NCBI GenBank assembly: GCA_044892525.1
Contig: CM097887.1
Coordinates: forward strand, 23,622,001-23,686,000
DNA: 64,000 nt
Direction of reading: 5' to 3'
Origin: Schmidtea polychroa
Taxonomy: Eukaryota
The position numbers and the translations under genes are program-made. This document shows positions 1 through 64,000 of this stretch, one piece after another. Below the pieces are notes generated by a model. It worked only from the letters and a program-made list of their open reading frames with translations, was not told the origin of the DNA and did no database searches. Numbering within the stretch: the stretch's first letter is position 1; each line of letters begins with the position of its first letter.

Positions 1-168
1 GTTTTCCTTAAATATTTCTTTTTGAAACAAAATGGTACTATAGATTAAGAGATGTTGTGTAGATTTATAATTTGGATTTTTGTATTTGTTCTTTCATAAA
101 TGATTTTTTTAATTGGTCGTTTTTTGTATGAAAAAAACAGATTTTAATGTTTTCAGAATGCTGATACT

Positions 169-510
169 ATGGCCCATTATCTGGGACCTGGAAGTCAAGA
201 TAACTTGACCAATCTCATTTCTGACCGCATGCTAGAAGAGATTACAAATCGAGCGAAAGATGTAAAACACTACAGTATTATATTTGATTGTACGCTAGAT
301 ATAAGAGATCAGGAGCAAATGACCATGATCATTCGTTTCATGGAACTTCAAACGGACAATGCCGCAATTAAAGCGTACTTGGTGGGGTTTCTGAAAGTAG
401 CTGACACAAGTGGACCCGGGGATTGACTATAAACCAATATCAACTTTGAATTTAGAGGCCACAATATCGACAAGTGGCAGGGGCCCTCCAAAAGTCACGC
501 GACGGCTATG
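169..510 (+). mobile_element. hAT (ZMYM1-like) transposase fragment with probable right terminus
   Basis: ORF 169-426 has YSIIFDCTLDIRDQEQMTMIIRF...YLVGFLKVADTSG, the first catalytic Asp region of ZMYM1-like hATs. A GC-rich terminus-like GGGCCCTCC...GACGGCTATG ends at 510. Confidence 0.75.
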
Positions 511-2143
511 CAATTAAGCAAATTTTAAAAAACGGTATTACTGATATTACGTCATATTTTATTAAAATTTATACTAACTTATACAATTCGCAAACACAAT
601 TTAGAGCTTCTTAATGGTTAATAATATTAGAGATTAAACTCAACAAATGAACATCCAAAAAATAACATGCAATAATTTATAACTCTGAAAAAGAAAAATT
701 ATACAGATGTTGAACGGTGATCAAGTACTACTGTTTTTTATTATCCAGTGTCTAAGTAAACATATATGGAGCCCTATTCCAACTTTTATTTTTATTAAGG
801 CATTTATGTAAACCTCAGGTAGGAAAGAAAATAGTGTTAGAATTATTATTATTATGTTCCTTTTGATTGTGATTATTATTTATGATATCGGATTTAGTTT
901 TGTAATGAACCATTTTAGCATAAGTCTAAATTAGACGGTCTAATAATTTGTGCACCGTTTATATACATGCCCAAATAAAACAAAAAGGGATACCAGTGAA
1001 GATACAGTGAAAATTATCCATTGATATTAATGGAAAGGCATTTTCAGAATATTTTCAGTGCAATACTTTCAAAATATAATACAAATTTATGCATTTGATC
1101 AACTAGGTATGTCTGAAAGTGTCAATCGTTTATGATTGATATGGTGCCTGCAGAACTTGGTGGTGTCAAATATATATACAACTGACAAGCCGATTAACTT
1201 TTTAAATAACTATCATAATCTAAATTCAATATAATTTGTATTTATTTATCCAGAACCCCATGAAAACATAACTGTTAAACTTTGACTTTAATGAATATGT
1301 TGTAAGCGTCTCTATTTAGAAAATTTTGATGAATTATCCAAGTTTGTTATATAAAAGCGCATATTTAGAGATAAATGTATTTTAAATAATTTTAAAGTGA
1401 AATGAAATAAAAATAATTTATGGCATATAATATAACATGTGTAAAATTCTATGTTCCTGACACTTAATCAAAATGTATTTCTTTTGGAGATTTTGAATCT
1501 ATAGTTGTAATAACCAAGAGCCTTGAGAATCGCAACTCAGATATTCCACAAGTTCAATGCACTTCTTAGAAAATTGGCAGAACTATATTTTAAATCACGA
1601 GATGGTATTTCGTAATCACTTTCGTTTTGGAATTGTTAGACAATGCAACTTGATTGGTAATTAATAAAAATGATGCTTCTTAAATTGGATATACTCATGC
1701 ATATGTGTAATCATCGAAATACTACCAAGATCAATTGTAAACTGTAATTAAAATGTGATAAAATTTTGATATTTTCGTCATAGCCGATGATGGCATAATG
1801 TTATTGAATTTCAATTGAGATAACTTGAAGTACTTTATGAAGTAGCACGAGCTTCAATCTATTAAATCGAAATGATATCTAATAAGCCGACACAAAATCT
1901 TGAAACAAATAATTTGTGAAATATTGTTTGCGTTATATAATTAAATTAAAATACTAAGACGTTAATCGAACTATATAGAAACTATATAGAAAAGAAACGT
2001 TACTTGTAAAACAAATATAAGATCATTTTATTTTCGATGAAAAAATTAATTAATGTTACCTATGATTATTAGCAATGTCCACAAAAAACTTTTAAGTTTT
2101 TCAGTATAATACTCTACCGTAGTATGGATGTAAATTGATAAAC

Positions 2144-2267
2144 TAATATATTGATGAATTAATATAATGATATATTAATATATTGAGTGATTAATATAAT
2201 ATATTAATATATTGATGAATTAATATCATATATTAATATATTGATGAATTATTATATAATGATATAT
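2144..2267. repeat. Minisatellite, ~30 bp unit x4
   Basis: TAATATATTGATGAATTAATAT... repeated four times. Confidence 0.85.
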
Positions 2268-2844
2268 GTTGATAAATTAATATGTTAAATAAATTCATTT
2301 TTGTAAATATTCCTAAAACCCATATTACATTAAAATTGTGTCCTAAAACCGAAGTGTATAACAAAACAATCAGAAATTATAAATACTTCAAAACAAGCCA
2401 AAAATTTCCCAGATTAAGTTTTGTTGACTACATCTCAATCAACAAATGTATTACTCAATCTTTGTATTTAACCTGAATTCCATCAATTCCTAAAATGATA
2501 GGCAAATACAGTTTCATGAACAATCAGCATAAAATTCCTACTTAAGTTTAGCGTTAAACGATTTGATATATGGACAGATCGGGACTTGGGCATTTTGTCC
2601 CAATTAAGCAAATTTCACATTTTTTTAATTCATTGATTTGGTTTTGGCAACTAAGGCCATTAACTAGTAATAAACACATAAAATTAAACAATGCATATTT
2701 TTTCAATAATTTTATTTTAGAAACTCTTGGAAACTGTAAATTACATATAGGTAATATAAATTATCAATTAAATTACAAATAAACTTTTAAGAAAAAAAAA
2801 TTTCCTAATTAAAATAATAAATGGGTAGGTACATACAATTTAAT

Positions 2845-3230
2845 TCAATGCAAAAATGAGTCAAGTGTAGCCGGTCTTTGGTTTTTATAACATTTCACTT
2901 CTACAAAATCAGCATAGATATTCAGTGCGGATGTAGGGCTCCCTTCATTTCCTTCCTGCATAAAATAACGCTGTAACACGGCATCATTTTTTTGCTTCCT
3001 GATTAGTCACAGGCACAGATGACTCATCATCATCATCTTCGTCTAATTTTTCATGTTTTGATTTAATACCTTCTACAATTGAATCCTCACAGTTGTCAGC
3101 CAATCAACTGTGAGACAACGCATCATATCAAATTCTTTATACATATTTTTTCTTGAGAATATGTGTAACATAATATGTGCTGTGATCTTAAATTTACTGT
3201 CCCAATTAAGCGGAATGTTGTCCCAATTAA
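2845..3230 (-). mobile_element. pogo/Tigger-like transposase C-terminal remnant
   Basis: Minus strand gives an acidic tract then ...AVLQRYFMQ...FVEVKCYKNQRPATLDSFL*, a typical pogo/CENP-B tail. TGTCCCAATTAA subterminal-type motifs occur near 2596, 3197 and 3217. Confidence 0.55.
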
Positions 3231-3904
3231 ACATATAAATTTACTATTTTTGTTATATTTCTCAATTTTCAAATTATTTTTATATTTTATTTGGCAAGAA
3301 AAGGGCATTGATCGAAATATTTTGTGGATTCTAAAATACAAATAAAATAAATAATAAATATTATTAGAAAGCACCACTCAAACATGCGTTTCATCATATA
3401 TTTCGACAACTTCCTTGTCTTTCGTCAGGTAGGATAGATATTATAGATTTAATATACAAATTACACAATTTTTATTTACTATTTAAATTAAATAAAAATT
3501 GTGTAATTTGGGTATTTACACCAGCTATCTTACTCACAAAACAATATTTATGACAGACAGAGTCATATATAAACTCAAAACTAAATAATTTGTTTTAGCT
3601 TTTAGCTTCATCAGTCCCGATAACTGATACAGAAACAACACTTTCACAAATAATCGAAATGATCGCTTGAATTATCACTTTCTTATCCTTGAATATTTTA
3701 TTAAATTTTTATTATTTTATATACAATGCCTTTTTCTAGCCATTTTGCGATAAAATATGTTTACAATAAAACTGTTAAAAATGGAATAATATTTAATCTT
3801 AAATGTGTCAATATCGGTCGTTTGAGGAATGAATTAAAAAATTAAGCTTAATTATCATTTTTGAACTTTATACAAAAATTCAAGGGAATAAGATGTCATT
3901 TTAC

Positions 3905-6900
3905 TTGATAAATAGCTTCAACAGTTAGAGTTCCGAGAATTGCTCGCAAATGACCGTCAAGTGTTTGTAAAATGGTCTCTTCAATTTCCGCTCGTCTTCT
4001 ACCGAGAAATTGTTCACAGGCTGTGGCCAATAAACTGGGTTCTGTCATTACTTTAACTTGTGCGACACCTAAATAGCGATTTGCCTTTAAATAATCCTTG
4101 GTAGTGATTCACAAATAAGACGTAAAGCAAGCTTATAAATAATCTTTATTCTTTAAATAAAATCGTCAATTATTACAAAAATAATGTTTAATAAAACAAA
4201 ATTTCAACGACTACTAACGTGGATTTTCCCGGATTCATTTACTTAATCGATGCTTATATATTAAGTCTACAATCATTGAAATGGCCATTATGATGTTATA
4301 ATTGTATATAATACGAGGGCATGAAATTAAAGATTAATATTAGGTAATGAATTATTTAATTGAAACTCGGATAGACGAACTTTCCTATCCTGTCCAATGA
4401 GGACCTTTCGGTCGGACAATTTATCCATCCGGCTAGTACTAATCAAAATCAATAAAGGTTTTTGTAAAAAAATTTATATTGAAGTAAAGTTATAAGCTTT
4501 TAACACTTCATCTTTATAGAAATAAATTATAATTGCATTAAAGTGCCATCAGTAACTTTATATTAACAAATAATATATATTTAAAAATCGTTTTTTAATC
4601 CTATATTTTTTCGTTCACCTTCCATCTGCTCTTGTTTTCTTTTAACATTTAATTTATTTTCATTACGTCTAGATCAGTTTTTTCTTCATGAAACACAAAT
4701 TTTTCACAGTGCCTTTTTCAGGTGTTACTGGCAATTGTAGTGTTTAACATTTGTGTTACATAGAAAGAATTAAATTTGATCTATAGTCGTAATGAAAATA
4801 AAATAATTGTTAAAATAAAACCTATTTTTAATTCAATAAAAGTAAAATAGTTTTTACTGTTGTAAATCGCCTTTTCAAATAGCTTTCTATAGCTCTATTT
4901 CCGAGCTTTTTTGTTAAACAAATGAATCTCATAAATGGAGGGATTAACGTATATTTATTTCTTAAAGTTTATCATTTTTTATAAATCCGATGAACTTAGA
5001 AAACTAATTCGTTTTAAAACCGTTTTTAAATTAAACCATATTTAACTACCCTGGTAAACATATTTGATTATGCGTTTAGATGTCCTATATCCCTGATTTG
5101 ACTGAAAGAAATATATAAGTAATAAAGCATCGAAATTACGCATGTTATATTAAATTCATATAATATTCATATAATTCAATATTGTATAACCGGGATGGCC
5201 AGACTTTATCCGAACGAGAGCCAAAAATCATAGTCAGAATTTTCAGAGCCGCAATTTTAATTATATTTTAATATTTTAATTATGTGATATCTACAAATCT
5301 TTATTTTCACCTATAATTTATTTTAATAATTTAAATTTTTAATACATTACAAATACTTATCAAATTTTTTTATTCTTTATTGGTATATGCGGTTGTTGTT
5401 TGTGTTTGTATATTTTCCTTATATCGTTAAAAATCTTGCTCATAAGTTGTTAGTGCTTTATGAATAAGTTCAGTTAAATGATATTAAATCTATAATAATA
5501 ATAACTGGGAACGGTACTTCAATTTAATAAATTTCATTATTGAATACAAAGATTCTCAGCAGTATGTTGCACCAAATATCGAAATTAATTTACATGTTGC
5601 ATTCTTTAAAAAATATTTGAATTCAGCGACAAATTTCCAAAATTTCTATTGGATATTGTGATGATTTATGGTTCAACTTTAATCCCAAGTCTTGCTGAAT
5701 TTCTATCAATTCAATCTCTCCAGCCGCTTTATAAAATAACAAATACTTTGGAAATGTGAAGTTGTTCTTAATTAGTTCATTTTCAAATGGATTCATAAGA
5801 AAATTGATACAAGATTTAAATTTTTTTTAAATCTTGAAACCTTTATTTAAGTCATCCATCAATCTCTGTAGCTTGTCCCAATATTCCTGAACTTTTGTAT
5901 CTTAGATTTTTTTTACTTTTCAGTCGTAAAAGTTTTTTGACAGCAAATCATGTTTATTTTTTGTTTATTTTTTTCAGCAATAGTTTTCTCCTTACCCTGT
6001 AATTCTAAGTTTAGTAACTGCTGATGTTCCATTATGTCAGTCAAAAATATTAAATATTGTATCCAATAGTCATCTTCCAATTGTGGCTAATGCCTTTCCT
6101 TCTCTTTAAGAAAATTGGTGATAGAGTCGATTAAGTTAACGAATCGGCTTAAGACATTTTAAGTGGATAACCATCTCACGAAGGAATATAAAGGTCATAA
6201 GAATGATCTTCAAAATTCAGCTCTTCAAGAAAATATCTAAATTAGCGATGGATTTTTGAAGTTGTCCGAATATAATTGAATATTTGAAAGACAATTTTCA
6301 TCACATATTCATAATTAAAGATTTTAACGATGGATAATGCTATGAAATGGTAGAAAATTTGGAAATTTGGGATCACTTTTTAATAGAAGTAGTTTTTATT
6401 TATAAACGAAAATTATATAAAAACAAATAATATTAATTTATTGTAGAGGTTTATTTTTTATTAGTGTTTTTTTAAACTAAATTTTAATGATATTTTTTCG
6501 ATATTGGTTAGAGTCGCAGTTTGCTATATAAAAATAAAGCTAATATTTAAATATTTGGGATCGAAATGAAGCATTCCAATATATATAAATGCATATATAA
6601 ACACCTGATCGTTCGAGTAATAATTGTCATTGTGATTGCTTCATGGATCTTCAAATTAAATGGTAAATAATAAATATCAACAATATCAACAAAAATCATA
6701 AGCGTATGAAAAACAAATGGTTTGCATTATATTTTATACAACGTCATAATGAGAAGAAATTTGTTAGAAAAAGAATTCTATATATAAACATTATTTCATG
6801 AAAAGTACATTTGCACGAGATCAGTATCAAATTTCAAACGTAATTGATCCGTTCGAAATATTAGTAAAATATAAATCAAGGTAGTGTTAAATAAAATTTC

Positions 6901-9343
6901 CAACATTTACACGAAACAGCATAATATTAATAATAATTTATTTATCTGTGAATGGACTCATTGAAAGAAATTGGAAATCTTCAAACGGAAATTAATAAAT
7001 AATGAATGGCGAATATTAGATTATAGCTAACTTATTATCGACATCTATTGTTGACATTGTAGGAACAATAATTATTATTTCCTAGTTGAAATAAAATTGG
7101 AAAGAATTATTGATTTTTTACAATAAAATTCGATTTTGTTCTTTTTTGAATTTAATTTCATCTAGCATAATTGAAATTTTAACTGCAAATAAATTTATTG
7201 AATTATCCTGCGGAATTGAATTATCACAATACAAGTGATCTATGAAACAGGGAGTCTTGTATTTCTTTTTATTTAGATAAATGGTTATGGAGAAATATAC
7301 AGATAAAATCTAATACTAGTATAGTGTAACCTTTTAAAAACCTTTTAAAATGATTTCTGTAGTTTGAACTTTTATTGACTGTTATTAATTATTTTATAGT
7401 AAATGTTAAAGCTATTTTCACAAAATTTTATAAACTTCATTCATTAGCTAATTATGGTAACATTTTCTAATACGAATAAAACTTGGCATATCAGTAGCCA
7501 TTACTCGTGATGATTTATTAAATGTATTTTGTCAATGACGGTAAAAATATTGTTGATAGTAACAATTGGACATATAGCAAATATCCTTGTAGGAACATAA
7601 GACTAATTGGTAATATATATTTATTGGATTACACGATGGAATTCGTTTTCAAGGTATTCAGTAATCTCTTTCAAATTTCAATTTTTATTTCACTTACATA
7701 TTAGTCTTCTACACTAGAGAGTTCCTCAAAATTGGCAATTTTTCTAGATTTATTTTGTTAAAAATCAAATCTACGTTCGGTTATTTTTATTTTGAATAAG
7801 AAAATTCACTTTGAATTCCCATGGAAACAATTATTATTGGATACTTTGAACGTTTTTTAGTTTTATGGAAAAAATGTATATATCAAGTCTAGCGCTTACA
7901 TCATGTTATGGCGAATTATGCAAAACATACTGAATATTTTTTTTCGTTAGATATCTTAGAATTTTATCGATGTACAACAACTGCCAAAAGCTGCGACAAT
8001 ATTCAAACATTTATCAAAATTGAATAAATTTTGATAAGTAGCTGGTAGATAGATGTCAGTCTCCGGTGTCACCATTAGTTATCGCGCACTGGTTAGCAAC
8101 ATAGGACCCCTCGTCATCACGGTTATTGATTTTCATTTTTAATTTTATTGATTTAAAAATGCAATTATTGATTTTAAAATACGATTATTTATTTTTAAGT
8201 GCAATTATTGATTTTTAGTGCAATTATTGATTTTTAAGTGCAATTTTTGAAAAGAAGACCCTTTGTTGAATGCAAAATAGCAGATATTAATTAAGAAATA
8301 GATTTTAAAGCATTTATTGAAAATCACTAAAAATGTGGATTCGAAAGAGTCTGACGAATCATTGTGATATCATCTTGTTCCAATTTGAAAACCAAGAGTT
8401 CCTTTTACGATGTGCGGTTCAGACATTCGGATAATCGATGTATTGTAAAAGTGAATTAAACAAAGCCATTTCCTTATTAAAATGTGATTATTGATTTCTT
8501 CACATTTTCATCGATATTATGAGCAAGGAATATGAAATATTGACAAACTATGTTTACAGTTGATTCAATGCACTTTATAAAACTATTTATACAATGGCAC
8601 AAATATTAATATAAATTCCAATAAATAAAAATAACTGCTTTTAAATCACTATAGAATCTTTAGTGTAAAATGTGAATGTAATCAACAGCCAGGATAAAAA
8701 GCTGTAAATAATCGCAGTCAAAGTTTCATTAGAATAGTTTATGCAGGTTAATAAAGCAATGTAATTCAAACAGAAATTTAGAAATAATAATTACAATTTT
8801 CAATAAATTATAAAATCATAAAAATAAACTCTAGATAAATTATATCAAAATTCCCACCTGTTACAGTTAAAGGTACACCTTCTTTGGTTTCAACATGCTC
8901 ACAAGTTGGATTTAATGTCATGACTTCTAGAGAAATTCTTAAGAAAAATTCAAGCTAATTGGTGTTTAACAAAATCTTTAAAATAATACTTTTGGACTTG
9001 GCTAACTAGCCACCAAGCCCATCCCCAACCGCCAATAATTGTTCTCATTGAACCAGTTCCACAACATCCTCCTGAATAAGTCATTTTTAGAAATAAAATA
9101 TCAATTGTTTATATGTCAACATTCAAAAGATAAGTAATTAAATATAAATTCAAGTTATAACTAGTTTTTTTTGAAAATTGTTAAATAATAAATTGATGTA
9201 ATACAAATATGAATTTGACATTTATGAACAGTATAATAAGAAATAATTTTACAGGAACTACAATTAAAATATAATTATTAAGTTATAATCTTACCAGATA
9301 TTGCCAACGCTTCGTTAGGCCCAACTGTGTAGATATTGCCCAT
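3905..9343 (-). CDS. FLOT2: Flotillin-2 (reggie-1), first four coding exons; the rest presumably lies left of the window
   Basis: Exons 9343-9295, 9071-8990, 8937-8858 and 4068-3905 have GT-AG sites and consistent phases. They translate to MGNIYTVGPNEALAISGGCCGTGSMRTIIGGWGWAWWLVSQVQKISLEVMTLNPTCEHVETKEGVPLTVTGVAQVKVMTEPSLLATACEQFLG...LDGHLRAILGTLTVEAIYQ, the FLOT2 N-terminus/SPFH domain. The gene is absent from the ORF track because the exons are short. Confidence 0.95.
5190..6240 (-). mobile_element. hAT (GTF2IRD2/SPIN-like) 3' remnant in FLOT2 intron 3
   Basis: Minus-strand remnants LELQGKEKTIAE and FLMNPF, plus a degenerate hATC region. A terminus-like CCGGGATGGCCAGAC...GAGCCGC begins at 5190. 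Confidence 0.6.
8144..8250. repeat. Tandem ~20 bp repeat GCAATTATTGATTTTTAAGT x5
   Basis: Direct inspection. Confidence 0.8.
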
Positions 9344-9423
9344 CTTAAACTTTTAAAATATTATTTAATAAATAGTTCAAATTTTAAAACAAATAAAATA
9401 AAGTTTATTAATTATTCAAAGTT

Positions 9424-9840
9424 TTTGTTGAATGCCAAATAGCAAATATTAATTAAGAAATAGATTTTTAAGTATTTATTTAAAATTAATTTAATGACTG
9501 CTAAAGGATTTTATGATCAAATCATTCAAATAGTTCATCAAGGACATTTATTATAGCTCAATGCAGAAGAGATAGATCTGGAAACAACCAAAGACTGGTC
9601 AATATTTGACGTTTTGAAATTCATAGCTGAATGTGACTTCCTAGACTCTCATATATCTCTCAGTGAGCCTACAGTTATTTCTCACTATCTGTGAATCAGT
9701 TGTTTCACGTGACAGTAGGTTTTCAAAGCTGAAGTTTAGAATGAACTATTTGCAATCTACCATGGAACAGTCGAGGGATTTGATTTCGATAGAGTAATTA
9801 ACAAGATTACACCTTTAAAGGCCAGAAAAGAAAAATTCTG
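9424..9840 (+). mobile_element. hAT (ZMYM1-like) hATC dimerisation-domain remnant
   Basis: LDVLKFIAECDF...RFSKLKFRMNYLQSTMEQSR...DFDRVINKITPLKARKEKF*, degenerate. Confidence 0.7.
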
Positions 9841-11484
9841 ATTTAGTCGAGACTTAATGACATTGTAATGAATACTATTGTATAATATTTTTAATTTCTT
9901 ACAAGTTTTTACCTCCAATCTTGAATTCAATTTTTCTTCTATGGCCTTTGAAAAGATAAGATTCATATTTACAAAGATTACTAAGAATTCCGAATGGTCT
10001 CATTATTTGGCACTTGCAGACTCGAAGGAAGTACATGAGTTACTGCACTGGATGGCACCAACCCTAGAGATAAACATAAGGCTCGTAATGAAGCAAAATC
10101 AAGTTACTCGAAATAACAAATTTGGTATATATTTAGTTATATAGCATCAAAATTGCTTCATTATATAACCATGTAGTGATAAAAATATGATAACTAGACG
10201 ATCTTTGTAAATTATGTTATTTAGCAATTTTAATCAGACAATAACCACTCCTTGAATTTTGGTAGTGTTTTATCTTTACCTCTCACGATATATCAGGTGT
10301 TTAAGTTCAAATTATTTAGTCTTCACGTCATTAAGTGACGTCCCGAAAATAGGTTTCAAGACAATTAAAAGTTACAGTTTACATTTTGAAAAAAATTAAT
10401 ATGAAAAATGTTGCGACACTATTCATATTATGCTTCATTTTTTCCAATTCTCTATCGAGAGTATGTATTGTAGTTATGACAGTAAGTTTACAATTTTTGC
10501 TTGCTAATTCTTTTAGTTCAATGATTCCCAAACTGTGCGTCGCGATTGTGCTACAGAGCATCTACCTGAGAATATTTCCATTATTATACATTTTAAAATT
10601 TCTCTTATTCGAAACAAAGCTCAGGATTCAGTGTAGAACAATTGATCATTCACATGGAAGCACTCGCGTCAAAGTATTTGAGTTTTCCACTGATTCTAAT
10701 AGTGGAACGCGTGATGAATATAATAAACTATTAAATAAATTAAGCAAGGTTTTTAAAAGTATTTTGTGAGGGTATAAGAGCCGAATACATTTCTTTACTG
10801 TGCTACTTCCTATTAAAACGGTTCTTTTGTGTCAATGAATTGTCTAGTAAGTTCTAATTATGGCAAGAAGTGCACACTTTTCTTGAAGAAAAAATACGAG
10901 GTTTGTCAATGACCTATTGTCAATGACCTTAACTCTTAATTTTGTAGAAATTCTAAAATTTCTCTTAGAAACACTAAGAAAACTTAGAACGTGAACAAAC
11001 AAAAATCTGAAATGAAAATTAGTGCTCACAAAAAGGTTTTCAATACCTTTTTGCTTTTGTATGACTCGTTGGTTCATGCAAAGTTTCCACCGACTCAAGA
11101 TGCATGATTCATGCTTTTATTCACTGAGTCAGAACGCGATGTGCTAGATAGCTCATCTATCCCTACAAATGTAACAGAAATACTTGCCATCGCCTTTATC
11201 AATGTCATGGACGAAAAAAATTTCTGAAAATCACTCCTAACATCACTTTTACCTACATTCATACCATTGATCAATATTTTGTTTAATATTTAATAACAAA
11301 TTTTCTGCACAGCCTTTTTCAAAATAACAGTTTTTTTAGACATTTTATTAGAAATTATTTTCGATTTTTTTTCAAATATTCTTTTCAAATATTCATTAAA
11401 TTTTAAAGTTTACTATAAAAATGAATTACACTAAAATTTATTAAATATTAAAATAAAAGTTTTTTACGACTAGAAGATGCGTTT

Positions 11485-14400
11485 TCAATAAATCATTCCT
11501 GATATTTTCAGTGTCCAGGCCCATTTTAACTGTAACAAAGCATTAACAGGCAAAGTGATCAAAGTACAGTTTCCTTGTTTCTGATAGGAAACTTTACCAA
11601 ACCCTAATAATTCGATTTGTTCCATTTGTAAAGATTTTATCGGAAATACAATGCTTCCCAATTTAAGCTTTCCATCAACGGGAAACTTTAAAATTATGGC
11701 ATAAACGTATTTGGTGTTGACAATTGTCTTAGAAGTGTACCAAACATTTTGAGAGAGGCTGTCATTTTGATGAGACCAAGGCTTCGTTTTATAAATAGAT
11801 TCCCCATTTACCACAAGCCATTGTCCCAATTGTAGAAGCCTTTCTTGGAATATTGATGGAATAGTGCCGTAACCAGTTGGACCAATATTTATGAGAACAT
11901 TTCCACCACAACTCACAGTTGATGCTATTTGACTAACCAATTCCTGTAAGATATTGAATTATATGTTGATGAAATTTCAATTATTTAATTCTGTTGAGGA
12001 TACCTAATTAATGAATACTATTATAAATAATTAGAATAAATTGGGGGGAAACCGATAGGGGGATTGAGATAGCACTCTGGAACCTGGAAAAGAGAACGGA
12101 GGAGAAAAGAATTGAGAAATGAGAAAAGAGGAGCAAATAAAAGAAACCCGACAACAAAGCAGGGGAAAGGTCATTGTTAATTAATAAGTTCAAGAAACCT
12201 AAAAGAAATTCCAAAATTGAAAAACAAAAACAAATTCGGCATCTGAGAACTTTCACAGATGTGGAAAATAAAAAAAAGTATGGAAAATGTCATATATAGA
12301 ATGTATATGCAAATGTTTTCTTAATGGAATCAGAACATTTAGTAGTGGAGGAAAATTAGTGATCGAGAAAATAATACAGAATCAAACAGTAGAGAAAATT
12401 TGAGAAATTGGGAATTAGAGAAATTAGAGTGACAAAATAGAAATTAAAAAGAAGAGAAAGTATCGGAACCAAACGGTGTGGCAAAATTGAGTTTAATAAG
12501 AAAGGTTTAAAGTATATTGAATAAATTCAAGTCAAAGCAAAGGAGAATTCAATTCAAGTTACCAAATTATTGAGTCAGATCAGCGCCCGGTGATTGTTAA
12601 GTGTTTGAGAATTATACAATTAGATCTATTCCTCACGTAGTGTTGCAATAAGCTCTGTGTAATTACCCATTTGAGTGTTGATAAAAGACAAAGCCGAAAA
12701 TTTAGAATGTCTAGAATTAAATTTTTGATGACTTGTGAGAATGAAAATAAAAATATAAAAAAAAGAAAACATCTCAAAAGTGAGCCACAAAAAAGTTAGC
12801 ATTTTTAAATAATTTTAAAACTCGTTGCATATATTTTTTGTCGCTCATGCAATAAACAATATAAACAGTAATAGTTTAAAATATTTGTGTTAAATAATGA
12901 AATATATTGCAAATGATTTAGAAGGTGAAATGATAAACGTGGTATTTTTCATATTGGTGGGAATTTGGACAGATATCATTTTATGAGCATATATTGCCAA
13001 TGAAAAGATTTATCTATATATTTGACAATTGCTTTTGAAGTCATTACTTGATTTTTACAGTAGTATTTCATTTAATTGATGGATTAATTTGACAATTTAC
13101 CTTTATTTGTGATTTTATCATTTATAATTATTTATTAATATTTTCATTGTGATTTTATGTGTATGGCGATGAAAATTTTATTCGATTTGATGTTAAAACT
13201 CAAAGAAAATTGAATCCTATTAATTGATTGAGATTGTTTAATTTATTAAATTATTAATAATAATTTTTTTTAATGGTTGATTTTTTAATAATTAAAAGTG
13301 GTTTCAAAGAGGCTCCAAGCCAGTAAAATTTATTTTAAAAGACATTAATGAATGTGTGATATTTACAGTCTCTATTAATGTCGAAAAACAAAATGACACT
13401 TTTAAGTGTACTAATATGATAATAACAATAGTGTTGGGGTTATATAAAATTAAAGTGGAAACACAGAGTTGGGTGCAGCATAAGAAAAATGTGGATATTA
13501 AACACAACTCAAAAATAAAAAAATTAAATTAAAAATTAATATTTTTCGGGAGAAATGGATATTAGTGTATGGCAAATGATGAAACGAACACAAATATAAT
13601 AATAAAAAATTGATTAAAGATCCCCAGACAAAGTTATTAAAGGAATACAAACTAATTAATTAATTAAGTGTAGAAAAAATTAAAATGATTAAAAAAATAA
13701 AAATATAAATTTTTCTTGAAGCAGTGTTTGTTTATATAGGACATCAAGTCTAAGAAACCATCAAACTCAAAACCATCAAACCAAACCATGTTACACACAA
13801 TTAATTAAACTTCTAATGGAAAATTTATTATTTTTGGGAGGGAAAAAATGAAAACATGTGGTCAATGTTAAAATAAATGTGTATTGAACAATATTTAGAT
13901 AATGAGAAATCACTGAAAAGTTACACAAAAAATTTAATTAATTAATAAAAATTGTTTAAATTAATATTTATTGGGATTTGAAAACAAAATTTATTGTTTG
14001 AAAAAGAGGGATAAGTCGGTATTGCATTGTGAAATTTCATTTAATTTATCTAAAACTAATCGTGGGAACTGACAAAATTGTGGTTCTAATTGTGGAAGAC
14101 AGAAGAAAGGTTATAAAAGGATACCAATAAATCTTACTGATGTTTTTTTTCTTAATTTTCTTAATTTTTCTTAAAAATCTTTGTTCTTATTTTCTTGTCC
14201 AGTATCTTTTAAATTTTGAATGGCCTCGAAACTATTATTTGCCCTGAGACTCACATTTTTGTAATGGATTACAAACTTTTGTTAAAAAATAGAAATTTGA
14301 CAATATTGGTAATTTGTCTAAACTTTTTGCTCCTTGTTTCCTCTCATCACTCATCCTCTCAAATTAAATTACCGAGTCTCAGGAAGCCACTAAATATACA

Positions 14401-17400
14401 CCAAATTTATGGACGCTAACACCGTCATTATTCCCCGACCATTCCAGATTAACACTAAAATTCTTCGGTCTGGTCAGTGGTTTAATTAAAATTTACAATT
14501 TGACTTATATTTTCCAAATAAGCCAGAAACTAAACATATTATGCACAAGACCACAAAGATCTTAGATATATTGGTGGGCTAAATTCCAAGTTGAGACATT
14601 CGACAACACCGCCAGTGGAATCGTCTAGAGACTGACAGTATATATAATGAATAATTTTATAAAATTGACGTATAATGAATTTTTATCTTTTCTAATTAAC
14701 TTACAATGAATTGAATATATATTGTGTAAATGGAAATAGATTTGTTTTTATGAACACCATCTCTTTTCAAAATGCTCGGGAATTTTGTTTATTGTTTAAA
14801 TTGATTAGTTTAATAATTATTTAATTAATCACTTTAAAAAATTGAGGTCCTCTTTCAATTTTAAATTATTATATTTATACTTGTCTTTTCATTAGGTCAT
14901 ATCTGTTTTCCCCGAAAAATATTGACTTTTAAATTTTACATTTTTAATAAATTATTTTTACACAATTATATTTAGGATTTTGGTGTATTTTGTATTTTGA
15001 CAACTTTGCCAACAGTGATAATTTTTGTTATTATTTATGCAAATTTAAAAAAAAACATACGAATTTATAATTATTTTAATAAAAAATTTTATTTTGAATA
15101 CCAATATTTTTAATTACTAAAAGAAGAGATAAATAATTGTATTGTCATAATTACATGAGCTCCCAATGAAAACACTAAATGGGATCTCATTTGATCTAGT
15201 TACACCACAAAGTAGAATATTTTACATGATCGATTTAATTAATTTTTTTATTTTTTTAAAATTTTTTTTTAAAATTTTTTACTTTAAAAATGAATTAGAA
15301 AAAAAAATTGTTATGAATGAAGAACAGTTGGTATCGTAGTTCTTCGACAACAATATTGTCAAGGATCGAGCTGATTGTGATACTTCTAAGGTATCCATGT
15401 CTCTTAAAAAAAGTGAAAACGAATGGTTGGGGTTTGAATGGAGATGCCTTAATTATAGATGTCTAAAATACCAAACAACTCTCAGTTTGAGAAAGCACAG
15501 TTCTCTTGCAGATATCGCCATTCCAGCAAAACAACTTTCGAAGATCTTTTGCTATTGGTCACAAGGTCTAAACCAAAGCGAAATTTTAAAGATTTTGAAT
15601 GTATCCAGACCTACAATATCAAAGATTCGAAAACTGTTTATATCTAAAATCAGGGAGTATACATATATTAAGACTAGGTGGTCCTGGCACAATAGTTCAG
15701 TGTGACGAGCTTAATTTCAAAGTTAAAAGTCATCGGGAAAGAGGGCCGAGAGAGAAAAATTGGGCATCCACATCTCCTACCCGAGGCTTTGTTAAAATAA
15801 TAGAAAATCGGTCTAAAAGGGTGTTAATACCAATTATAGCAGAAGTATTTCGTGAAGGTTCTATTATACACACGGATGAATGGGCTAGTTATATCGGTTT
15901 TAATGATATAGACTAATATGATCATCAGTCTGTCATACACAAATATAATTTCGTTTGTCCGTTCAACGGGATTCATATCCAAAATGTGGAAAGCTACAAC
16001 ACAATTTTTTTAGATCATTTCCAATGCGATTCATACAACAAAATGATTGAGTTACTGCGGTTCAAGGCAAATCAAATTTGAGTTTAATTTGCATTTTATA
16101 GCTTTTAATTAAAAATTTTATTTTTATTGATATTTCTTACGGGTCATTTTTTTACATGATCCGAATATTTTAATAATTACCGTGAATTTTGTTAAAATTA
16201 ATACAGCTCCATCAATACATGGTTTACTATTGATAATAAGGTCATAAAATTCACACTTATCCTTCGCTCTGTTCTGTGAAAGAAGGCAAGAAGCAAGGAA
16301 AATCTGTACCAAACTTAAACCTGCTGGAGAAACCATCTAATTACTCATTCGCTTGTCCCAAAGAGTAACCAATATACTTGAAAATCTCTAATAATCCCGC
16401 CCCCTCTATCACAATTTAGAAAAAAGATGAAAATTTAAAATAATGAAAATATCAAATTGATAGATATTTATTTAAATTTTAGATTATATTCTTTATTAAA
16501 CCAAATCATCAATAAAATTTTGTAATTTATTTACTTGAAAATCTCTAATCATTTTTTTAAAATTTTTAAAATTTTTTTTTATGATACGGATCATCTTTTT
16601 TTAAATTTTTACCTCTTTCGTGTATTGAATTAATTCTAATATACAAGGTGACCAGTCTCATGCGTCAGAATCAATCGAATATTTGTAATGCGCATTATTT
16701 ACACTTATCACTTTTAAAGGCAATTTCAACAGTGTTTAAAGCGCACTACCGAAAGACCAAAGGATTCGAAACACTGAAATTTTCAAAGGAGGTTCGAAAG
16801 AAATTCAAACAATTCAGGGATCGAACCCGAGTGTGTTGGAAAGACTTCTGGCGATGCTTCCAGATTAATGATTTTTAAATGATTTTACTAATATACATAC
16901 TTCTATACTCATTACATCTGATGCGCTCATTTCTTTTCTAAATCCCCATGAATATTTATCCAAAGTAAAACAGTTTTCCCATTTATGATTCACTAATTTC
17001 CCTGGATTGTATCTGTCCTGGCAGGTATAAAATCCTCCGTGTTTACATGCTGTATCAATACCCCATCGGTCATTAGTAACAACTGTATCTTTGACTGGGC
17101 TGTCATTGTAAAGCCAAGCTAAGAATTCGGTTGAATTCCAGTAAGTATCATTAGCTTCCCAGTCTCCATCAGACCAAATAACATCCGGTTTATATCTCTT
17201 TACGATTTCATAAAGTTCTGGCAAAGTTTTATCTCTGACAAATAGATTGGTTTTAAATTTATTATTTTTATCACTCAAATATAGAGGATGAAACCATTCA
17301 AAAAGAGAATGGTATAATCCAAAAATAAGTTTTGTTCGATTTCTTATTGAAGTGCCGAGCTTTTCAACCAAATCCATGTTAGGACCAATATCTATTGAAT

Positions 17401-18128
17401 TCCAATTCCAGGAATATTTCGAATTCCAATTGCAATATCCTTCATGATGTTTTGAAGTCAATACCACGTATTTAGCTCCAGATGCATTAAATAGATCAGC
17501 CCATTTATCTGGATCGAATCTTTCAGCACGAAATTCTTTTGCAAAATTAGCATATGTAAATGATGGAGGATAATTATTAGCCATAAATTTGCCATAATTT
17601 GTCATGTTCACTCCCTGCCAGTACCACCAGAACCATTCACCAGCATGTGTGAAATCCCTAAAAATATTAATTATTTAAAATCATACACATTTGCAATAAG
17701 AAAACATTTTTATCAATAATAATTATTATTATTATTATATCGTAAACAAGTAAATAATAATATAAGCCTTTTGCTGTAAAATATGTATTAAAAAGAATTA
17801 TCTTATAATCGAAATTTTTGTCATTTAATATATACTTTTCACTAAAAAAGCTTATTTTATCATTTACTTGTTTAGCATTTAATTTAAGCTGCTACCAAGA
17901 AAGCATCGTTTTATATTATTATAATAATTATATTTAAAATTACAATTCTCACCCGAAACCTGGGACAGAAAAAACTCCCCAATGGATAAATATCCCTATT
18001 TTAGCTTCGTCGTACCAGTTAGGAAGAGGGCGGCTATCCAATGATTTCCAGTCAGGGGAGTATCGAACTGCATTGCAATTGGCATAAAGAGCAAATACTG
18101 AGCTAACTATCCAGATTGAAAATAACAT
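11485..18128 (-). CDS. FUCA: Alpha-L-fucosidase (GH29), 3 exons, 463 aa, intact
   Basis: Exon 1 18128-17953 (signal peptide [20 protein letters not shown], then [38 protein letters not shown]). Exon 2 17657-16901 ([15 protein letters not shown], nucleophile WSDGD, NDRWG). Exon 3 11943-11485 ([11 protein letters not shown] ... TGA). All GT-AG with matching phases; 1392 nt in total. FUCA1 versus FUCA2 is not resolved. Confidence 0.96.
13400..15030. repeat. Imperfect foldback / non-autonomous TIR element in FUCA intron 2
   Basis: AATATTTTTCGGGAGAAATGGATAT (13538-13562) is an imperfect inverted copy of 14899-14923, with weaker inverted similarity on either side. Ends are not defined. Confidence 0.4.
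15313..16000 (+). mobile_element. Merlin (IS1595/ISXO2-like) transposase pseudogene in FUCA intron 2
   Basis: FEWRC zinc-ribbon remnant, [52 protein letters not shown]. Frameshifts and stops present. Confidence 0.88.
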
Positions 18129-18198
18129 AATAAATGATTAAATCAATAAGAATCACTGTTTGAAGTGCAAAATCAATGTCCAACAGACAAATTATATT

Positions 18199-18348
18199 NN
18201 NNNNNNNNNNNNNNNNNNNNNNNNNNNNNNNNNNNNNNNNNNNNNNNNNNNNNNNNNNNNNNNNNNNNNNNNNNNNNNNNNNNNNNNNNNNNNNNNNNNN
18301 NNNNNNNNNNNNNNNNNNNNNNNNNNNNNNNNNNNNNNNNNNNNNNNN
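18199..18348. other. Assembly gap (150 N) just upstream of the FUCA start codon
   Basis: N run. Confidence 1.
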
Positions 18349-18814
18349 TTTTATCAATAATTATTGGGCATAATTGGTGTGATCGTAAAAGAATGGGCCA
18401 AATCCGTGACGGTAAAGCTAATGTAGACAATGTAAGAGTCAAATTGCGTCACTGAGAAAATCAATTAATAATGAAAAAACTATCGGTAAAAATATGTAAC
18501 AAAGACTCAATATAAAAACATTTCGTTAATAATTATTTACAAAAAATACTTTTTGATGATGTACTTAAACCACAGAGCCAAAAGGCTGACACGTGACTGT
18601 GGCGCCGAATTCTTTCACATTGTTTCTCTTAATGCCGGTGTACTAGTGATACAGTGTACTTTTTGGACACGTTTTACTGTAATTACATATAAGAGTTGAT
18701 AAATGTTAAGTATTGTTAATAGAAAAATCGCACTGTGTGAAAGGGTTAACTAACTTTATTTAAAGTAATCTAAAATTTCACTATTATAATAATTTGTTTC
18801 AATTTATTATTTTA

Positions 18815-21268
18815 AATCCCGGGATCCCGGAAAAAATTGCTCGGGATTCCGGGATTTTGTTCCAGTTTTTTTCTTTACGAATTCGAACCTTCTGTTGAAA
18901 ATATTTCCATTTATTTTGAATATAATTTAGTTTCAAAGGAAAAATTGAAGAGTGTTTTTTATAATTCGACAGAATTAACGATTCGGATATGAAAAGCTCT
19001 AATTTAAAAAAAACCCTAGAAAGTTCTATGATTTTTCTCTTATTGAATCTCCAAAAATACTTTGCCCCTCGTTTTTTATTCTGAACTTGCTCTATGTTTT
19101 CTTTTGTATAATTTATAATTGAAAAATTTGTCGTGTATTTTCTGGATTGAAAAAATTATTTAACAGTAAATCACTGTCAGTGATTCAAACTTTGAATTTC
19201 GAAGCTAGTATATTTTGGTAAGTAGGGCTTGAAATGATTCATAATTTGATCTTTTATTGATGTTAACGTGAAATAATTATAATCATTTTTTAGAAAATGT
19301 CAGACGACTGGAAATACTACAAAAAAGATGGTAATGATCATGCAATTTGTAATGAATGTTTTAGCAAATTGAAAACAAAAGGAGGTTCAACAAAAGGTTT
19401 ATGGACTCATTTAAAGACCACCCATCCAGACGTCTTGAAAAACAGCCAAGCAACATCAACAAAAAGGAAAAATTATTCGGATCCTGAACCCACAAAGAAA
19501 TCAAAAACCAGTCATTCAATAGATTCGTATTTCTACAAAGAAACTCTCGGTGAGATTTTGGCGAAATTTGCAGCGAAAAATGGTTTTTCCATACACGCAA
19601 TTTTGAATTCAGAGCCAGAGAAAAAAATGGAAATGCCCAACAGTCCATTAACAGTAGCAAGTTTAATCTATGAATTCTATGAGCACAAAAAAAGTGAAAC
19701 TATTCAAAAATTGAAAAAGAGACAGGAAATTGGTGGAAAATATTCAATAAGCATCGATGAATGGTCAGATTGTCAACAACGCAAATATTTGAATACTACA
19801 TTACACGAGCCTGAAGAAGACAATGTTTTGGGATTGAAATCTGTGGAAGGATCATGTGACGCCGAAAGGTCAACTGATCTTGTCACAGAACTTTTAGATG
19901 AATTCGAATTGGATTTGGAATATGATATTGTAGCATCCAGCAATGACGGAGCTGCAGTAATGGTGAAATATGGAAAACTCAACAAAAATATTTATCAAAT
20001 CTGCTACAATCACGCTATTCATAATTCTGTGGTGAAAGTTTTCTATGAAAATAAATCAACTCACGTTGATTCAGAAATTGGTCAAGAAATTGAGGTCGTA
20101 GAAGACGAAGATGACACCGAATATGAGGGATCAAAAGGCCGAAATGCATTTTTCAATGATTTGGATTCAGAACCAGATTACACAGAAGTTCAGAGCATTA
20201 GTGAGGTGTTGAAGCAAACTAGAAAAATTGTCAAGTTCTTTAAATACTCGTCTGTTCGCAAATAAATTTTTTAAAAGCATGTATTGAAACAAGAAGGCAA
20301 AAACTTGAATCTAATTTTGGATTGTAAAATAAGATGGAAATCTACAGATCAAATAGTTGCACGATTCATAAAGCTTGAGAAACCTATCAATGATACGCTA
20401 ATAGAAATTGGTCAAGAAATTTTACCCAAAGAACATTTCAGTATTCTGACAACAATTAGCCAAATACTTGCACCTGCTGCTGAAGTCATTAATGAGCTAA
20501 GCAAAAACAACAGCGATTTGTTAACTGCTGAAGGTTCGATTGCATACTTATTTGAGACCCTGAATGAAAATCAACATCCGCTTGCTGCAGAGCTCGTATC
20601 AGAATTGAAAGACAAACTTTTAGCTCGACGAAACAAAAAAGTCGTGTCTTTGTTATATTTCCTTCACAATGGTACATATGCAAAAAGAAATAAGTTCTTG
20701 GAGTATTCAAGCAAAGAAGAAGTTAAATCATTTGCCGAACCATTACACCAAAAGTTTTCTTTAAACAATAAAGAAAGGGAAACCTCAAGCTCAGAAGACG
20801 AAACACAACTTGACAAAACTATGCAGAGAGAAAATAAGCTACAGGAATCAATTAACAAAGTTTTGAATACAAAGAAAGTTTCAAATAAAGTTTCTATCAA
20901 AAATGAGATGTCACAATATGAAAGTTCTGGTACTAAATCTGCAAATTTGGAAAAGTTATATGATTCTTTATTGACAATTAAACCAACATCAACAGCTTCT
21001 GAACGAATTTTTTCCATATCTGGATTCATTTGCTCTAAAATTCGAAATCGAATGTCAACAAGAATGCTGAACGCTTTAGTATTTTTACGATATTATTTTT
21101 TAAAGAAAATCGAAAAGTAGATGTTTAAAGAGAAAACTTAATTTACAATAATTTATGCAAAATCTTTAGTTTTGATAGTAATAAAAAATTATTTGATATA
21201 AAAATTTAGAAAAATCATAAAAATTTATTTAAAAATACATGAAAATCCTGGGATTTTTGGAAACCCTA
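18815..21268 (+). mobile_element. hAT element (hobo/Ac-like) with near-complete transposase 19297-21120
   Basis: BED finger (WKYY..CNEC..LWTHLKTTH), IDEWSD, NDGAA, CYNHAIH, TSTASERIFS. ORFs 19297-20265 and 20284-21120 are in one frame, split by TAA stops at 20263 and 20272. AATCCCGGGATCCCGG subterminal motifs on the left; right end GGAAACCCTA at 21268. Confidence 0.92.
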
Positions 21269-21310
21269 TACTTAACCATATAAAGTTTTTGATATTTTTA
21301 CTCTCTATAT

Positions 21311-23549
21311 CAGGGGTTCTCAAACCTTTTCTTCCATAGACCCCTTGTAGGAATTTTATTTTTTTCNNNNNNNNNNNNNNNNNNNNNNNNNNNNNNNNNN
21401 NNNNNNNNNNNNNNNNNNNNNNNNNNNNNNNNNNNNNNNNNNNNNNNNNNNNNNNNNNNNNNNNNNNNNNNNNNNNNNNNNNNNNNNNNNNNNNNNNNNN
21501 NNNNNNNNNNNNNNNNACGACTCGTTTTAAAACACATAGTAATAGGAAAATGAGGGGAAATTGTACAGAAGAAAGAAACTGAAATATCAATAATTATATC
21601 TATATTTTTAATGATTAAATTTAACATTCCCAATTAACAGAATTCAATTTCAAGAAAATAGTAATGTATAATAGTATTTTAAGTTAAAAAGGGTTTAAGT
21701 AAGTAAATCTAAAAAAAATTAAGAAAAGTCCATGGAAACCATAATAATAATAAATAAAACAAATAATATTACCGTAAAAATAGCTGCATATTAATGAATA
21801 ACAAAACTGTCAATCATCAAATATCAGCCAAATAAAAAATGTGAGTTTTGAATTTTAATAGTTGAATAGCCATAGTATTGTCATTTTCAAGGAAAAACTC
21901 AACAACTGAACTAAAAATATTAATAAATCGCTGCAAACAGCTGCCTTTAGAGAGCCAGCGTACTTCCGTATGAAGAAGAAAATTGTTGTACACTTCATCA
22001 TTTTGGTCACACAATTGGGCAAAAAGGCGGGAATTCAGTGCTTTTGCTCTTATACTATTGATTGCTTTAATGTACAGATTTAAAATATTATGTAGTTCTT
22101 CGTGAATATTCTTAGCTACTAAGTGCTGTCTATGCAAGAAACAATGAACTGTCCAGATTTCGGGTACTAGGAATCCTCGATATTTTCCAACCATCGAAGG
22201 AGCTCCATCAGAAGAAGCGGCAATAATGTTTTTTATAGGAATATCATATTGTTTTAAAATATTTTCAAAACAATAAAATATATCTTCTCCTTTAGTATAC
22301 GTTTCAAGAGACTTGGCACAAAATAACTCCTCGATTATTTCTTCCTTTGAACAACTATAATAGCGTACGTATAACATTAAAATACTATTCCTGCCGAAAG
22401 TTGACTCGTCCAGCTGTTTACTTGTTCTTAATTCTGTTATTAATTGCAGTTCTATATTTTCTGCCATTTCATATATTCGTCGTTGAACTGTGTTATTTGA
22501 CCGCGGCAAACTTTGCAAGACAGGTTTGTCATTTTGATTCAAAGCAGTTATTACTTCGCTAATAACTGGTAATAATAAATTCTCTCCTATCGTGTGCGGA
22601 TATCCACCGTTGGCAATTAAGTAAGCAATTTTGTAGGAAGCTTCGAGGCCTGCTTCGACATTTTTTGATGTTGAAGGTTTCATAAAAGATTTGATTCCTT
22701 TATTTGAGCGTGTTAAAAAGTTGCATTTTAGATTTTTGAAGTACATGTCTTTTTTATCAACATGCATCCTATTCAAATGATCTTTTAGTTTGGAAGGTTT
22801 CATATAGTTATTGGTGAAACATTTTTCACAAATGAGGCATAAGGGCATTGATGAATTGACCGGAGCTACCACAAACCAAAACTTTAAATATTCCTCTGAA
22901 TATTGACGGATTTTTCTCTTTTCTGTTGACATGTTGTAAAAAAATAAATTAAACGGCAAAAATAAATTAACTAGATTGCAAAAATAATTATTTAAAGGGC
23001 AAAACAAATTAATTAAATGACAAAAGCAAGTTAAAGCTAAAATGAAGAAAAGAAACACTTACTTTTCTTTTAGAAGTAAACTTCAAAAAATAATCACAAA
23101 ACTGATCACACACAAAATAAAAAAAAACTAACTGGACTAATCAAATTTAACATAAGTTACTGTTCAAAACTAAAAATTGTACAGTAAATAACACTCAGAT
23201 TACATTTAAAAACAAGCTAGTAACATGTTTTTGCCGGTTGAAGGGGCAGGTGGTATGGTGGGGGGTTTTAATTTCGGGATTAAACTCTCATATCAAAACA
23301 TTGGACATATTTTCAAAACATACTTTTCCATTACTCATGCTCACTTCCTCCCCAAATCTAGTTTATATTTACTTATTACTTTTATTACAATACGAATACC
23401 TTAATATTCATTTATAAATATTATTTTATTTATTCATTTATTTTTATTTTTTATTTATAAATTTATTTTTTATTAAAGAGACATCCATAGACCCCTTGGT
23501 GATCATATAACCCCCAGGGGGTCCACATGAACCCCTTTGAGAATAGCTG
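21311..23549 (-). mobile_element. hAT (Charlie/ZBED5-like) element with TIRs and 8 bp TSD; 3'-truncated transposase (Met 22932 to 21817)
   Basis: CAGGGGTTCTCAAA ... TTTGAGAATAGCTG. TSD CTCTATAT (21303-21310) / CTTTATAT (23550-23557). Protein has RQYSEEYLKF, CLIC, LDEST, SDGAPSM, HCFLHRQHL, HTEVRWLSKG. Contains gap 21367-21516. Confidence 0.9.
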
Positions 23550-24814
23550 CTTTATATTAACTTCGCGTTTGATTGATTGATTGTACCACGCAAATTTTGC
23601 GACGGCAAATTAACTCACTTCCTGTGATAGGATCGAGCTGAAATTAGGCAGATTGATTCGTTCTATCAAAATTTCAGATGGATGGAATGTAATTGAAACT
23701 AAAATTTTAAAATTTTGAATTTGTATGCAGAAATATTGCTAAACCCCTGAAATGTTAAATTTTAAAGATTTTTCGAATTTTTGAAATGTTTTAATGCAAA
23801 AATCATCTGTCTGTGAAGCTCGAGTTGCAAAAGAAAGAGAAAAACGGAAACTAAAAAAACAACAGGAATCACCAATGTTGATTACGTTTGGCGAAAAAAA
23901 GTAACACAATCGACGACCGACGACAAGATGAATCGCCAACATCTCGCAAATTACAGTTCTCAATTCAACGCGCAATTAATGCCAGTTGAAGCGTAAATGG
24001 CAGTTTCTGTGTATGGCCATCGAATTTGTGAGGTTTGGCCACAAGTGTTGTTATGCAAATCAAGTTTCGAACTACAGATTTGGTGAAAGATCTCCCAATT
24101 ATCTTTCCATGGAACTTTCCAACAAAAAAAACTCATCCGCAGTCCAAAAAGACAACAAGCTAAATCATACTGGAACAACCTTGATCCCGATAAGATTCCT
24201 GAAGAGATCCGAAGTCCGATTGCTAGCTCGCATCATTCCGTTTTTGAAGATCGTCAAGTACGGTGGCATCTTCGGACAATATTGCTTCAAGGGTCAAGCT
24301 ATTGTTGGACTCAAGGTCATGAGAATCAGAATGGAGCTGAAAGGATTGGAAATGGAAATGAATCGTTAAAAAACTGAGCATTTTACAAATAAACTAAAAA
24401 TCAAATATTCCATTAAGTAAAATCGGGAAAAATAACTAAGCAAGAGAATTAAATAGTAAAACAATATATTAAAACAACAAGAAACCTAAATAAGAAAATC
24501 ACGAATAAGGAACAACAAACGACAAACCAAATAAACCTATAAACCAATAAAATAAAATAATAAAATAATATAATGGAATAACGATCGAAAACTAAAAACA
24601 ACCAAAATTTAGCATAAAAACTTGAAATAAAAACAAAAAGAGGCAAAATAACAAAACACAAGCGGAATTATTATCAGAAATTCACCAAAAAATGCGGAAA
24701 AATAAGAATTAAATAACCAAATAAGATAATTAAAAAAACAAATAAAGAATTTATAAAAACAAATAAAAAACCCCAAAATAAGGGAAAATAGTAAAATTAC
24801 AAACTAACTAAGTC

Positions 24815-24840
24815 CTGATTGGATGAAAATTATTATATAA
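24815..24840 (+). promoter_or_regulatory. Inverted CCAAT box plus TATA box of LTR-A
   Basis: CTGATTGG 24815-24822 and TATATAA 24834-24840 at the end of a ~450 bp A-rich tract; mirrored in LTR-B. Confidence 0.65.
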
Positions 24841-26966
24841 GGCGGCCGTTAAGTTAGTTAAGTAACTTCTAAAAATTCATAACAGGTAAAAGCTTTTTTA
24901 TTAAAATCACAGTAACTTCTAAAAATTCATAACAGGACGATCCATCGACTTTAGCAAACAATTAATCAACTCCAAAAAATTCCATACAGGAACTCTAAAC
25001 GGAAACTTCTAGAAACCATAACAGATCAACTCAACTATTTAACAATTATTTTCGAGAAAACAATTACGAATTACAAATATTCATAAAAGGAACTAGAATT
25101 TCAGAAAACTCCAATAAACGATATCCATTCAGCTCCATTTTGAGAATATTCATTGAGAGAAATCAAATCGGATCCAAAAGTAAATATGAATTATGATTTA
25201 TTCATTTTTAAGAAAGATTTATGATATGATGATATTTGTAATTATATGAGTAAAATATTATCCTAATTTAACAATTTTCCATTCTCTCTTCACGGGGATG
25301 CCGGCGACGATATTTTCTGAACATCTGCACATGAGCTCTGAAGTCGTCCAGGAATTTATGATGAACAGAAAATCTATTATGCAATTCCCAATAAAATGGA
25401 ATGTCATCGATAGTAATGATCGAGAATCAGAAGGACAAAATTATATCCATAAAATGTTCTGCTATAGATGTATGAATCAAGAGAGACCATAACGTTTCCA
25501 ATGAAAATCCTGACGATGAGTATCATGAGCGGATTTCAGAGAATGTGGTCACTGGTAAGAGTTTATATATATGATAAATAATTATTTCATTATATTTTGA
25601 TTTCCTGAATTTATTGTAAAAATTTTATATAAGGGTCAAACCGTCTGGCATGGTAGTCCGAAAGTAGTTGGTACTTGTACCGGTGGTTTTCGGGTGGATC
25701 ATGAAAGGTGGTAAGACAAATACCGACTTTATAGATTTGCGATTTTAATGAGAGGCGATTTTGTGTATCATCTTCGAGGTGCAATCACCGGTCAAAACAC
25801 TAACAACACGAATTTTAGATGCTAAAGTATAGATTCCACAATAATTTCAAATCGATAGAAACTCTGATCTATAGGGTTCATGAAAAGTGAAGGTTTGAGA
25901 TCATGGTTTGCAGTGATAGGATATTTTTGATCAAACAAAATTTTGTAAGAGCAATTCATACACAGAGTAGCATTCATCACAATCTTGAGTCAAATAAAAT
26001 CCCACATTCGTTGTATTATAGGGCCAGCCGATGACTTCCTATTTCGATAGAGAACTCCAATTTTTCGATGAACCGTCCTGACGTAGATAGACATCAGAAA
26101 GTCATTGTCGTCCCGAAAAACTTCGGTCGGCATTAATTTCCTCGAATGACACGAGCGATTCGGTAATGAGATAAACAATTTCCACTCATCCATAAACCTC
26201 GAATTACAATAAATTGTTTATAGGTCACATAAACATAGAACGAAAAGTTTATATAAAACGTAAATTGTAATTTCCACAATTTAATACGCGTCTTCCAGGA
26301 TGTAGTTCATACTAATAAATTTTCGGAATTTGTATCATCATTTCACCGACTAATACAATACCAACGCTGCGGGATACTATCAACACAAGTTCAACCATAA
26401 ACACGGTAAATACAATAACTCTATTTCCGTCTGACATTATGATCGACAATTAAGTAAATAAACCACTGTAAATTGGAAATCATGTAATCAAAATCAAATG
26501 CACAAGTAGACGTCTTGGATTCAGCATAATTACGATGGAGTATTATAAACATCCAGCTACAAAAGGACACATAATTAAGATGATTTTTATTTATTAAACA
26601 TTAACGTAATTCCACCTAATAATAATTAAGGCAAATGAAAGATTATGCGATAATTTTTAAATTAACATAATTGATAAAGGGACGGAGGACTTATTAATGT
26701 TTTATTGCGGGAATAAATTGATAAACAATTCACAATTATAGCTATACGGTTTTTAATTAGAAATTAGAGTTAAAAATTGATCAAATCCTTCCCAAGAGTA
26801 AATGCTAAGCAAGTAAATGTGTTACGAGTTGAAGGTACGACTAAAATATACTAATAACTTCTCTGATCCGAACGTTTGTTGTTTCTTTCAAATCGACGAG
26901 CGAGCATATCGATCCATTGTTTAACTAGGTATTTAGCAGGACTATAATCCATTACTTCTTTCAGTT

Positions 26967-27742
26967 ATGACAGAATCAAACCCAGCTATTCGCAGTTTAA
27001 AACCTTGATAATCCTGCTCAGACAAGAATATGGACATTAAAAAACTTCAAGAGCATATAGGGGTCCTGAAAAAGCGTATCGAAACGCTCGAACACACGTG
27101 GTTCTCCCCGCCACAGATGAAAGAGGAAAAATGAAAGTCCTCAGATTAAAACACTGTCGGGACAGTTTGTTGGAGGAAAGCCGCTGTCTGAGCGTCTGAC
27201 AATTAAGGCACAATCTGAAGCCTTACATAAAATCTATACAGATTCGGAAATACAGAAACGGGTGAGAGAATACCCAATTAAAGATTGGACCAACATCTTT
27301 CCTAGCCACCATCAAATTGAAGAACTCAAAGCGTCTGAACTAGCAAGTTGCTCGGGACATGGACCCATGTTCCCAGAAATTTCAACACCGCTTCTAAGCA
27401 CAACATCAAAGGAACCAACTTCTGTCGCACCCAGTCTTCATAACCCTTCTAACGACATTTCTGATTCCAATGCCGAGAAAGAGGCAAATGCGATCCCAAA
27501 GAAGCGAAAGCGGCCTTGAGAGCCGAGCGGACGGCAAAGCGAAGGGAAAAAATGGAAACCCTGGAAGCCACGTTATTTGCGGATCAGTCAGCTATTGAAA
27601 AAATCAACACTAAACAATCAATCAATCAAAGACACTCCCTGATAACTTCAGAGTGATTTCCTCAATAACTACAGTACCTCCGACGGACCCTTGGTTGCAA
27701 GTTGATATAGATGCGCTGTTAACTGAAGGGGAAATGACATAA
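26967..27742 (+). pseudogene. Degenerate paralog of the LTR-B ORF
   Basis: TTTCAG acceptor 2 nt before the ATG. Gives SCSDKN...IKKLQEHIG..KKRIETLEHTWFSPPQMKE...HCRDSLLEESR...QSEALHKIY..NIFPSHH...KKRKR...VDIDALL, with stops and frameshifts. Confidence 0.85.
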
Positions 27743-28233
27743 ATCTCTGCATGGGTCGAGCCGATGCAATTCGCAAAGTATCTTGTAAATAGCATGTGCG
27801 GAAATGCTGCAAATTTCATCGAGACATTCATAAAACTGATCTTGTTTTCATTAACTAATTTAGCTAAGTGTTTTTGATGTGATTAAATTAATATATTTGC
27901 TATGGTGTTTGACTTCTAATGATAGTTAGTATGCTTCAACCGTTTGCCTTGATGGAGATGTTTTCCTTATTCCCGAAACTGGAATATTGTCAGTGTAACC
28001 GGCGCTACTGGCTCGTTTCATTTTCCAGGCGTCGATCTGCCTTCATTTATAATAACATATTAGCATTCTAGTTTGCCGTTCATGGATTTCGTCGATACCG
28101 GTTCAAATTTCTCACTAGGGTGTACATCAAGGTGATTGAATATATTGACAGGGAGACGAGTATGTCTGAGTTTAGTGACGAAAGTGAGAGATATAAAACA
28201 TCGGACCAGGGACGTGAGAATGATGTTAAGGGA

Positions 28234-28355
28234 TAAGTCCTTCTATCGGCACCCGCAAACCTGAACCGAGAAGACTGTGGAGAGTAGTCCTAACATAGGG
28301 GCTCACCTGTCCACCGATTATGACCTGCGTATATATTTCCAACATGAATCATCTC
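28234..28355 (+). other. Conserved structured element near the 3' end of LTR-A
   Basis: TAAGTCCTTCTATCGGC (28234-28250), then GTGGA-GAGTAGTCCTAACA-TAGG-GGCTCA-CCTG-TCCAC (28277-28314); homologous to 43771-43855. Confidence 0.7.
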
Positions 28356-29369
28356 CACAGGTATACGTAAGGGAGATCAATCGTAAGTCATGAAGGGTGT
28401 TTAGGGAAAAAACCTGAGCATAACATCAACCACCCTAAGCACCCAACACAATTTTGTCGACACAAGACATATTCGAACTGGGCAACTTCCTTTGATGCTT
28501 CCTCGATCGATTGAATCTGCTGGATTGATAGTTTTCACTGAAACTTTGGAGAATTTGGATAAAAAGTTTTGATAAAAATTAAGAAAGTGAAATATAGAGA
28601 GTTTTAAAAACTATGGTTTTGTGGTTAAATAATTAAGTCTTGAAAATGACCTTTCTCCAGTACAACTAGTGACTATTAAACTGAGAGACAGTCGCAAAAT
28701 TGATTACACATTTTATATTAACATGTCTTTCATATTACAGAGCTAACATGAATATAAAAGAACGTAGGGATATCAGTGAGCCGAACGCGCTGATATTAAT
28801 TTATACATTTTGAATGTTTATTTATTAGTCATATGCGTAGAATTTCTCCTTATTTTCGGTCCAATGTATCAGTGATCACTGTTTTTAGAATAGTGTAATT
28901 TTAATTTTATCAACAATTTCAATATAAGCCCCTCTTGATCTTGAGGACCTAGACTGAAGCCTAGATAGTTGATAGGAAAATCCCGCCCTGCTTATACGAT
29001 GGGAATAATATAAACAAAATTTCTGTTTTATTATAAAGTAAGCACATATGCACAGTAACAAATTTGAACTGCTACTGCCTAATGCACAGATGAACAAGTC
29101 AAAAATACAATCTTTGACTCTCAGCCAATATTTTCTCACGTGGAAACATACGTTTCTGGTCATGAAGAGGTTAACTATTTTTCAAAAAATTATTTTTGTT
29201 TGATAATTATCCTCCTTGCCATAATGTGTGTATTACATTTGTTGGGGCTGGGCTCGCTTAGGCAGCAATTTTGATAGCCATATAGAGGCTAGGGTTATAA
29301 TTATAATAATAATAAATAATTACTTATTAATAAAAATAGAAATAATTCCTATAAATAAGTTAAGATAAG

Positions 29370-29373
<4 letters not shown>

Positions 29374-29453
<80 letters not shown>
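29374..29453. repeat. (TA)n microsatellite, ~40 units
   Basis: Direct inspection. Confidence 0.95.
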
Positions 29454-29454
<1 letters not shown>

Positions 29455-30359
29455 TATAATTAACTAAGTTATGAAATTTATAAACATAAATATGTGAACG
29501 ATAACTCAAAAATTAGAGAAAAAGTTTGTGTTTCGCTGAATCAATATTGATTACAAGCCACTTCCAGAAAACACTACCAGCTGAGCAATAAGCAATAATT
29601 AACAGCCGCAAATTTGGAAAGTTATTCAAAGAACACAAAAGAAGCAAAGCATTGAATTATAATAAATTCCAGCTGTCGCTCATTTAGAATTGTATAAAAG
29701 GAGATTCTCAAATCGAGAAATTAGAACGGAGAGAATACTGAAAAAGCTATATCAGCTTAAAGTTACTCGTGAAACCAGAAAGAAAATTAAACGATATAGG
29801 ATTCTTAACCATAAGGTTATTTGAATTCTATTTAATAATAATTTTGTTAATTTAAAAATTTCACAACCTGAAGCCGACTCGTCTGAACAATAAAAATTGC
29901 ACACAAGAAGCAGCAATTCGGCCTGACTTGCTCGTCGGCTTAAAAGTTTAGAACGGAATCACTTTAGGAAACGTTAGACCGACCTTGGTCTAATCGATTG
30001 CGCAAACTTCGGAGAACCCCTCCATCTTGACCAATTCTTTTATACAGCGCTGAGAGGCATTAGTTTCAGCGTTCGAATAACCGATTTCTTTGCTTAGAAA
30101 TTAGCGGCATTTTTGGGCTACACAATATTCAATTTTGTATATTTTGTGCATAATAAATAAATCTTTAAAAAAGTATCAAAGTCTTGGTTAAATCATATTA
30201 TTTAAATATTTACACGCATATATTTCTATACATCTTTGAAGTCAGATATAGTCTGTGTTAGGAAGAATCTATCCACCAGAACCTAACACATTTATGTATT
30301 TTTTCGTGTGCATTATAATTATGGATTTATCTTATATTTTGTTTTATTAAGCTTTAGAT

Positions 30360-30930
30360 CAATGGTGGCCAACCTGCGCCCGCGGAGCACATGCTAATAT
30401 TTTATTCTTTTAATTTGCGAAACCACTAAAAGAACATTGTACAATGCATAGTTCGTATCATATCTCATATATGGAAGTATCTCAGAACATTAATTCAACC
30501 ATCATTACAATTTCTTCCATGGTATATTTGTGTATCCATTGTGTGCGTTTTCGTCATGTGACTCATGAGAATTTACGATCGACTTTTATATATACATTGA
30601 TAAGAATACAAGCTGCTATCCTGTATTAGTTAAAAAAGAAGACCCACAATGAGATCAAGTAGTAAAAACGTTGAACCAAAGAAGAGACGAGTTCCTGAAG
30701 AACTGAGAAGTTTGTAAGACAGATGAACTAAAAAACTATTTTTTCGTGGAATTTGAAACAAAGCGAATATGCTTGATATGCAATAATTCTGTTTCTGTTT
30801 TGAAAGAGTATATCATTAAACGGCATTAAGTTTGATAAGTATGAAGGGCAATTTCAATAAGACCAAACAAATGAATTAAAAAGAAAACTTTCTGCACAAC
30901 ATCGGATATGTAATAGAGCGGCTCAAAAGT
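30360..30930 (+). mobile_element. hAT (GTF2IRD2-like) 5' remnant
   Basis: Terminus-like CAATGGTGGCCAACCTGCGCCCGCGG; degenerate FFVEFETKRICLICNNSVSVLKEYIIKRH. Confidence 0.7.
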
Positions 30931-31082
30931 CAACATGCTATGGAAAAGCATATGCAGTGGCAAAAAAATCGAAGTATATAGGGTATTTCGGTATTATATA
31001 TTTACATTTCAAAATTATATATTGAAATTTCAAAATTATATATTTATATTTCAAGATTATATATTTTGATGCGAATTTAAAA

Positions 31083-31540
31083 ATGATTATTAGAAAATTA
31101 ATGGAAGAATCAACTATTTTAACTCCGAACACACCTCAACGTAAGACACGAACTCCTGTCAACCTAGAAAAAATCAATACAATAAATCGACTTAAGCAAT
31201 CAGGTCAATGCACAAAATTTATCGCCGAAACATTAAATCTAAGTATATCAACAATTACTAAATTATTGAATAATATCCACTGTTGTAACGAAGAAAATCG
31301 AGAACTAAATACTATTCTTAAAAAGAGCAATAACAAGAAGATGAATAAATAAATCATCACGAACGGTTTCTACTGATGTGATTAACCAACGAAAAGTATA
31401 TTCAAGAGAAATGCGACTTATTCCCAAGTGAAAATTAATTTTTTTAGATGAGAGTGGATTTAATCTCCACACAGGTGCTCATTATGGATACTCACCTGTC
31501 AAGGTTGACGCTTTTCAAATATTGCCATCAAACAGAAGCA
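31083..31540 (+). mobile_element. IS630/Tc1-like transposase 5' fragment
   Basis: HTH (IAETLNLSISTITKLL), then FLDESGFNLHTGAHYGYSP...ILPSNRS with the first catalytic Asp. The frame runs straight into the cassette ORF below. Confidence 0.75.
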
Positions 31541-34500
31541 GGACAGGTAACTCTAGAATTACAGAAGAATGTGGGAGAAGCTGGACCCGAATCATGCGAC
31601 TCTCTGGAATTCCAAACTCAGATGCGACCCGATACATTATGAGCATTCTGCTGGAGACAAACGATCACAGCCGAGAAGGAGATTGCATGGCCCTCAAGCT
31701 TCTTACCTCAATAACCAAGAAGACAGAGGAGGAATATGAGATAAACAGGCGAGATTGTTTGGATTTTTCTAATAATTTAAATAACCTTAATAATAAATTA
31801 AAAAAGAATTCTCAAACCCAAAAATCTTTAAATGATGATAGCCTTTTTGACCAAAACAGAAATGAATACAACAAGATTGTTAATAGCTTTATAAATCCTA
31901 CCCTGCAATATATGCCTATTGACAGGGGAAACGTAGATCTTAATCCGAATAAGCCCAGTTATAGAGACGCCCTTATTGGAAGCAAATCATCTTATAATAA
32001 ACTCCCCATGGGAAAATCCTTCTCTGTGCCTCCAAATAATAAGACGGTATCTAATAATCATCGAAATACCCTTAAAGACTTCGAAACTGAAACTATGCCA
32101 ACACCAGTACCAATTAATGATAATAAAAATAGACCTACTAATAACCCAAATAGGAACAATAATCTTGGTTCTAACAGATCAAAAACCAGTTATTATGATA
32201 ATAAAAACAATTTGCATTATAATACATTGAATCATTATTCTAATAATTATGAAACTACTTCTTATAAAAATTCAAATAAACTGAATCATAATGATATTAA
32301 AGCTACCTCTACTAATAACTCTAATGATTATACAATCACCGGAATATTAATTGCATGGAGAAACCCGATTAAAAATGATTACATGATAAATGTAAACGAG
32401 GCATTCACAAGAGGGGAAAATACGTTGATGAGGGAAGCAATGAAAGGACACAATTTATTCGAAATTCCAAACCAATTATTAGAACGAGGAATAAAGTTCA
32501 CGAACCATAAAGACGAACAGCTACTAAAGAAACGAATCGACACCTTCGAAAAATCAATATTTCAGTTCATAAACAAAGTATGAGATAGATATTGGGTTAG
32601 TGTATTATATATGATGAATACGATGAACAATATCCGCGAGAATTACCTAGACATTATTCAAGTACTTACAGCAGAAGAACGAATCAATAACTCAACCGGA
32701 AAGGAAATAAAAATAAAGAAAGGAGTATCAAAGGAACCGAAGTCGCAAACGAATCAAACTACAACAAATAACGTTACCGAAACAAAACTAATAAATTCAG
32801 ATCAAGAAACAATAATACGCAAAGCCAAAGAAGTGTTCTTCGAAGAAATGCAAGAGTTATCAGACGAAATGATATTGTCAAAAATAATGAAAACCGTACA
32901 TACGTATGCAAGAGATCAAACAACGAATTTAGATATAGGGAAAATCAAAACCTTCATGCCACGAGCATTCACTATGGTAACAAAAGATCAACGAACACCA
33001 TTACAACAGGCAATACTGGCAGCAAAAGAAAACCGAGCGATAACGATCATATGAATCCTCAGAGATTTGGGTGACGAAACCAACACGAAAAACGAACAGG
33101 GCGAAACAGCGATGATGTATGCAGCTATAACAAAAATACACCCAAAAACACTACACATACTACATCAATCCGGATCAAGACTAGACGAGATATCAAACGA
33201 AGGAAACTCCACAATGGATTGGGCAACCATACAGCCAAACCTAGAATTGATCAGATTTATTTGCAAAAATGCGACAAGAGAGGAAGTTGAAAATATCTGC
33301 AAAAACACATCTCAATTCCAGTGGAATACCGTACGAAAAAATCTGGAAGCAATGAAATTACTATTAACATGGAAAATACCGCAAAGTAATAAATACGCGA
33401 TAAACGTAAACGAATTTTATGAAAACGGAGAAAATGCGATGGTCAAAAATACATTAACTAAAGGGGGGACACCAAAAATCATACTAATTGTATTAAATAG
33501 AGAAGATCTGAGATTCACAAAAAACCAAAACGAACAGCAACGAATTGGAAAACACCGCCGTGTACAACTAAGAGAATTAGTAAAAGAATGGAATCGGAAA
33601 AGACACGCAGCAACCGGAAGAAAGGAGTTCGAATTTGAAGCTAAATTAGCAAGAAATAGAGTGTTAACAGCATATCGCAGACTATTGAACGATATAAATG
33701 TCGAGGACGACATTTTAAACGACGGCGGGGGAGACAAAGACGATGATAATGACGGGAAAGGTCAAAAGGAAGATAAAGAGAAAAGAAAGCCGGATGAGAA
33801 TAACCAAGAAAACAAAGACCCAGGTACGGAAAAGGAGGGAAACAACCCGGAGAACGAGATGAAAGGGGAGGAAAAAACAAATAATGGAAAACAGAGGGTA
33901 TGCCTACCTTTCACCAACAAAGAAATGGAAACAAATATGATATTATTGATAATTGTGCTGACCATGATAGAGTTAGTAACAGCCCATGGAGGAACGAGAA
34001 CGATAGAAGAGACCAAAGAAGCGGATAATCACGACAACAAACAGGAAGAACTAAAACAAGAAAAGAAAAAGCAAGTGCAAGAGCAACAATGGGATCTAAA
34101 AGAGGAATGGAATCTAAAGGAAAGGTGTATACTAGGAAGATGCATGTCTAGAGCATATCAGAGATTAGTGTTGATAAACGAGGACACAGAACCAATAACG
34201 GAAGTGGGAATACAAGAAGCATACCAACATCGAAACGGGAAGAGAATAACGAAGGTAAAATGGAAGGAGATACACCTAGGGAAAGGAGGCGAGATAGCGA
34301 TAACAGAACTCCAACCAAGGAAAGAACACAAAGTCTGTATCTCAAGGTTAGGACCGGGAGAAAACTGCCTACAATATGTAATACAGCAACAACCACCAAA
34401 AGAATATACGGTCTGTATCATAAGGAAAGGACCGGAAAGGGAATGCCGACGATACCCGGGGAAAAGAGGAAAGAAAAGAAAAATCAACGACAAAGGAGAA

Positions 34501-34974
34501 GAGAAGGAAAAACGCAAGAAAACCAATGAGAAAAACCAAGACAATTATGTGTCAGAAGAAGAAATGGAAAAAATACAAAATATGGCAAAAGAAGGTATCA
34601 GCGAGGAGATAGCAAGAATACGAGGGATGATGAAGGGAAATGGGAAAAGGGGAATCGAGAAAAACACAAAGACGGTATCAACAATTACGAACAAAGAAAA
34701 ATCAGAAATTATCAGCGTAAATCAGATGATATGGATCAGTGGAATAATAATAACCCGAGCGTTCATAATTATAACGGGGGGGGACGATAAAAATAATCCG
34801 AGACAAAAGACAGCGTCACCAACTCGAAATGATCAGAGTCAGAAATTTCCAACATCGAGTGAAAAGACCCAGCAAAATAAGCCAAGAACAGTGGATGGAG
34901 GCCTGGAATACGCAGCGCCCTCCAAATCCACGGATATAGAAAGGGTTATGACTGTATATAATTGTAAAAAGTAA
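31540..34974 (+). pseudogene. Cassette ORF1: ~1145-codon ankyrin-repeat / membrane protein, 5' end missing, two in-frame TGA
   Basis: ORFs 31522-32583, 32611-33054 and 33067-34974 are one frame broken only by TGA at 32581 and 33052. Order: Asn-rich region, three ankyrin repeats (RTPLQQAI, GETAMMYAA, GNSTMDWA), charged linker, hydrophobic MILLIIVLTMIELVTA, tandem Cys motif (KEHKVC..C / KEYTVC..C), second hydrophobic segment. Confidence 0.7.
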
Positions 34975-35101
34975 GTATATCTTATGTATATAACAGTACC
35001 ATATTTTTATATAAACGCGGTATAAATATTATAAAAGCTCGGGTAAATAAACAATATAAAATTAAATAAGACAAAGATTGAGAATGTATATAAAATTAAG
35101 A

Positions 35102-35461
35102 ATGGATCAAGTAAATCACGAAATAAACCACAACATCGCAACCGAAGACATGTGGAAGCAACAATGCGCTGTGCTAGCACAATTAGTATCTAATCTACAA
35201 GAGCAAGGACTTACGATGCAAAGAAACCTAGTCGATAGTCTAAACAGAGGATTTAGTTATTTAAAAATAATTGAGGATCAGAGGATAAAAATCGAACAAA
35301 TGCAAAGAGAGATAGAACGGATAACACGATATAGTCAGAGACAAGAAATCGAATTAGAGAGAATGGCGGAAGAAGCAGAACAAGAAGAAATGGAAGACTG
35401 GTCAGAATGGTTAATGAGGAGAGAGGAGGGCGGACATGAAGCCGACTCGTCTGAACCATAA
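35102..35461 (+). CDS. Cassette ORF2: small coiled-coil protein with acidic tail
   Basis: Open ORF with heptads. ATG at 35102 follows TTAAG-A. Confidence 0.6.
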   Translation: MDQVNHEINHNIATEDMWKQQCAVLAQLVSNLQEQGLTMQRNLVDSLNRGFSYLKIIEDQRIKIEQMQREIERITRYSQRQEIELERMAEEAEQEEMEDWSEWLMRREEGGHEADSSEP

Positions 35462-35545
35462 ATAAAACCCAAACTAGATGTAAATAATTGTAAATAAAAT
35501 ATCGAACCTGTATCGATAAGAAACTATATGTATATAATTGTAGAC

Positions 35546-36881
35546 ATGGATAAAGAGAGACGAGAGGAGTTTAACGTAATCATTGAACTAGTCAGAAATT
35601 CCACAGTAATCAAAATACAAAAACATGTTATGTGCGGAATATGTGAAAAGTTGTTAAAAGAACCCCATCAAACCAAATGCGGATGCAGATTATGCAAAAA
35701 ATGCATAGAAGAAACAATAAAAAACAGACCACAGTGGTGTCCGGTATGTAAAGAGACACTGATATCAAGTTTAGAAGATACCAATGAAGATAAGGCCGCA
35801 GTAAAAGATATGTTGAACGCTAATCTGGGATGCAAAAATACTCCATGCGAGTGGAAAGGATTAATATGGAAAGTAAAACAACATATGGGGGAATGTATGT
35901 ATAGAGTCAGCCAGTGTGAACGATGCCAGAAAATAATCCAAGCTAACGAAGAAAAAGAACATCAAAGTCAATGTGAAGAAAGGCTAGAAATATGTGAGTA
36001 TTGCGGAGAGATAGACACATGGAAAAACTTAACCATCAAACATCACAATGTACAAGAAGAACAGGTATGCGCTGAATTCTGTGGTGAATGCCCAAATGGA
36101 TGTGATAAAGGCGGAAGGATAAAAATAGCACAGCACTTAAAGGAATGTGAAAAGAAAAGAATGATATGTGTACTAGGCAAATGGGGCTGTCGGAAACTAC
36201 TACACCGAGGGGAATTACCACACCACTTAACAGAAAATGTAGCCACTCACGCAGAAATGTGGTCAACTGCGTTACAAGAAAATGAAGAAAAGGTTTAACA
36301 AATGGAGATAGAAATAACATCGTTGAAAGCATTGGTAAAGGAACTATTGGAGGAAAGAGAAGCGTTCGAGGAAGCCCGAGCAAACATAAAGATGCAAATA
36401 AATCGGATAGAGATCAGTAATAATCAGGCCAAGGAACTACATCAGAAAATAAACGAAATAAATCTAAACGAGGTAATACCAACAGCGCCTTATATATGGA
36501 AAATAACAGGAGTAAAAGAAAAGATACGAAAAGCAAAAACTGGGGAAGAGACAAGAATAACAAGTCCTGCATTCCATTCTTGGAAGAACGGGTATAAAAT
36601 GAAAATGAAGATATATCCCAACGGGGACGGAACCGGATTAGATACACACTTTTCGATAATCTTTCTGTTATGTAAAGAGGAATATGACGAAATATTAGAA
36701 TGGCCGTTTCAGGCAAAAGTCGACATTATAATAATGAACGATCAAAGCATACACGAGCAAAGCTTCAAAACAACGGGGAATCAGATAGCCTACCAGAGAC
36801 CCCTCGACGAAGAAGGATCAGCAACGGGAGCACCTACGTTCATTCTGCAACGGAAAGTGGAAGAGATGACGAGAAACGACA

Positions 36882-36957
<76 letters not shown>

Positions 36958-36996
36958 ATGACAGTGAGGAAAGACGGAAAGAGCCGAACAGAGTAG
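35546..36996 (+). pseudogene. TRAF: Cassette ORF3: intronless TRAF-family protein (RING, TRAF zinc fingers, coiled coil, MATH)
   Basis: RING CGIC...CGCRLCKKC...CPVC; CKNTPCEWKG; CERC/CEYC/CPNGC fingers; MATH YIWKI...GYKMKMKIYPNGDGTG..HFS...EYDEILEWPF. One in-frame TAA at 36296. A (TA)n expansion shifts the last strand DTIYIKMTV out of frame. The specific paralog is not assignable. Confidence 0.92.
36884..36954. repeat. (AT)35 microsatellite inside the TRAF MATH domain
   Basis: 71 nt AT run in place of the ATA TAT ATA codons. Confidence 0.95.
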
Positions 36997-37182
36997 CCAG
37001 TGTGAATAATGTTGTATATAATTTGTATATATCGGTGCATATAACCAATAAAATAGTATATAATAAAGGTATGGGAACCTCAAATACGACAACCCAAAAA
37101 TGAAGCGAAAAATCTGTGAAAAACATTAATTGAATAATAAAATTGTTACAAAAATGAATTTATCAATACCTCTAATTTAGAA

Positions 37183-38091
37183 ATGACACAAGAGCAAATA
37201 ACCACAAGTACTGAGGGTCCAGCAATAATCAGAATTAGTGAGGAAAACAAGAGGAAGTGGACTACAGTAATGTCTCAATTAGCCAACCTAACTAGAAATC
37301 ACATTGAAGAGGCTAGGGAGTATGAAAATAATAAATATCGATGGCTAGTAGACAATTTGAGAGCCGAGGCAGAAGCGTGCAAAAGAGCCTCTAAGTGGGC
37401 GTCGTTAGAAAATACCCGTCAGGAAGCGCACAGTCACTACCTAAAACAGCTAGTGCAAGAAGCAAGAAAGAGACTTACTGATGAGAACACAAAACGAGAA
37501 GCGGAAAAGCAAAGAGAAGGAAGGAAAATGATCCACCTATTGGCAGAAGCCAGGAAATGGAAGCGACAAAGCAGAGAGATAATAAAGGAAATGAAGGAAT
37601 TGCCTACGAGATTAAAATACGAAAGCGAACAGGGCAAATGGGAGGAGAATCTAATCCTAAAGGAGGAACAAAAACGGCTAAGAAAAATTGCCGCCCGAAG
37701 TCAAACATGGCAGACTAAGGCCATGGAGTTTGAAAGACACTTAGCAATGAAGATCTCCATAAGGGAACACGAAAATGCCGCAATGGAAGAGATGATACTA
37801 CAGCAATCGGGACGAGTCGTGGAATTAGCAAATAAAGTCGCCGAGCTAGAACGGGATAACAATGGGTATAAAGGAGCTCTGGAACAGAGAAATATGGTAC
37901 TGGAGGGGAAAAATAAAAAGCTAGAGATCGAAAGGAAAATGTATGATGAAAATATTAAAAATTTAGAAATAGAGATCGAAAAATGGAAGGGCGACGAAAA
38001 AATCAAGGCACTAGACAGACAAATAGAGGTGAAGGACGAGGTACCTCACCTATTTGCTCGACGAGGAACTCAACATTTCAAGGGCACTTAG
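37183..38091 (+). CDS. Cassette ORF4: 302 aa E/K/R-rich coiled-coil protein
   Basis: Open ORF with continuous helical/heptad character. ATG follows TTTAG-AA. Confidence 0.7.
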   Translation: MTQEQITTSTEGPAIIRISEENKRKWTTVMSQLANLTRNHIEEAREYENNKYRWLVDNLRAEAEACKRASKWASLENTRQEAHSHYLKQLVQEARKRLTDENTKREAEKQREGRKMIHLLAEARKWKRQSREIIKEMKELPTRLKYESEQGKWEENLILKEEQKRLRKIAARSQTWQTKAMEFERHLAMKISIREHENAAMEEMILQQSGRVVELANKVAELERDNNGYKGALEQRNMVLEGKNKKLEIERKMYDENIKNLEIEIEKWKGDEKIKALDRQIEVKDEVPHLFARRGTQHFKGT

Positions 38092-38401
38092 AGATGAAAT
38101 TCACAAGCTGAGAGCTCAAATTCCCCAACACTATGTACCTTACGACCCCGTTGCTATCCAGTTACGGTCTTCAGTCGAGAGCGACGAAGGATACGTGGGG
38201 CAAGAGGAGACCTTCGTGTAAATAAATACTATGATTAAAAAGACAAAAAAATTATAAAATCGGGACCTATATCCCAAACAAAAAAATTAAAGGTATAGTA
38301 AAAGTATCCAAGGGACTGTAACCCTAATTATCTAAAATTGCATATGAATGTATAAGTATAAGCCGCATTATAGCGCACTATTAATTGTACATATTATAGA
38401 C

Positions 38402-39103
38402 ATGAAGATTGAAGAAATAGTAGAGCTCATGAGTGACGTAGAAGAAAGAGAGATGGAAGCAGAAACCACAGAAACACAAATGCTAAAGGAAGAGTTATGG
38501 GAAGAGAAGCGTGAAAACGAGAGATTAGTAAACAAATACATAGAAGACCGGAAAATAATAAAAGTACTAAAGAAAGAGTGTAAAGTATTAGGAGAAGTAA
38601 AGAGAAAAGTTGAAGAGGAAAACGAATGACTTCACGAACAAAGGAAGCGAGGGAAAAACTGGGAAAAGATCGCGGAAGAATTATGGCAAGAAAGAGCCAG
38701 TAGAAAAGCAGACGAAGTAATTAGCGATTATTGGAAAACAGAGGCACGGAAACACCAAGAAAGCCTGAAAGAGTTACAACTCCAACTACATCATAAACAA
38801 AAGGAATGTGAAATAATGAGAAGAATGAACCACAAATACCAAGAAATAGACGATGAGAAGAGAAACAGAGAAGATGGAGAAAGAGAAAAGTACTTTCTAC
38901 AACTGATGAATCATAAAAACTTAGAGAGAGCCACCCAAGAAATAAAAGTATTAAAAAGAAAAATAAAAATCCTAAAACAACAGGTAGATGAAAAAGACAA
39001 ACAACTAGAAGTACTACCCGAATTAAGAAAACGGGTAATAAAAGCAGAAACTAAAGTGATGAGAGCATCTGAGAAAGCCCGAAAAAAGAAAGCCCTTCAA
39101 TAA
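38402..39103 (+). pseudogene. Cassette ORF5: coiled-coil protein with one in-frame TGA (38627)
   Basis: ORFs ending 38629 and starting 38816 share a frame with no other stop. ATG at 38402 follows TATAG-AC. Confidence 0.7.
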
Positions 39104-39157
39104 TTAAAGATGAATAATCGATGTGAATAATGGTAAATAAAAAATATGTATAATAGT

Positions 39158-39796
39158 ATGTGGCCCGGAGCAACCCTCGTAATAATGATAATAATAATAA
39201 ACGAAATTCAAGCGAAACAGTCAACCCAAAAAGGCCAGAAGATTACCGAGAATCAGATTTTCCCACAAGACCTCATAACCAAATTAAGAAACGGAAGAAA
39301 ATCCTACAACCACATCCAGAAACAATGTTGGAACAAAGCCGTCTGGCAAAAGATTCAAACGCAACTCATCCTGCAAACCCAAAAAATCGAACAACTCAAA
39401 ACTCTTCTACAAAAACAAACTATCCAACAATCCTTGAAAGAAACCATCGTGAAGAAGGAAGCCAAAGAGAGTCAAGTCTTACTCTATATTACAATCAGTG
39501 AAACCATCATCATCTGCACGCTAGTCATCTGGAAAGCGTATGATATCCATCGAACATGGCAAAGAAATCAGCCACTTACCGAGAAACCCAAAAGAAAGAA
39601 ACCACGAACAAGAAACGTACCAAAGCGGACAGTACATTTTCAACAATCCGATCCACCTGACCTATCTCCCAGCCAGATACCCGCGACAATTCAACTCACC
39701 ACAGCGACAACATCGACAAGCCATCCAATCCAGAATTCCCAAGATTCTCGACAATCAACCAGCGATGACAGTAATCATGACATCGACTATCCATGA
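39158..39796 (+). CDS. Cassette ORF6: predicted type I membrane protein
   Basis: Signal peptide MWPGATLVIMIIIINEIQA, Q/K-rich helical ectodomain, TM VLLYITISETIIICTLVIW, basic then S/T/P-rich tail. ATG follows AATAG-T. Confidence 0.65.
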   Translation: MWPGATLVIMIIIINEIQAKQSTQKGQKITENQIFPQDLITKLRNGRKSYNHIQKQCWNKAVWQKIQTQLILQTQKIEQLKTLLQKQTIQQSLKETIVKKEAKESQVLLYITISETIIICTLVIWKAYDIHRTWQRNQPLTEKPKRKKPRTRNVPKRTVHFQQSDPPDLSPSQIPATIQLTTATTSTSHPIQNSQDSRQSTSDDSNHDIDYP

Positions 39797-39921
39797 ACTT
39801 TGTGTATATAAATCTGGTCACCTTAAGTGACATCTGCTTGCTTTATATTTGTCCTTTAACCAGTAATATAGTCTTGTTTTATTTTTGCTTTTTATGTATG
39901 CATGAAGTAAGTTGAGTATGC

Positions 39922-39959
39922 AATTGCGGGACGCAATTTTGTCGGGTCCCCGAGTGATT
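39922..39959 (+). promoter_or_regulatory. Pre-LTR hairpins at the expected polypurine-tract position
   Basis: AATTGCG-GGA-CGCAATT (7 bp stem), TTT, then TCGGG-TC-CCCGA and GTGATT immediately before TGTTGGG. Not a canonical purine run. Confidence 0.4.
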
Positions 39960-40292
39960 TGTTGGGCTGAGTCGAAAACTTAACTTTTGAAAATTTAGAA
40001 AATAAGACAGTAGGATATTAAAGAAAATAAAAATAAAATAAATAAATTCAGGAATAAAATAGAATAAGAAATAAGAGAAACAATAATTAGAAAATAAGAA
40101 TTAAAACAAAATAAAAATAAGAAAAATTAAAATAAGACAATTGAATGACGAACAAAATAATGTAAAATTCAATAAATAATGAGGAAATTAAGGAAATAAA
40201 TAGAAAATATAGTAAAAATAAAGGAAATAAGGAAAAATAACCAAAAAACAGGAAAAAGTAAATTAAATTAAGAAAATAAGCGGTACTCAATT

Positions 40293-40329
40293 CTGATTGG
40301 TCCGCATACATGCAAAAATACTATATAAA
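40293..40329 (+). promoter_or_regulatory. Inverted CCAAT box plus TATA box of LTR-B
   Basis: CTGATTGG 40293-40300 and TATATAAA 40322-40329 after a ~300 bp A-rich tract. Confidence 0.7.
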
Positions 40330-42752
40330 CAGACACGAAACTCATTGCAATCACTGTTAATTTCAACTTGCTATAGACGATAACCACGCAGAATTTACGG
40401 AACCTACTCAAAGAATAATATTCAACACGAAATCATCGCTATTTAAGGAAACGACAGGATCAAGGACTAATAGACAAACCTCACAGGAAACTAGCTCGTA
40501 AACTTCGACTCAGCCCACAATAAATTTCGAATCGATAACTATAGTAAGAAAAGTTTCTATTTGTTTTTAGATTATTAATTATTATGAAGTATTACCTAAC
40601 GATTGAAAACTTTGTTTAATAATAGCGTGTCTTTTCATTTGATTTCCCCGTAATGGATTTTGATTAAATTAACTATTTTAATGTCTTATAGTAAACATTC
40701 ATAAATAAATTATTTATTTCAGGAAGTTTTTGATGATGTGTTTTCATGCATGAATATCTTACGAATCTAAATTTTTATGAGAAACGTGGCGTTAAGACGG
40801 ATGGCGTCATGGTAAGAGGTGCCTTCGGGAGCTCTGCCGGTGGACGTGCATCGTTTCAATCACGCAGCTGGATTGGGCCTGAAAGTGAGGGTCCAATCGC
40901 TGAAGATGACTTAAAATTTGATTTGAGTGACAGAAATTTGGTCATAGTAGTAGTTCTAAGCCTATAATGGAGTATAGCTATGCGATTTACAGTGATTGAG
41001 GTGAACACTCTATCTATACGTACAAGCTCCGAGGGTACTGAGTAGCTCTTCGAGAGAAACATGCGAGCTAATAATGAAAATCTCTGAAGTGACTGTCTCT
41101 ATTCGTTCGAAACTTGGCTCTAAGCTCGAGTGAAATTTAGTCTCCATTTACTTTGACAATAATTACGTTTTTCGGAAATCATCTTTTACCTTCTAAGAAA
41201 GTACAATCACGGCGGGTATAAAAGAAATTCAATCATAAATTAAGACATATGAGGACATTTTATTTAAAACACCGTTATGAACAGATTGTCTACTACCTGA
41301 ATCAGTCTCCTTTTCTACGACTCCACATGAGAGGCATCATCGTCGAAACAGCTCTTATAGTCACCTTCTAGTTAATCTAGGGAGACGTTTCCGCACCTGT
41401 TATATCCAACGGCGGAAGACACGATAGTTAGTGACGAAATCCAATTTCGTAGAACAGTTGTGAATTAATAGGCAATGATGCCATCATAAAATTTTCTAAC
41501 ACACGATAAGTAGATAAGTAAAGTCCAGCACACGTTAGTAGGTTCTATGAACACGGATTGGTGAGAAGTGAACGATTTGAATTTTCCAGCGTTACGTGCA
41601 TGGATTGATAAGAGGTTCATCAAGCAACACATGAATAGATAAACCTTATGAGAGTGATTGTTGATAAGCACACTGCCACTAATCTCACCTGACAGTACAC
41701 ACGATAAGATTTTGAGCAATGTGAATAGCAAGGAGTGATCACATTAGATAAGAAATAGCACGAAACGCAGAACTCCGGTTGTTAACTCTCAGATCATGTT
41801 GCTGATAAAATATTAATGTCACTAACCAGATAAATTAACCAAATCTGTAACCGACTGCAGAATGTCCAGACGCATTAAAGTACATTTATAAATTGACCCT
41901 TCTCAATTATCATCGAAATTGTTGGGTAATTATTGTAGACAATCCTAAATTTCAACTAAGCAATACGATAAAGTCATATGAGCCTTTACTACAGTGAATT
42001 GTCGGAAGTACGGTTAAACGCCTGAATAGATAAAATCCCATCCAAATGATTTCCAAAAGAATCCTAAATAATTAGACTAAATTTTCTAACCTAACTAATA
42101 AGCTTGTATTTTAAAAATTTCTAACCCCTTAGTAAATAATGCATGCTTATAACCCTGTCATGAGAATCACGAGTTACTCTACCGTTTGAGTATATTAATA
42201 TAATCCTACACTCCGGATAACAATCTCAAGGTGTGGTTTGAAGGTAGCACCAGTAGAAGGGTATGACGAGTGAATTGACTGAATTCAGTAGCGCTAATAG
42301 TATAACTCTGCAATAGTTTCGTTTTTCTAGAGACCTTAACTAGCAGCTCAAACAACAACCTAAAGTTAATTAAGCAAAAACCGACAGTACAGTAAATGAT
42401 AATACAACCTACTTTAACGGGTAATCAGCGATATTTTGAGTAATCACCATAGGAAAAAAATAATAGTTAGTAGTAGTCAACCAACCAGTAACAGTAAAAC
42501 GAATTATAATTAACCAGGGTAAGCAAAAAGCGGAGAATATTATAAGTAATTATTTAAGAGTAGTGTACGACATATCTGGCGCTACCGCTAAAATCGATCT
42601 AATAATAGGTTCAATAATTCCAAGGGAGGGTTCCTTTCTCTACTTCCTGTGTTTGTTTATATCTGATAGTAATTCAGCCACTACTCCCAATTCCCAATTC
42701 ACAGTCATAGTATAACTTAACCCTCATGTTTCCTTCTTTACAGTTATTCAAC

Positions 42753-43502
42753 ATGTTACCGAACAACAAGTCAGTACTACAGCCTTGCTTCTCCTGTGCA
42801 GATAAAAATGCAGTGATTAAAGATCTACAAACCCAGATCGGTCGATACAAGCGTAAAATCGACGAGCTGGAAGGCACATGGTTCAGCCCAGTGCAAATGA
42901 AAGAAGTGCAGAAAAAGCTATACCGTAGGGAGCACTGCCGGGACGCTCTAATCTCCGAGAGCCGCTCCCAACGAAGCTTAATTAAAGAACAATCCGAAGC
43001 GCTACATAAGGTATATGTACAAGCAGCAACAACTAAGAAAATCGTTCAAATCCCCCTCAATGAAGCCGATAATCTGTTCCCAGTGCACCACGACACCTCG
43101 GCGAAGTCATCGTCTCCATTTAAGAGATCATGTCGTGAGTGTGTAGAAACCGAGCTTTCACCGAAATGTCTAGATATTATCTTCACGGGGACTAGTAAAG
43201 CACAGCCCAACATCATACCCACATCCGCAGGGCCGCAGGTGAATCAACCAATATCGAAACCTAAACGCCGGCAACTATCGAGGGCCGAGCGCAAGAAGAG
43301 GCAGCGCGAACGAGCGTTAACCAAATCAAACAACCCCTCAACGGGAAATCCGATCAATATCGACAACTCCCACATATCCATCGATCTAACCACAGGAATC
43401 CCAGCGCGGATTATCTCAGCCGCTGGTGTGACATGGGAGGAAAATGCCGCCGAATTCTTCGATTTAGATGAATTGCTAAAAGACACCGAGTGGGAGAAAT
43501 GA
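42753..43502 (+). CDS. LTR-encoded 249 aa protein (CxxC, coiled coil, basic NLS-like tract, acidic-hydrophobic C-terminus)
   Basis: Intact ORF 9 nt after a TTTACAG acceptor (AG 42742-42743). Motifs CFSC, KPKRRQLSRAERKKRQRER and EFFDLDELLKDTEWEK*. Homolog at 26967-27742. Confidence 0.8.
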   Translation: MLPNNKSVLQPCFSCADKNAVIKDLQTQIGRYKRKIDELEGTWFSPVQMKEVQKKLYRREHCRDALISESRSQRSLIKEQSEALHKVYVQAATTKKIVQIPLNEADNLFPVHHDTSAKSSSPFKRSCRECVETELSPKCLDIIFTGTSKAQPNIIPTSAGPQVNQPISKPKRRQLSRAERKKRQRERALTKSNNPSTGNPINIDNSHISIDLTTGIPARIISAAGVTWEENAAEFFDLDELLKDTEWEK

Positions 43503-43770
43503 ACACCCACCGCGAAATGCTCTCCTTGACTACCATCTGATATACTCTTTTGTCTTGTATTTTCATTGATTCTCTCCCTTATGATAGTAACCTTTGCAAT
43601 GTACAAAATTCAGTGTTATAATATTATAATAAAAGTGTTGCTCTTATCTGTCTTTTGGTGAGGAATTACGTACCGATTTTTGGGTGAATGAAAGTTTTCT
43701 AGATTTGAAGTGTCTCAGTAAATTTGCATTCGGCGTACTTTAGCGGGGGTTTTGACAGCGTGATTAGACG

Positions 43771-43890
43771 TAAGCCCTCCTATCGGCGGTCGTGTGGAAG
43801 AAAGTCGAGGCCTCAGTAAGGAGTAGTTCTAAGGCAGGGGCTCACCTGCTTACTGGCGTCTCGTCGGCATAGTACAGTTCCAACGTGAAA
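43771..43890 (+). other. Conserved structured element near the 3' end of LTR-B
   Basis: TAAGCCCTCCTATCGGC (43771-43787), then CAGTAAG-GAGTAGTTCTAAGG-CAGG-GGCTCA-CCTG-CTTACTG (43814-43855). Confidence 0.7.
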
Positions 43891-44028
43891 TAATTCACGG
43901 GACTATGTTGAAGGATAGGTTATGTGGGGTTCTACTCAAATTTGACAAAAGGATAGCTATTAGGCGAAAATGGACAATCACCCCTTAGAGCGTTAATATA
44001 GGGCGGTCAACCGAGTGGTACCCCAACA

Positions 44029-44303
44029 CTTACGAAAATGAAACAAATTTTGAACAAGCTAGGAATAATAACTTCGAGAAGTACAAAAATTTAGCAATTG
44101 ATATAGGCCATGCACACAACTGCAAAACCTCACTGCTAACTCTTGTTATTGGTACACTTGGCACATGGGATAGGAAGAACGACAAAGACCTAAGGATAAT
44201 TGGTCTGAGTAAAGCAGAAATTAAAGCTCTAGCAAATAAAGCCTGTACAGCAGCCGTAATCAGCAGCTACCACATATACAGAGAGCACATCTACAAAGAC
44301 TAA
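44029..44303 (+). mobile_element. 3' end of an REL-endonuclease non-LTR retrotransposon (NeSL/R2/R4-type); target of the LTR element
   Basis: (P)YENETNFEQARNNNFEKYKNLA...LVIGTLGTWDRKNDKDLRIIGL...SSYHIYREH*. Not in the ORF track. Confidence 0.85.
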
Positions 44304-45399
44304 CACATACCTCCATATTTCTTTATATATTATCTATCTCTCAAAGCATTACCTTATTTATATCAAATCTATTCTCTATTATACTAAAATATTAACTATC
44401 CCTTTGCAATGATGAGATTGATAGATGGTATTGTTTGTATTTTGAGTACTGCGTATGATTGTACTGTTATTGATAATAGCAATNNNNNNNNNNNNNNNNN
44501 NNNNNNNNNNNNNNNNNNNNNNNNNNNNNNNNNNNNNNNNNNNNNNNNNNNNNNNNNNNNNNNNNNNNNNNNNNNNNNNNNNNNNNNNNNNNNNNNNNNN
44601 NNNNNNNNNNNNNNNNNNNNNNNNNNNNNNNNNNNNNNNNNNNNNNNNNATACTAATAATAATATTAATAATAATAATAAAGAGTAATCCCTTAAGCTTA
44701 ATTGACAAAAATATATTTGCAATAACCTAAACCATACACCTCTTCGGGTAACCGACTTATTTACTAGAAAGGACCCACCATGATGAATATCCAATGATGA
44801 ATAGAGCAATACCACTCCGACTGCCTGACACTACCTCAATCGTCAATCACTTAAAAACATGGCCTGCCGGAGCTCCTTAAGCTGCACCTGTAGTCCAGCA
44901 ATCAGAAAAACATATTAATCAGAAGCCAACCAACGTGAAAATCTATCCAGTTATAGACAGGGAAAAACCATACTCTACTCCAATGACATATTTGACACCT
45001 ATCCCTCAATCCAATCAAACTACGGAACCCAAACCCAACTCCAATGACTAATTTCTCAAACAATCAAATCAATCAAACATTTCATATATCGCATCACTTA
45101 TCTTATTGTGTTTTAACGTTTAATCCAAGAAACCTTAACCCAATCACTCCAACCAATCCAACCAGAAGGCCATAGTACCCTATGTGCCAATATCCAAATT
45201 TTTGTGTTGTCTTACTTTATATCTATATTATAGTAATTTTTAGTAACGTCACCACCACACCTGGCTTACGACAACCTTTCTAAACCAATAAATATCAATT
45301 CCTTCCACCAATACCTTCCAAACTATACCTATCAATACTACATCTTCCTTTCAAACCCTTAACCCTCAATCCCATACAATCAGTGTTCTCAGTTACAAT

Positions 45400-47170
45400 C
45401 CGAAAAAGATGATTGATATTGATAATGTTGATATTATTATGAAACACCCGCATATTGACAAAATACATCGAACTAAAGTAGCATGTGTTACACCGATGTA
45501 GGTACTACTATTGGAATCAGATAGCGAATAACATTATACAGCAGTTCCTGATTTACAACGACTAATAAATTTCCGCAAAACTCATAGTTACACAGTCCGT
45601 ATCCAATGCAGATGGTGCGAGACATGTTTCAGAAAAGAGAAACAGCTTTTACCAAGCATGCAATATTATGTAAAAAGAATCAATTGGGCACCAATTATAC
45701 ACGTTACCATATCACAAGGACCTAAAATTTAATGAATGGTCAAAAATAGTAACTCCTCCATTTGTCATATATGCCGACTTTGAAGCGATTTTGCCTCTGG
45801 ATAAATGATATCACCAGAAACATCGATAGCAGCGGAGTTGTTACTGGTAATTAATTTTACAGGGGCCACAAAATATATGGATTTTATTTTGGCAGATTGT
45901 GTATATCGTTTTCTGGTTGAAGTTGAAAATATTGTAAATAGTATCGTGAGGGTTTATTACAAGAAAATGGGCCATATGCAAATGAATTTCCTCACTAATC
46001 AAGAAAAATTGCAGTTCCGCACATCAGTAAATTGTTGTGAAAAAAACCTATGTTAGAGCAAATGAGATACCGTCATCACTTTACGGGCAAATATCTAGGA
46101 CCCGCATGCAATGTATGCAATAAACAACGAAAAATCAGAGAAACATCGCCTGTCTTATTTCATAATCTTAAAGAATATGATTTACACCATATATTGAAAT
46201 ACGGACTCAATCAGTTTTCTCATCGGGGTCCCAGTTGCATTCCAAAAAGAACTGGGAAATTTTTAACATTGATAGCATGGCTGGGAAATTTCATAATAGG
46301 ATTTATAGACTCATACCAAATTGTTAATACTTCGTTGTACAATGCAGTTAAAACATTGAACGAATTAGCATTGATTCGTTCAGTTTTTAATACTTGAACT
46401 AATATTAATAACACAGGTATATTTCCTTACGATTTTGCCACCAGTTAGGAAATCCTAGAAACAACGTATGAATTGCCTTCTATTTAGGAAAATGTTACTA
46501 ATGAAGCGTATGAAATAGCGCGACAAATATGGTAAGAAACAAAATGCGAAACTCTAATGGATTATTTACAAATATATTTGAAGCTTGATGTGTTTTTGCT
46601 TGCCGATTTTTTTCTACAATTTAGAGTAAAATCAAAAGCACATAACGGACTCGAGCCGCTTAACTTTTTTGGAATCCCTGGAATGACTTAGGCATTTGAA
46701 ATTATCAATTGACATGGAAATGTATAATTACTTCGAGGGTGGAATCCGTGGTGGTCTCATATTTGTAAATAAACACCACGCCGTAACAGATGATGAAACA
46801 GAGTTACTTTATATCGATATAAACAACTTGTACGGGTGGGGACTAAGCCAGAACTTACCATGTGGTGGATTTGAGTGGATATATGATGAAGAAGCGTTAT
46901 TATCAATTAACAGATTAACAATTAACAATTAATATATGAATGATTGCGTTAATAATAGACTGGAATTATTACCATATGGATACACTTAGAAAATGGAATT
47001 AGTTATTCCATGTAATATTCATGATTTATTAGACTATTTTTCAGTGGCTGCTCAGAAAATGTGTCCACGTGTAGCTATCCCTCAATTTGCGCCTATGAGT
47101 GTGAGCATCCATGGATCTACTTCGTAACCATCTTAATTGATTATTACATGCCGAATTGAGGAAATATCAT
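45400..47170 (+). pseudogene. polB: Polinton/adintovirus-type protein-primed DNA polymerase B, heavily degenerate and 3'-truncated
   Basis: PPFVIYADFEAIL (Exo I), HHFTGKYLGPACNVCN, VLFHNLKEYDLHHI, FIDSYQI, GIFPY, YLKLDVFLLAD, EGGIRGG, LYIDINNLYGWGLSQNLP. Many frameshifts and stops. Confidence 0.9.
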
Positions 47171-48255
47171 TTGTCGTGTATTGTGGATAAATAAATCTTT
47201 TTTATATAAATGTTTTGTGTTTTGTTTTATAAATATGTAGTGTCAATAACAATGACCATTTTTATGTAAATAGTATATTATCAATTAGTTTTTTAATATT
47301 TTTACGTATATATTAACTACTGTAATCAATTTTTTATGAAAGTTTTCATTGTTCTAATCAATTTTTGAAACTTTTAATAAATATTATAATTAAAATTAGT
47401 GAGTATCAATGCAACATAGTTGTAATTTAAACAAGGCAAATGAGACACACGTGCACGAATCTGATTGGTCATGCTTTGTTATAAATACGTGATGTTTATT
47501 GAAATTAGTCATATTTTACAAATGAAAAAGAAAATGATGACTGAAAAAAATGAAATCCAATAAATGATAGAGTTCAATTGTAACCAGTTCAATTATTCCA
47601 CAATTACAAAATGTATTTTTTTAAATATTCCAAGTTAATAAATCCGATAAAGTTATGCAAAACTCCTTATCCACATCTGATAGCTATCTTATCACACGAT
47701 GATATTGATGCCTTGAAAAATGTTTTTGCGAAAATAAATAGTCATATTCAAATCACTATAACTGCATTTTTCAATGACCTTTATACTAGATTTTATGATG
47801 GTTTTCAAGAAATCATCTTTAAAGAGAATGAAAATTGGTATATCATAATGTGTATAAGCAAATATTAAGAATAGATCAAAATAATATATTTTCTCCAATA
47901 TCGCGAATAGATCGTGCAAGACTTGCTTTTGGATTATATATATTAATTGTTTTCAAATTTGGGTCACTCAAAATCAAATATTTAGAGCTAACCTGATCCT
48001 TTGATAATAATATTTTGTTTAGATAATTTGGACAAGGCGATTATGCCTTCTTTTTCGGAGCGCCTAATTCCATTTCGTTAAAATGAATTTAGAAGACAAA
48101 GCGATGATTTACGTCTTTCTTATTTTACCTGAAGTCGTGAGATATTTTGTATGTTAATTACTGATATCATGCTAGGTTAATTATAAATAGGGATAGGATA
48201 ATAATTTATTAACTATTATTAATTTTACTCTTATACAAACGGTGTTTTAAATAAA

Positions 48256-48840
48256 ATGACTGGAAACAAAAATTTGTTTTCGGATCCAAAAATAACTGTT
48301 CAAGCACAACTTAATGAAAGAAAGCAGAATGGCACTGCGGTCACTTCCAAACATACCTCCAAGATTATTCCTAGTGATTTTAACAAAGACCTCATTGAGA
48401 ATTCCTTACCAGAACCTTCTAAAAAAATGAGAAAAGCCTGGCTTTTTTTTAAAGAAGCAGGCCCGAATAAAGTAAAATACAAACTTTGTGAGTACAGTAT
48501 TAAAATGAAAAAAATGGCATGATATATCATATTTCTGAAAATCACAAAACGTATATGACAAAAGTTGATGAAAATATTAGTAGAAGCGAAGATTTATCCG
48601 AGCTTTTGTACAGATTGATTCTTGAAGATGGTTTGCCGCTGAAATTTCTTGATTCAAAGAATTTTAAAGCATTTGTGACCTTTCATTTTTAATATTCCAC
48701 CCAGACGAGAATTTACAACAACAGGCCATACGAAAATACATGCCAAAATATTTTATTGTTGCTCGGTTTCATTTATAACAGATACCTGGACTTCTAAATC
48801 AAGTGAATCTTTTATAGTAATTACACCCCATTTTATAGAT
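48256..48840 (+). mobile_element. hAT (Ac-like, BED finger) 5' fragment
   Basis: KAWLFF..KVKYKLC BED remnant, EDGLPLKFLDS, ITDTWTS..SFIVIT.HFID; cut by the next element at 48841. Confidence 0.7.
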
Positions 48841-51690
48841 CAGTGATTCCCGTCCCGTGGTAAGCGTACTCCTGGGGGTACGCGAAAAAATATTAGTAAT
48901 GGCAGATGTTAAATATAACTCCCGCCTCAATTTAGTTACAAAGCGGTGGCAAACATTGACAAAAAAAATTGTTTTAGCGCTCACTATTTATTCACAAAAT
49001 ATTTTTCAAAGTTATGTGTGCCCCTCGGAATCGCATGATCACATTACAACGGTTGTGTTAGAATTCAAGTGGACCCAATGTTACAAAGCGTGTCTATTGT
49101 AGTGTGACAAATTTTACTAATTTTACTAATATTACTAATTAATAACAACTTTATTTTCAAACGGTAAGTTTTAACATTATTTTAATTTCAAACTTAAATT
49201 AATTTCTAAATGAATTTAGGATTAAATATGGATCAGTGATTGAAAGCTGATACAATAAAAAACAATAAGCGTACACTAGAAAGTGACGAATTAGTTAGTA
49301 CTTCTCAAGTCACATCAAAAACACAAGTACAAATACAAAACACAGAAAATGTGCCGTCTTCAGTTCTGCAGATAGCTAAAAAGAGGAAATACTGCGACGA
49401 ATATATGAAATATGGATTTTCATATGCAGGAGGTGAAGACAGCCGTAAACCAAAATGTGTAGTATGTGGTGAAGAGCTATCAAATGGCAGTATTTTTTAC
49501 GTCATCTCCAAACAAAACATGCCAATTATTAAAACAAAGAATATGATTTTTTTAAACGCTTAGCAGCTCAAAATTTGAAGATGTCAGTTTGACATTGTAC
49601 ATCCTGCCAGCTAATAAAGATAACGAAAATGCGACTGAAGCTAGTTACCGCATTAGTTACTGTAACAATCATACAATTGCAGAGAATCTAATTCAACCAT
49701 GCATAGAAGATGCTTTTCGGTGTATGCTTGGAGAAGAACATGTGCAAAAAATAAAAAATATTCCTCTTACAATATCTCGAAGAATTTTGGATATGTCTGA
49801 TAATTTTGAGGCAACAGTGATTGATAGAATTAAAAACAATAAGGTTTTCGCTATAAAAGTTGATGAAAGCACGGATGTTGCAAATTTTGCTATTTTGCTT
49901 GTTATTGCGAGGTATTTAAAAGACAATGAAGCCGATGAAAACCTTTTACTTTGTCATGCTCTGTCAGAACACACAACAGGTGGGTATATATTCAAAGCTA
50001 TCGATTATTATTTCCAAGAAAAAGGCATAAATTGGTCTAATTGCTGTGGGTTTTGTACCGATGGTGGCAAGTCTATGTCAGGTATTTATTCCGGTCCGCG
50101 CGGTCGAGTCTTGAAGATTGCTCCCAAAATAAGTTGCTGTTGCATCCACAGGCAAAGTTTGGCATCTAAGTAAAAATAAAAAATATTCCTCTTACAATAT
50201 CTCGAAGAATTTTGGATATGTCTGATAATTTTGAGGCAACAGTGATTGATAGAATTAAAAACAATAAGGTTTTCGCTATAAAAGTTGATGAAAGCACGGA
50301 TGTTGCAAATTTTGCTATTTTGCTTGTTATTGCGAGGTATTTAAAAGACAATGAAGCCGATGAAAACCTTTTACTTTGTCATGCTCTGTCAGAACACACA
50401 ACAGGTGGGTATATATTCAAAGCTATCGATTATTATTTCCAAGAAAAAGGCATAAATTGGTCTAATTGCTGTGGGTTTTGTACCGATGGTGGCAAGTCTA
50501 TGTCAGGTATTTATTCCGGTCCGCGCGGTCGAGTCTTGAAGATTGCTCCCAAAATAAGTTGCTGTTGCATCCACAGGCAAAGTTTGGCATCTAAGTAAAA
50601 ATAAAAAATATTCCTCTTACAATATCTCGAAGAATTTTGGATATGTCTGATAATTTTGAGGCAACAGTGATTGATAGAATTAAAAACAATAAAGTCTTCG
50701 CTATAAAAGTTGATGAAAGCACGGATGTTGCAAATTTTGCTATTTTGCTTGTTATTGCGAGGTATTTAAAAGACAATGAAGCCGATGAAAACCTTTTACT
50801 TTGTCATGCTCTGTCAGAACACACAACAGGTGGGTATATATTCAAAGCTATCGATTATTATTTCCAAGAAAAAGGCATAAATTGGTCTAATTGCTGTGGG
50901 TTTTGTACCGATGGTGGCAAGTCTATGTCAGGTATTTATTCCGGTCCGCGCGGTCGAGTCTTGAAGATTGCTCCCAGAATAAGTTGCTGTTGCATCCACA
51001 GGCAAAGTTTGGCATCTAAGTTCCTTCCAGTGCAAATGAAGCGTATTTATCAGACATTTTCATACGTACAAACAATCTAAATTTAGCACTTCAAAATAAC
51101 TCTATATCGATATTCAATGTCTCGGATAAAATTGAATCAGTGATTAAAAAAATTAATTTTTGGAGAACATGTATTGAAAACTGTCAACCTGAGGTATTTG
51201 AAACTTTGCACAATTTCCTATCAGAACTTTGCCTCTCCAGAGAATTGAGCAACAAATATGAACACTTAAAAGAGCTAAAATCAAATTTCGAGAAGCATTT
51301 TCACAAACCTGATGTAGGAAACAATTGGATTTCAAATCCTCTCAATGACGAATACTTTCGAATAGCTTAATTTTCAATCACTGAAAAAGAGAACTTAATT
51401 GAACTTTCAAATGATTTTACTTTGAAAGTCGAATTTAAAGGAAAATGTCTTATTAACTTTTGGTCAGATATTAGTACCGAATATGAATTACTTTCTGCCA
51501 AAGCGCTTAACGTTTTGTTACCATTTATAAGTACAGTGCTGGTGGAAAGAGCATATATCTCCATATCTCTTTATTAAAAACAAATACAGTAATAAGCTGA
51601 ATGCAGCTAGAGATTTAAGATTATACCTTGCATCAATCGAACCTGACTTCAAAAACTATGCGCCTCAAAGCAATCTCAAGGATCTCACTA
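48841..51690 (+). mobile_element. hAT (Charlie/ZBED5-like) element, degenerate transposase
   Basis: Left end CAGTGATTCCC...GGGGGTACGCG. Motifs KRKYCDEYMKYGF, CVVC, VDESTDVA, CTDGG, CCIHRQ.LA and a hATC region ending QGSH*. Confidence 0.88.
49747..51021 (+). repeat. Tandem triplication, 3 x 425 bp, inside the hAT transposase
   Basis: Units 49747-50171, 50172-50596 and 50597-51021. Copies 1 and 2 look identical; copy 3 differs at about 3 positions. Confidence 0.95.
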
Positions 51691-51899
51691 AATGTAATAA
51701 GTTAAAAGTAATGAAAAATTTTAATGTAAAAAATATTATAGTTTATATTCATGTCGTTTTTTATTATAATATATGTAACTATAAATAATGTTTTACTTTT
51801 CATCAATACACATTCTGAGCATACTCCTTGACACATTAGTGTTCGAACAAGTTTAAAATAATAACAAATACGCGAGTATTAATATTTTAATTTGCTTTT

Positions 51900-52289
51900 C
51901 TAATAAGGGGTACAATTTAGGATAATGAACTTCCAAAAGGTACTCAAGCCAAAACCTCGACCTTTATAAGGATTGAGATATAAGCCCTTACCCTTCTTTT
52001 TCATTGAATCGATTTCAGTTTGTAATTTTTCTTTTTCCAAGTCTGTCTTTTGAGATTCTTTAGCTTTTTGAACTGTAGTTGCAATTCCTCCAGCTATTCC
52101 AGCAGCACCTGATAAACCTGCAATGATTGCAGGTATTAAAGCCATTAGGGGAAGAATCCCTTCAGTCTTCAGTCTTTCTTTAACCTGTTCTTTTACATGT
52201 TTTCCAATAAAATATTTTTTTCCATCAATTACTACTGATTTATTTTTATTTGAATTTATTAATTCTTGTAAAGATTCTTCAGTTGTCAT
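51900..52289 (-). CDS. Polinton-type small protein with amphipathic/hydrophobic helix and GxG motifs
   Basis: From Met 52289: ...EGILPLMALIPAIIAGLSGAAGIAGGIATTVQKAKE...KGKGLYL..KGRGF. Position next to the packaging ATPase fits a virion core or membrane-active protein. Confidence 0.65.
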   Translation of the reverse strand: MTTEESLQELINSNKNKSVVIDGKKYFIGKHVKEQVKERLKTEGILPLMALIPAIIAGLSGAAGIAGGIATTVQKAKESQKTDLEKEKLQTEIDSMKKKGKGLYLNPYKGRGFGLSTFWKFIILNCTPY

Positions 52290-52305
52290 TTTATAATAAA
52301 TAAAA

Positions 52306-53085
52306 ATGGATACTTGGAAACCAATTTTAACTCGGCACAAGAGTAAATTTAATAATAAATTATTTCCTGATAATTTTAGATTATTAATCGTTGGGTCTTC
52401 AGGTTGTGGAAAGAATGTACTTCTTTTGAGAATATTACTAGAAGAAGGGTTTTTAGATTATAATAATTTAATCTTTTATTCTACAACCATAAATCAACCA
52501 GAGTTACAACTTTTGAAATGTGGATTTGAAAATAAATTAACTAAAAAAGCTATAATTGATATTTTTAAAAATCAACATAGATGTCCTGATGAGGTTTTTC
52601 AACCTTGTGATATGATTGATTGGTACAAGGAAAAGATTTTAGAATCAGATAATAATAAAAATGATTACATTTCTGAAAATGAATGGATTAAAGTTTTATT
52701 CTCTAAGAAACCTGAAGATGTTTTACATTGTGATTTACTTCCTAAAGATGTAAAGAATCTAGTTATATTTGATGATGTTGTCAATATGAAAAACCAAGAA
52801 ATTCAAAAGAGTTACTTTACACGAGTTCGACATAATAATTGTAATGTTATTTATATATCTCAAACTTATTATGCTTTAGATAAAAACTCTATAAGAAATA
52901 ATTCTAATTGTTTTATATTTTTTAAGTTAGAAAAGCGTGATAAGAATATGATTTATAGTGATTTATTTTCAAATGTTGAACCTGATAAGCAAATATTTGA
53001 TATGTTTGTAGATAATCATTGGAAAGAAAAATATAATTATATTTATTTGGATAGAGAAGGTGAAATATGGAAATGTTTATTTTAG
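52306..53085 (+). CDS. A32/FtsK-like DNA packaging ATPase
   Basis: RLLIVGSSGCGKN (Walker A, N in place of T/S), LVIFDD (Walker B), RHNNCNVIYISQ, IRNN. Confidence 0.9.
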   Translation: MDTWKPILTRHKSKFNNKLFPDNFRLLIVGSSGCGKNVLLLRILLEEGFLDYNNLIFYSTTINQPELQLLKCGFENKLTKKAIIDIFKNQHRCPDEVFQPCDMIDWYKEKILESDNNKNDYISENEWIKVLFSKKPEDVLHCDLLPKDVKNLVIFDDVVNMKNQEIQKSYFTRVRHNNCNVIYISQTYYALDKNSIRNNSNCFIFFKLEKRDKNMIYSDLFSNVEPDKQIFDMFVDNHWKEKYNYIYLDREGEIWKCLF

Positions 53086-53096
53086 AGCTTGTCGAC

Positions 53097-55972
53097 TTAG
53101 AAATCTGTTTTCTGTAGTTCATTATTATAAAATCTACCTAATATTTTTTCATTATTTTCATCGATGATACCATATGTTATTGGAATTGTATAATGTATTT
53201 TATTTATAATAAAAATTTCATTTGTCCATTTTGCTGTGAATCCTTTTTTAAATTTATTTTTATATTTAAATATTCTTACTCGATCACCAATTTTAAACTT
53301 TGGTTTTTCATTTACCACTTTAACGGTTTCAGGATTTATAAGTTTTAAAGGATTCAAGGAAGCATTTAAAGGTGTTGATTTTATAGAACTATGTACATCA
53401 TTATTATATTCATTTACAATCTTTTGTAACAATTCATTGTTCCATTTTTGTTTTCCAATAGCAGTAAAATATTTCCACATTTTATTTTTTTATGTTCTAT
53501 TTAATCTTTCAACTACGACTGCTTTTCCTTCGTTTTCTGTTGAATATACTGCCCGACAATATTTTTAGCACAGTAAGAAATTTCGTTACAAAATCATGAA
53601 TAATGTAATAAATGAAATAAATTTTGTATGATTGTAATTAATATAGTAATACTTTTAATAATTATCACTACTTAGACATATATTATTTTTTGTTTAAATA
53701 ATATTTGAATTCTTAGGTTTTTTAAAAATTAAAATACGACACAATTTTTAGCACACTTTATTTATACACACTAATACTTAACAATTATACAAATTTCCGT
53801 GATTACTCAGAACTTTACACAGTCTCAATCTTATTGATGCATAGAAATCCAAAATTTTATGTCGCCTGGTACAGTTGATAAGAGATATGACATCCGTAAT
53901 TTTTTTTCTAAAACAGCTATGTTTAAGAACTGCGGTCCGTCATAAACCATATCTGAAATCATCTTCCAGACATCCTCAACTATGTTCAAGTCTGGACTTC
54001 GTGACGGCCATGTAATCGTTGATATCTTACTTGATTTCAGATAATCTTGGACAATCCGTGCTTTGTGTACTGTGCAATTGTCTTGCTGGAAGTAAAAATT
54101 CCTCTTTAGGTTAACTTTCATTATTGGCACAGCAAAGGTCTTCAACAGGGTAATGTAATCGGTCGACTTAAATTTGCCAGTTATCATGTGGAAAGATAGA
54201 AGTCCGTTAGGAAGGATCATCAGCCAGACCATAATTCCACCTCCATGACATTGCCGAATATTACGCACATATTTTGATGTTTTCGGAATATATGTCATCC
54301 AACAATCTGGTCCATCAAGTGTGAACCTTTTTTCGTCTGAGAATATAGTATTCTCCCAAATGTGATTGGTCGAAATCCATTCTGTTATCACTTTCATTCT
54401 TTCTTCCTTGTGTTTCTTAGATAGGATGATTTCGTGATAACTTTTTGCGTATTTCATACCAACAAGCTGCATATACCTTTGTACTGTCCTTGTTGATACA
54501 GCTAGCCCACAATTTCTCTTGATCTTGGGCGAATTAACTTTTTCCTGTGCTCTCGTTATCCGTGCAGTTTCTCTTTTGATGGATAACGCGTCTGCTTTAC
54601 TTATTTTTCTTCTGTTTCCACGTTTGCGTTTATGTAACACATATTTGTAGGTGACTAAATTCTTAACAGCATATCTAGACATGCCCAAAATGGTGCCAAT
54701 TGCACCATAACTGTTACCTTCCTGTTTCATCTTTATAGCAACTTCTTTAAATCTGGAGATCTCATAATCAATTCTAAAATTATTATAAACATTAAAATCA
54801 TATAAAGTAGTATAAAAAAATAGGTTAAAATTATTAATACTTAAAAATCTTTAAAGTGTGCTAAAAATTGTGTCGTATTTTAATTTTTAAAAAACCTAAG
54901 AATTCAAATATTATTTAAACAAAAAATAATATATGTCTAAGTAGTGATAATTATTAAAAGTATTACTATATTAATTACAATCATACAAAATTTATTTCAT
55001 TTATTACATTATTCATGATTTTGTAACGAAATTTCTTACTGTGCTAAAAATAGTGTCGGGCAGTATATAATTTAATATCATTTTCATTTAAAAACTTTGT
55101 AAAAACTTTGTTATAAAATTCTGTTCCTTTATCACACCATAAATATTTTGGAATTCTTTGATGTTCTTCAAATATATTTCCAAATGCTTCTGTAATTGAA
55201 TATCCTGTTTTGCTTTCTAAACATCTTGCAAAAGCAAATCTTGTATATAAATCTATTACTGTTAAAATTATTTTATATCTTTCAGGGTCTGATGATTTGG
55301 TTGGCATAAAGACTAAATCAGCAGACCAAGTATGATTTTTTTCATGTACTTGAACTTTTAAATATTTTTTCTAAATTCATGGTGTAATTCATTGGCATAT
55401 TTTATTTGTGATTCTGTTGGGAATAATAAACTAGTCTTGGATGCACTCTCGAGTTGATTCTCAATATCTGCTTGTTGAATAATCTTTTTGTTGGCAACAT
55501 CTTTTGCTATTCTAGGGTGTCCAGCTCCAAAGAAGATCTTACCTTTCATTGCTAATTTAACTAGAGCTCTTTGAATCTTTTCTTGGATTGATGGGTTTTC
55601 TATATTATTTAAATCATGTATTAAATTAACATCTGCAAGGTGTCTATCCCTAAGGTCTTCAGAATTGTAAGCAATATCATGTTTTAAAGCTGCTTGATCA
55701 ATTCTATTCACTGGTTCTTCTCCAGGTTTGGGATTATTATTTTCATCTAATCTAAGGTCTAGACGTGTTCCAGGTCCAGTAAAATTGTGATGGAATAAAT
55801 GTCTTTCACCTGGATATTTTTCAGTAGTAAAGGGTTTTAATATTGAATATGTTGTTTTTGAAGATTGTAAGTCTCCTCCCAATCGAGATGTATGTTTTTT
55901 AGTTTTAACATGACTTGCTTTATGATGTTTTCTAACTTGACAATTACAAATTTCACATTTCCAATAAGACAT
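53097..55972 (-). pseudogene. Polinton integrase, probably with N-terminal C2H2 finger and PLA2X domains; disrupted
   Basis: 55972-55358 encodes a ZnF (CEIC..H..H) and FTGPGTRL...DQAALKHDIAY. A 1 nt shift at ~55365 joins NELHHEFRK to KVQVHEKNHTWSADLVFMP...VIDLYTRFAF...WCDKGTEF. After Tc1 removal: IKLYSTENEGKAVVVERLNRT*KNKMWKYF...KFKIGDRVRI...NELQK. Stop at 53490-53492. Confidence 0.88.
53547..55065 (-). mobile_element. Young Tc1 (DD34E) element with 214 bp IR/DR-type TIRs and TA TSD
   Basis: TIRs 53547-53760 and 54852-55065 differ at one visible base, each with CGACA..TTTTTAGCACA repeats at both ends. TA at 53545-53546 and 55066-55067. Transposase FSDEKRF...QDN-(34 aa)-E; one frameshift in a T-run near 53900. 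Confidence 0.96.
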
Positions 55973-55988
55973 TTTTAAAAGTTAAAAA

Positions 55989-57441
55989 CTATGAATCTCC
56001 TCGTCCATTCTCAATAATTGAAATCTTTCTGCCATATAACTTCATTTCTATTTTCTTTTCTTCTAATATTAATGTATATACTTTAGCTTTAAAATTAGAA
56101 TCCTTTGTTATATGAAGTGTAACATCAACATTATTTATAGCTAGACGATCATCTTGATCTGAAACATTTATACAAAATATAGAATATAAATTTTTGAAAT
56201 CTTCTAAACTTAATTGTGGTTCAACTTTGAAATCATAACATGTTTCAATATAATTTAGATATGGGAATATGTTTTCATTATTTTCAATATTAAATTCTAT
56301 TCTATTTATTGGATAATAAGAACTATTTAATTGAATTTGTAATGATTTTAAATTATCATCTCCAATCTTTTGAATAAACAAGTTGTTATTTTTTTGGAAA
56401 GATGAATCTGTTTCTTTGAATCCAATTAAGATATATCTTGGTCGGTATGCTAAATTTGCTACCTTTATAGAATATGTTGAACCCTCTGTCATACTAAATT
56501 CACTACAGACTCTATTTAAATAATTTACATTTATAGATTTGTTGGAATTTAATCTTTCAAGGAGTTTGATTTCAGATTGAGGATTGAAAGTCCATTCAGG
56601 TATATGTAATTCAAGTGTTGATAATTTTAATTTAGCTTTTGTATCTACACCTCCATAGAACAGTGGTTCTCAAACTTTTTTGATCACGACCCAAATTTTT
56701 GACATTTCATGCCAAAAATTTTATTGCGACCCACATGACAAAGATTAAATAAATTTAAAAGGCTTAAACTTCCAAAATTTATATTTGTAGATCTTTCCAT
56801 AAGTCATCGCGACCCATAGTTTGAGAAACACTGCCATAGAACAATCTTTTATCACCTTCTATTCTATTACAGGTTAATTCTATAAAAACATTATGAAGTA
56901 TACGGTTATAGTTTTGAAGGAATCCAAATAAGTGTTTTAATTCAAAATAACCTTCAAATTTTTTAGATTTATAAAGTTCAACTCTTTTATAGTATCCAAA
57001 ATTTACATCTAAACCATCTTTATCTAAATCCCGTTTATTAACATCAGGAATCCAACCTGTTAATTCACCATATTCATTTTCATAATCACAACCAGTTAAA
57101 ATAAAATTTAACATTGTAGAATATACTCCTGGATGTAAAACAGTTTCAATTTCTGATGATCCTAGTTTTAATCTCATGTTACTGAATAAGTTTGGAAAGA
57201 AATTGTTTTCCAAGGTTATATTTTTATTAGCTTCAATTTCTAATTCAATTTTGTAATATAATTTTGCATTACAAACATCTATAGGATTTGATGTTTGAAG
57301 AGATTGAAAAACTATATCACCTCTACGATTTAAGTTTGCAATAGATCCCGAGGTTGGAGAGATTTTTAAAATATCAATTTTTTTTATTTCATGCATAAAT
57401 TCTTTATTGTAATCAAGATTTAATTTATTTTTATTAGTCAT
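55989..57441 (-). pseudogene. Polinton/adintovirus major capsid protein (double jelly-roll type), interrupted by a MITE
   Basis: Removing the 173 bp MITE plus one 8 bp TSD gives an uninterrupted 1272 nt ORF (423 aa) with LENNFFPNLFS, LKHLFGF, PRYILIGF, LSLEDFKNLYSIFCINVS. Context next to ATPase and integrase supports the call. Confidence 0.8.
56661..56833. mobile_element. hAT MITE, copy 1
   Basis: CAGTGGTTCTCAAA...TTTGAGAAACACTG; perfect TSD CCATAGAA. Confidence 0.97.
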
Positions 57442-57545
57442 TTTTTATATTACTAAATTAGCAATTGCGCAGCTTGCTAGTTTTTAAGATTTAAAATTTT
57501 TAGAATTTTATAAATATAAAATTTTAAAAAATGACAAAAATCCGA

Positions 57546-57612
57546 ACCCTAATAGCGCAGTGGGAATAGACTGGCACAGTGGTTCAAATGGATAGTGGTT
57601 CAAATCCCAACT
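57546..57612 (+). other. tRNA-derived (SINE-head-like) sequence 1
   Basis: A box TAGCGCAGTGG 57553-57563; B box GGTTCAAATCCC 57597-57608, with a duplicated GTGGTTCAAAT. Confidence 0.45.
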
Positions 57613-58309
57613 GACATTATTTTTTTCAACATAAAATAATATTAAAAATTTGAATATAATTTTTGAAAATAGTGTGGGTATCTTAGGAAATACATCTTGT
57701 ATATTTTATTTTTTTATTAATTAATTAATTTTTAAACATATGAAAAAAAAATTATTGAAACGGGTGTGGTGGCGAACCGGTAATTATCGCCACCAGTCTT
57801 TCGAACACCACCCGGATCGATCCCATAATGTGCATATTTATTTCTTGGTTGTTTTCGGACCTCTTTCGGATTCGCTTTCGAATTCATTTGTACTTTCGAG
57901 CAGCACGCTTAAAACCGAGAAGCTGCTATTATCGAATTGATTCTGATGTATGAGTCTGGCCAGCTTGTATAATGGAAGAGATTTGATAAACGAAAGAGGT
58001 TGAAATGATCCGGATAAAAAAAACTGTTGAGAGGACAGTGAAAAAAAACAAAATATACCACTGTCCTCTCAGAGCAGTTTTACTATTTCATAAATTTTTT
58101 TATTCTTCAAGGCATCAAGATTAAGATTTTTAAAATAAATAAATAATGGTCCAAAAAAATTAAATTACAGTACACAGGATGGCAAAAATAAGGGACAAGA
58201 CTTCTAAAACAATTAAGGAGACTTTTAAAACGCGCAAAAAACCACTTCGGATGGTCAATTCGAAAATTTACACACACACACAATAGGATTAATTAAATAT
58301 ATTATGTAA

Positions 58310-58383
58310 GCCATTATAGCGGAGTGGGAATAGGCTTCAATTTTATCACCGGGAGTACCGGGTTCAATTTTCGATTTTGGTCA
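58310..58383 (+). other. tRNA-derived (Asp/Gly-like) pseudogene or SINE head 2
   Basis: TAGCGGAGTGG 58317-58327; TCACCGGGAGTACCGGGTTCAATT resembles the Asp/Gly tRNA 3' half. Stems are imperfect. Confidence 0.45.
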
Positions 58384-58529
58384 ATTTTTTTCGATATTTT
58401 TTTTTCAACGGAATCTGATTCAGCGTACTGATTTTAGTATATATTTAAATTTTCAGATGGATCTGAGTGGTAGTTGTCGAGAAAATGAATAATTAATTAT
58501 TAATTTCATCAATAAATAGTCACACATTA

Positions 58530-59128
58530 ACAACTTATTTTATATTGACCATTTAAAATTACTTATAGAAGACTTAGAAGAGAGGTTTTCAGACTTAAAA
58601 GAAATTATCTTCCCAAATTGGATAACACAGCCGATGCTTATAGATTTGGCAGAATTCGAAAATTTCAAAGATTCAAAGAGATTCAAAACGATGAATCAAT
58701 AAAAAATCTGTTTGGTTTGAAAGGGATAATGGCATGGCTTAGCGATGAGATGAATAAAAAATATCCAATGTCAACATCTTATGCAAGAAAACTATTATTA
58801 CCATTTCCCACTACCTATTTATCTGAATGTGGATTTAGTGTAATTAATGATTTACTTATCAAGAAGAGAAATCGTTTAGATATCATCGAAAGAGGAGATC
58901 TAAGGCTTAAACTTACCAACTTCGAACCTAATATTAAATCACTCTGCAGTAACCATCAGAGTCAATCGTCTCATTGAATAAAAAAATTAATCTTTATCTA
59001 TCAATTACGTATATCAATAAAAATAGTTGGAAATTTTTTAAAAACTGTAAAATGTTTTGCATAGGGGGGACAAAAGAAAAAAAAATTCAGCTAGGGGGAC
59101 ATGAGCTAAAAAAGGTTGGGAAACACTG
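58530..59128 (+). mobile_element. hAT (Charlie-like) 3' fragment with right TIR
   Basis: LLLPFPTTYLSECGFS..L.IKKRNRL..GDLRLKLT..EP; terminus GGTTGGGAAACACTG at 59128. Confidence 0.85.
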
Positions 59129-59579
59129 ATCTAAAGTCAAATATATATAAGAAAATATAAGAAAAATAATGTTAAATAAAATTTAATATAAAGTAAAATA
59201 ATTTTATTGAAAGATCAGAACATCATTTTTACTGTAAATTTGAATAGACAACTAATTCGCAAATTTCTTTTACAGCATTAAACTTTTGCATTAAAAGTTG
59301 AATGCAGACAATTATTTGTACTATTTTTACACACTAACAAAAATTTATATTAGCAGGATTTTCAAAATTTACTATTTAAATAATTTCATTTTCATTATTT
59401 ATTTAGTTCAGAATGCTATAAAAAATATTTAAGAAGTGGGATACCTTGATCGAGAGAAACTAATCACTTTCAAATCAAAATCCAAAACTATTTCCCATAA
59501 CAAAAATTGTTTTAAAAATGTAATATTTATGGTACGCGTAAATTAGAAATTATTGATGCAAATCATTTAAATGTAACAT

Positions 59580-61450
59580 TCGTCAAATATGTTAGGTAAT
59601 AATGTTAGAATAATCAACGAAGTATGGTTACGTAAATAAAAGAATTACCAAAAATCTATACTAGTAATATAAAAGATATGTCATCAGAAAATTACTAAAT
59701 ATGAAATTTTTATGACGAAGGTTTAAAATAGCAATTTTTCAATAAGTTAAATTTAAATTTTTTATATAAAAGCCCCTGAATTTTAGTATAGGGGAGCGAT
59801 AAATTTATATCTGATAAAGTCAAAGGACTAAATTATTTGGTTCAACCAATAATGAAGGAACCAACCAATTAGGAAGGATCATTCAAGTAATTTCAATTCA
59901 ACCAAAAATATTTAGCCGATTTGACAACCAGAAATTTGATCAAAAAGTTTATAATTCTCAGCAGCAATTTTAACCCACAGAGATTACATGCATTGAAAAG
60001 GAATTATTCGACAGCGATCTGGACCAGAAGAGGCGATCCGGAATTTCTTTTCCTATAAAAGACAAAACAGGAAACGAGGATAAAAATTTTGGAGAAACGA
60101 CAATTGGAGACAATTAGATCTAAATTTTAACGAAAAATGCAAACTTTAGGAGAATTCAATAATAGATTCGATACTTTTTTATTTTTATGAGGATTTATGA
60201 TTTTTGGATTTTGAGTTGTTTTAAAAAGGTGATTTTTGAATGGTATGTTATTTGCAGATCAAAGTTTTCTAATATTGAACAAAAGCCAGGCGAGCAATTA
60301 ATCCAAGCAATATGTCGCTTTCTAAAATTAATCAATAACAGTCACAGAAGAGCTAATGGATGTTGCTGAAACCAGAACTGAATCACCAATCAAATGCAAA
60401 TCAGATGGTACATTTAAGCATAAACAATCAAATGCAGCTAAAAAATCATGGCTTGGTAGAATAAAGAACTCAATCACAGAAATATACAAAAGTCATAATA
60501 TAAAAATAGTATTTCTTATCAGAAAAATCACCATAGGATGCTCATTGAAATGTAGCACACAAGAAAAGATCGAGGAAGTGTTCCCTCCACAATTGGAAGA
60601 AGTATCGCAAACGTTCCCCTGAATGATTCGTGAGGCATACTTCAGAAAATGGGAAGAGGCCAATTGCCAAGATCATATACAAAGGCTACCTCTTTCTGAA
60701 CACATTGAATGGAAGATCTCAAAGAACCTAAAGGACTTTGAATGACGCTTCATTATTAAGGCAGAATGTTAGGCCTTAAAATGAAGCAATCGAATCAAGG
60801 AGGAAGATTAGGAACAACAAAATGCAGAAATGGCGAGAATCCTCGCAATTCATCAATCCACGCCCTAAATATTTGTGTAAGGGGAACAAGAATGATGACC
60901 AATAAACATAATAAGGTGCAAAACGATTTAGAAGACCTGCTAAGATCAAATCAAATCAATTTTAAAACAGAAACCAAACTGAAAGAGGTAAAAGAAATAC
61001 TGAAACCTGACATTGTCGTCCAAAATAATAATAGATATCAAATGTCCATTCGACGACAATGTCACAATAGAAGCCTCAAGAGCAAAAAACAAAATAAATA
61101 TCGCAAGCTTTCCCAAGATGAGTTCAGAATACACACAACAGTAGATACATTCGTTGTGTGCTCTCTTGGAACTTGGGACAACATAAATCATGATATATTC
61201 AGAAAATTGGGTATCAAATATGAAGAATATCTTCCAATAAAGAACAAAATGATCGAACGTGTGATAAATGGATCGAGAAAGACTTATGAAAACCACAGAG
61301 GATTCCATCAATAAAAGAAGACCAATACGTGTCAAGATGATTGTCACAGCATCGCTAAAAGGGCACATGAAGATATAACACCCCACACAGTAGCTTGGCT
61401 ACTGTATTTTATCGTAACATATTCATTGTTTTTGCATACTTTTCATTAAT
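59580..61450 (+). mobile_element. 5'-truncated REL non-LTR retrotransposon (NeSL/R2/R4-type), degenerate
   Basis: CCHC knuckle remnant CRNG...HALNIC, KPDIVV endonuclease motif and FVVCSLGTWD, ending at 61314. Upstream RT-thumb-like remnants. Confidence 0.8.
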
Positions 61451-61739
61451 AAATTTTTGACTTCCTTAATAGATTTTAACTATTTTGTATCGTAACATAA
61501 ATATCCTTAAACATTTTTAACCATGCTAGTAAAGTTTCTCAATTAATTTTGTTTTTGTGTACAACCATTTGTGTATTGTTTTAACGGTTTTGTATGCCAT
61601 TAAAATTTCATTAGCAATCGTACTTCTCATTTGATGCTAATTTTATTTGATAAATGAATTCAGGATATTCTAGTATATATAACACTTATTATTTTTGCAC
61701 AAATGCGTAAAAATGTTTATCATTTATGAAACGGTAGAT

Positions 61740-62160
61740 TCGGTGTCGAAAAATGGTGGAAGAGGCACTTGCTGTTTTCTGTGTTTTGAATATTTACAAT
61801 GGCTTTTTTAGACTTTAAAGCCGCTGGGGTGGGGATATAACTATGACCAGCTAACCTATTCATATACTTATATTTATTTATTATAAAGTCTCTTATCCTA
61901 ACAACTCGCTATCGGCGGGTGGAAGAGGCATTTGGTGTTTTCTCCCAAGCCTTTTCTTGATATCTGCTCACCGACAGAAGGTTGAATGTGACAAGGGCTC
62001 TGAGTAGAGATCGTGTCGCATTCACTGCTGCGTTACTTAAATTTAGAAATATAAATGAGATTCAGCTGAAAAATGACATTGGAACTGGATATGCTGACAC
62101 TCTCCACAGAAGCCGACTCACTCCTTTAAACCAAACTAACTGATAACATAGAAATCGACT
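61740..62160 (+). mobile_element. Possible PIF/Harbinger transposase remnant
   Basis: VEEAFGVF-like segment, present twice (~61757 and ~61918); very degenerate. Confidence 0.3.
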
Positions 62161-62307
62161 GTCGAAAATTCAAGATGCATCTTCATAATAATAAATTCCA
62201 AGAAACCAGATAAATGTTCAAAACGAGTAAAAGTAGAATTCCAATAATGTACATCATGCCTAAAATTAAATCGATATATCTATTATGTAATTCTACATAG
62301 GTTAGAG

Positions 62308-62502
62308 CAGTGGTTCTCAAACTTTTTTGATCACGACCCAAATTTTTGACATTTCATGCCAAAAATTTTATTGCGACCCACATGACAAAGATTAAATAAA
62401 TTTAAAAGGCTTAAACTTCCAAAATTTATATTTGTAGATCTTTCCATAAGTCATCGCGACCCACCAAAAATTCTTTCGCGACCCATAGTTTGAGAAACAC
62501 TG
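62308..62502. mobile_element. hAT MITE, copy 2 (same family as 56661-56833)
   Basis: Same TIRs and body, 22 bp longer; perfect TSD GGTTAGAG. Confidence 0.97.
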
Positions 62503-64000
62503 GGTTAGAGCATACCGACATAATCGTAAGACATACAACGGAAAGGAAGCACGAGTGATGACACTAAAAATTTCCAATATAAGTTACATAATTAAATCTA
62601 TTCCTACCTGAGGGAATCTTTTCTGTTTAGTACTAACTTTTGATAGCTGTGGCAATTCCACCTACAGTAGACACGTCTCGGATTAGGTTGAAAATGGGGG
62701 CGATGACATAATCATTTCTACCCTACTATGGATTTATATTTCTGATTCTTAGTAATAGTACCCTAATTGTTAGTTATAGTCGAACTATTGTCATGAGGAA
62801 GGCCATAGTTAGCTACAAGGATACTAGTTTTTCTCGGTCATTATCCCCACATGCGTCTGGGTACCCTTATAATGATTGGCATTGCTAGGAAAATCTTACC
62901 GTTTCCTTTGCCATGGATAATGCCGTCATGGCAGAATTAATGTGAGAAATAACGGTATGAGTTAAGGTTTGTCATCGTCAGTGAGCCTGTTAAGCGCTTA
63001 AGTTATGGTAAGTGAATGTAATTAACGTTATTACCTGTGCGCAAATGAAGCAAATGTTGCTTTATGTGCCATTTTAATAAAACAAATAATCATATTAAAG
63101 AATTCCTAAGAAACTTTCCAAATTGTAGTAATCTTGGAATATTACATAGACACTTGCTGTTAATATTCTTGATGTCTGCAGCACATATGACTTTCGGAAC
63201 AAGCATTAGACAATTGATCGGCAGTTAAGACACGCTTTGAAATTTGAAATTTCCCTTATTGTGAATAAGTAAAAACATGCTTGGTCTGAATCTGGCAATA
63301 CAATTTACGCAAAACGTTCATTTCAAGTCATTTGCATTGATGTCTTTATGTAGTGTGTATTATAGTCAAATAAAATTGGTTTAGTTTTATTTTAGTGGCA
63401 TATGGAGTGGTCAGTATTTTTAATTACCTGTTTGTGGCATTTGATTCGCTGGTGCATTAGACTACTTGGAAACACTATAATACCATCGAGTGATAGCAAG
63501 TCAAGAATTGTCATGTTAACATTTTTTAAACCATGAATTAGCAAAACTTATCGACTGTGATCAATTTAAACTTGTGAACATGTATGGCTATGAAGAGAAC
63601 TCAAAAGGTTATTGGAATCGATCTCTAAAAGACTTTTCCGAGAAATATAGATATCAAGATTTAAAAACTATGGAAATAGTGCGAAACGAAACGAAACAAT
63701 CAATAGATGAGCTTGTACCACTAAAAACTAAAGATCAAATATCTGAAAATATAATTCGAGTGTTTTTGCATTTTGTAGTTTTGTCTTAAATGATTAGAAA
63801 TTTTGAAGTATAATAAATTTGTAATTTATATGAAAGTATGAATAAGTTTTTTATAAAAATTGATCTTTGAAAATTAAAATAATTGAAACAAGTGAAATTT
63901 GCGTCAAAAAATGTCAATATTATGACTAAAACCAATCAATTCTTTATAAATCAATTTAGATTTAAAGTCTTTCATAATGATTTCCAAAATAGTTTTCTAT

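Follow-up and report, generated by a model that had tools for sequence, protein, structure and literature searches.

A truncated LTR retroelement lies inside a LINE

The window analysed here, 64,000 nt of the Schmidtea polychroa genome (contig CM097887.1), holds an RLE-type non-LTR retrotransposon (LINE) whose two parts flank a stretch of LTR-retrotransposon sequence; coordinates are window positions, and all features lie on the + strand except the junction, which is given without strand. The 5′ part of the LINE, the insertion target (31539–32318), ends at a deletion junction with Burro sequence (32319–32331), and the 3′ part of the same LINE (44029–44479) comprises the endonuclease C-terminus, up to 44303, and then the 3′ UTR, with a further match at 44650–44994. 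An earlier note on this DNA had described the right end as a cut in a REL-LINE ORF, and the LTR indeed ends inside the endonuclease motif, through which 4/4 uninterrupted LINE copies read; the LINE halves are contiguous in 4/4 other copies. On the left, 31539–32318 is the 5′ end of the very LINE that the LTR interrupts and supplies approximately the first 242 codons of a 329-aa ORF, which is therefore a deletion chimera. Because this segment belongs to the LINE, the cassette measures 7.6 kb rather than the approximately 8.4 kb of element ORFs claimed earlier. Missing at the junction are the element's 5′ part and approximately 5 kb of LINE sequence (4,956 and 5,233 bp, measured against two LINE copies). 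We infer that a Burro copy inserted into the LINE and that a later deletion probably removed this LINE sequence together with the element's 5′ LTR, gag, env and pol; the left target site duplication (TSD) is lost. A possible targeting of this LINE by Burro was considered and dropped: neither of two LINE copies carrying long inserts contained a complete element of the window's family.

The segment 32332–44028 contains the tail of a polyprotein, five accessory genes and a 4,069-bp 3′ LTR, the last 11.7 kb of an element of approximately 30 kb. Intronless, same-strand ORFs are present at 31594–39796 and the A bias reaches 43.9% in 32332–39959, both as the earlier note had it; its statement that gag and pol are absent was borne out as well, neither being matched anywhere in the window or across the adjoining 10 kb on the left. 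By comparison with relatives, the 5′ LTR, gag, env and pol, approximately 18 kb, are absent from this copy, which in addition carries four internal stops, two frameshifts and a TA expansion and cannot move autonomously.

The 3′ LTR (39960–44028) opens with TGTTGGG and closes with CCCAACA, ends that recur elsewhere, and is 94.5% identical to a solo LTR that has an ATAG target duplication. It holds a 258-aa ORF (42726–43502) that matches no Pfam family and whose best Atlas match scores 0.83. A 3′ untranslated stretch (39797–39959) includes conserved sequence next to the LTR, at the position of the plus-strand primer, which is not purine-rich. The second, diverged unit of the same design reported at 24303–28448 is a solo LTR from a related family with giant LTRs, inserted within another repeat: the internal ORFs are homologous (E 2e-22), no DNA match joins the two units, and the target duplication is 4 bp with one mismatch (CTAT|LTR|CAAT), 3/4 empty sites reading CAAT.

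A polyprotein tail is followed by five accessory genes

The C-terminal tail of a gag-env-pol polyprotein (32332–34939) consists of ankyrin repeats, an acidic linker, a hydrophobic segment, a predicted Ig/FN3-like beta-sandwich, a transmembrane segment and a short tail. It had been taken for a separate ankyrin-membrane gene; in a relative, however, Pfam places rve and Ank_2 in one frame. In the window the tail is broken by stops at 32581 and 33052 and a frameshift near 34780, which leaves pieces that read as ORFs of 329, 147 and 620 aa, the first partly LINE. Counted in this way, the supposed six-gene cassette is reduced to five independent genes behind the end of a polyprotein. Its fold was predicted at a pLDDT of 46.9, with the beta-sandwich (residues 62–195) matching Ig/FN3-like folds at Z up to 8.0, a match that denotes no more than a common arrangement; its top Atlas matches, FANK1-like at 0.89, serve as leads only.

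Gene 1 (35102–35461) encodes approximately 120 aa, predicted to be helical, and has a 30% identical homologue in the Burro1-type family described below. Gene 2 (35546–36996; approximately 462 aa in relatives) is a full-length TRAF with RING, zinc fingers, coiled coil and MATH, broken here by a stop at 36296 and a (TA)n expansion at 36884–36954, so that the 256- and 217-aa ORFs represent one gene; a search with this protein found one relative (29%) among 7,997 protein candidates scored. Genes 3 (37183–38221; 345–351 aa in relatives) and 4 (38402–39103; approximately 234 aa in relatives) encode coiled-coil-like proteins, the former with a frameshift near 38040 and the latter with a stop at 38627; the frames of 93 and 157 aa represent a single broken coiled-coil gene. 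Gene 5 (39158–39796) encodes a predicted type I membrane protein with a signal-like N-terminus, helical ectodomain, transmembrane helix and disordered tail, and is one of three swapped alleles; its predicted fold contains helices only (pLDDT 62.9, pTM 0.25) and had no PDB match at E up to 0.001.

As a candidate function, the two membrane proteins were considered as LMP1/CD40-like TRAF-recruiting receptors and set aside, as no cytoplasmic PxQxS/T motif is conserved. TRAF-binding PxQxS/T/D motifs occur in 9/22 tails (counted without rows L074 and L082), nearly all of one allele group, against 20–32% (8% in one) in shuffles of those tails, and the PRQKT in the window's tail follows a frameshift and has no counterpart in relatives.

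Relatives have the anatomy of a Burro-type element

Of 21 candidates scored with the cassette, matches lay at 20 further loci, each beginning at window position 32332, and exact 27-mers across the internal/LTR junction gave 195 copies, against 0 for the reversed control. The earlier note had seen a truncated member of a Ty3/gypsy lineage with giant LTRs, like Burro or Ogre, that carries a cassette of accessory genes, and the relatives have the expected parts. Paired LTRs with TG...CA ends, 99.0–100% identical, occur in 10/11 relatives fetched (the window copy has the 3′ LTR only); a PBS follows the 5′ LTR in 10/11; and a 4-bp TSD flanks 9/9 with both ends resolved, one of them inside an AT run. 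The PBS, GGGCTCAGCCGGGAT, is perfectly complementary to the 3′ end of the tRNA-Pro(TGG) genes of this genome, and we infer that relatives prime their reverse transcription with tRNA-Pro and insert by means of integrase. Full length is 28.6–30.6 kb (six copies with LTRs aligning end to end), with LTRs of 3.8–4.2 kb.

A frame uninterrupted for 4,811 codons survives in one of the 11 copies; elsewhere it is broken into in-order pieces. The frame reads gag-Ubl-BCL2-env-PR-RT-RH-IN-ankyrin-membrane tail, preceded by a leader ORF for a 159-aa RING protein and followed by the five 3′ genes and the LTR ORF, and the relatives examined keep one gene order from pol to the 3′ LTR. Pfam domains found gag and PR-RT-RH-IN in order, and the best solved RT match is Ty3 Gag-Pol (E 2e-120). 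Env lies in frame between gag and PR (PF24664, Monjiviricetes_fusion, E 2.5e-70, before RVP), with the same order in 10/11 copies. Before it, in the published order, stand Ubl- and BCL2-like modules whose Pfam matches (PF00240, E 5e-4; PF11976, E 0.018; PF00452, E 0.044) came from cut-out pieces and are all below curated cut-offs. There are two CCHC knuckles and, by eye, three Ubl-like repeats, one with Pfam support. MATH occurs only in the free-standing 3′ TRAF gene and not in ORF1; no BIR match, nor room for one, exists between TRAF and gene 3; and the region between PR and RT that was called dUTPase-like in published Burro, by HHpred, had no Pfam match at E up to 1.

A second family in the same genome, Burro1-type (L103–L110), is 91% identical to the window's family in RT, 81% in IN and 58% in env. 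The two share the LTR start TGTTGGGCT, PBS, 4-bp TSD, leader RING ORF, spacer motif (see below) and the 3′ order small gene-TRAF-coiled coil-coiled coil-membrane gene. The Burro1-type family differs in its length of 35 kb with 4.76-kb LTRs, in a MATH domain inside its 4,791-codon frame and in an additional BIR-RING (IAP) gene; its homologous accessory proteins are only 27–32% identical and the membrane gene is not alignable. The window's family is distinguished from Burro1 (GYPSM1) proper by the same two features, MATH in ORF1 and BIR, both present in the sister family.

Comparison with described elements

The Burro review, in the text covered here (PMC6431247), lists ankyrin, MATH/TRAF, Smc-like coiled coil, BIR, BCL2-like, SUMO-like and an env between gag and pol, and gives ORF1 lengths of 4,873 and 5,140 aa. 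Ankyrin, TRAF and coiled-coil cargo, unfamiliar to the earlier note, was thus already published, and with a homologous 3′ cassette in the Burro1-type family its claim of novelty is largely gone. The window's family resembles the Burro of that text in its approximately 30 kb, multi-kb LTRs, MATH/TRAF and coiled-coil cargo, and one polyprotein of approximately 4,800 aa (retrotrans_gag, CCHC, Ubi/SUMO-like, BCL2-like, env, PR-RT-RH-IN, ankyrin). It differs in that MATH is confined to a free-standing RING-TRAF gene downstream of pol, in lacking a BIR gene, and in its two CCHC knuckles and the three Ubl-like repeats seen by eye; Pfam detected no dUTPase-like region, and section 7 of the review describes no free-standing 3′ TRAF or membrane genes. 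A Burro-like element of Dugesia tigrina in the same source likewise has an ORF1 without MATH, two CCHC knuckles and MATH_TRAF in a separate accessory ORF, but that ORF is described as upstream, whereas here TRAF lies downstream of pol and RING upstream.

GAG-ENV-POL errantiviruses with gB-type env from Platyhelminthes, Nematoda and Bryozoa also carry env between gag and pol, but the main text on them (PMC13524379) has no Burro, planarians, ankyrin or TRAF, and no 3′ accessory cassette was seen in the passages covered. Plant Ogre elements, complex retroviruses and fish foamy-like ERVs are similar in their long LTRs, in accessory ORFs placed after pol/env and ahead of the 3′ LTR, and in one ORF that extends into the LTR or is contained in it. 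Retroviral accessory genes are produced by cis-splicing. Ogre differs in having one or two extra ORFs and no env (PMC6431247, as far as that text goes).

On its anatomy and its sister family, compared without a published Burro sequence, the window's family is Burro-type, and we put at about 0.9 the probability that 32332–44028 is the decayed 3′ part of one Burro-type, env-bearing Ty3/gypsy retrotransposon inside the LINE. The earlier interpretation as a whole is right about the lineage, as the relatives' anatomy attests, and needs correction at the 5′ boundary and in the gene count. An assembly artefact that joined a LINE end to a Burro end would explain why the junction at 32319–32331 is seen only at this locus, yet both flanks are one LINE family in correct order and orientation, and the window's subfamily stands 10–20% away from other copies and so is not a collapse of them, which leaves such an artefact very improbable. 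It is hardly conceivable that the cassette is a host gene cluster, such as a TRAF locus, set beside the LTR by chance or transduced once. The planarian TRAF/MATH family is expanded according to the portion of PMC6109357 considered, and intronless RING-TRAF frames of 455–473 codons occur in the same genome with no Burro gene nearby; but the constant gene order that relatives show from pol to the 3′ LTR and the frame shared by tail and integrase refute a host cluster at this locus, and the element TRAFs group together (98/97), separate from the host-like TRAFs. A distinct, undescribed giant-LTR lineage, whose cargo set would be new and whose likeness to Burro no more than convergence, could account for the ORF1 without MATH, the absent BIR gene, the single TRAF relative and the 3′ genes missing from section 7 of the review. 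It too is very unlikely: the RT is 91% identical to that of a family with all Burro1 hallmarks, LTR start, PBS, leader ORF and 3′ genes are shared with that family, and, according to the text of PMC6431247, an accessory ORF can be part of the polyprotein in one Burro element and a frame of its own in another.

The cargo is under selection and has mosaic ancestry

Median dN/dS was 0.03–0.17 for the polyprotein tail and genes 1–4; dS is near saturation and the pairs are non-independent, and the calculation left out pairs whose dS was saturated or did not exceed 0.1, as well as matches covering less than half of the probe. By these ratios the cargo is under purifying selection and therefore presumably serves the element. 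Gene trees, which cover 17–20 of 20 rows, conflict at 100/100 splits, and the last membrane gene exists as three alleles, 17–27% alike, swapped among subfamilies. The sequence comparisons show that the family has a mosaic ancestry, and template switching between co-packaged RNAs probably swaps the 3′ genes. The element protease probably frees the ankyrin-membrane tail, and the TRAF, BCL2-like and RING proteins (with IAP in the sister family) would dampen the host's signalling for cell death and immunity within the producing cell, a role to which we give an even chance.

Signals in the spacers

A UGUAHAUA motif lies 13–19 nt past most gene stops, whatever the spacer length, and an AG stands just before the next ATG. 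In the window the motif appears as TGTATATA at 34953–34960, 13 nt past the family's ORF1 stop, as TGTAAATA at 35479 (+17 from the upstream stop) and again as TGTATATA at 37013 (+16); a variant, TGTGAATA, follows gene 4. The motif is absent after gene 3 (0/16) and after the leader ORF. Defined post hoc, after inspection of the spacers, it was found in 14/16 cases against 0.6–3.5% in shuffles, at 0/92 non-Burro ORF ends and at 1/38 premature ORF1 ends. AG precedes 15/16 ATGs as chosen (chance 28–47% each), a count inflated by picking, where two ATGs were possible, the one behind AG. The spacers are 54–220 nt long, 72–80% AT and contain TATA-like words.

The combination of motif and AG suggests operon-like processing, in which each 3′ gene would have its own mRNA, with an AG acceptor before the ATG and a 3′-end or Pumilio-type UGUAHAUA element behind the stop; separate processing of the 3′ genes is, on this pattern, somewhat probable. 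As to the route, cis-splicing from a 5′ donor has a little under an even chance, SL trans-splicing, which exists in Schmidtea (PMC10899757, in the part considered), is doubtful, and internal promoters or reinitiation appear unlikely as well. An alternative, which we regard as possible and tentative, is that the genes are translated from one long RNA by termination-reinitiation or driven by internal promoters; TGTAAATA would then have no part in processing but be a DNA site of forkhead type or simply one for repression by Pumilio. Short, AT-rich spacers with TATA-like words suit it, as does GTAAATA, which agrees with a forkhead consensus, and none of three internal deletions in other copies maps to spacer signals as a genomic trace of spliced RNA. 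It fits less well with a motif fixed relative to the upstream stop regardless of spacer length, with AG before the ATGs as chosen, and with the TGTAAATA/TGTATATA alternation, which agrees better with UGUAHAUA than with a forkhead site. Separate mRNAs remain our preferred reading.

Implications

Taken by itself, the locus preserves no more than an inert piece of a giant retroelement that is already known. Purifying selection on the cargo, the three-allele membrane-gene swap and the UGUAHAUA/AG spacer pattern were not found reported in the literature examined, which included no dedicated paper on the Burro 3′ cassette, spacers or allele swapping; the figures and supplements of the original 2018 Burro paper may already show the 3′ ORFs. 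The spacer signals, at fixed positions, predict where accessory mRNAs start and end, and an LTR element using trans-splicing would be unusual. Among the 150 best MATH matches scored in the genome, 123 lie in frames of 671–4,846 codons and 2/2 fetched are Burro1-type elements; planarian TRAF gene counts therefore need filtering for Burro. It is an improbable but far-reaching possibility that the Burro 3′ cargo forms a eukaryotic operon, its LTR transcript cut at UGUAHAUA and given a spliced leader at AG, with serotype-like exchange of the membrane gene; were this true, element-borne TRAF/MATH copies would account for much of the reported planarian TRAF expansion.

Reading frames of the 3′ fragment

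The window is located at G000:C3:23622001-23686000 of a 781-Mb genome, whose low GC, along with the element itself, suggests a planarian host. The 4,069-bp unit described in the earlier note, which starts with TGTTGGG at 39960 and ends with CCCAACA at 44028, was confirmed, and a full-length relative of this unit exists at 94.5% identity with ATAG on either flank. The intronless ORFs, all on one strand across 31594-39796, and their A bias (43.9% A across 32332-39959) were likewise found as described. The count of six genes was corrected: comparison with relatives revealed that the ORFs of 329, 147 and 620 aa are one polyprotein tail, so that the cassette consists of five genes and the tail. The same comparison showed two stops in the tail (32581 and 33052) as well as a frameshift near 34780. 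The TRAF gene (gene 2) is interrupted by a stop at 36296 and also holds a TA expansion (36884-36954). Gene 3 is frameshifted near 38040 and gene 4 has a stop at 38627; the frames of genes 1 and 5 are intact. The membrane part of the tail comprises a hydrophobic segment, a predicted β-sandwich and a transmembrane segment in a weak model (pLDDT 46.9), which matched Ig/FN3-like folds with Z up to 8.0 only; the Atlas lead for the tail was FN3-ankyrin proteins (0.89). Gene 5 is predicted to encode a signal-like helix, a helical ectodomain, a transmembrane helix and a disordered tail, and its predicted fold had no match in the PDB.

The element lies within a LINE

All 20 matches to the cassette elsewhere, among 21 candidates scored, begin at window position 32332 or later. 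The preceding 0.8 kb (31539-32318), previously counted as cassette, matches another repeat, and at several of the matching loci the sequence that follows the LTR in the window is present too, at a distance of 5.4-6.8 kb. Four such loci were fetched, and in 4/4 the two pieces are parts of a single RT-bearing LINE of the RLE type, the frame of which reads through the point where the window LTR ends, as expected from the proposal that the right end of the LTR cuts a LINE ORF. In the 329-aa ORF, some 242 LINE codons come first and Burro sequence follows. Because both flanking pieces derive from one LINE with an uninterrupted frame elsewhere, the alignments indicate that the Burro element is inserted in an RLE-type LINE. 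The element has lost its 5′ part, and approximately 5 kb of the LINE went with it (4,956 and 5,233 bp relative to two copies). We infer the order of events as insertion, then deletion; the left TSD is lost. The absence of gag/pol from the window was verified, and no match was found in the 10 kb to its left either. The LINE family (L043-L046) is 6.3-7.3 kb long and carries RT plus a weak Ulp1 protease match; in two copies a single in-frame stop directly before WSQH breaks the long frame. The LINE 5′ end is set into a Tc1/IS630-like transposase fragment (31026-31548) with weak Pfam matches to HTH and DDE_3.

The unit at 24303-28448, proposed as a second one of the same design, proved to be related at the level of protein only: it has no DNA match to the 4,069-bp unit, and its internal ORF is homologous to the ORF of that unit (E = 2e-22). 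Empty sites read CAAT in 3/4 cases and the window itself reads CTAT-unit-CAAT; the unit is therefore a solo LTR that belongs to a related family.

Further repeats were observed in the window. At 53544-55068, 217-bp perfect inverted repeats flank a 299-aa minus-strand ORF, likely a young TIR transposon, and at 49747-51021 a 425-bp unit stands three times in tandem (>99% identical), each with a 126-149-aa ORF. A hAT-like transposase frame, together with small elements bearing CAGTGGTTCTCAAAC at their ends, occupies 21817-23058, 56656-56843 and 62303-62512. Broken frames at 45400-47000 resemble protein-primed DNA polymerase B and are presumably of Maverick/Polinton type.

Full-length relatives

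An exact 27-mer over the internal/LTR junction occurred 195 times in the genome (reversed control, 0), a lower bound because other subfamilies carry a variant junction. The checks for paired LTRs, a PBS and TSDs named in the earlier note were positive in relatives: 10 of the 11 fetched have LTR pairs 99.0-100% identical plus a primer site, and 9/9 with both ends resolved have a 4-bp TSD (CTAT, ATAT, ATAT in an AT run, GTTG, CTGG, GTAT, CAAA, ATAC and CTAA), the remaining two being one with its 3′ end unresolved and one without an LTR pair in range. Six copies with LTRs aligned end to end measure 28.6-30.6 kb. Their primer site is fully complementary to the 3′ end of tRNA-Pro(TGG) genes present in this genome; a tandem array of these genes (L127-L129) has a period of 475 bp, with 1,577 pattern matches genome-wide.

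All the expected gag-PR-RT-RH-IN domains were found by Pfam in a relative, in the order Retrotrans_gag, two CCHC knuckles, Monjiviricetes_fusion (E = 2.5e-70), protease, RT, RNase H, integrase and ankyrins, the last in the integrase reading frame. The best match among solved structures was Ty3 Gag-Pol. Cut-out pieces preceding env matched ubiquitin at E = 5e-4 and Bcl-2 at E = 0.044, in each case below the Pfam cut-off, and the cut-out PR-RT interval had no Pfam match. The polyprotein is a single open frame of 4,811 codons in 1/11 copies; a leader ORF of 159 aa is RING-type as judged by eye, and the LTR ORF has about 250 aa. An RINM(L/M) motif recurs at polyprotein domain borders, including directly after integrase (P0002, P0003). 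In one relative (L014-L015, L047) an 8-kb gypsy element that carries ubiquitin is nested within the 3′ LTR; beyond this LTR follow an extra PBS, another 980 bp and then a short piece of LTR end, closed by the TSD, likely an aberrant reverse-transcription end.

Relation to Burro

A MATH search of the genome placed 123 of the best 150 matches (of 1,484 candidates) in frames of 671-4,846 codons, and two such loci, when fetched, were 35-kb elements with 4.76-kb LTRs, TSDs and a PBS identical to that of the window family. This sister family has the hallmarks of Burro1: MATH lies within a 4,791-codon ORF1, and the 3′ cassette holds a small gene, TRAF, BIR-RING, two coiled-coil genes and a membrane gene. 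Since its RT is 91% identical to that of the window family, the latter is very probably (about 0.9 for the identity overall) a Burro sister family that lacks both the MATH domain of ORF1 and the IAP gene; it may correspond to Burro-2, -3 or -4. The earlier interpretation holds as to a real element of the right kind; its novelty largely does not, the kind and most cargo types being in print. The copy is a decayed fragment, and 0.8 kb of the cassette as first drawn is LINE. In the accessible portions of the literature, Burro is named once in PMC11410931, BURRO1 is abundant, active and under PIWI control, with higher levels on PIWI knock-down (PMC8532177), and a TRAF expansion is described (PMC6109357); the accessible text of PMC13524379 treats GAG-ENV-POL elements in Platyhelminthes with no mention of Burro, which is also absent from that of 10.64898/2025.12.11.693146.

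Four intronless RING-TRAF frames (L111, L112, L113 and L119; 455-473 codons) group apart from the element TRAFs, and neither Burro accessory genes nor an LTR ORF turned up within the 10 kb fetched around them; they may be host retrogenes or old domesticated copies.

Selection and allele swapping

Pairwise Nei-Gojobori comparison of 9-10 relatives, with dS near saturation and pairs not independent, gave median dN/dS values of 0.01 for RT, 0.03-0.15 for the tail, 0.12 for gene 1, 0.09 for TRAF, 0.06 for gene 3, 0.17 for gene 4 and 0.21 for the LTR ORF (8 pairs). For gene 5 the median was about 0.5, mostly from between-allele pairs: this gene forms three groups of alike topology, with 17-27% identity to the window's group. 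The relatives L073 and L019 are sisters in the MATH and gene 3 trees (100/100) and stand on opposite sides of a 100/100 split in the gene 5 tree, which carries a long-branch warning inside the other side of the split; the gene 3 and gene 5 trees conflict likewise for L064 and L081. For ankyrin and MATH, the closest group to the window copy is L014/L019; for gene 5 the two are far apart. On the evidence of these trees, the likely cause of the mosaicism is template switching between co-packaged RNAs, which would exchange 3′ genes.

Spacer signals

The stretches between the 3′ genes carry recurrent motifs, chosen after viewing the spacers and tested on three natural copies. TGT(A/G)(A/T)A(A/T)A stands 13-19 nt past the stop in 14/16 spacers, compared with 0.6-3.5% of the shuffles of each. 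The following ATG has (A/T)AG no more than 6 nt before it in 15/16 (shuffles, 28-47%), the ATG behind AG being picked where two were possible. Strict TGTAHATA followed ORF1 ends in 13/13, TRAF in 16/16, gene 4 in 15/17 and gene 3 in 0/16 cases (7/7, 9/9, 8/10 and 0/14 in distinct sequences), compared with 0/92 non-Burro ORF ends, mostly not true gene ends, and 1/38 premature ORF1 ends; the host-like TRAF frames had it in 0/4. In the sister family, whose accessory proteins share just about 30% identity with those of the window family, the loose form is present in 6/6. As RNA the motif is identical to the Pumilio element UGUAHAUA, and it includes UGUA, an element of 3′-end processing. Deletions in other copies fell on the spacer signals in 0/3 cases. 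SL trans-splicing occurs in Schmidtea according to the accessible text of PMC10899757. Expression of the 3′ cargo as an operon, through cleavage at these signals and addition of the spliced leader at the AG, would be an unlikely though conceivable mechanism. For the family as a whole, the leads are the spacer signals, the allele swapping of the membrane gene and the share of MATH copies that belongs to elements.

Follow-up and report, generated by a model that had tools for sequence, protein, structure and literature searches.

Eleven perfect copies of the octamer TGTAHATA lie between positions 34953 and 39810 of the window (the whole 64-kb stretch of DNA that was analysed), and they may well be Pumilio response elements (PREs), located in the 3' UTRs, each of them short, of accessory mRNAs that are processed separately. 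To judge from its sequence, the cassette that carries them belongs to a Burro-like mobile element present in many copies, of which this one has decayed; Burro membership is putative. The element may plug its cargo genes into host stem-cell control via these predicted Pumilio sites. The motif itself is textbook; what is suggested here is a transposon that places PREs behind nearly every cargo gene.

Enrichment and grammar of the motif

All eleven motifs were found at the positions given in an earlier note on this DNA, every one on the plus strand, which is the coding strand, at a density of 2.3 per kb (11 in 4.9 kb); the whole window holds 36 matches. The spacers, including two sites at ORF ends (776 nt), contain 11 motifs against 0.80 +/- 0.88 in dinucleotide shuffles, and at least 11 were reached in none of 5000 shuffles; the rough hand estimate in the earlier note, which had proposed a shuffled-spacer test, was fewer than one by chance. 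Markov models built from the spacers themselves predict 1.6 (second order) or 1.9 (third order). The strictly non-coding spacers (738 nt) hold nine copies against 0.70 in shuffles, none of 3000 of which reached nine. Of the earlier tally of ten copies in spacer and one in the end of ORF1, the latter part stands, 34953 being in the last codons of ORF1, while the plain-spacer count is nine; the 38217 motif overlaps the stop of a presumably coding stretch (49% GC) that continues ORF4 after a change of frame. No TGTAHATA was found on the minus strand of the 776-nt set or in the remaining 7.4 kb of cassette coding DNA, and more than two were found in none of the 343 segments of 740 nt, overlapping and of matched AT content, that were taken from outside the element. 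A look-elsewhere check found that 17 of 1000 shuffles had some gapped 8-mer with 10 copies; when all gapped words of this kind are corrected for, P for TGTAHATA is about 0.006. As a separate observation, the window outside the element has about twice as many matches as shuffling predicts (25 on both strands of 55.5 kb; 15.4 expected for all 64 kb), and these matches are without strand bias.

The full 8-mer is present at 11 of the 18 TGTA in the spacers versus 25 of 539 outside the element, and TGTA alone is mildly enriched in the spacers (18 versus 10.4 expected). The sole variable base among the eleven motifs is position 5, the flexible position of the PRE (PMC5758885), and bases 6-8 are ATA. 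Among variants of TGTATATA with one mismatch, only those at position 5 exceed expectation (4 versus 0.49, P=0.002); the other seven positions have 0-1 each, as in the background. Uridine at position -1, the Nanos signature, shows no enrichment by eye (6 of 18 spacer TGTA). In predicted folds nine of the eleven sites are less open than their flanks, the folding of such AU-rich RNA being weak.

Cassette and motif placement

Eight of the eleven motifs lie at a stop codon or no more than 28 nt from one. The interval from -25 to +120 nt around the six cassette stops contains ten motifs, with at least one at five of the six, versus none around 24 other ORF stops. In four of the six UTRs the post-stop motifs lie 4-61 nt 5' of AATAAA. 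The earlier note had several copies overlapping or near this signal; overlap holds for only two of eleven (35489 and 38217), the post-stop motifs mostly precede the signal, and no AATAAA was found within 90 nt downstream of 34953, 38386 or 39803. The three other motifs are 16-17 nt 5' of the next ATG, past the nearest poly(A) signal and before an acceptor-like AG, and would be excluded from both mature mRNAs. The earlier note had missed that these three adjoin the acceptor-like start of the next ORF and are not in a 3' UTR.

Table 1. Features of the cassette, in window coordinates.
Feature	Position	Strand	Remarks
ORF1, long frame	31594..34974	+	5' end adjoins Tc1-like fragment near 31535
ORF1 breaks	32581 and 33052	+	in-frame TGA
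Motif 1, TGTATATA	34953..34960	+	in last codons of ORF1; first half of TGTAWATA-AT-TGTA tandem
Motif 2, TGTATATA	34985..34992	+	11 nt past ORF1 stop; AATAAA (35046) 61 nt on
Motif 3, TGTATATA	35085..35092	+	17 nt 5' of ORF2 ATG, past poly(A) signals
ORF2, coiled-coil-like	35102..35461	+	presumed start AAG/A ATG
Motifs 4 and 5, TGTAAATA-AT-TGTAAATA	35479..35496	+	18 and 28 nt past ORF2 stop; motif 5 overlaps AATAAA at 35493
Motif 6, TGTATATA then ATTGTAG	35529..35543	+	UUNYAG acceptor-like site, 2 nt 5' of TRAF ATG
TRAF-like gene	35546..36996	+	RING, zinc fingers, coiled coil, MATH (Pfam); start agrees with homologues
TRAF-like gene breaks	36296; 36884-36955	+	in-frame TAA; (TA)n run
Motifs 7 and 8, TGTATATA-ATT-TGTATATA	37013..37031	+	17 and 28 nt past TRAF stop, 5' of AATAAA (37047)
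ORF4, coiled-coil-like	37183..38221	+	start TTTAG/AA ATG; frame broken near 38040; probably ends at TAA 38219-38221
Motif 9, TGTAAATA	38217..38226	+	overlaps likely ORF4 stop and AATAAA (38221)
Motif 10, TGTACATA	38386..38399	+	then TTATAG acceptor-like site; 16 nt 5' of ORF5 ATG
ORF5, coiled-coil-like	38402..39103	+	in-frame TGA at 38627
ORF6	39158..39796	+	start TAATAG/T ATG; signal-peptide-like start and one hydrophobic segment, by eye
Motif 11, TGTATATA	39803..39810	+	7 nt past ORF6 stop

All spacers are shorter than 200 nt. YAG lies 1-2 nt before four of the five downstream starts versus 1.9% of spacer positions, a comparison made post hoc, and exact UUNYAG precedes two of the five. Among the rows listed for contigs from the spacer region, which included two runs presumed to be RNA, there was no GT..AG joint, leader or poly(A) end, and none reaches a 5' end. 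Runs of A behind 34626 and 34648 (contig set X7) were considered as poly(A) ends and rejected, being inside the A-rich ORF1. ORF5 is the sole cassette ORF without a motif past its stop; a near-match, TGTATAAT, is found at 39147.

The Burro-like traits present are MATH/TRAF cargo, a weak ankyrin match and high copy number. MATH in the TRAF-like gene is clear (Pfam, E=3e-23), and ORF1 matches Pfam Ank_2 weakly, below the cut-off (E=1.2e-4), with Atlas ankyrin matches at 0.97. No gag, reverse transcriptase or integrase motif or Pfam match was found in 28500-44480, the copy being 5'-truncated, and no LTR pair was matched within the window, the 5' end of the copy being missing. ORF6 gave no significant Pfam family, residues 270-620 of ORF1 no usable Atlas match, and searches for homologues of the last segment of ORF1 and of ORF4 found none; the viral contigs likewise gave nothing. 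Three metagenome loci (L001-L003) were rejected: they match over 30 residues by chance, contain stops, have a GC content of 55% and are otherwise unlike the window. Rfam gave no gathering-score match in the window and two chance matches in 39700-44480, with no Terminon-type hammerhead.

Pumilio control and alternative explanations

In the proposed mechanism each cassette ORF would give rise to its own mRNA, with its own AAUAAA and with an acceptor right before the ATG (joined to a cis-spliced common leader or a spliced leader). Host Pumilio would bind the one to three PREs in each UTR and recruit a deadenylase, holding the TRAF, coiled-coil and membrane cargo low where Pumilio is active (neoblasts and germ cells) and letting it rise where Pumilio is inactive. 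Survival and inheritance of the element would depend on neoblasts and germ cells; DjPum is expressed in neoblasts and required by them (PMC5855632), and few transposons are as active there as Burro elements (PMC6884822). The three copies before ATGs would act on read-through RNA only or be part of the acceptor region. These three, the breaks of 34985 and 35085 in some contigs, the missing site past the ORF5 stop, the lower predicted openness of nine sites and a possible origin of the motif pairs by local duplication count against the Pumilio reading. If it is true, a host stem-cell translational repressor would time the accessory proteins of the element, which bears on the persistence of giant retroelements in planarian neoblasts. 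It would also suggest that the TRAF expansion of planarians (PMC6109357) is in part element-borne, and that the cargo is expressed through splicing at an acceptor in front of each ATG. A fuller model is speculative: a giant planarian retroelement with an operon-like cassette, an acceptor before each ATG and Pumilio (partly Nanos-Pumilio) elements on each mRNA, whose TRAF and membrane cargo would be switched by the stem-cell or germline state of the host cell, and whose summed copies may titrate Pumilio in neoblasts.

It is conceivable, if doubtful, that the motif is instead a nuclear RNA-processing signal, which drives each poly(A) site as a CFIm-like UGUA enhancer, couples cleavage to the next acceptor, or both, and so resolves a polycistronic cassette. 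The location of post-stop motifs before AATAAA, the confinement of TGTA tandems (10-11 nt, four times) to the cassette spacers, and the constant distance of three motifs to the next ATG, together with YAG at four starts, are in line with this function, whereas the acceptor-like start of ORF4 has no motif. CFIm requires only UGUA, the next four bases being unconstrained. Such freedom was not found here: UGUA alone is only mildly enriched, yet its ATA half is fixed, in the proportions given above for spacers and for other DNA. The poly(A) signals of S. mediterranea reportedly lack UGUA upstream, and a homologue of CFIm-59/68 was not found (PMC5068929), which weakens the CFIm reading further; besides UUNYAG, no motif was found within 50 nt of parasitic-flatworm trans-splice acceptors (PMC12582326). 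The earlier note had offered PUF control or poly(A)-site use; the PUF half gains from the full 8-mer, the free position 5 and the clustering at stops, all features of the sequence, and the CFIm half loses ground.

An origin of the spacers by duplication or slippage of one AT-rich module, with copies that are non-independent and not selected as PREs, is unlikely. The 14-mer TGTAWATAATTGTA does occur three times, plus once with a 1-nt insertion, tandem arrays are found at 35479-35497 and 37006-37031, and relatives have breaks in two sites, 34985 and 35085; against this, merging of neighbours still leaves nine separate clusters, the flanks of the motifs differ from spacer to spacer, and only position 5 varies. 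Decay of TA runs was rejected as the origin of the motif, there being no perfect TATATATA and no matching spread of variants. Still more improbable is an action as DNA, in which each ORF would have a short promoter of its own, with the motif as a core-promoter word of the TATA or initiator type. Strand specificity, enrichment of TATAWA words in the spacers (16 versus 9.1) and the constant 16-17 nt to three ATGs would suit it, while eight of the eleven copies come after stops and either have no further ATG or are separated from it by 57-186 nt, and the 35085 copy is lost in some relatives. A TATA box would not lie as near as 17 nt to the ATG, and TGTAAATA and TGTACATA make poor ones. The least probable is that the long element RNA is a decoy like NORAD and titrates Pumilio in stem cells: eleven PREs in 4.9 kb and a family depth in thousands recall the 17 PREs of NORAD, whereas the sites are split, one to three per gene, at stops as in target UTRs, and decoys are argued to need a very large PRE excess (PMC5758885, also for the NORAD count).

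Known systems and family copies

The motifs resemble known PREs (5'-UGUAHAUA, as in the hunchback NRE and human PUM1/2 targets) in their exact consensus, free position 5, sense strand and proximity to stops. AAT stands directly 5' of motif 10, with letters identical to the hunchback NRE2 core as given in PMC4995099, so that one cassette site has the same AAU Nanos-binding triplet. Unlike known PREs, the sites here, known from sequence, are on a mobile element, once per cargo gene, with three before the next start. The lncRNAs NORAD and HCG11 similarly contain many perfect PREs in about 5 kb, whereas the cassette RNA is protein-coding and its sites are divided among spacers. Herpesvirus saimiri HSUR1/2 offer a parasite RNA that recruits host Pumilio via conserved PREs (PMC13692250); these are small non-coding RNAs with PUM as cofactor, in contrast to the transposon mRNA UTRs here, where binding is predicted.

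As in flatworm operons with spliced-leader (SL) trans-splicing, the genes are co-oriented and less than 300 bp apart, with the same acceptor-like words, UUNYAG at two and YAG at four of five starts. However, the flatworm leader ends in AUG (PMC12582326), and none of the five ATGs here, at offsets of 1-2 nt, would be in frame with that AUG. The giant gypsy-like LTR retrotransposons Burro/GYPSM1 of planarians share the high copy number, the ankyrin and MATH/TRAF cargo and coiled-coil ORFs, and differ from the cassette, which has five separate downstream ORFs with acceptor-like starts. In the section of the review PMC6431247 on such elements, one from D. tigrina has MATH in a separate accessory ORF, and neither PREs nor splicing are mentioned.

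The family comparison covered 34550-35950, with six of the eleven sites, in contigs only (sets including X1, X5, X7 and X8); 331 and 492 family contigs were aligned, mostly 80-95% alike. Site 34953 is kept in these contigs, with an insertion directly behind it. Motif 2 (34985) is changed to TTTATATA at the end of one contig each from X1 and X8, and motif 3 (35085) lacks a single nucleotide, at 35091, in one contig each from X5 and X8; the earlier note had missed such breaks at two of the six sites. The 48 motif bases contain none of the 40 substitutions listed out of 362 (P=0.24); 12 of 22 indels and 24 of 194 loose ends were listed. Conservation among copies, which the earlier note had proposed as a check, is thus mixed at the six sites compared, and none of these results is significant. 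In X1 as well as in X5, the bin with the 34953 site is the second-deepest out of 30, a weak hint in favour of the Pumilio reading, and AATTGTAGA.ATG at the TRAF start is kept in divergent X5 contigs.

Motif density and letters in the cassette spacers

The cassette consists of six ORFs in one orientation with A-rich third positions and is preceded by a Tc1-like fragment near 31535. Its eleven TGTAHATA motifs, the Pumilio response element (PRE) in DNA form, were all found on the plus strand where the earlier note placed them, with small corrections, among them that two rather than one lie at ORF ends. The 776-nt spacer set, drawn so as to take in these two sites, contains 11 motifs on the plus strand and none on the minus strand, and the remaining 7.4 kb of cassette coding DNA contains none. 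Dinucleotide shuffles of the spacers give 0.80 +/- 0.88, in agreement with the earlier estimate of fewer than one by chance, and in the enrichment test then proposed 0 of 5000 shuffles reach 11. The strictly non-coding spacers (738 nt) hold 9 motifs versus 0.70 in shuffles (0/3000 reach 9), while Markov models trained on the spacers themselves predict 1.6 (second order) or 1.9 (third order). Outside the element, 343 AT-matched windows that overlap one another were scored: 278 have no motif, 57 have one and 8 have two. Corrected for all gapped 8-mers, P is ~0.006; in raw counts, 17 of 1000 shuffles have some gapped 8-mer with at least 10 copies. Outside the cluster the window shows TGTAHATA about twofold over shuffle expectation and without strand bias, which is not enough to account for the cassette cluster.

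The selected unit is the whole 8-mer rather than UGUA alone. Bare TGTA occurs 18 times in the spacers versus 10.4 expected from shuffles, and continues as HATA in 11 of these 18 versus 25 of 539 outside the element. Single-mismatch neighbours of TGTATATA are in excess at position 5 only (4 vs 0.49, P=0.002), with 0 or 1 each at the seven other positions, as expected; position 5 is described as the flexible position of the PRE (PMC5758885; PMC4995099). Across the window the tandem TGTAWATA-AT(T)-TGTA was seen at four places, all of them in cassette spacers. By its letters, one site matches the hunchback NRE2 core including the Nanos triplet, and the imperfect tandem halves at 34963 and 35539 are likewise preceded by AAT, reported as a feature of Nanos-relaxed sites (PMC4995099). 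The Nanos signature U at -1 shows no overall enrichment, by eye, among spacer TGTA.

Coordinates of the cassette, its motifs and other features of the window
Feature	Position	Strand	Remark
ORF1, ORF2, TRAF	31594-34974, 35102-35461, 35546-36996	+	cassette
ORF4, ORF5, ORF6	37183-38221, 38402-39103, 39158-39796	+	cassette
TGTAHATA	34953, 34985, 35085, 35479, 35489, 35529, 37013, 37024, 38217, 38386, 39803	+	
In-frame stops	32581, 33052, 36296, 38627	+	decay of cassette ORFs
(TA)n run	within TRAF	+	decay
Frame break	near 38040	+	decay
Shared structured block	43780-43890 and 28240-28360		two diverged units; no Rfam match
Decayed Polinton-like genes	45400-47200, 51900-57450		pPolB, A32-like ATPase, PLA2-like, double-jelly-roll capsid (Pfam)
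Tc1 element	53544-55068		217-nt inverted repeats; interrupts Polinton-like genes

Position around stops and starts, and possible function

Eight motifs lie between 21 nt before and 28 nt after a stop codon, and AATAAA follows the nearest motif by 4-61 nt for ORF1, ORF2, TRAF and ORF4. From -25 to +120 nt around stops, there are 10 motifs at the six cassette stops (five of the six, ORF5 having none) versus 0 at 24 other ORF stops of the window. The other three motifs precede the next ATG by 17 nt (35085), 17 nt (35529) and 16 nt (38386). The intron-containing host alpha-L-fucosidase gene at 11485-18100 (-) served for comparison, both of acceptors and of motifs near stops.

On the most likely reading, at about even odds, the post-stop motifs are PREs in short 3' UTRs, where Pumilio would bind and repress or destabilise the accessory mRNAs; every step beyond the motif itself we infer. 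Bound Pumilio would act through deadenylation, an established mechanism of PUF proteins (PMC3868585; PMC11182014). DjPum is described as expressed in neoblasts and required for their maintenance (review PMC5855632), and Burro is reported among the most abundant neoblast transposon RNAs (PMC6884822). An element resident in neoblasts would benefit from low levels of TRAF and membrane protein there.

The earlier note had offered either PUF control or a poly(A) motif. The first part is supported, at the level of sequence, by the 8-mer with its free position 5. A role as RNA-processing signal, to which the nearby AATAAA would be suited, is unlikely: the poly(A) sites of S. mediterranea are reported to have no UGUA and CFIm-59/68 were reported as not found (PMC5068929), which weakens this reading. 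Somewhat less probable is that the spacer copies arose by duplication without selection. A promoter word, for which the three pre-ATG sites might be considered and the stop-proximal ones less so, is improbable, and slightly more so is an element RNA acting as a decoy like NORAD, a lncRNA with many PREs. The motif itself is already known, and PREs have been described in the parasite RNAs HSUR1/2 (PMC13692250); among the top open-access literature matches, none was found to describe a transposon cassette in which PREs are set gene by gene.

YAG-N1-2-ATG is present at 4/5 downstream starts versus 1.9% of spacer positions, a post hoc comparison; as a control, 1/66 internal Met codons is preceded as TAG-N1-2-ATG. 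Two cassette starts match UUNYAG, reported as the acceptor motif in parasitic flatworms (PMC12582326). Each cassette ORF may thus be reached via splicing to an acceptor right before its ATG, and the three pre-ATG motifs would then fall in neither mature mRNA. The flatworm spliced leader is described as ending in AUG (PMC12582326); joined here, this AUG would be in the wrong frame for all five downstream starts. Trans-splicing is therefore no more likely than a cis-spliced common leader.

The element and its family

Contigs from two sets aligning to 34550-35950 number 331 (X1) and 492 (X5), are mostly 80-95% alike and include pieces spanning ORF2-spacer-TRAF; the element therefore belongs to a diverged family with high copy number. 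The present copy is decayed. Motif conservation was compared over the 6 of 11 sites within this interval. Site 34953 is kept, with an inserted base immediately behind it and the second TGTA kept in three X5 contig ends, and its bin is the second deepest of 30 in both X1 and X5, a weak hint from summed depth. AATTGTAGA.ATG upstream of TRAF is retained in two divergent X5 contig ends. Two other sites speak against conservation. At 34985 the reading is TTTATATA in a contig end from X1 and in another from X8 (a third set); at 35085 a base is missing from a single X5 contig (1165/1832 depth) and from a single X8 contig, and two X1 contig ends differ. The bin that covers 35479 and in which 35489 begins comes 19th and 20th by depth. 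Of the 362 substitution rows, the 40 listed include none at the 48 bases of the motifs, short of significance (P=0.24). All ten joints among those listed are other than GT..AG, and none of the loose contig ends listed is a leader or spacer poly(A) end.

ORF1 matches ankyrin weakly; the third ORF encodes a TRAF with RING and MATH (Pfam). Burro-like giant gypsy elements are reported to share this ankyrin and MATH cargo, with MATH in its own accessory ORF (PMC6431247). Pfam, motif and repeat searches of this copy turned up neither gag, RT nor integrase and no pair of LTRs, so the element is graded Burro-like, short of assignment to Burro. The closest TRAF relatives are unnamed proteins, several truncated, whose start Met corresponds to 35546; the only one of ten checked that bears a name, TRAF-2, comes from the planarian Dendrocoelum lacteum, which makes a triclad host probable. 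As the TRAF gene lies in a high-copy repeat and several of its nearest relatives are truncated, some of the TRAF/MATH expansion seen in planarians may be carried by elements.

ORF1 also has an internal repeat (32344-32442 vs 33358-33456, 39% over 33 residues), which fits ankyrin-like repeats, and by eye two hydrophobic segments downstream, near 33940 and 34730. Across the end of ORF2, 29 nt (35434-35462) recur 5.6 kb upstream at 29866-29894, outside the element, with 93% identity.

Other features of the window

Two diverged units, 40000-44400 and 24400-28500, have the same layout: after an A-rich tract come boxes of CCAAT and TATA-like type (by eye), next an ORF and last a shared structured block; ORF 42726-43502 matches 26997-27336 (tblastx E=2e-24). 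They may represent LTR-like sequence or 5' portions of NeSL/R5-like elements. Related ORF pieces at 43989-44303 (+) and 60760-61314 (+) have no Pfam match and by eye resemble the restriction-like endonuclease part at the C-terminal end of non-LTR elements. At 49747-51021, within a hAT-like transposase fragment, three tandem copies of 425 nt, nearly identical to one another, are possibly an assembly artefact.

Follow-up and report, generated by a model that had tools for sequence, protein, structure and literature searches.

Conserved candidate splice acceptors ahead of the accessory ORFs of a giant Burro-type gypsy element in Schmidtea polychroa

We analyzed a window of 64,000 nt from the genome of Schmidtea polychroa (contig CM097887.1), which contains a damaged copy of a Burro-type gypsy element, truncated on its 5' side. 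The stretch under study corresponds to the 3' accessory cassette of this copy, and all the features described here lie on the plus strand. The parent element is young, high-copy, about 30 kb long, retrovirus-like and env-bearing. Its LTRs measure 3.8-4.0 kb, are 99.7-99.9% identical within a pair and lie 25-30 kb apart in four of the five copies with an LTR pair, the remaining copy carrying an internal deletion. These dimensions are those of Burro-type elements (about 30 kb in total, multi-kb LTRs). The 3' LTR of the window (TG...CA; 39960-44028) has ends that agree with four full copies, which are themselves flanked by 4-bp target duplications. On the 5' side, the copy retains the 3' tail of the polyprotein ORF, with its ankyrin region and C-terminus (32332-34974): blastn matches to four other copies start at 32332, and the element is missing upstream of this position. 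Ankyrin domains were found in the polyprotein ORFs matching this tail, and no Rfam family matched within 32000-44500.

The order of Pfam domains, read piecewise in two copies, places an env-like domain between gag and pol in the giant polyprotein, and integrase after RNase H. MATH, RING and ankyrin were detected as cargo domains. The match to a Bcl-2-like domain in the polyprotein was weak and below the cut-off (E 0.007), and BIR was absent from the 12 scanned pieces, which cover the polyprotein incompletely. Burro/GYPSM1 are giant gypsy-like LTR retrotransposons of planarians, and what the available part of a review reports of them (PMC6431247) matches our element in length (about 30 kb), multi-kb LTRs, one giant ORF, accessory ORFs, MATH/TRAF cargo and the order Gag with CCHC, Bcl-2-like (a sub-threshold match here), fusion glycoprotein, protease, RT, RNase H, integrase and ankyrin. 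In the same account, TRAF lies inside the polyprotein in Burro1 and upstream in a Dugesia element, whereas here it forms its own ORF downstream of the polyprotein; the five-ORF 3' cassette and the ORF within the LTR are also unlike Burro. That part of the review is silent on how Burro accessory ORFs are expressed. We found no paper on Burro splicing in the literature searched, and the original Burro paper may describe these ORFs.

The cassette comprises five ORFs (A to E), one of which is TRAF-like. ORF A (35102-35461; 119 aa) presented no family above the cut-off and no match in the homologue search; its dN is far below its dS by a rough estimate, dN/dS being saturated for several of the cassette ORFs. 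ORF B (35546-36990) is the TRAF-like gene, with RING, zinc fingers, a coiled coil and MATH (RING and MATH by Pfam), and its homologue search returned one unnamed protein at 36%. In this copy a stop at 36296 interrupts the frame, as does a (TA)n run at about 36884-36950; many other copies keep it open over about 463 codons. ORF C (37183-38230; about 350 aa) and ORF D (38402-39103; about 235 aa) are charged and helical in composition and carry stops in this copy at 38089 and 38627, respectively. ORF E (39158-39796; 212 aa) is fast-evolving and presents two hydrophobic stretches; its Atlas matches are all below 0.8. Undamaged spacers between these ORFs span about 40-195 nt, thus under 300 nt and on one strand. 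The first-pass annotation of this DNA had given spacers of 54-310 nt, and they are indeed short, but the value of 310 nt reflects the premature stop in this copy, since the AATAAA at 38221 falls in what other copies have as ORF C coding sequence.

That annotation had noted that each cassette ORF begins 1-2 nt after an AG, and all its coordinates are literally correct (five AG-N(1-2)-ATG, five AATAAA, CAG at 26964 and 42743, GTAAGA at 40544). Across other copies of the element, the AG is kept at 187/187 alignable sites in 39 close copies and at 36/38 sites in ten diverged copies, with two losses. For comparison, the invariant sites of ORF B amount to 5/27 four-fold and 31/85 two-fold positions. 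Candidate acceptor A (35098-35100) reads AAG, or TAG in four copies, and its AG is kept in 38/38 close and 9/10 diverged copies; candidate B (35541-35543) is a TAG with its AG in 39/39 and 9/10. For candidate C (TTTAG; 37178-37180), the counts are 38/38 and 7/7. Candidates D (38397-38399; TAG, with CAG in five copies) and E (39154-39156; TAG or CAG) show this exchange across copies and keep the AG in 36/36 close copies each, and in 6/6 and 5/5 diverged copies. Candidate C is the strongest of the five. Its TTTAG stays in place while the distance to the start is 2, 3, 4, 5 or 6 nt, so that it does not occupy a fixed Kozak position, and genome patterns for this site gave 149 matches with the AG against no family match lacking the A.

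These AGs could have arisen by chance in an AG-rich strand and been inherited by descent. An AG stands 1-4 nt before 43% of the ATGs of the region, the copies are related, and the spacers are conserved overall: about half of their columns are invariant, including several other AGs, so the AG is not outstanding at A, B and D. However, an AG at 1-2 nt precedes 36/156 plus-strand ATGs in 33101-39800 (0.23), which gives a chance of 6.5e-4 for all five starts; a YAG precedes 13/156 (8%), against four of the five cassette sites. The AG is also invariant while most four-fold sites vary, and the same design recurs at two other ORFs of the element (F and RING, see below). We consider chance an extremely improbable explanation. 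Ranked among 659 AGs with a matrix built from the element's own acceptors, the five sites come 3 (candidate C), 12, 21, 36 and 41, and score similarly to the LTR intron-1 acceptors, although the rank partly reflects spacers that are T-richer than the coding strand. The five are pyrimidine-poor (0.38-0.55 vs 0.78 for the acceptor of ORF F). A YTRAY lies about 20 nt before the ATG of ORF D in 36/36 copies, and A and B are without one.

The proposed starts were compared with earlier in-frame ATGs, which the window contains for four of the five ORFs (35084, 35528, 38348 and 39146), a matter of start selection that qualifies the chance estimate above. Across the copies, such an ATG has an open frame into the ORF in 6/38 for ORF A and 13/39 for ORF B; for ORF D it is open in 22/36 and blocked by a stop in 14, and for ORF E an ATG 15 nt upstream is open in 34/36. 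These counts support the AG-adjacent start for A, B and C, speak fairly for D and leave that of E doubtful. The true start of ORF E may lie 12-15 nt upstream of 39158, in which case the candidate acceptor may instead be coding, within a conserved Met-Tyr-x-Ser start. Out-of-frame ATGs are frequent just 5' of the AG (C, 26/38 copies, at -11; B, 20/39; D, 13/36), which would fit removal of that part by splicing. Some upstream ATGs terminate at the TAG itself (at C, in 26/38 copies), and all five starts of the window have a purine at -3; both would also fit a polycistronic RNA that stays unspliced and is translated through leaky scanning or reinitiation, with the AG as a by-product of the -3 purine and of short-uORF stops. 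Against this, the CAG that can replace TAG at D and E is not a stop codon, the AG persists even where its spacing leaves another base at -3, and ribosomes would scan poorly past ORFs of 120-460 codons that contain many ATGs. We regard such translation as very unlikely. A frame test against a terminal AUG of a leader was also attempted: the AG-ATG distances in close copies are non-multiples of three, but diverged copies include 3 and 6, making the test uninformative. Searches for retroposed spliced copies that had lost the A of the AG gave three unrelated matches with the site C pattern and two diverged copies, with the AG retained, with the site B pattern.

Donor-like sequences are conserved upstream of the cassette. 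A GTAAGT (34971-34976) is identical in 38/38 copies and present in six of the eight diverged spacers compared; it lies about 30 nt past the polyprotein stop in most copies. Because most copies reach that stop before the donor, we rejected the idea that this donor serves to fuse the polyprotein with ORF A. The LTR carries a TATA box and a predicted 24-nt first exon (40322-40376), followed in most copies, though not here, by an intron. That intron ends with an exact copy of LTR exon 1 (a perfect match of at least 20 nt in 34/42 heads), by which a genomic RNA spliced at its 5' end might still regain the intron at each replication. A second LTR donor, GTAAGA (40544-40549), corresponds to a GTAAGR found 120-345 nt downstream of the LTR TATA in 33/35 copies. 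As in complex retroviruses, a conserved donor thus lies near the LTR start site, and acceptor motifs lie just before the accessory starts, with E ambiguous.

Other ORFs of the element follow canonical acceptors. ORF F, within the LTR (42741-43502; 249 aa from 42753), is preceded by a pyrimidine tract and the CAG at 42743, whose AG is the sole invariant dinucleotide in 83 columns of mean identity 0.52. The CAG at 26964, which the first-pass annotation had placed alongside it, does precede a broken ORF F relative, but the two belong to different LTR lineages and not to one element: 26964 lies in a separate LTR of a diverged lineage (24834-28448), with its own TATA, donor and exon-1 copy. Of 20 copies of that lineage, 17 retain the ORF F acceptor, some in pyrimidine-poor forms like those of the cassette, and tblastn of cassette ORFs A-E gave no match at the 20 loci. 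The RING ORF that follows the primer site starts with YAG-AY-ATG behind a pyrimidine tract in 4/4 copies, and Gag has TTTTCAG upstream and no ATG ahead of its first Met in the three copies read (3/3).

The first-pass annotation had also pointed to an AATAAA after each ORF, with operon-like cleavage at each. The hexamers are there, but their frequency does not exceed chance (0.44-0.73 per spacer in shuffles), which bears out its own caution about AT-rich DNA. The AATAAA at 35461 is private to this copy (1/39), whereas that at 37047 is kept in 32/39 copies. Another AATAAA (37136-37141) lies about 45 nt before candidate acceptor C in 33/37 copies, as an invariant block within a variable spacer. 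Cleavage after every ORF finds no support in the motifs: a U-rich element follows the hexamer only after ORF E, where the downstream T fraction is at least 0.5 in 32/33 copies, and none was found after the hexamers of the inner spacers (0 of 36-39 copies in each; five spacers). The region after ORF E (39860-39915) is the likely shared poly(A) region, although its hexamer is degenerate in this copy. Planarian cleavage sites are U-rich and show no UGUA enrichment in the available part of PMC5068929, and a CFIm reading of TGTA motifs was rejected on the latter ground.

This weighs against an operon in which a polycistronic RNA, started at the LTR or at an internal motif at 35008, would be split into separate mRNAs by addition of the host spliced leader (SL) at each AG: judged by motif, we did not find the poly(A) site that an SL operon has after every upstream gene. 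SL trans-splicing does occur in planarians (PMC10899757, PMC12582326), and the spacers fall under the 300-nt operon threshold applied to flatworms (PMC12582326), as far as these sources go. Nearly all cassette spacers contain AATAAA or ATTAAA, including the invariant block before C; no conserved donor lies downstream of the 35008 motif, and only two donor-like sites recur between ORFs A and E (in 9/38 and 20/38 copies). Flatworm acceptors, moreover, often serve both cis- and trans-splicing. On the other side, the full element has strong donors upstream, and the acceptors of trans-spliced introns in Schistosoma are more U-rich, not less, in the data seen from PMC5832876. Among the papers listed by our literature search, there was no case of an SL-resolved cassette inside an LTR element. 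We judge SL resolution unlikely, and marginally less likely still a true operon of the five accessory genes, in which a polycistronic RNA without donors, started at an internal promoter, would be split into single-gene mRNAs by the host spliced leader.

The 35008 motif (35008-35020) is TATA-like and accompanied by a GC-rich block. It lies about 90 nt 5' of ORF A, as one 13-mer in 36/38 copies and with one change in the other two; no conserved initiator was seen by eye at the spacing of the LTR. It is a possible internal promoter for ORF A, which may then be read unspliced. More generally, a spacer TATA box could serve each ORF or a small group, as in foamy virus, the AG being start-site or translation context. 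The motif before A (38/38 copies), TATA-like hexamers at about -60 for D (31/36) and at -130 to -175 for C, and a single poly(A) site that suits nested transcripts equally well would agree with this. However, B and E are without such a hexamer at a usable distance, these hexamers are frequent in AT-rich DNA, B, C and D would retain out-of-frame ATGs in their leaders, and the TAG/CAG exchange and the variable AG-ATG distance would be left unexplained. Separate internal promoters are an improbable account.

The reading that we favor, if only by a little better than an even chance, is that each accessory ORF obtains its own mRNA by cis-splicing of a shared leader to alternative acceptors, with one 3' end. 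A leader from LTR exon 1, LTR exon 2 or the exon ending at donor 34971 would be joined to the weak acceptor just ahead of each cassette start codon, and all the nested mRNAs would share the poly(A) site that follows ORF E. We infer the use of the AGs, the choice of donor and the shared 3' end from the element layout, the conservation of the AGs and of the donors (LTR, 34971), the canonical acceptors at two other ORFs and the single canonical poly(A) signal. Counting against cis-splicing are an intron of about 20-25 kb from the LTR donors, pyrimidine-poor acceptors (AAG at A), the AG lost at two diverged sites, the conserved upstream in-frame ATG at E and the TATA-like motif before A. Contigs on locus L056 came from three runs of guessed RNA status and one of unknown kind; no leader was seen at the acceptors among the joints (15/42) and loose ends (22/863) listed, and no spliced junction was observed. 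Single X1 contigs cross sites A, B and E or start 5' of them, and one starts 3 letters before the ATG of ORF C. Contigs do not separate genomic RNA, DNA and mRNA, and we count them neither for nor against the reading. In tapeworm, an LTR donor is cis-spliced to a trans-splice acceptor, according to the portion of PMC4558846 seen. The earlier proposal of splicing into single-gene mRNAs is supported by AG conservation and by the element's own donors and canonical acceptors, and its operon-like cleavage is not; cis-splicing is the better fit of the two routes that it had offered, ahead of SL trans-splicing.

To our knowledge, no LTR retroelements described from animals are larger than the Burro elements, which carry apoptosis and ubiquitin regulators. 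With conserved donors, eight candidate acceptors and one internal poly(A) site now mapped, the expression of their accessory genes becomes testable; if true, our reading would extend splicing control in the style of complex retroviruses to a gypsy lineage, in which a TRAF-like protein would have an mRNA to itself. HIV-1 has weak acceptors and a common 3' end, features that it would share with this element as predicted. Complex retroviruses such as HIV-1 and HTLV-1 express accessory genes from alternatively spliced mRNAs and, in the available part of PMC3185809, likewise combine an LTR promoter and early donor with acceptors just before accessory starts. Unlike them, the element is a Ty3/gypsy element of an invertebrate, its ORFs do not overlap and its predicted poly(A) site lies ahead of the 3' LTR. 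Foamy viruses and foamy-like fish ERVs, as partly described in PMC12789967 and PMC3185809, also have accessory ORFs at the 3' end and an internal promoter close to where the structural genes stop, of which the motif alone is present here; suppression of an early poly(A) site by U1 binding at a donor would be a further foamy-type likeness. With the SL operons of flatworms and nematodes, as far as PMC12582326 and PMC5832876 portray them, the cassette shares same-strand ORFs less than 300 nt apart and an AG before the starts. It differs from them in having no canonical poly(A) site between its genes, in its upstream cis donors and in lying inside a retroelement.

A first-look search for the cassette (ORFs A–E, starting at 35102, 35546, 37183, 38402 and 39158 on the + strand, with about 119, 463, 350, 235 and 210 codons) returned 364 candidates. 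We scored 40 of them, the window and 39 copies (83–89% identity), and compared all 39. Four of the five copies traced upstream are LTR-internal-LTR units of about 29–34 kb, with LTRs of 3.8–4.0 kb (99.7–99.9% identical) and 4-bp target duplications in 4/4 full units; the fifth is internally deleted. The internal region presents a RING ORF, a giant ORF (Gag with CCHC, weak Bcl-2, fusion glycoprotein, protease, RT, RNase H, integrase and ankyrin domains) and the five cassette ORFs, in this order. A review gives the same layout for planarian Burro elements (PMC6431247), which suggests a planarian host; giant retroelements of this kind are thus already known.

The window copy begins at 32332, and its 3′ LTR spans 39960–44028. 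It is damaged: stop codons interrupt it at 36296, 38089 and 38627, and ORF B (TRAF-like) contains a (TA)n run. The LTR at about 24.3–28.4 kb of the window belongs to a different lineage. Both flanks of this truncated copy (31540–32330 and 44029–44303) resemble fragments of restriction-endonuclease-type non-LTR elements. Elsewhere in the genome, other mobile elements have inserted into the cassette, LTR or polyprotein (loci L038, L049, L067, L032/L033 and L083-L084), and ORF E and the LTR are mosaics among subfamilies. The primer site, which we take to resemble that of tRNA-Pro, begins 7 nt past the LTR (L071:3562-3590, L075:3233-3260, L082:9955-9980, L087:4916-4945), and the 3′ LTR is preceded by a conserved GC-rich hairpin-like sequence with no plain purine tract (39926–39959). 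A short conserved frame with a hydrophobic stretch ends directly before the Gag frame (L071:6090-6270, L075:6057-6240, L083:2555-2740), which is itself open for ~115 codons upstream of its first Met. Three tandem 425-nt copies (99–100% identical) lie within a hAT-like transposase fragment of the window (49747–51021). At 53544–55068, a 217-nt perfect inverted repeat flanks a 299-codon minus-strand ORF; this unit is inserted among Polinton-like ORFs, of which 52306–53085 resembles a packaging ATPase.

The first-pass annotation proposed operon-like processing, with AGs just before the cassette starts (acceptors A–E: 35100, 35543, 37180, 38399 and 39156) and AATAAA in the spacers. All of its AGs, starts and hexamers are literally present in the sequence. 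Five of five cassette starts after an AG are unlikely by chance, since an AG lies 1–2 bases 5′ of 36 of the 156 ATGs of the region, and a YAG of 13. Four of the ORFs have earlier in-frame ATGs that were skipped; comparison with the copies favors the later start of A and B and, to a degree, that of D. It lends no support to the later start of E, since 34/36 copies have an open in-frame ATG 15 nt ahead of it. Out-of-frame ATGs occur a short way 5′ of the AG in many copies.

The AG is present at all 187 placeable sites, of 195 possible in the 39 copies (39 for B, 38 each for A and C, 36 each for D and E), with the reservation that E sites were picked by a pattern that itself includes the AG; the three copies missed have no ORF E at all. 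Among ten copies from diverged subfamilies (cassette proteins 35–80% identical), it is kept at 36 of 38 placed sites, and both losses fall in copies with disrupted frames. A genome-wide pattern search for the ORF C start yielded 149 matches with the AG, and the three without the A are unrelated DNA. For neutral comparison, 32 distinct copies all agree at 5/27 four-fold and 31/85 two-fold sites of ORF B. Invariant columns in the five spacers number 60/114, 47/82, 82/178, 78/166 and 15/53, and other AGs within them are likewise invariant; this conservation throughout the spacers counts against special conservation of the acceptor AGs. Acceptors C, D and E are the informative ones in the alignments. 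At C, an unchanging TTTAG follows 50 variable bases and persists while the gap to the start ranges from 2 to 6 nt; at D and E, TAG in some copies is replaced by CAG in others. As judged from these comparisons, the cassette AGs are real, conserved, acceptor-like sites.

AATAAA or ATTAAA was found in nearly all spacers, and AATAAA is expected by chance in 44–73% of shuffled spacers. The hexamer at 35461 occurs in 1/39 copies, and that at 38221 lies inside the ORF C coding sequence in other copies. Planarian cleavage sites are described as U-rich, with the hexamer 10–30 nt upstream, in the accessible part of one study (PMC5068929). In the five inner spacers (36–39 copies each), no copy reaches a T fraction of at least 0.5 after the hexamer; 3′ of ORF E, 32/33 copies do. 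The motif thus supports a single shared 3′ end and not cleavage after each ORF, leaving operon-like processing without motif support. An invariant hexamer ~45 nt before acceptor C could still serve, behind the TRAF gene, as an additional weak site. The C–D spacer (38260–38380) contains small conserved GC stems with 6–7-nt loops, and TGTAHATA, presumably the shape of a Pumilio site, is abundant in all spacers except the last 70 nt before C.

ORF F (42753–43502; relative at 26969–27750) encodes about 250 aa within the LTR, belongs to no Pfam family and gave 1145 first-look candidates in the genome. A canonical acceptor precedes it and AATAAA follows at 43628, so solo LTRs could express it. This acceptor is the sole invariant dinucleotide in 83 columns (mean identity 0.52) and is kept in 17/20 LTRs of the second lineage, in some of them in a pyrimidine-poor form resembling the cassette acceptors. 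The RING ORF starts with YAG-AY-ATG behind a pyrimidine tract in 4/4 copies, the geometry of ORFs B and D, and Gag has TTTTCAG upstream with no ATG ahead of its first Met (three copies; the fourth did not align). On a matrix built from 37 ORF F acceptors, the cassette AGs rank 3, 12, 21, 36 and 41 of 659, partly owing to the T content of the spacers; they are top within three spacers and second in two, with scores comparable to LTR intron 1 acceptors. The LTR presents a TATA box followed by a donor 52–57 nt downstream, a second donor is present in 33/35 copies, and 38/38 copies share one unchanged sequence at the donor-like site 34971, which in most of them is 3′ of the polyprotein stop. The element's own acceptors and donors point to a design for cis-splicing. 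Planarians have spliced-leader trans-splicing (PMC10899757, PMC12582326, both in part), which could account for the cassette AGs if transcription from the invariant TATA-like motif at 35008 yields an RNA that lacks a donor. In a tapeworm, a donor within an LTR is joined in cis to an acceptor otherwise used for trans-splicing, according to the accessible part of PMC4558846, which favors cis-splicing wherever a donor is upstream. We regard trans-splicing here as rather unlikely, internal promoters driving the cassette ORFs as unlikely, and scanning on one unspliced RNA as very unlikely.

The last bases of LTR exon 1 recur 43–54 nt downstream, at the 3′ end of the first intron, ending in AG. Among 42 LTR heads with the donor at the expected place, this copy is exact over at least 20 nt in 34, near-exact in four and absent in four (one of these is unlikely to be an LTR head). 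Exon 1 occurs in 23 distinct sequences with a median identity of 0.44 between them, and the exact match usually starts close to the predicted start site. Copying was seen in three lineages, with its own sequence in each subfamily (window 24834–24935; L031-L069 at about 5800–5950; L115, L121-L124). The window's 3′ LTR, L052, L060, L063 and L064 have a single copy only, and the first two and L063 also have no donor there. This pattern suggests that the intron is restored with every strand transfer: cDNA of the spliced 5′ end would jump onto the exon-1 copy of the 3′ repeat, which still has its intron, so that each cycle would restore the intron and overwrite the copy. As a rival explanation, the copy may stem from slippage, or from conversion, between tandem repeats. 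A limited literature search, covering sources in part, found no comparable case of exon-1 copying or intron rebuilding.

Most likely, the cassette is expressed as nested mRNAs processed from the LTR transcript, a scheme whose every step we infer. A short leader would be spliced to one of the weak cassette acceptors, the ORF behind it would become the first of that mRNA, and all nested mRNAs would end 3′ of ORF E. Because the acceptors are weak, use would be distributed among the sites and full-length RNA would survive, as in complex retroviruses. The 34971 site may act as a donor or, on the model of HIV-1 and foamy virus (PMC12789967, in part), may bind U1 and so protect the RNA from early cleavage. 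Complex retroviruses express accessory genes by alternative splicing (PMC3185809, in part), and the weak-acceptor scheme proposed here, which we liken to theirs, is likely a new variant of this known strategy.

Follow-up and report, generated by a model that had tools for sequence, protein, structure and literature searches.

The window analysed here is a 64,000-nucleotide stretch of Schmidtea polychroa DNA. On its plus strand, at 35,546 to 36,996, lies an intron-free, broken copy of a TRAF-family gene, recognised by its open reading frame (ORF), by Pfam and PDB matches and by a structure model. A single colinear frame begins at the ATG at 35,546 and runs through a RING, a series of Cys/His fingers, a long helix or coiled coil and a MATH domain. 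Because this frame is colinear with whole TRAFs, the gene has no intron. The RING (35,633 to 35,749) matches Pfam zf-C3HC4 above the cut-off (E 6.6e-5). It has eight Cys ligands and the motif CGCRLC, which is common to the TRAFs of triclad hosts. Five TRAF-type zinc fingers follow at 35,834 to 36,250, with approximate limits read from the conserved Cys/His columns of the alignment and from the model. Pfam zf-TRAF has no match in the window protein although it does match the relatives. The MATH (TRAF-C) domain, strands 1 to 7, occupies 36,491 to 36,880 and matches the TRAF-type family PF21355 (E 2.9e-23), its last strand being frame-shifted in the window copy. In a PDB sequence search the structures closest to the MATH part are TRAF1, TRAF2 and TRAF3 (E about 1e-23), and the RING-finger part is best matched by TRAF6 and TRAF5.

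An AlphaFold model of the protein, built on 16 aligned sequences, has a mean pLDDT of 82.6 and a pTM of 0.40, with a helix at residues 232 to 305. Foldseek with this model ranks the N-terminal RING-zinc-finger region of TRAF6 first. The protein therefore has the parts that define the family, an N-terminal RING with eight zinc ligands, fingers plus coil, and a C-terminal MATH domain. An earlier sequence-only reading had proposed an intronless gene with this layout, and frame, Pfam, alignment and model all confirm it. The serine-rich receptor-binding loop with which TRAF1 and TRAF2 grip receptor peptides is partly diverged or not conserved in the PDB alignment. Given this divergence, the protein may equally well act as a decoy or on altered targets as serve as an ordinary adaptor.

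The same reading overlooked two breaks, and this copy is not an intact gene. An in-frame TAA at codon 251 (36,296 to 36,298) interrupts the early coiled coil. A TA microsatellite of about 35 units (36,884 to 36,954) lies inside the last MATH strand, where it puts the end of the domain out of frame before the frame closes. With the stop and the TA run in place the window copy lacks an ORF able to make the whole protein, and the full TRAF cannot be made from it. The microsatellite, sitting within the MATH coding stretch, suggests a repeat born in the gene after loss of function. Further copies were read from contigs of public runs at 85% likeness; six runs contain the stretch or part of it. The window's stop is common to much of the depth (87% in X1). 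A different letter stands at this codon in 13% of the depth in X1, in all of it in X4, in 61% in X5 and in 28% in X8. The stop site thus varies between copies, and the break is common to some of them and absent elsewhere.

The gene belongs to a cassette of about 7.5 kb (about 32,340 to 39,796) in which every long ORF is on the plus strand and A-rich. AT skew is 0.41 over 32,341 to 39,796 and 0.03 to 0.04 in the flanks. T occupies 8 to 14% of four-fold sites in the two halves of the TRAF gene and 6 to 16% in the cassette, so that the A-rich codon bias attributed to both is borne out. In the window's fucosidase exons and hAT, Tc1 and Polinton ORFs the corresponding values are 27 to 62%. The exons, on the minus strand at 11,485 to 17,674, presumably belong to a host alpha-L-fucosidase-like gene with large exons, to judge by its motifs, and served only as a control for codon use. 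An ORF at 42,726 that is unrelated to the cassette is also T-poor at four-fold sites (14%). The bias therefore marks retroelement-like ORFs and not the cassette family alone.

Six coding units make up the cassette, and most of the ORFs contain stops. The first is a long A-rich frame (32,341 to 34,974) with two in-frame TGA codons, which encodes degenerate ankyrin repeats followed by two hydrophobic segments. Its left end is cut against lower-copy DNA. It is followed by a short coiled-coil-like ORF with no convincing family match (35,102 to 35,461) and by the TRAF gene. Downstream are two further coiled-coil-like ORFs, one at 37,183 to 38,219 whose first frame ends at 38,091, and one at 38,402 to 39,103 with a single in-frame TGA. 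The last is a small ORF (39,158 to 39,796) with a hydrophobic N-terminus and one predicted membrane segment. Homologue searches with the 37,183 ORF and with the ankyrin ORF found none of near length, and a longer, fused polyprotein relative of the latter may exist. ESM Atlas returned only generic ankyrin clusters for the ankyrin ORF, and Rfam has no match in 28.5 to 44.4 kb.

The ankyrin neighbour had been linked to the TRAF gene through the IkB pathway, a link that is unsupported. An IkB combines a DSGxxS degron with at least six ankyrin repeats. The ankyrin ORF has one short, weak Ank_2 match (E 1.6e-6) and no DSGxxS in its 877 residues, and so shows no mark of an IkB. In its second half (33,925 to 34,971, plus strand) the long frame has the look of a type I membrane protein, with a signal-like segment, a Cys-bearing region, a membrane segment and a Tyr-bearing tail. 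It has no match in ESM Atlas or PDB, and an FN3-like look noted by eye was dropped for want of a PDB match.

At its left side the cassette is joined to neighbours of other kinds in a single frame. From 31,432 to 34,974 on the plus strand this frame extends for 1,180 codons with the two TGA codons and has three origins, namely a Tc1/IS630-like part, an Asn-rich low-copy part and the A-rich cassette, which begins at about 32,340. This last junction cannot be put down to faulty assembly, since in both X1 and X4 a contig free of differences spans it. The end of the short cassette ORF, at 35,434 to 35,462, has 29 nt in common (93%) with a repeat 5.5 kb upstream, at 29,866 to 29,894. The upstream stretch directly follows a segment of 400 nt (29,468 to 29,867) whose ends are inverted over 17 nt.

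Short spacers separate the ORFs of the cassette. The six spacers (34,940 to 39,959, plus strand) have TGTANATA on the plus strand, AATAAA after most stops and AG before the likely starts. In their 807 nt, TGTANATA occurs 9 times on the plus strand; dinucleotide shuffles give 0.64, and none of 2,000 shuffles reached 9. At least one match is present in 5 of the 6 spacers, and 11 of the window's 23 plus-strand matches fall within 34,953 to 39,810, where the minus strand has none. The motif is above chance window-wide as well (40 against 18). AATAAA follows the stop in 5 of the 6 spacers, and a pyrimidine followed by AG stands one or two bases before 4 of 5 likely starts, compared with 4% of all ATGs. 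The motif and the start codons were picked after looking, and homology backs the TRAF start only.

With such signals between the ORFs, one may ask by what means a retroelement would express the five or six that lie downstream. The motif UGUANAUA is the Pumilio consensus. A poly(A) signal with an acceptor close behind it resembles trans-spliced operons or PUF-controlled messages. A Kozak-like context, or per-gene promoters, would be simpler explanations. In the contig data, the 15 listed of 124 joints include none that matches splicing onto the candidate acceptors. A joint from 29,320 to 39,181 was treated as false, since both of its sides are ATA-rich and one is 21 letters long. Spliced-leader splicing has been described in Schmidtea, according to the consulted part of PMC12582326. 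The ordinary reading of UGUA motifs through CFIm is weakened by Schmidtea data, in that PMC5068929, in its available portion, reports neither UGUA enrichment nor CFIm.

Beyond the last ORF is an LTR-like candidate of 560 nt (39,960 to 40,519, plus strand). It has TG...CA ends, a 14-nt perfect inverted repeat, an A-rich tandem tract and, by eye, CCAAT-like and TATA-like boxes. No purine tract of 12 or more lies beside it and no primer site was seen. The window contains no LTR pair, and no long direct repeat fits such a pair. Motifs of reverse transcriptase, integrase, protease, gag or env are absent from the cassette and from 28 to 46 kb. The fragment, whose left end is missing, is 5'-truncated and without pol. 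As the window holds neither a pol gene nor an LTR pair, the carrier is something that we infer.

Contig depth indicates a repeated family. Across the TRAF gene, summed depth comes to about 1,100 to 1,900 in X1 and X4 and 4,100 to 5,900 in X5. Near-exact single contigs, chosen from 32 listed records, have depths of 10 to 25 (X1, X4) and 29 to 57 (X5). The ratio of TRAF depth to the median of near-exact single contigs is 99, 81 and 107 in X1, X4 and X5, summed depth not being the same as copy number. Contig depth suggests roughly 40 to 110 copies of the cassette. Among the X1 pieces, 2,185 of 3,229 are less than 95% alike. Diverged contigs over the TRAF gene in X8 (records 28 and 29) were considered as expression and rejected, X8 being only guessed to be RNA.

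Differences between the copies lean towards silent changes. Of the best-supported 40 of 2,417 differences, 28 fall in cassette frames, or 27 when the stop site is excluded. Synonymous changes account for 16 of these 27 (6 of 10 in the TRAF gene), where the same changes placed at random would give 7.6 +/- 2.3 (P 0.0006), in what is a small selected sample. This favours purifying selection on the family, as judged from copy sequences.

The sequence-only reading called for a phylogeny with host TRAFs. In that analysis the window gene nests among the TRAFs of triclads. Tree rows were chosen from a FastTree run on 120 rows, and the non-homologous tails of broken models were trimmed. In a mixture-model tree of 24 rows the window gene is placed in a clade of 18 rows together with named triclad TRAFs (100/99). 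Within the same tree it groups with P0004, P0001, P0011, P0015 and P0142, making six rows, the A-rich set plus P0142 (97/96). A plain-model tree of 34 rows unites six A-rich rows (97/92) and leaves the wider triclad clade as an open fork. The A-rich rows were flagged as compositionally odd in the tree runs, and their grouping may be partly driven by composition.

Identity between the window TRAF and its nearest A-rich relatives is just 32 to 40%, which points to an old capture. At this distance every ligand position of the RING and the zinc fingers is nevertheless conserved in the alignment, as is the core of the MATH domain. Among the database relatives P0004 is whole, and in P0001, P0011, P0015 and P0089 homology ends in or after the coil with no MATH match. 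Broken models thus make up 4 of the 5 database relatives in the A-rich subclade, as expected of gene models on decayed repeat copies. The window copy and these four models all break in or just after the coil with loss of MATH. Products with only RING and fingers may be a recurring form or a mere artefact of the gene models.

More distant relatives are Dendrocoelum lacteum TRAF-2, TRAF-4 and TRAF-5 (P0009, P0013, P0029; the names are database labels) and Dugesia japonica TRAF2-like A (P0016). They have the same architecture, belong to the same clade and are 25 to 31% identical to the window TRAF, which differs from them in its A-rich codons, high copy number and broken frame. Searches for related loci in viral contigs, and in metagenomes with alignment A2 as query, found none. 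Three metagenome matches of 30 residues to the N-terminal half were set aside as chance, the one that was opened (L001) being unrelated bacterial-type DNA.

The RING of the window gene had been singled out for its Cys in place of His. The substitution is present, but it does not stand as a hallmark of the element. Ligands were counted in 119 single-architecture hits of 260 to 620 residues, 33 of 152 hits having been dropped by length. Within the gene's clade, 15 of 18 members have Cys as fourth ligand, one has Phe and two are without a readable RING. Outside the clade this ligand is Cys in 7 of 101 and His in 66 of 101. The three Dendrocoelum proteins have the same Cys for His, and P0016 is without the RING region. 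With 15 of 18 members affected, named Dendrocoelum TRAFs included, the variant belongs to the triclad lineage and came to the element by descent. Since zinc is normally bound by Cys as well, an all-Cys RING need not be dead.

The identity of the carrier is best approached through known planarian elements. Burro elements carry MATH_TRAF_C, ankyrin, Smc-like, BIR and BCL2 motifs, the Burro of Dugesia tigrina has MATH_TRAF in an accessory ORF upstream of the polyprotein, and decayed Burro copies with stops and frameshifts occur in D. japonica (all from the consulted part of PMC6431247). The window cassette agrees with these giant gypsy-like elements (Burro/GYPSM1) in its planarian host, in its MATH_TRAF, ankyrin and coiled-coil (Smc-like) cargo, in having MATH_TRAF in a separate accessory ORF as in D. 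tigrina, in its decay and, by the rough count, in its high copy number. It differs in several respects. The review, as far as consulted, gives Burro/GYPSM1 a MATH_TRAF_C domain only, whereas the window has a whole RING-zinc-finger-coil-MATH gene. The window fragment is without the gag, env, PR, RT and IN polyprotein and without BIR or BCL2 domains. The accessory MATH ORF of Burro lies upstream of the polyprotein, and the window cassette sits before the LTR-like segment. We infer that the cassette behaves like Burro cargo, likened to the published description and not to Burro sequence.

Two further systems offer parallels for a selfish element with a regulator of cell death. Burro1 carries an IAP, B-IAP, a RING-BIR protein reported to protect stem cells (Lee et al. 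2026, as related in the consulted part of PMC13465017). Here too a host cell-death regulator with a RING is found on a planarian retroelement; that protein is an IAP (RING plus BIR) with a reported function, whereas the window gene is a TRAF known from sequence alone. Some large DNA viruses have TRAF homologues acting on host death signalling, among them ISKNV ORF111L, which promotes apoptosis (PMC3352826, in the part available), and giant-virus TRAF-like proteins. There is no sign of common descent with these, the structural matches being 11 to 27% identical. In planarian hosts, knock-down of TRAF raises cell death, according to the consulted part of PMC7586133.

High copy number, cassette-wide strand and codon bias, triclad nesting and the excess of synonymous changes support the proposal that a mobile element carries a TRAF of host origin. 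For LTR linkage the window offers one LTR-like candidate and no pair. More specifically, we favour the reading that the gene is an accessory gene of a Burro-like giant gypsy LTR retroelement of triclads, present here as a decayed copy, with a probability of roughly 0.58. Long ago the element would have acquired a TRAF from its host, probably in the form of a processed transcript, a route through mRNA with which the intron-free frame agrees. Within a cargo cassette the TRAF would then have persisted as an ORF of its own, its codons drifting to the A-rich usage of the element. Where a copy is uninterrupted, its protein might trimerise through coil and MATH, with the all-Cys RING as a putative ubiquitin-ligase module. 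It could compete with or bias host TRAF signalling so as to keep alive the stem cells that support replication of the element, a role suggested by analogy with the reported IAP cargo of Burro1.

The TRAF could instead be the cargo of a non-autonomous retroelement, of a tyrosine-recombinase element or of a Polinton-like element with a promoter and poly(A) signal for each gene. Such an element would agree with the individual signals that bracket each ORF and with the want of pol and of an LTR pair in the window, and a Polinton remnant does lie nearby, at about 46 to 57 kb. DNA viruses, too, carry TRAFs. That remnant is separate from the cassette, however. Its ORFs are on both strands and have 36 to 62% T at four-fold sites, against 6 to 16% in the cassette, which has no capsid, ATPase or polymerase gene and no long terminal inverted repeats. 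The TATA-like motifs stand merely some 10 to 17 nt before the likely ATGs, and we regard a carrier of another class as rather unlikely.

A functionless passenger, copied like a processed pseudogene, would be expected to look much like the window copy, with its two breaks, neighbouring ORFs with several stops and a stop that recurs in many copies, and 4 of 5 database relatives are broken as well. The synonymous excess among copy differences speaks against it, as does the retention of RING and zinc-finger ligands and of the MATH core at 32 to 40% identity, together with the whole frame of P0004; we find this explanation quite improbable. Segmental duplication of a host array of intron-free TRAF genes is very unlikely. 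Planarian TRAF/MATH genes are indeed expanded (PMC6109357, PMC7586133, in the parts consulted), and host genes have the same RING variant. Against an array, the codon and strand bias of the cassette differs from that of the host fucosidase exons, the cassette lies amid transposon remnants with an abrupt left junction that is free of differences in two runs, and most copies are 85 to 95% alike with an LTR-like segment at the end. A Burro-like retroelement remains the favoured carrier.

A bolder form of this retroelement reading would bring the spacer signals and the copy number together. It holds that the element lineage has a complete, selected TRAF, a ubiquitin-ligase adaptor, in an operon-like cassette. 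The long transcript of the cassette would be divided into single-gene messages, each ORF being followed by a poly(A) signal and each next ATG preceded by a splice or spliced-leader acceptor, PUF-type UGUANAUA sites would set stem-cell expression, and the copies would form a sizeable share of the TRAF expansion. As a whole this is distinctly unlikely.

The last element of it touches a wider problem. Planarians have 121 to 282 MATH/TRAF transcripts, an expansion called unresolved in meaning in the portions consulted of PMC6109357, PMC7586133 and bioRxiv 2021.10.12.463740. In the available text of the latter two the word transposon is absent. No statement was found in the literature that element-borne TRAFs inflate the TRAF count, nor were a full RING-to-MATH cargo and strand-specific TGTANATA, AATAAA and AG-before-ATG spacer signals; the primary Burro reports (Grohme 2018, Lee 2026) and their supplements may cover these points. 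As far as the consulted literature extends, MATH/TRAF and ankyrin cargo in Burro elements is already known, and what is added here is a whole TRAF architecture as cargo.

It is plausible that element copies are part of the planarian MATH/TRAF count. The A-rich, multi-copy and mostly broken TRAF subclade offers a direct test of the expansion. If many MATH/TRAF models are element-borne, family counts and the results of RNAi on 'TRAF-like' genes need rereading. A full TRAF under selection, if true, would join the IAP of Burro1 as another cargo that favours host survival. TRAF cargo would extend the habit of giant planarian retroelements of carrying cell-death genes.

The DNA to the right of the cassette is rich in other mobile elements. 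A Polinton/adintovirus-like remnant occupies 46,041 to 57,444, with polymerase pieces, a packaging ATPase, a phospholipase-like ORF and pieces of a double jelly-roll capsid. It is interrupted by a Tc1-like element (53,544 to 55,068) with 217-nt inverted repeats and by hAT pieces. Within a hAT transposase piece, at 49,747 to 51,021, are three head-to-tail copies of 425 nt that are 99 to 100% identical, either a recent tandem duplication or an assembly artefact. The segment at 41,244 to 42,305 has a depth of 61 to 70 in X1 and X4 and of about 0 in X5. At 43,368 to 43,898 depth exceeds 16,000 in three runs, marking a very abundant repeat beside the end of an endonuclease-like ORF (43,989 to 44,303).

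Follow-up and report, generated by a model that had tools for sequence, protein, structure and literature searches.

Complex retroviruses are marked by dedicated regulatory proteins that work with RNA response elements. In the portion of PMC12789967 available, Rex and Rem are described as binding structured elements, multimerising and exporting unspliced RNA, Sag as a U3-encoded membrane protein of type II, and Tas as the product of an internal promoter in env. Polyadenylation in foamy virus is controlled by a splice donor upstream of the signal, according to the part of PMC3694450 available. For planarians, the accessible text of PMC6431247 describes the Burro/GYPSM1 elements as ~30 kb long, with one polyprotein that carries gag, a zinc knuckle, an env-like fusion domain, PR-RT-RH-IN and ankyrin repeats; no gene inside the LTR is mentioned in that text.

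The window analysed here, 64,000 nucleotides of the Schmidtea polychroa genome, contains on its plus strand a 4,069-bp LTR with TG..CA ends (39960..44028) that belongs to a 5'-truncated, Burro-like giant Gypsy element. Its terminal sequences (TGTTGGG..CCCAACA) are those of the LTR pairs of four full-length relatives, in which LTRs of 4.0-4.2 kb, 99.9-100% identical within a pair, lie ~26 kb apart to give a total of ~30 kb. The preceding flank matches that of other 3' LTRs, identifying the window copy as a 3' LTR and not a solo one. That flank is an internal remnant of the same element (32332..39959, plus strand), stop-broken and 75-83% identical in DNA to the full-length copies, in which Pfam recognised the ankyrin end of the polyprotein and a TRAF-like RING and MATH ORF, accompanied by coiled-coil ORFs. 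The polyprotein of the full-length relatives matched Retrotrans_gag, zf-CCHC, Monjiviricetes_fusion (E = 1e-67), RVP, RVT_1, RNase H, rve and ankyrin repeats in Pfam, with the env-like fusion domain between gag and pol and the Gypsy order PR-RT-RH-IN; a TRAF-like ORF and coiled-coil ORFs follow downstream, completing a cargo of MATH/TRAF, ankyrin and coiled-coil parts. No BIR or BCL2 domain was found in the two clade-1 polyprotein stretches scanned, and a BIR domain is present in a sister clade. Size, polyprotein order, the env-like domain between gag and pol, and the TRAF/MATH and coiled-coil cargo are all as in Burro/GYPSM1; unlike in the latter, TRAF here, and IAP in another clade, are encoded by separate ORFs downstream of pol. 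The host element matches the Burro elements of planarians, as far as these are described in the available parts of PMC6431247 and PMC11410931.

A second LTR in the window, LTR-A (24815..28448, plus strand, left end unmapped), belongs to a second clade, and has a TATA box at 24834 and an acceptor at 26959-26964. Exons of a host alpha-L-fucosidase gene lie elsewhere in the window, at 11485-17674 on the minus strand; the hAT transposons and the two LTRs are situated within the gene of this region or upstream of it. Three tandem 425-nt copies of 99% identity (49747-51021) sit inside a hAT-like transposase remnant. A Polinton/adintovirus-like remnant at 51900-57444, with A32 ATPase, phospholipase A2-like and double jelly-roll genes, is split by a Tc1-type transposon (53544-55068) whose inverted ends measure 217 nt.

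The initial annotation had reported an intact 249-aa ORF inside the LTR, with a CxxC motif, a coiled coil, a basic tract and the ending EFFDLDELL, and both its coordinates (42753..43502, plus strand; ATG at 42753, TGA at 43500-43502) and its motifs were confirmed. The protein begins with a CxxC (aa 12-15) and a coiled coil with a WFSP kink (aa 15-94), followed by a variable linker with a second CxxC (aa 127-130), an Arg/Lys helix (aa 169-187) and the acidic-hydrophobic tail (aa 234-242). AlphaFold2 placed helices at aa 15-42 and 46-94, with a mean pLDDT of only 56. The basic tract has the character of an arginine-rich motif, with 11 K+R in aa 170-192 on a predicted helix. The tail lies behind a disordered stretch and has 8 D/E among the final 20 residues, and in 49 of 55 open clade-1 copies it conforms to FF(D/N)L(D/E)(D/E)L; we take it to resemble acidic activation motifs. 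The order of interaction domain, basic tract and acidic tail is presumably also comparable to that of Tas. No canonical leucine-rich CRM1 export signal was seen by eye; the tail fits the usual pattern poorly and is absent in clade 3.

Neither Pfam, word-indexed protein searches nor PDB sequences gave a match for the protein, and viral contigs and the ESM Atlas (best score 0.83) gave none either. Structure prediction had also been suggested: with the AlphaFold2 model (pLDDT 56) as query, Foldseek returned no match in the PDB or among viral structures. Pfam, PDB and Foldseek revealed no resemblance, in sequence or in fold, to Rev, Rex, Tat, Tas or Tax, and no host homologue or known domain emerged from Pfam and the protein searches. 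As judged from these comparisons, the ORF belongs to a conserved family without a named relative, and its product is a member of none of these retroviral regulator families by homology.

Homologues occur in the LTRs of two further clades. A broken homologue inside LTR-A (26967-27743, plus strand) was located by tblastn. The earlier statement that it keeps the quoted motifs was borne out (matches at 26997-27733, combined E = 3e-21; the VDIDALL piece alone gave E = 1.8), as was the remark that the surrounding DNA is unalignable, since no DNA alignment of one LTR with the other was listed by self-blastn. Second-clade proteins, including that of LTR-A, are 33-36% identical to the clade-1 protein, lie directly behind an acceptor, and keep the CxxC, WFSP, basic tract and a D-hydrophobic-D tail, of the form D(I/L)D(E/T)(L/M)L at an overall identity of ~35%. 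In a third, IAP-bearing clade, a homologue of 21-24% identity lies inside LTR pairs; a profile built from clades 1 and 2 scored 20-30 bits on it, compared to at most 7.6 for 200 shuffles. This third-clade protein has the coiled coil and basic tract and lacks the CxxC, the acidic tail and an ATG before the coil. A profile search of 1.84 billion representatives gave a sole match, the unnamed 157-aa public protein P0001, which is of the short third-clade type and likewise lacks CxxC and acidic tail. The coiled coil and the basic tract are the parts common to all three clades and P0001. One third-clade LTR (L187) has two genes, encoding a 120-aa protein behind an acceptor (6054-6413) and the short ORF homologue (6590-7091); the former ends in RKRGRPRK, which we take to be an AT-hook-like motif. 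A further candidate, an IAP gene inside the third-clade LTR, was rejected, as that gene is internal.

The family is large and under selection. A search for family members with an estimate of dN/dS had been recommended; the protein has at least 150 matches in its own 781-Mb genome (150 scored of 6,393 candidates), many of them identical pairs ~26 kb apart, and dN/dS is ~0.09. Sixty of these matches were fetched and combined with the window copy; the 61 copies comprise 31 solo LTRs with exact 4-bp target duplications, five 3' LTRs, one 5' LTR and 24 unclassified. The ORF is open from the ATG in 55 of the 61, a sample that was picked through protein similarity. The median dN/dS was 0.094 in the 505 unsaturated pairs of 1,485 (dS > 0.1 required; 962 saturated), and every one was below 1, while the shifted frames gave 1.4, 2.0, 1.3 and 2.3 and the antisense shadow frame 0.19. 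Synonymous sites of the clade-1 copies are near saturation with pN at 0.15; between the window copy and its nearest relative, dN is 0.036 and dS 0.109. In a separate sample picked through the non-coding 3' block (n = 29), the ORF was found in 28 copies and was intact in 9 (10 with L164, which was mis-scored via a second match). Because only 9-10 of 29 copies chosen by non-coding DNA are intact, selection acts on the replicating lineages, and most inserted copies decay.

DNA similarity between copies is limited to the LTR start with its CCAAT and TATA boxes, a block spanning 40770-40920, the region that begins at the acceptor and includes the ORF, and the 3' block (43765..44028, plus strand), which is non-coding and could be aligned in 57 of 60 copies. 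The 3' block includes the 8-nt palindrome GAGGCCTC at 43807-43814 and a 30-40 nt core common to the second clade, and is possibly a dimerisation or priming structure. A primer-binding-like sequence, presumably akin to a tRNA-Pro site, begins 7-8 nt past the LTR end in other loci (L031:7621-7650, L187:7516).

The remaining signals, all on the plus strand, outline a putative spliced transcription unit. A predicted core promoter (40293..40329), with a reverse CCAAT box at 40293-40300 and a TATA box at 40322-40329, was aligned in 49 of 60 copies, one of them in a nested LTR. It is followed by unit A, a predicted first exon at TATA+31 (40353..40376), and by a predicted non-coding leader exon (40377..40543) that is poor in ATG: from the repeat to donor 2, 5 ATG were counted in 6,041 nt over 41 copies, compared to 82 expected from composition. 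The predicted intron has 19 ATG per kb; in the window copy the leader has none, and 36 would precede the ORF if the RNA were unspliced. Donor 1, GT(A/G)AG, lies at ~TATA+55 in 43 of 49 copies. The window copy lacks the 45-nt unit containing it and keeps the predicted donor 2, GTAAG (40544..40548), which is found in its interval in 42 of 46 copies. Within the predicted intron, an AATAAA at 40704..40709 occurs in 40 of 48 copies, compared to 2 of 48 in the adjacent window and 123 of 588 elsewhere in the intron, and is a candidate poly(A) signal for the 3' end of genomic RNA. The predicted 3' splice site, a pyrimidine tract with CAG (42730..42743, AG at 42742-42743), ends 9 nt before the ATG; an acceptor 1-9 nt ahead of the ATG was found in 57 of 61 copies, compared to 162 of 12,200 random intron positions (1.3%), and a pyrimidine-rich AG before the ATG is kept by all 61. 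After the ORF, an AATAAA (43628..43633) followed by T/G-rich sequence falls in one 50-nt slot in 55 of 61 copies and in 2 of 244 control slots; the copies are mutually related, so the independence of these counts is overstated. Judging from the motifs, genomic RNA may end near the AATAAA at 40704 or after the ORF.

We infer splicing into the 42743 acceptor from these DNA signals. The third clade also points to splicing, since similarity there starts at an acceptor-like AG and no ATG precedes the conserved coil. No junction into the acceptor appeared among the listed matches of assembled contigs from presumed RNA runs; these were mostly <90% identical, covered parts of related ORFs and did not span the site, and they weigh neither for splicing nor against it. 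Among nine pairs with large deletions, the seven that could be evaluated showed no exact GT-AG loss; this, together with the acceptor AG present in 61 of 61 copies, indicates that the copied RNA retains the long intron. Several further candidates were set aside. A GTAAG at 40812 is part of a hairpin stem and is not conserved as GT, and conservation is likewise missing for a second TATA ahead of the distal AATAAA. Loose poly-A ends at 40248 (run X5) were left unused as RNA evidence given the A-rich tract there, and a 400-nt extra segment in L083 resembles an insertion of an inverted repeat. A single LTR contains the promoter, the donors, the acceptor, the ORF and the poly(A) signal, and these parts are conserved, unlike the stretches between them. 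The LTR had been proposed to be a self-contained expression unit even when solo, and the presence of all these signals within it, with 31 of 61 copies solo, agrees with this at the DNA level; the window copy itself, however, is a 3' LTR without donor 1.

In most copies, the predicted first exon is doubled. Unit A, single in the window copy, is repeated around a GT(A/G)AG donor in 36 of 47 parsed copies: a unit of 24-26 nt at TATA+30/31 recurs 44-50 nt downstream, behind the donor (loci L051-L110 and L166-L185). The two units are alike at 21.8 of 22 positions within one copy and at 13.5 of 22 between copies, which shows that they are homogenised per copy. A doubled unit is also present in 8 of 21 second-clade loci, including LTR-A (24860-24936). 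In 9 of 36 copies the second unit is preceded by a G, the first unit in none of 36, and of seven segments missing just past the unit, five end in AG (background 9%). On these patterns, it is possible that the doubled unit reflects a short intron that is removed by splicing from the 5' end of the RNA and restored during strand transfer; slippage between the repeats could account for it instead.

The block at 40770-40920, inside the predicted intron, contains a conserved two-hairpin RNA structure (40785..40907, plus strand), of which the window copy has a version 12 nt shorter in the inner stem of hairpin 2. In 33 of 50 available copies, 96% of cells are paired and 15 of 48 pairs have changed on both sides; none of 500 shuffles reached as high a covariation and all six slid controls were lower, the structure having been derived from the same alignment that scored the covariation. 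The block had no match in Rfam. The hairpin model matches young clade-1 elements, and a search with it drew a blank in 19 loci of the second clade, in LTR-A of the window and in the one third-clade locus covered. Other strong folds are present in the corresponding interval of one second-clade LTR. The pair lies ~430 nt from the predicted transcription start, and could equally be a packaging signal or an export element for a host factor.

We tentatively favour, at somewhat less than even confidence, the hypothesis that the ORF product is a Rev/Rex-type regulator of the element's own RNA. This reading is ranked first because of the invariant coiled coil and Arg/Lys helix, the long intron kept in the copied RNA, and the conserved structure within that intron. 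Transcription would start at TATA+31, and a short ATG-free leader would be spliced to the acceptor at 42743, with the mRNA ending after 43633, so that any LTR, paired or solo, would make the ORF protein first. The protein would oligomerise through its predicted coiled coil and then enter the nucleus, where the arginine-rich helix would bind the hairpin pair in the very intron removed from its own mRNA. Binding would favour the unspliced full-length RNA, which would keep the intron and have to pass two AATAAA signals in order to be copied. The acidic tail and the CxxC, found in two clades, would be accessory parts with an effector or stabilising role. Against the Rev/Rex-type reading stand the absence of a clear export signal, the clade-restricted hairpin, and the lack of similarity to Rev or Rex; the tail, kept across two clades that are only ~35% identical, suits a coactivator-binding motif and also counts against it.

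That tail bears on a possible, if doubtful, alternative, a transactivator like Tas, Tax or Tat, whose basic tract would serve nuclear entry or nucleic-acid binding; dimers would form through the coiled coil, and the tail would bring a coactivator to the LTR promoter in a positive feedback loop. The initial annotation had called the protein transactivator-like, and the part of this that stood is the tail, present in 49 of 55 open clade-1 copies and in clade 2; the RKRGRPRK end of the second gene in the third-clade LTR is a further point in its favour. However, tail and CxxC are missing from clade 3 and P0001, no DNA-binding fold was recognised by Pfam or Foldseek, and ~430 nt from the predicted start is far for a TAR-like element. 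The third-clade result helped to move the ranking from a transactivator first to a Rev/Rex-type regulator first.

A host-directed factor, that is, an anti-silencing or cell-survival adaptor shielding the element or the host cell in the manner of the TRAF- or IAP-type cargo, is unlikely. An LxxLL-like tail can bind host scaffolds, and TRAF-like and IAP genes occur in the same elements. In the available parts of the respective sources, SMEDWI-2 represses Burro1 (PMC8532177), and the B-IAP of this element is reportedly protective of stem cells (cited in PMC13465017). However, the searches yielded no host homologue or known domain, and a host-directed role leaves the position downstream of the promoter and beside an RNA element unexplained. 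The basic helix and coiled coil, and the unusual length between the predicted start and the end of the LTR (the primer site is preceded by ~3.7 kb), would also suit a particle or reverse-transcription cofactor, a chaperone of the very long 5' RNA in packaging or strand transfer; since gag already has zinc knuckles and expression from every solo LTR would be an odd supply route for a particle protein, we consider this very unlikely. It is extremely improbable that the ORF is a non-functional one that arose by chance and was kept open through overlap with cis-acting LTR signals. Such an origin is in keeping with the lack of a named homologue and with about two-thirds of the copies chosen by non-coding DNA being broken, but not with near-saturated synonymous sites at a pN of 0.15 or with homologues in three clades. 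For the family it is refuted by dN/dS; for the window copy alone it is possible.

The retroviral analogies drawn earlier, to MMTV sag, foamy Tas and HTLV Tax, are loose, as the gene lies downstream of the LTR promoter. In the comparisons that follow, retroviral properties are those given in the available text of PMC12789967, unless another source is named. Like MMTV sag and HIV nef, the ORF has its coding sequence within an LTR; those genes, however, precede the main LTR promoter (in MMTV, U3 holds additional promoters further upstream), whereas the ORF is found 2.4 kb past the TATA box and is equipped with an acceptor and a poly(A) signal of its own. The Tas and HTLV Tax genes lie outside the LTR, no similarity to either was found, and the tail is missing in one clade. 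With Rev, Rex, Rem and Rec, the ORF product shares small size, a predicted spliced mRNA, a basic tract, likely oligomerisation, and structured RNA in or near the LTR; it differs in having no sequence or fold similarity to them and no clear export signal, in being encoded wholly in the LTR downstream of the promoter, and in its Gypsy host. The predicted donor ~160 nt upstream of the predicted AATAAA, both conserved in the LTR, parallels the arrangement in foamy virus (PMC3694450, available part).

Our literature search for an LTR-internal spliced ORF, an accessory transactivator, a Rev-like Gypsy protein or an LTR intron found no description of such a gene, nor of any dedicated regulatory protein with an RNA response element in Gypsy elements, and the Burro passages available contain none; Grohme et al. 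2018, Lee et al. 2026 or their supplements may contain one. While LTR-coded U3 ORFs are known (PMC12789967, available part), a gene under selection that follows the LTR promoter and carries a separate acceptor and poly(A) signal is apparently new in Gypsy elements. Taken further, Burro-type Gypsy elements may have independently evolved an LTR-housed version of the complex-retrovirus circuit, with an early spliced, arginine-rich oligomeric regulator, an intronic RNA response element, and a first intron lost from the packaged RNA by splicing and rebuilt from the duplicated first exon at each strand transfer; as a whole, we regard this as rather unlikely. If true, solo LTRs would supply the regulator in trans.

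The gene family in the LTRs of three Burro clades offers a handle on how giant elements set the balance between spliced and full-length RNA, and on why solo LTRs, in their hundreds, could act in trans in an animal whose stem-cell biology reportedly depends on Burro1.
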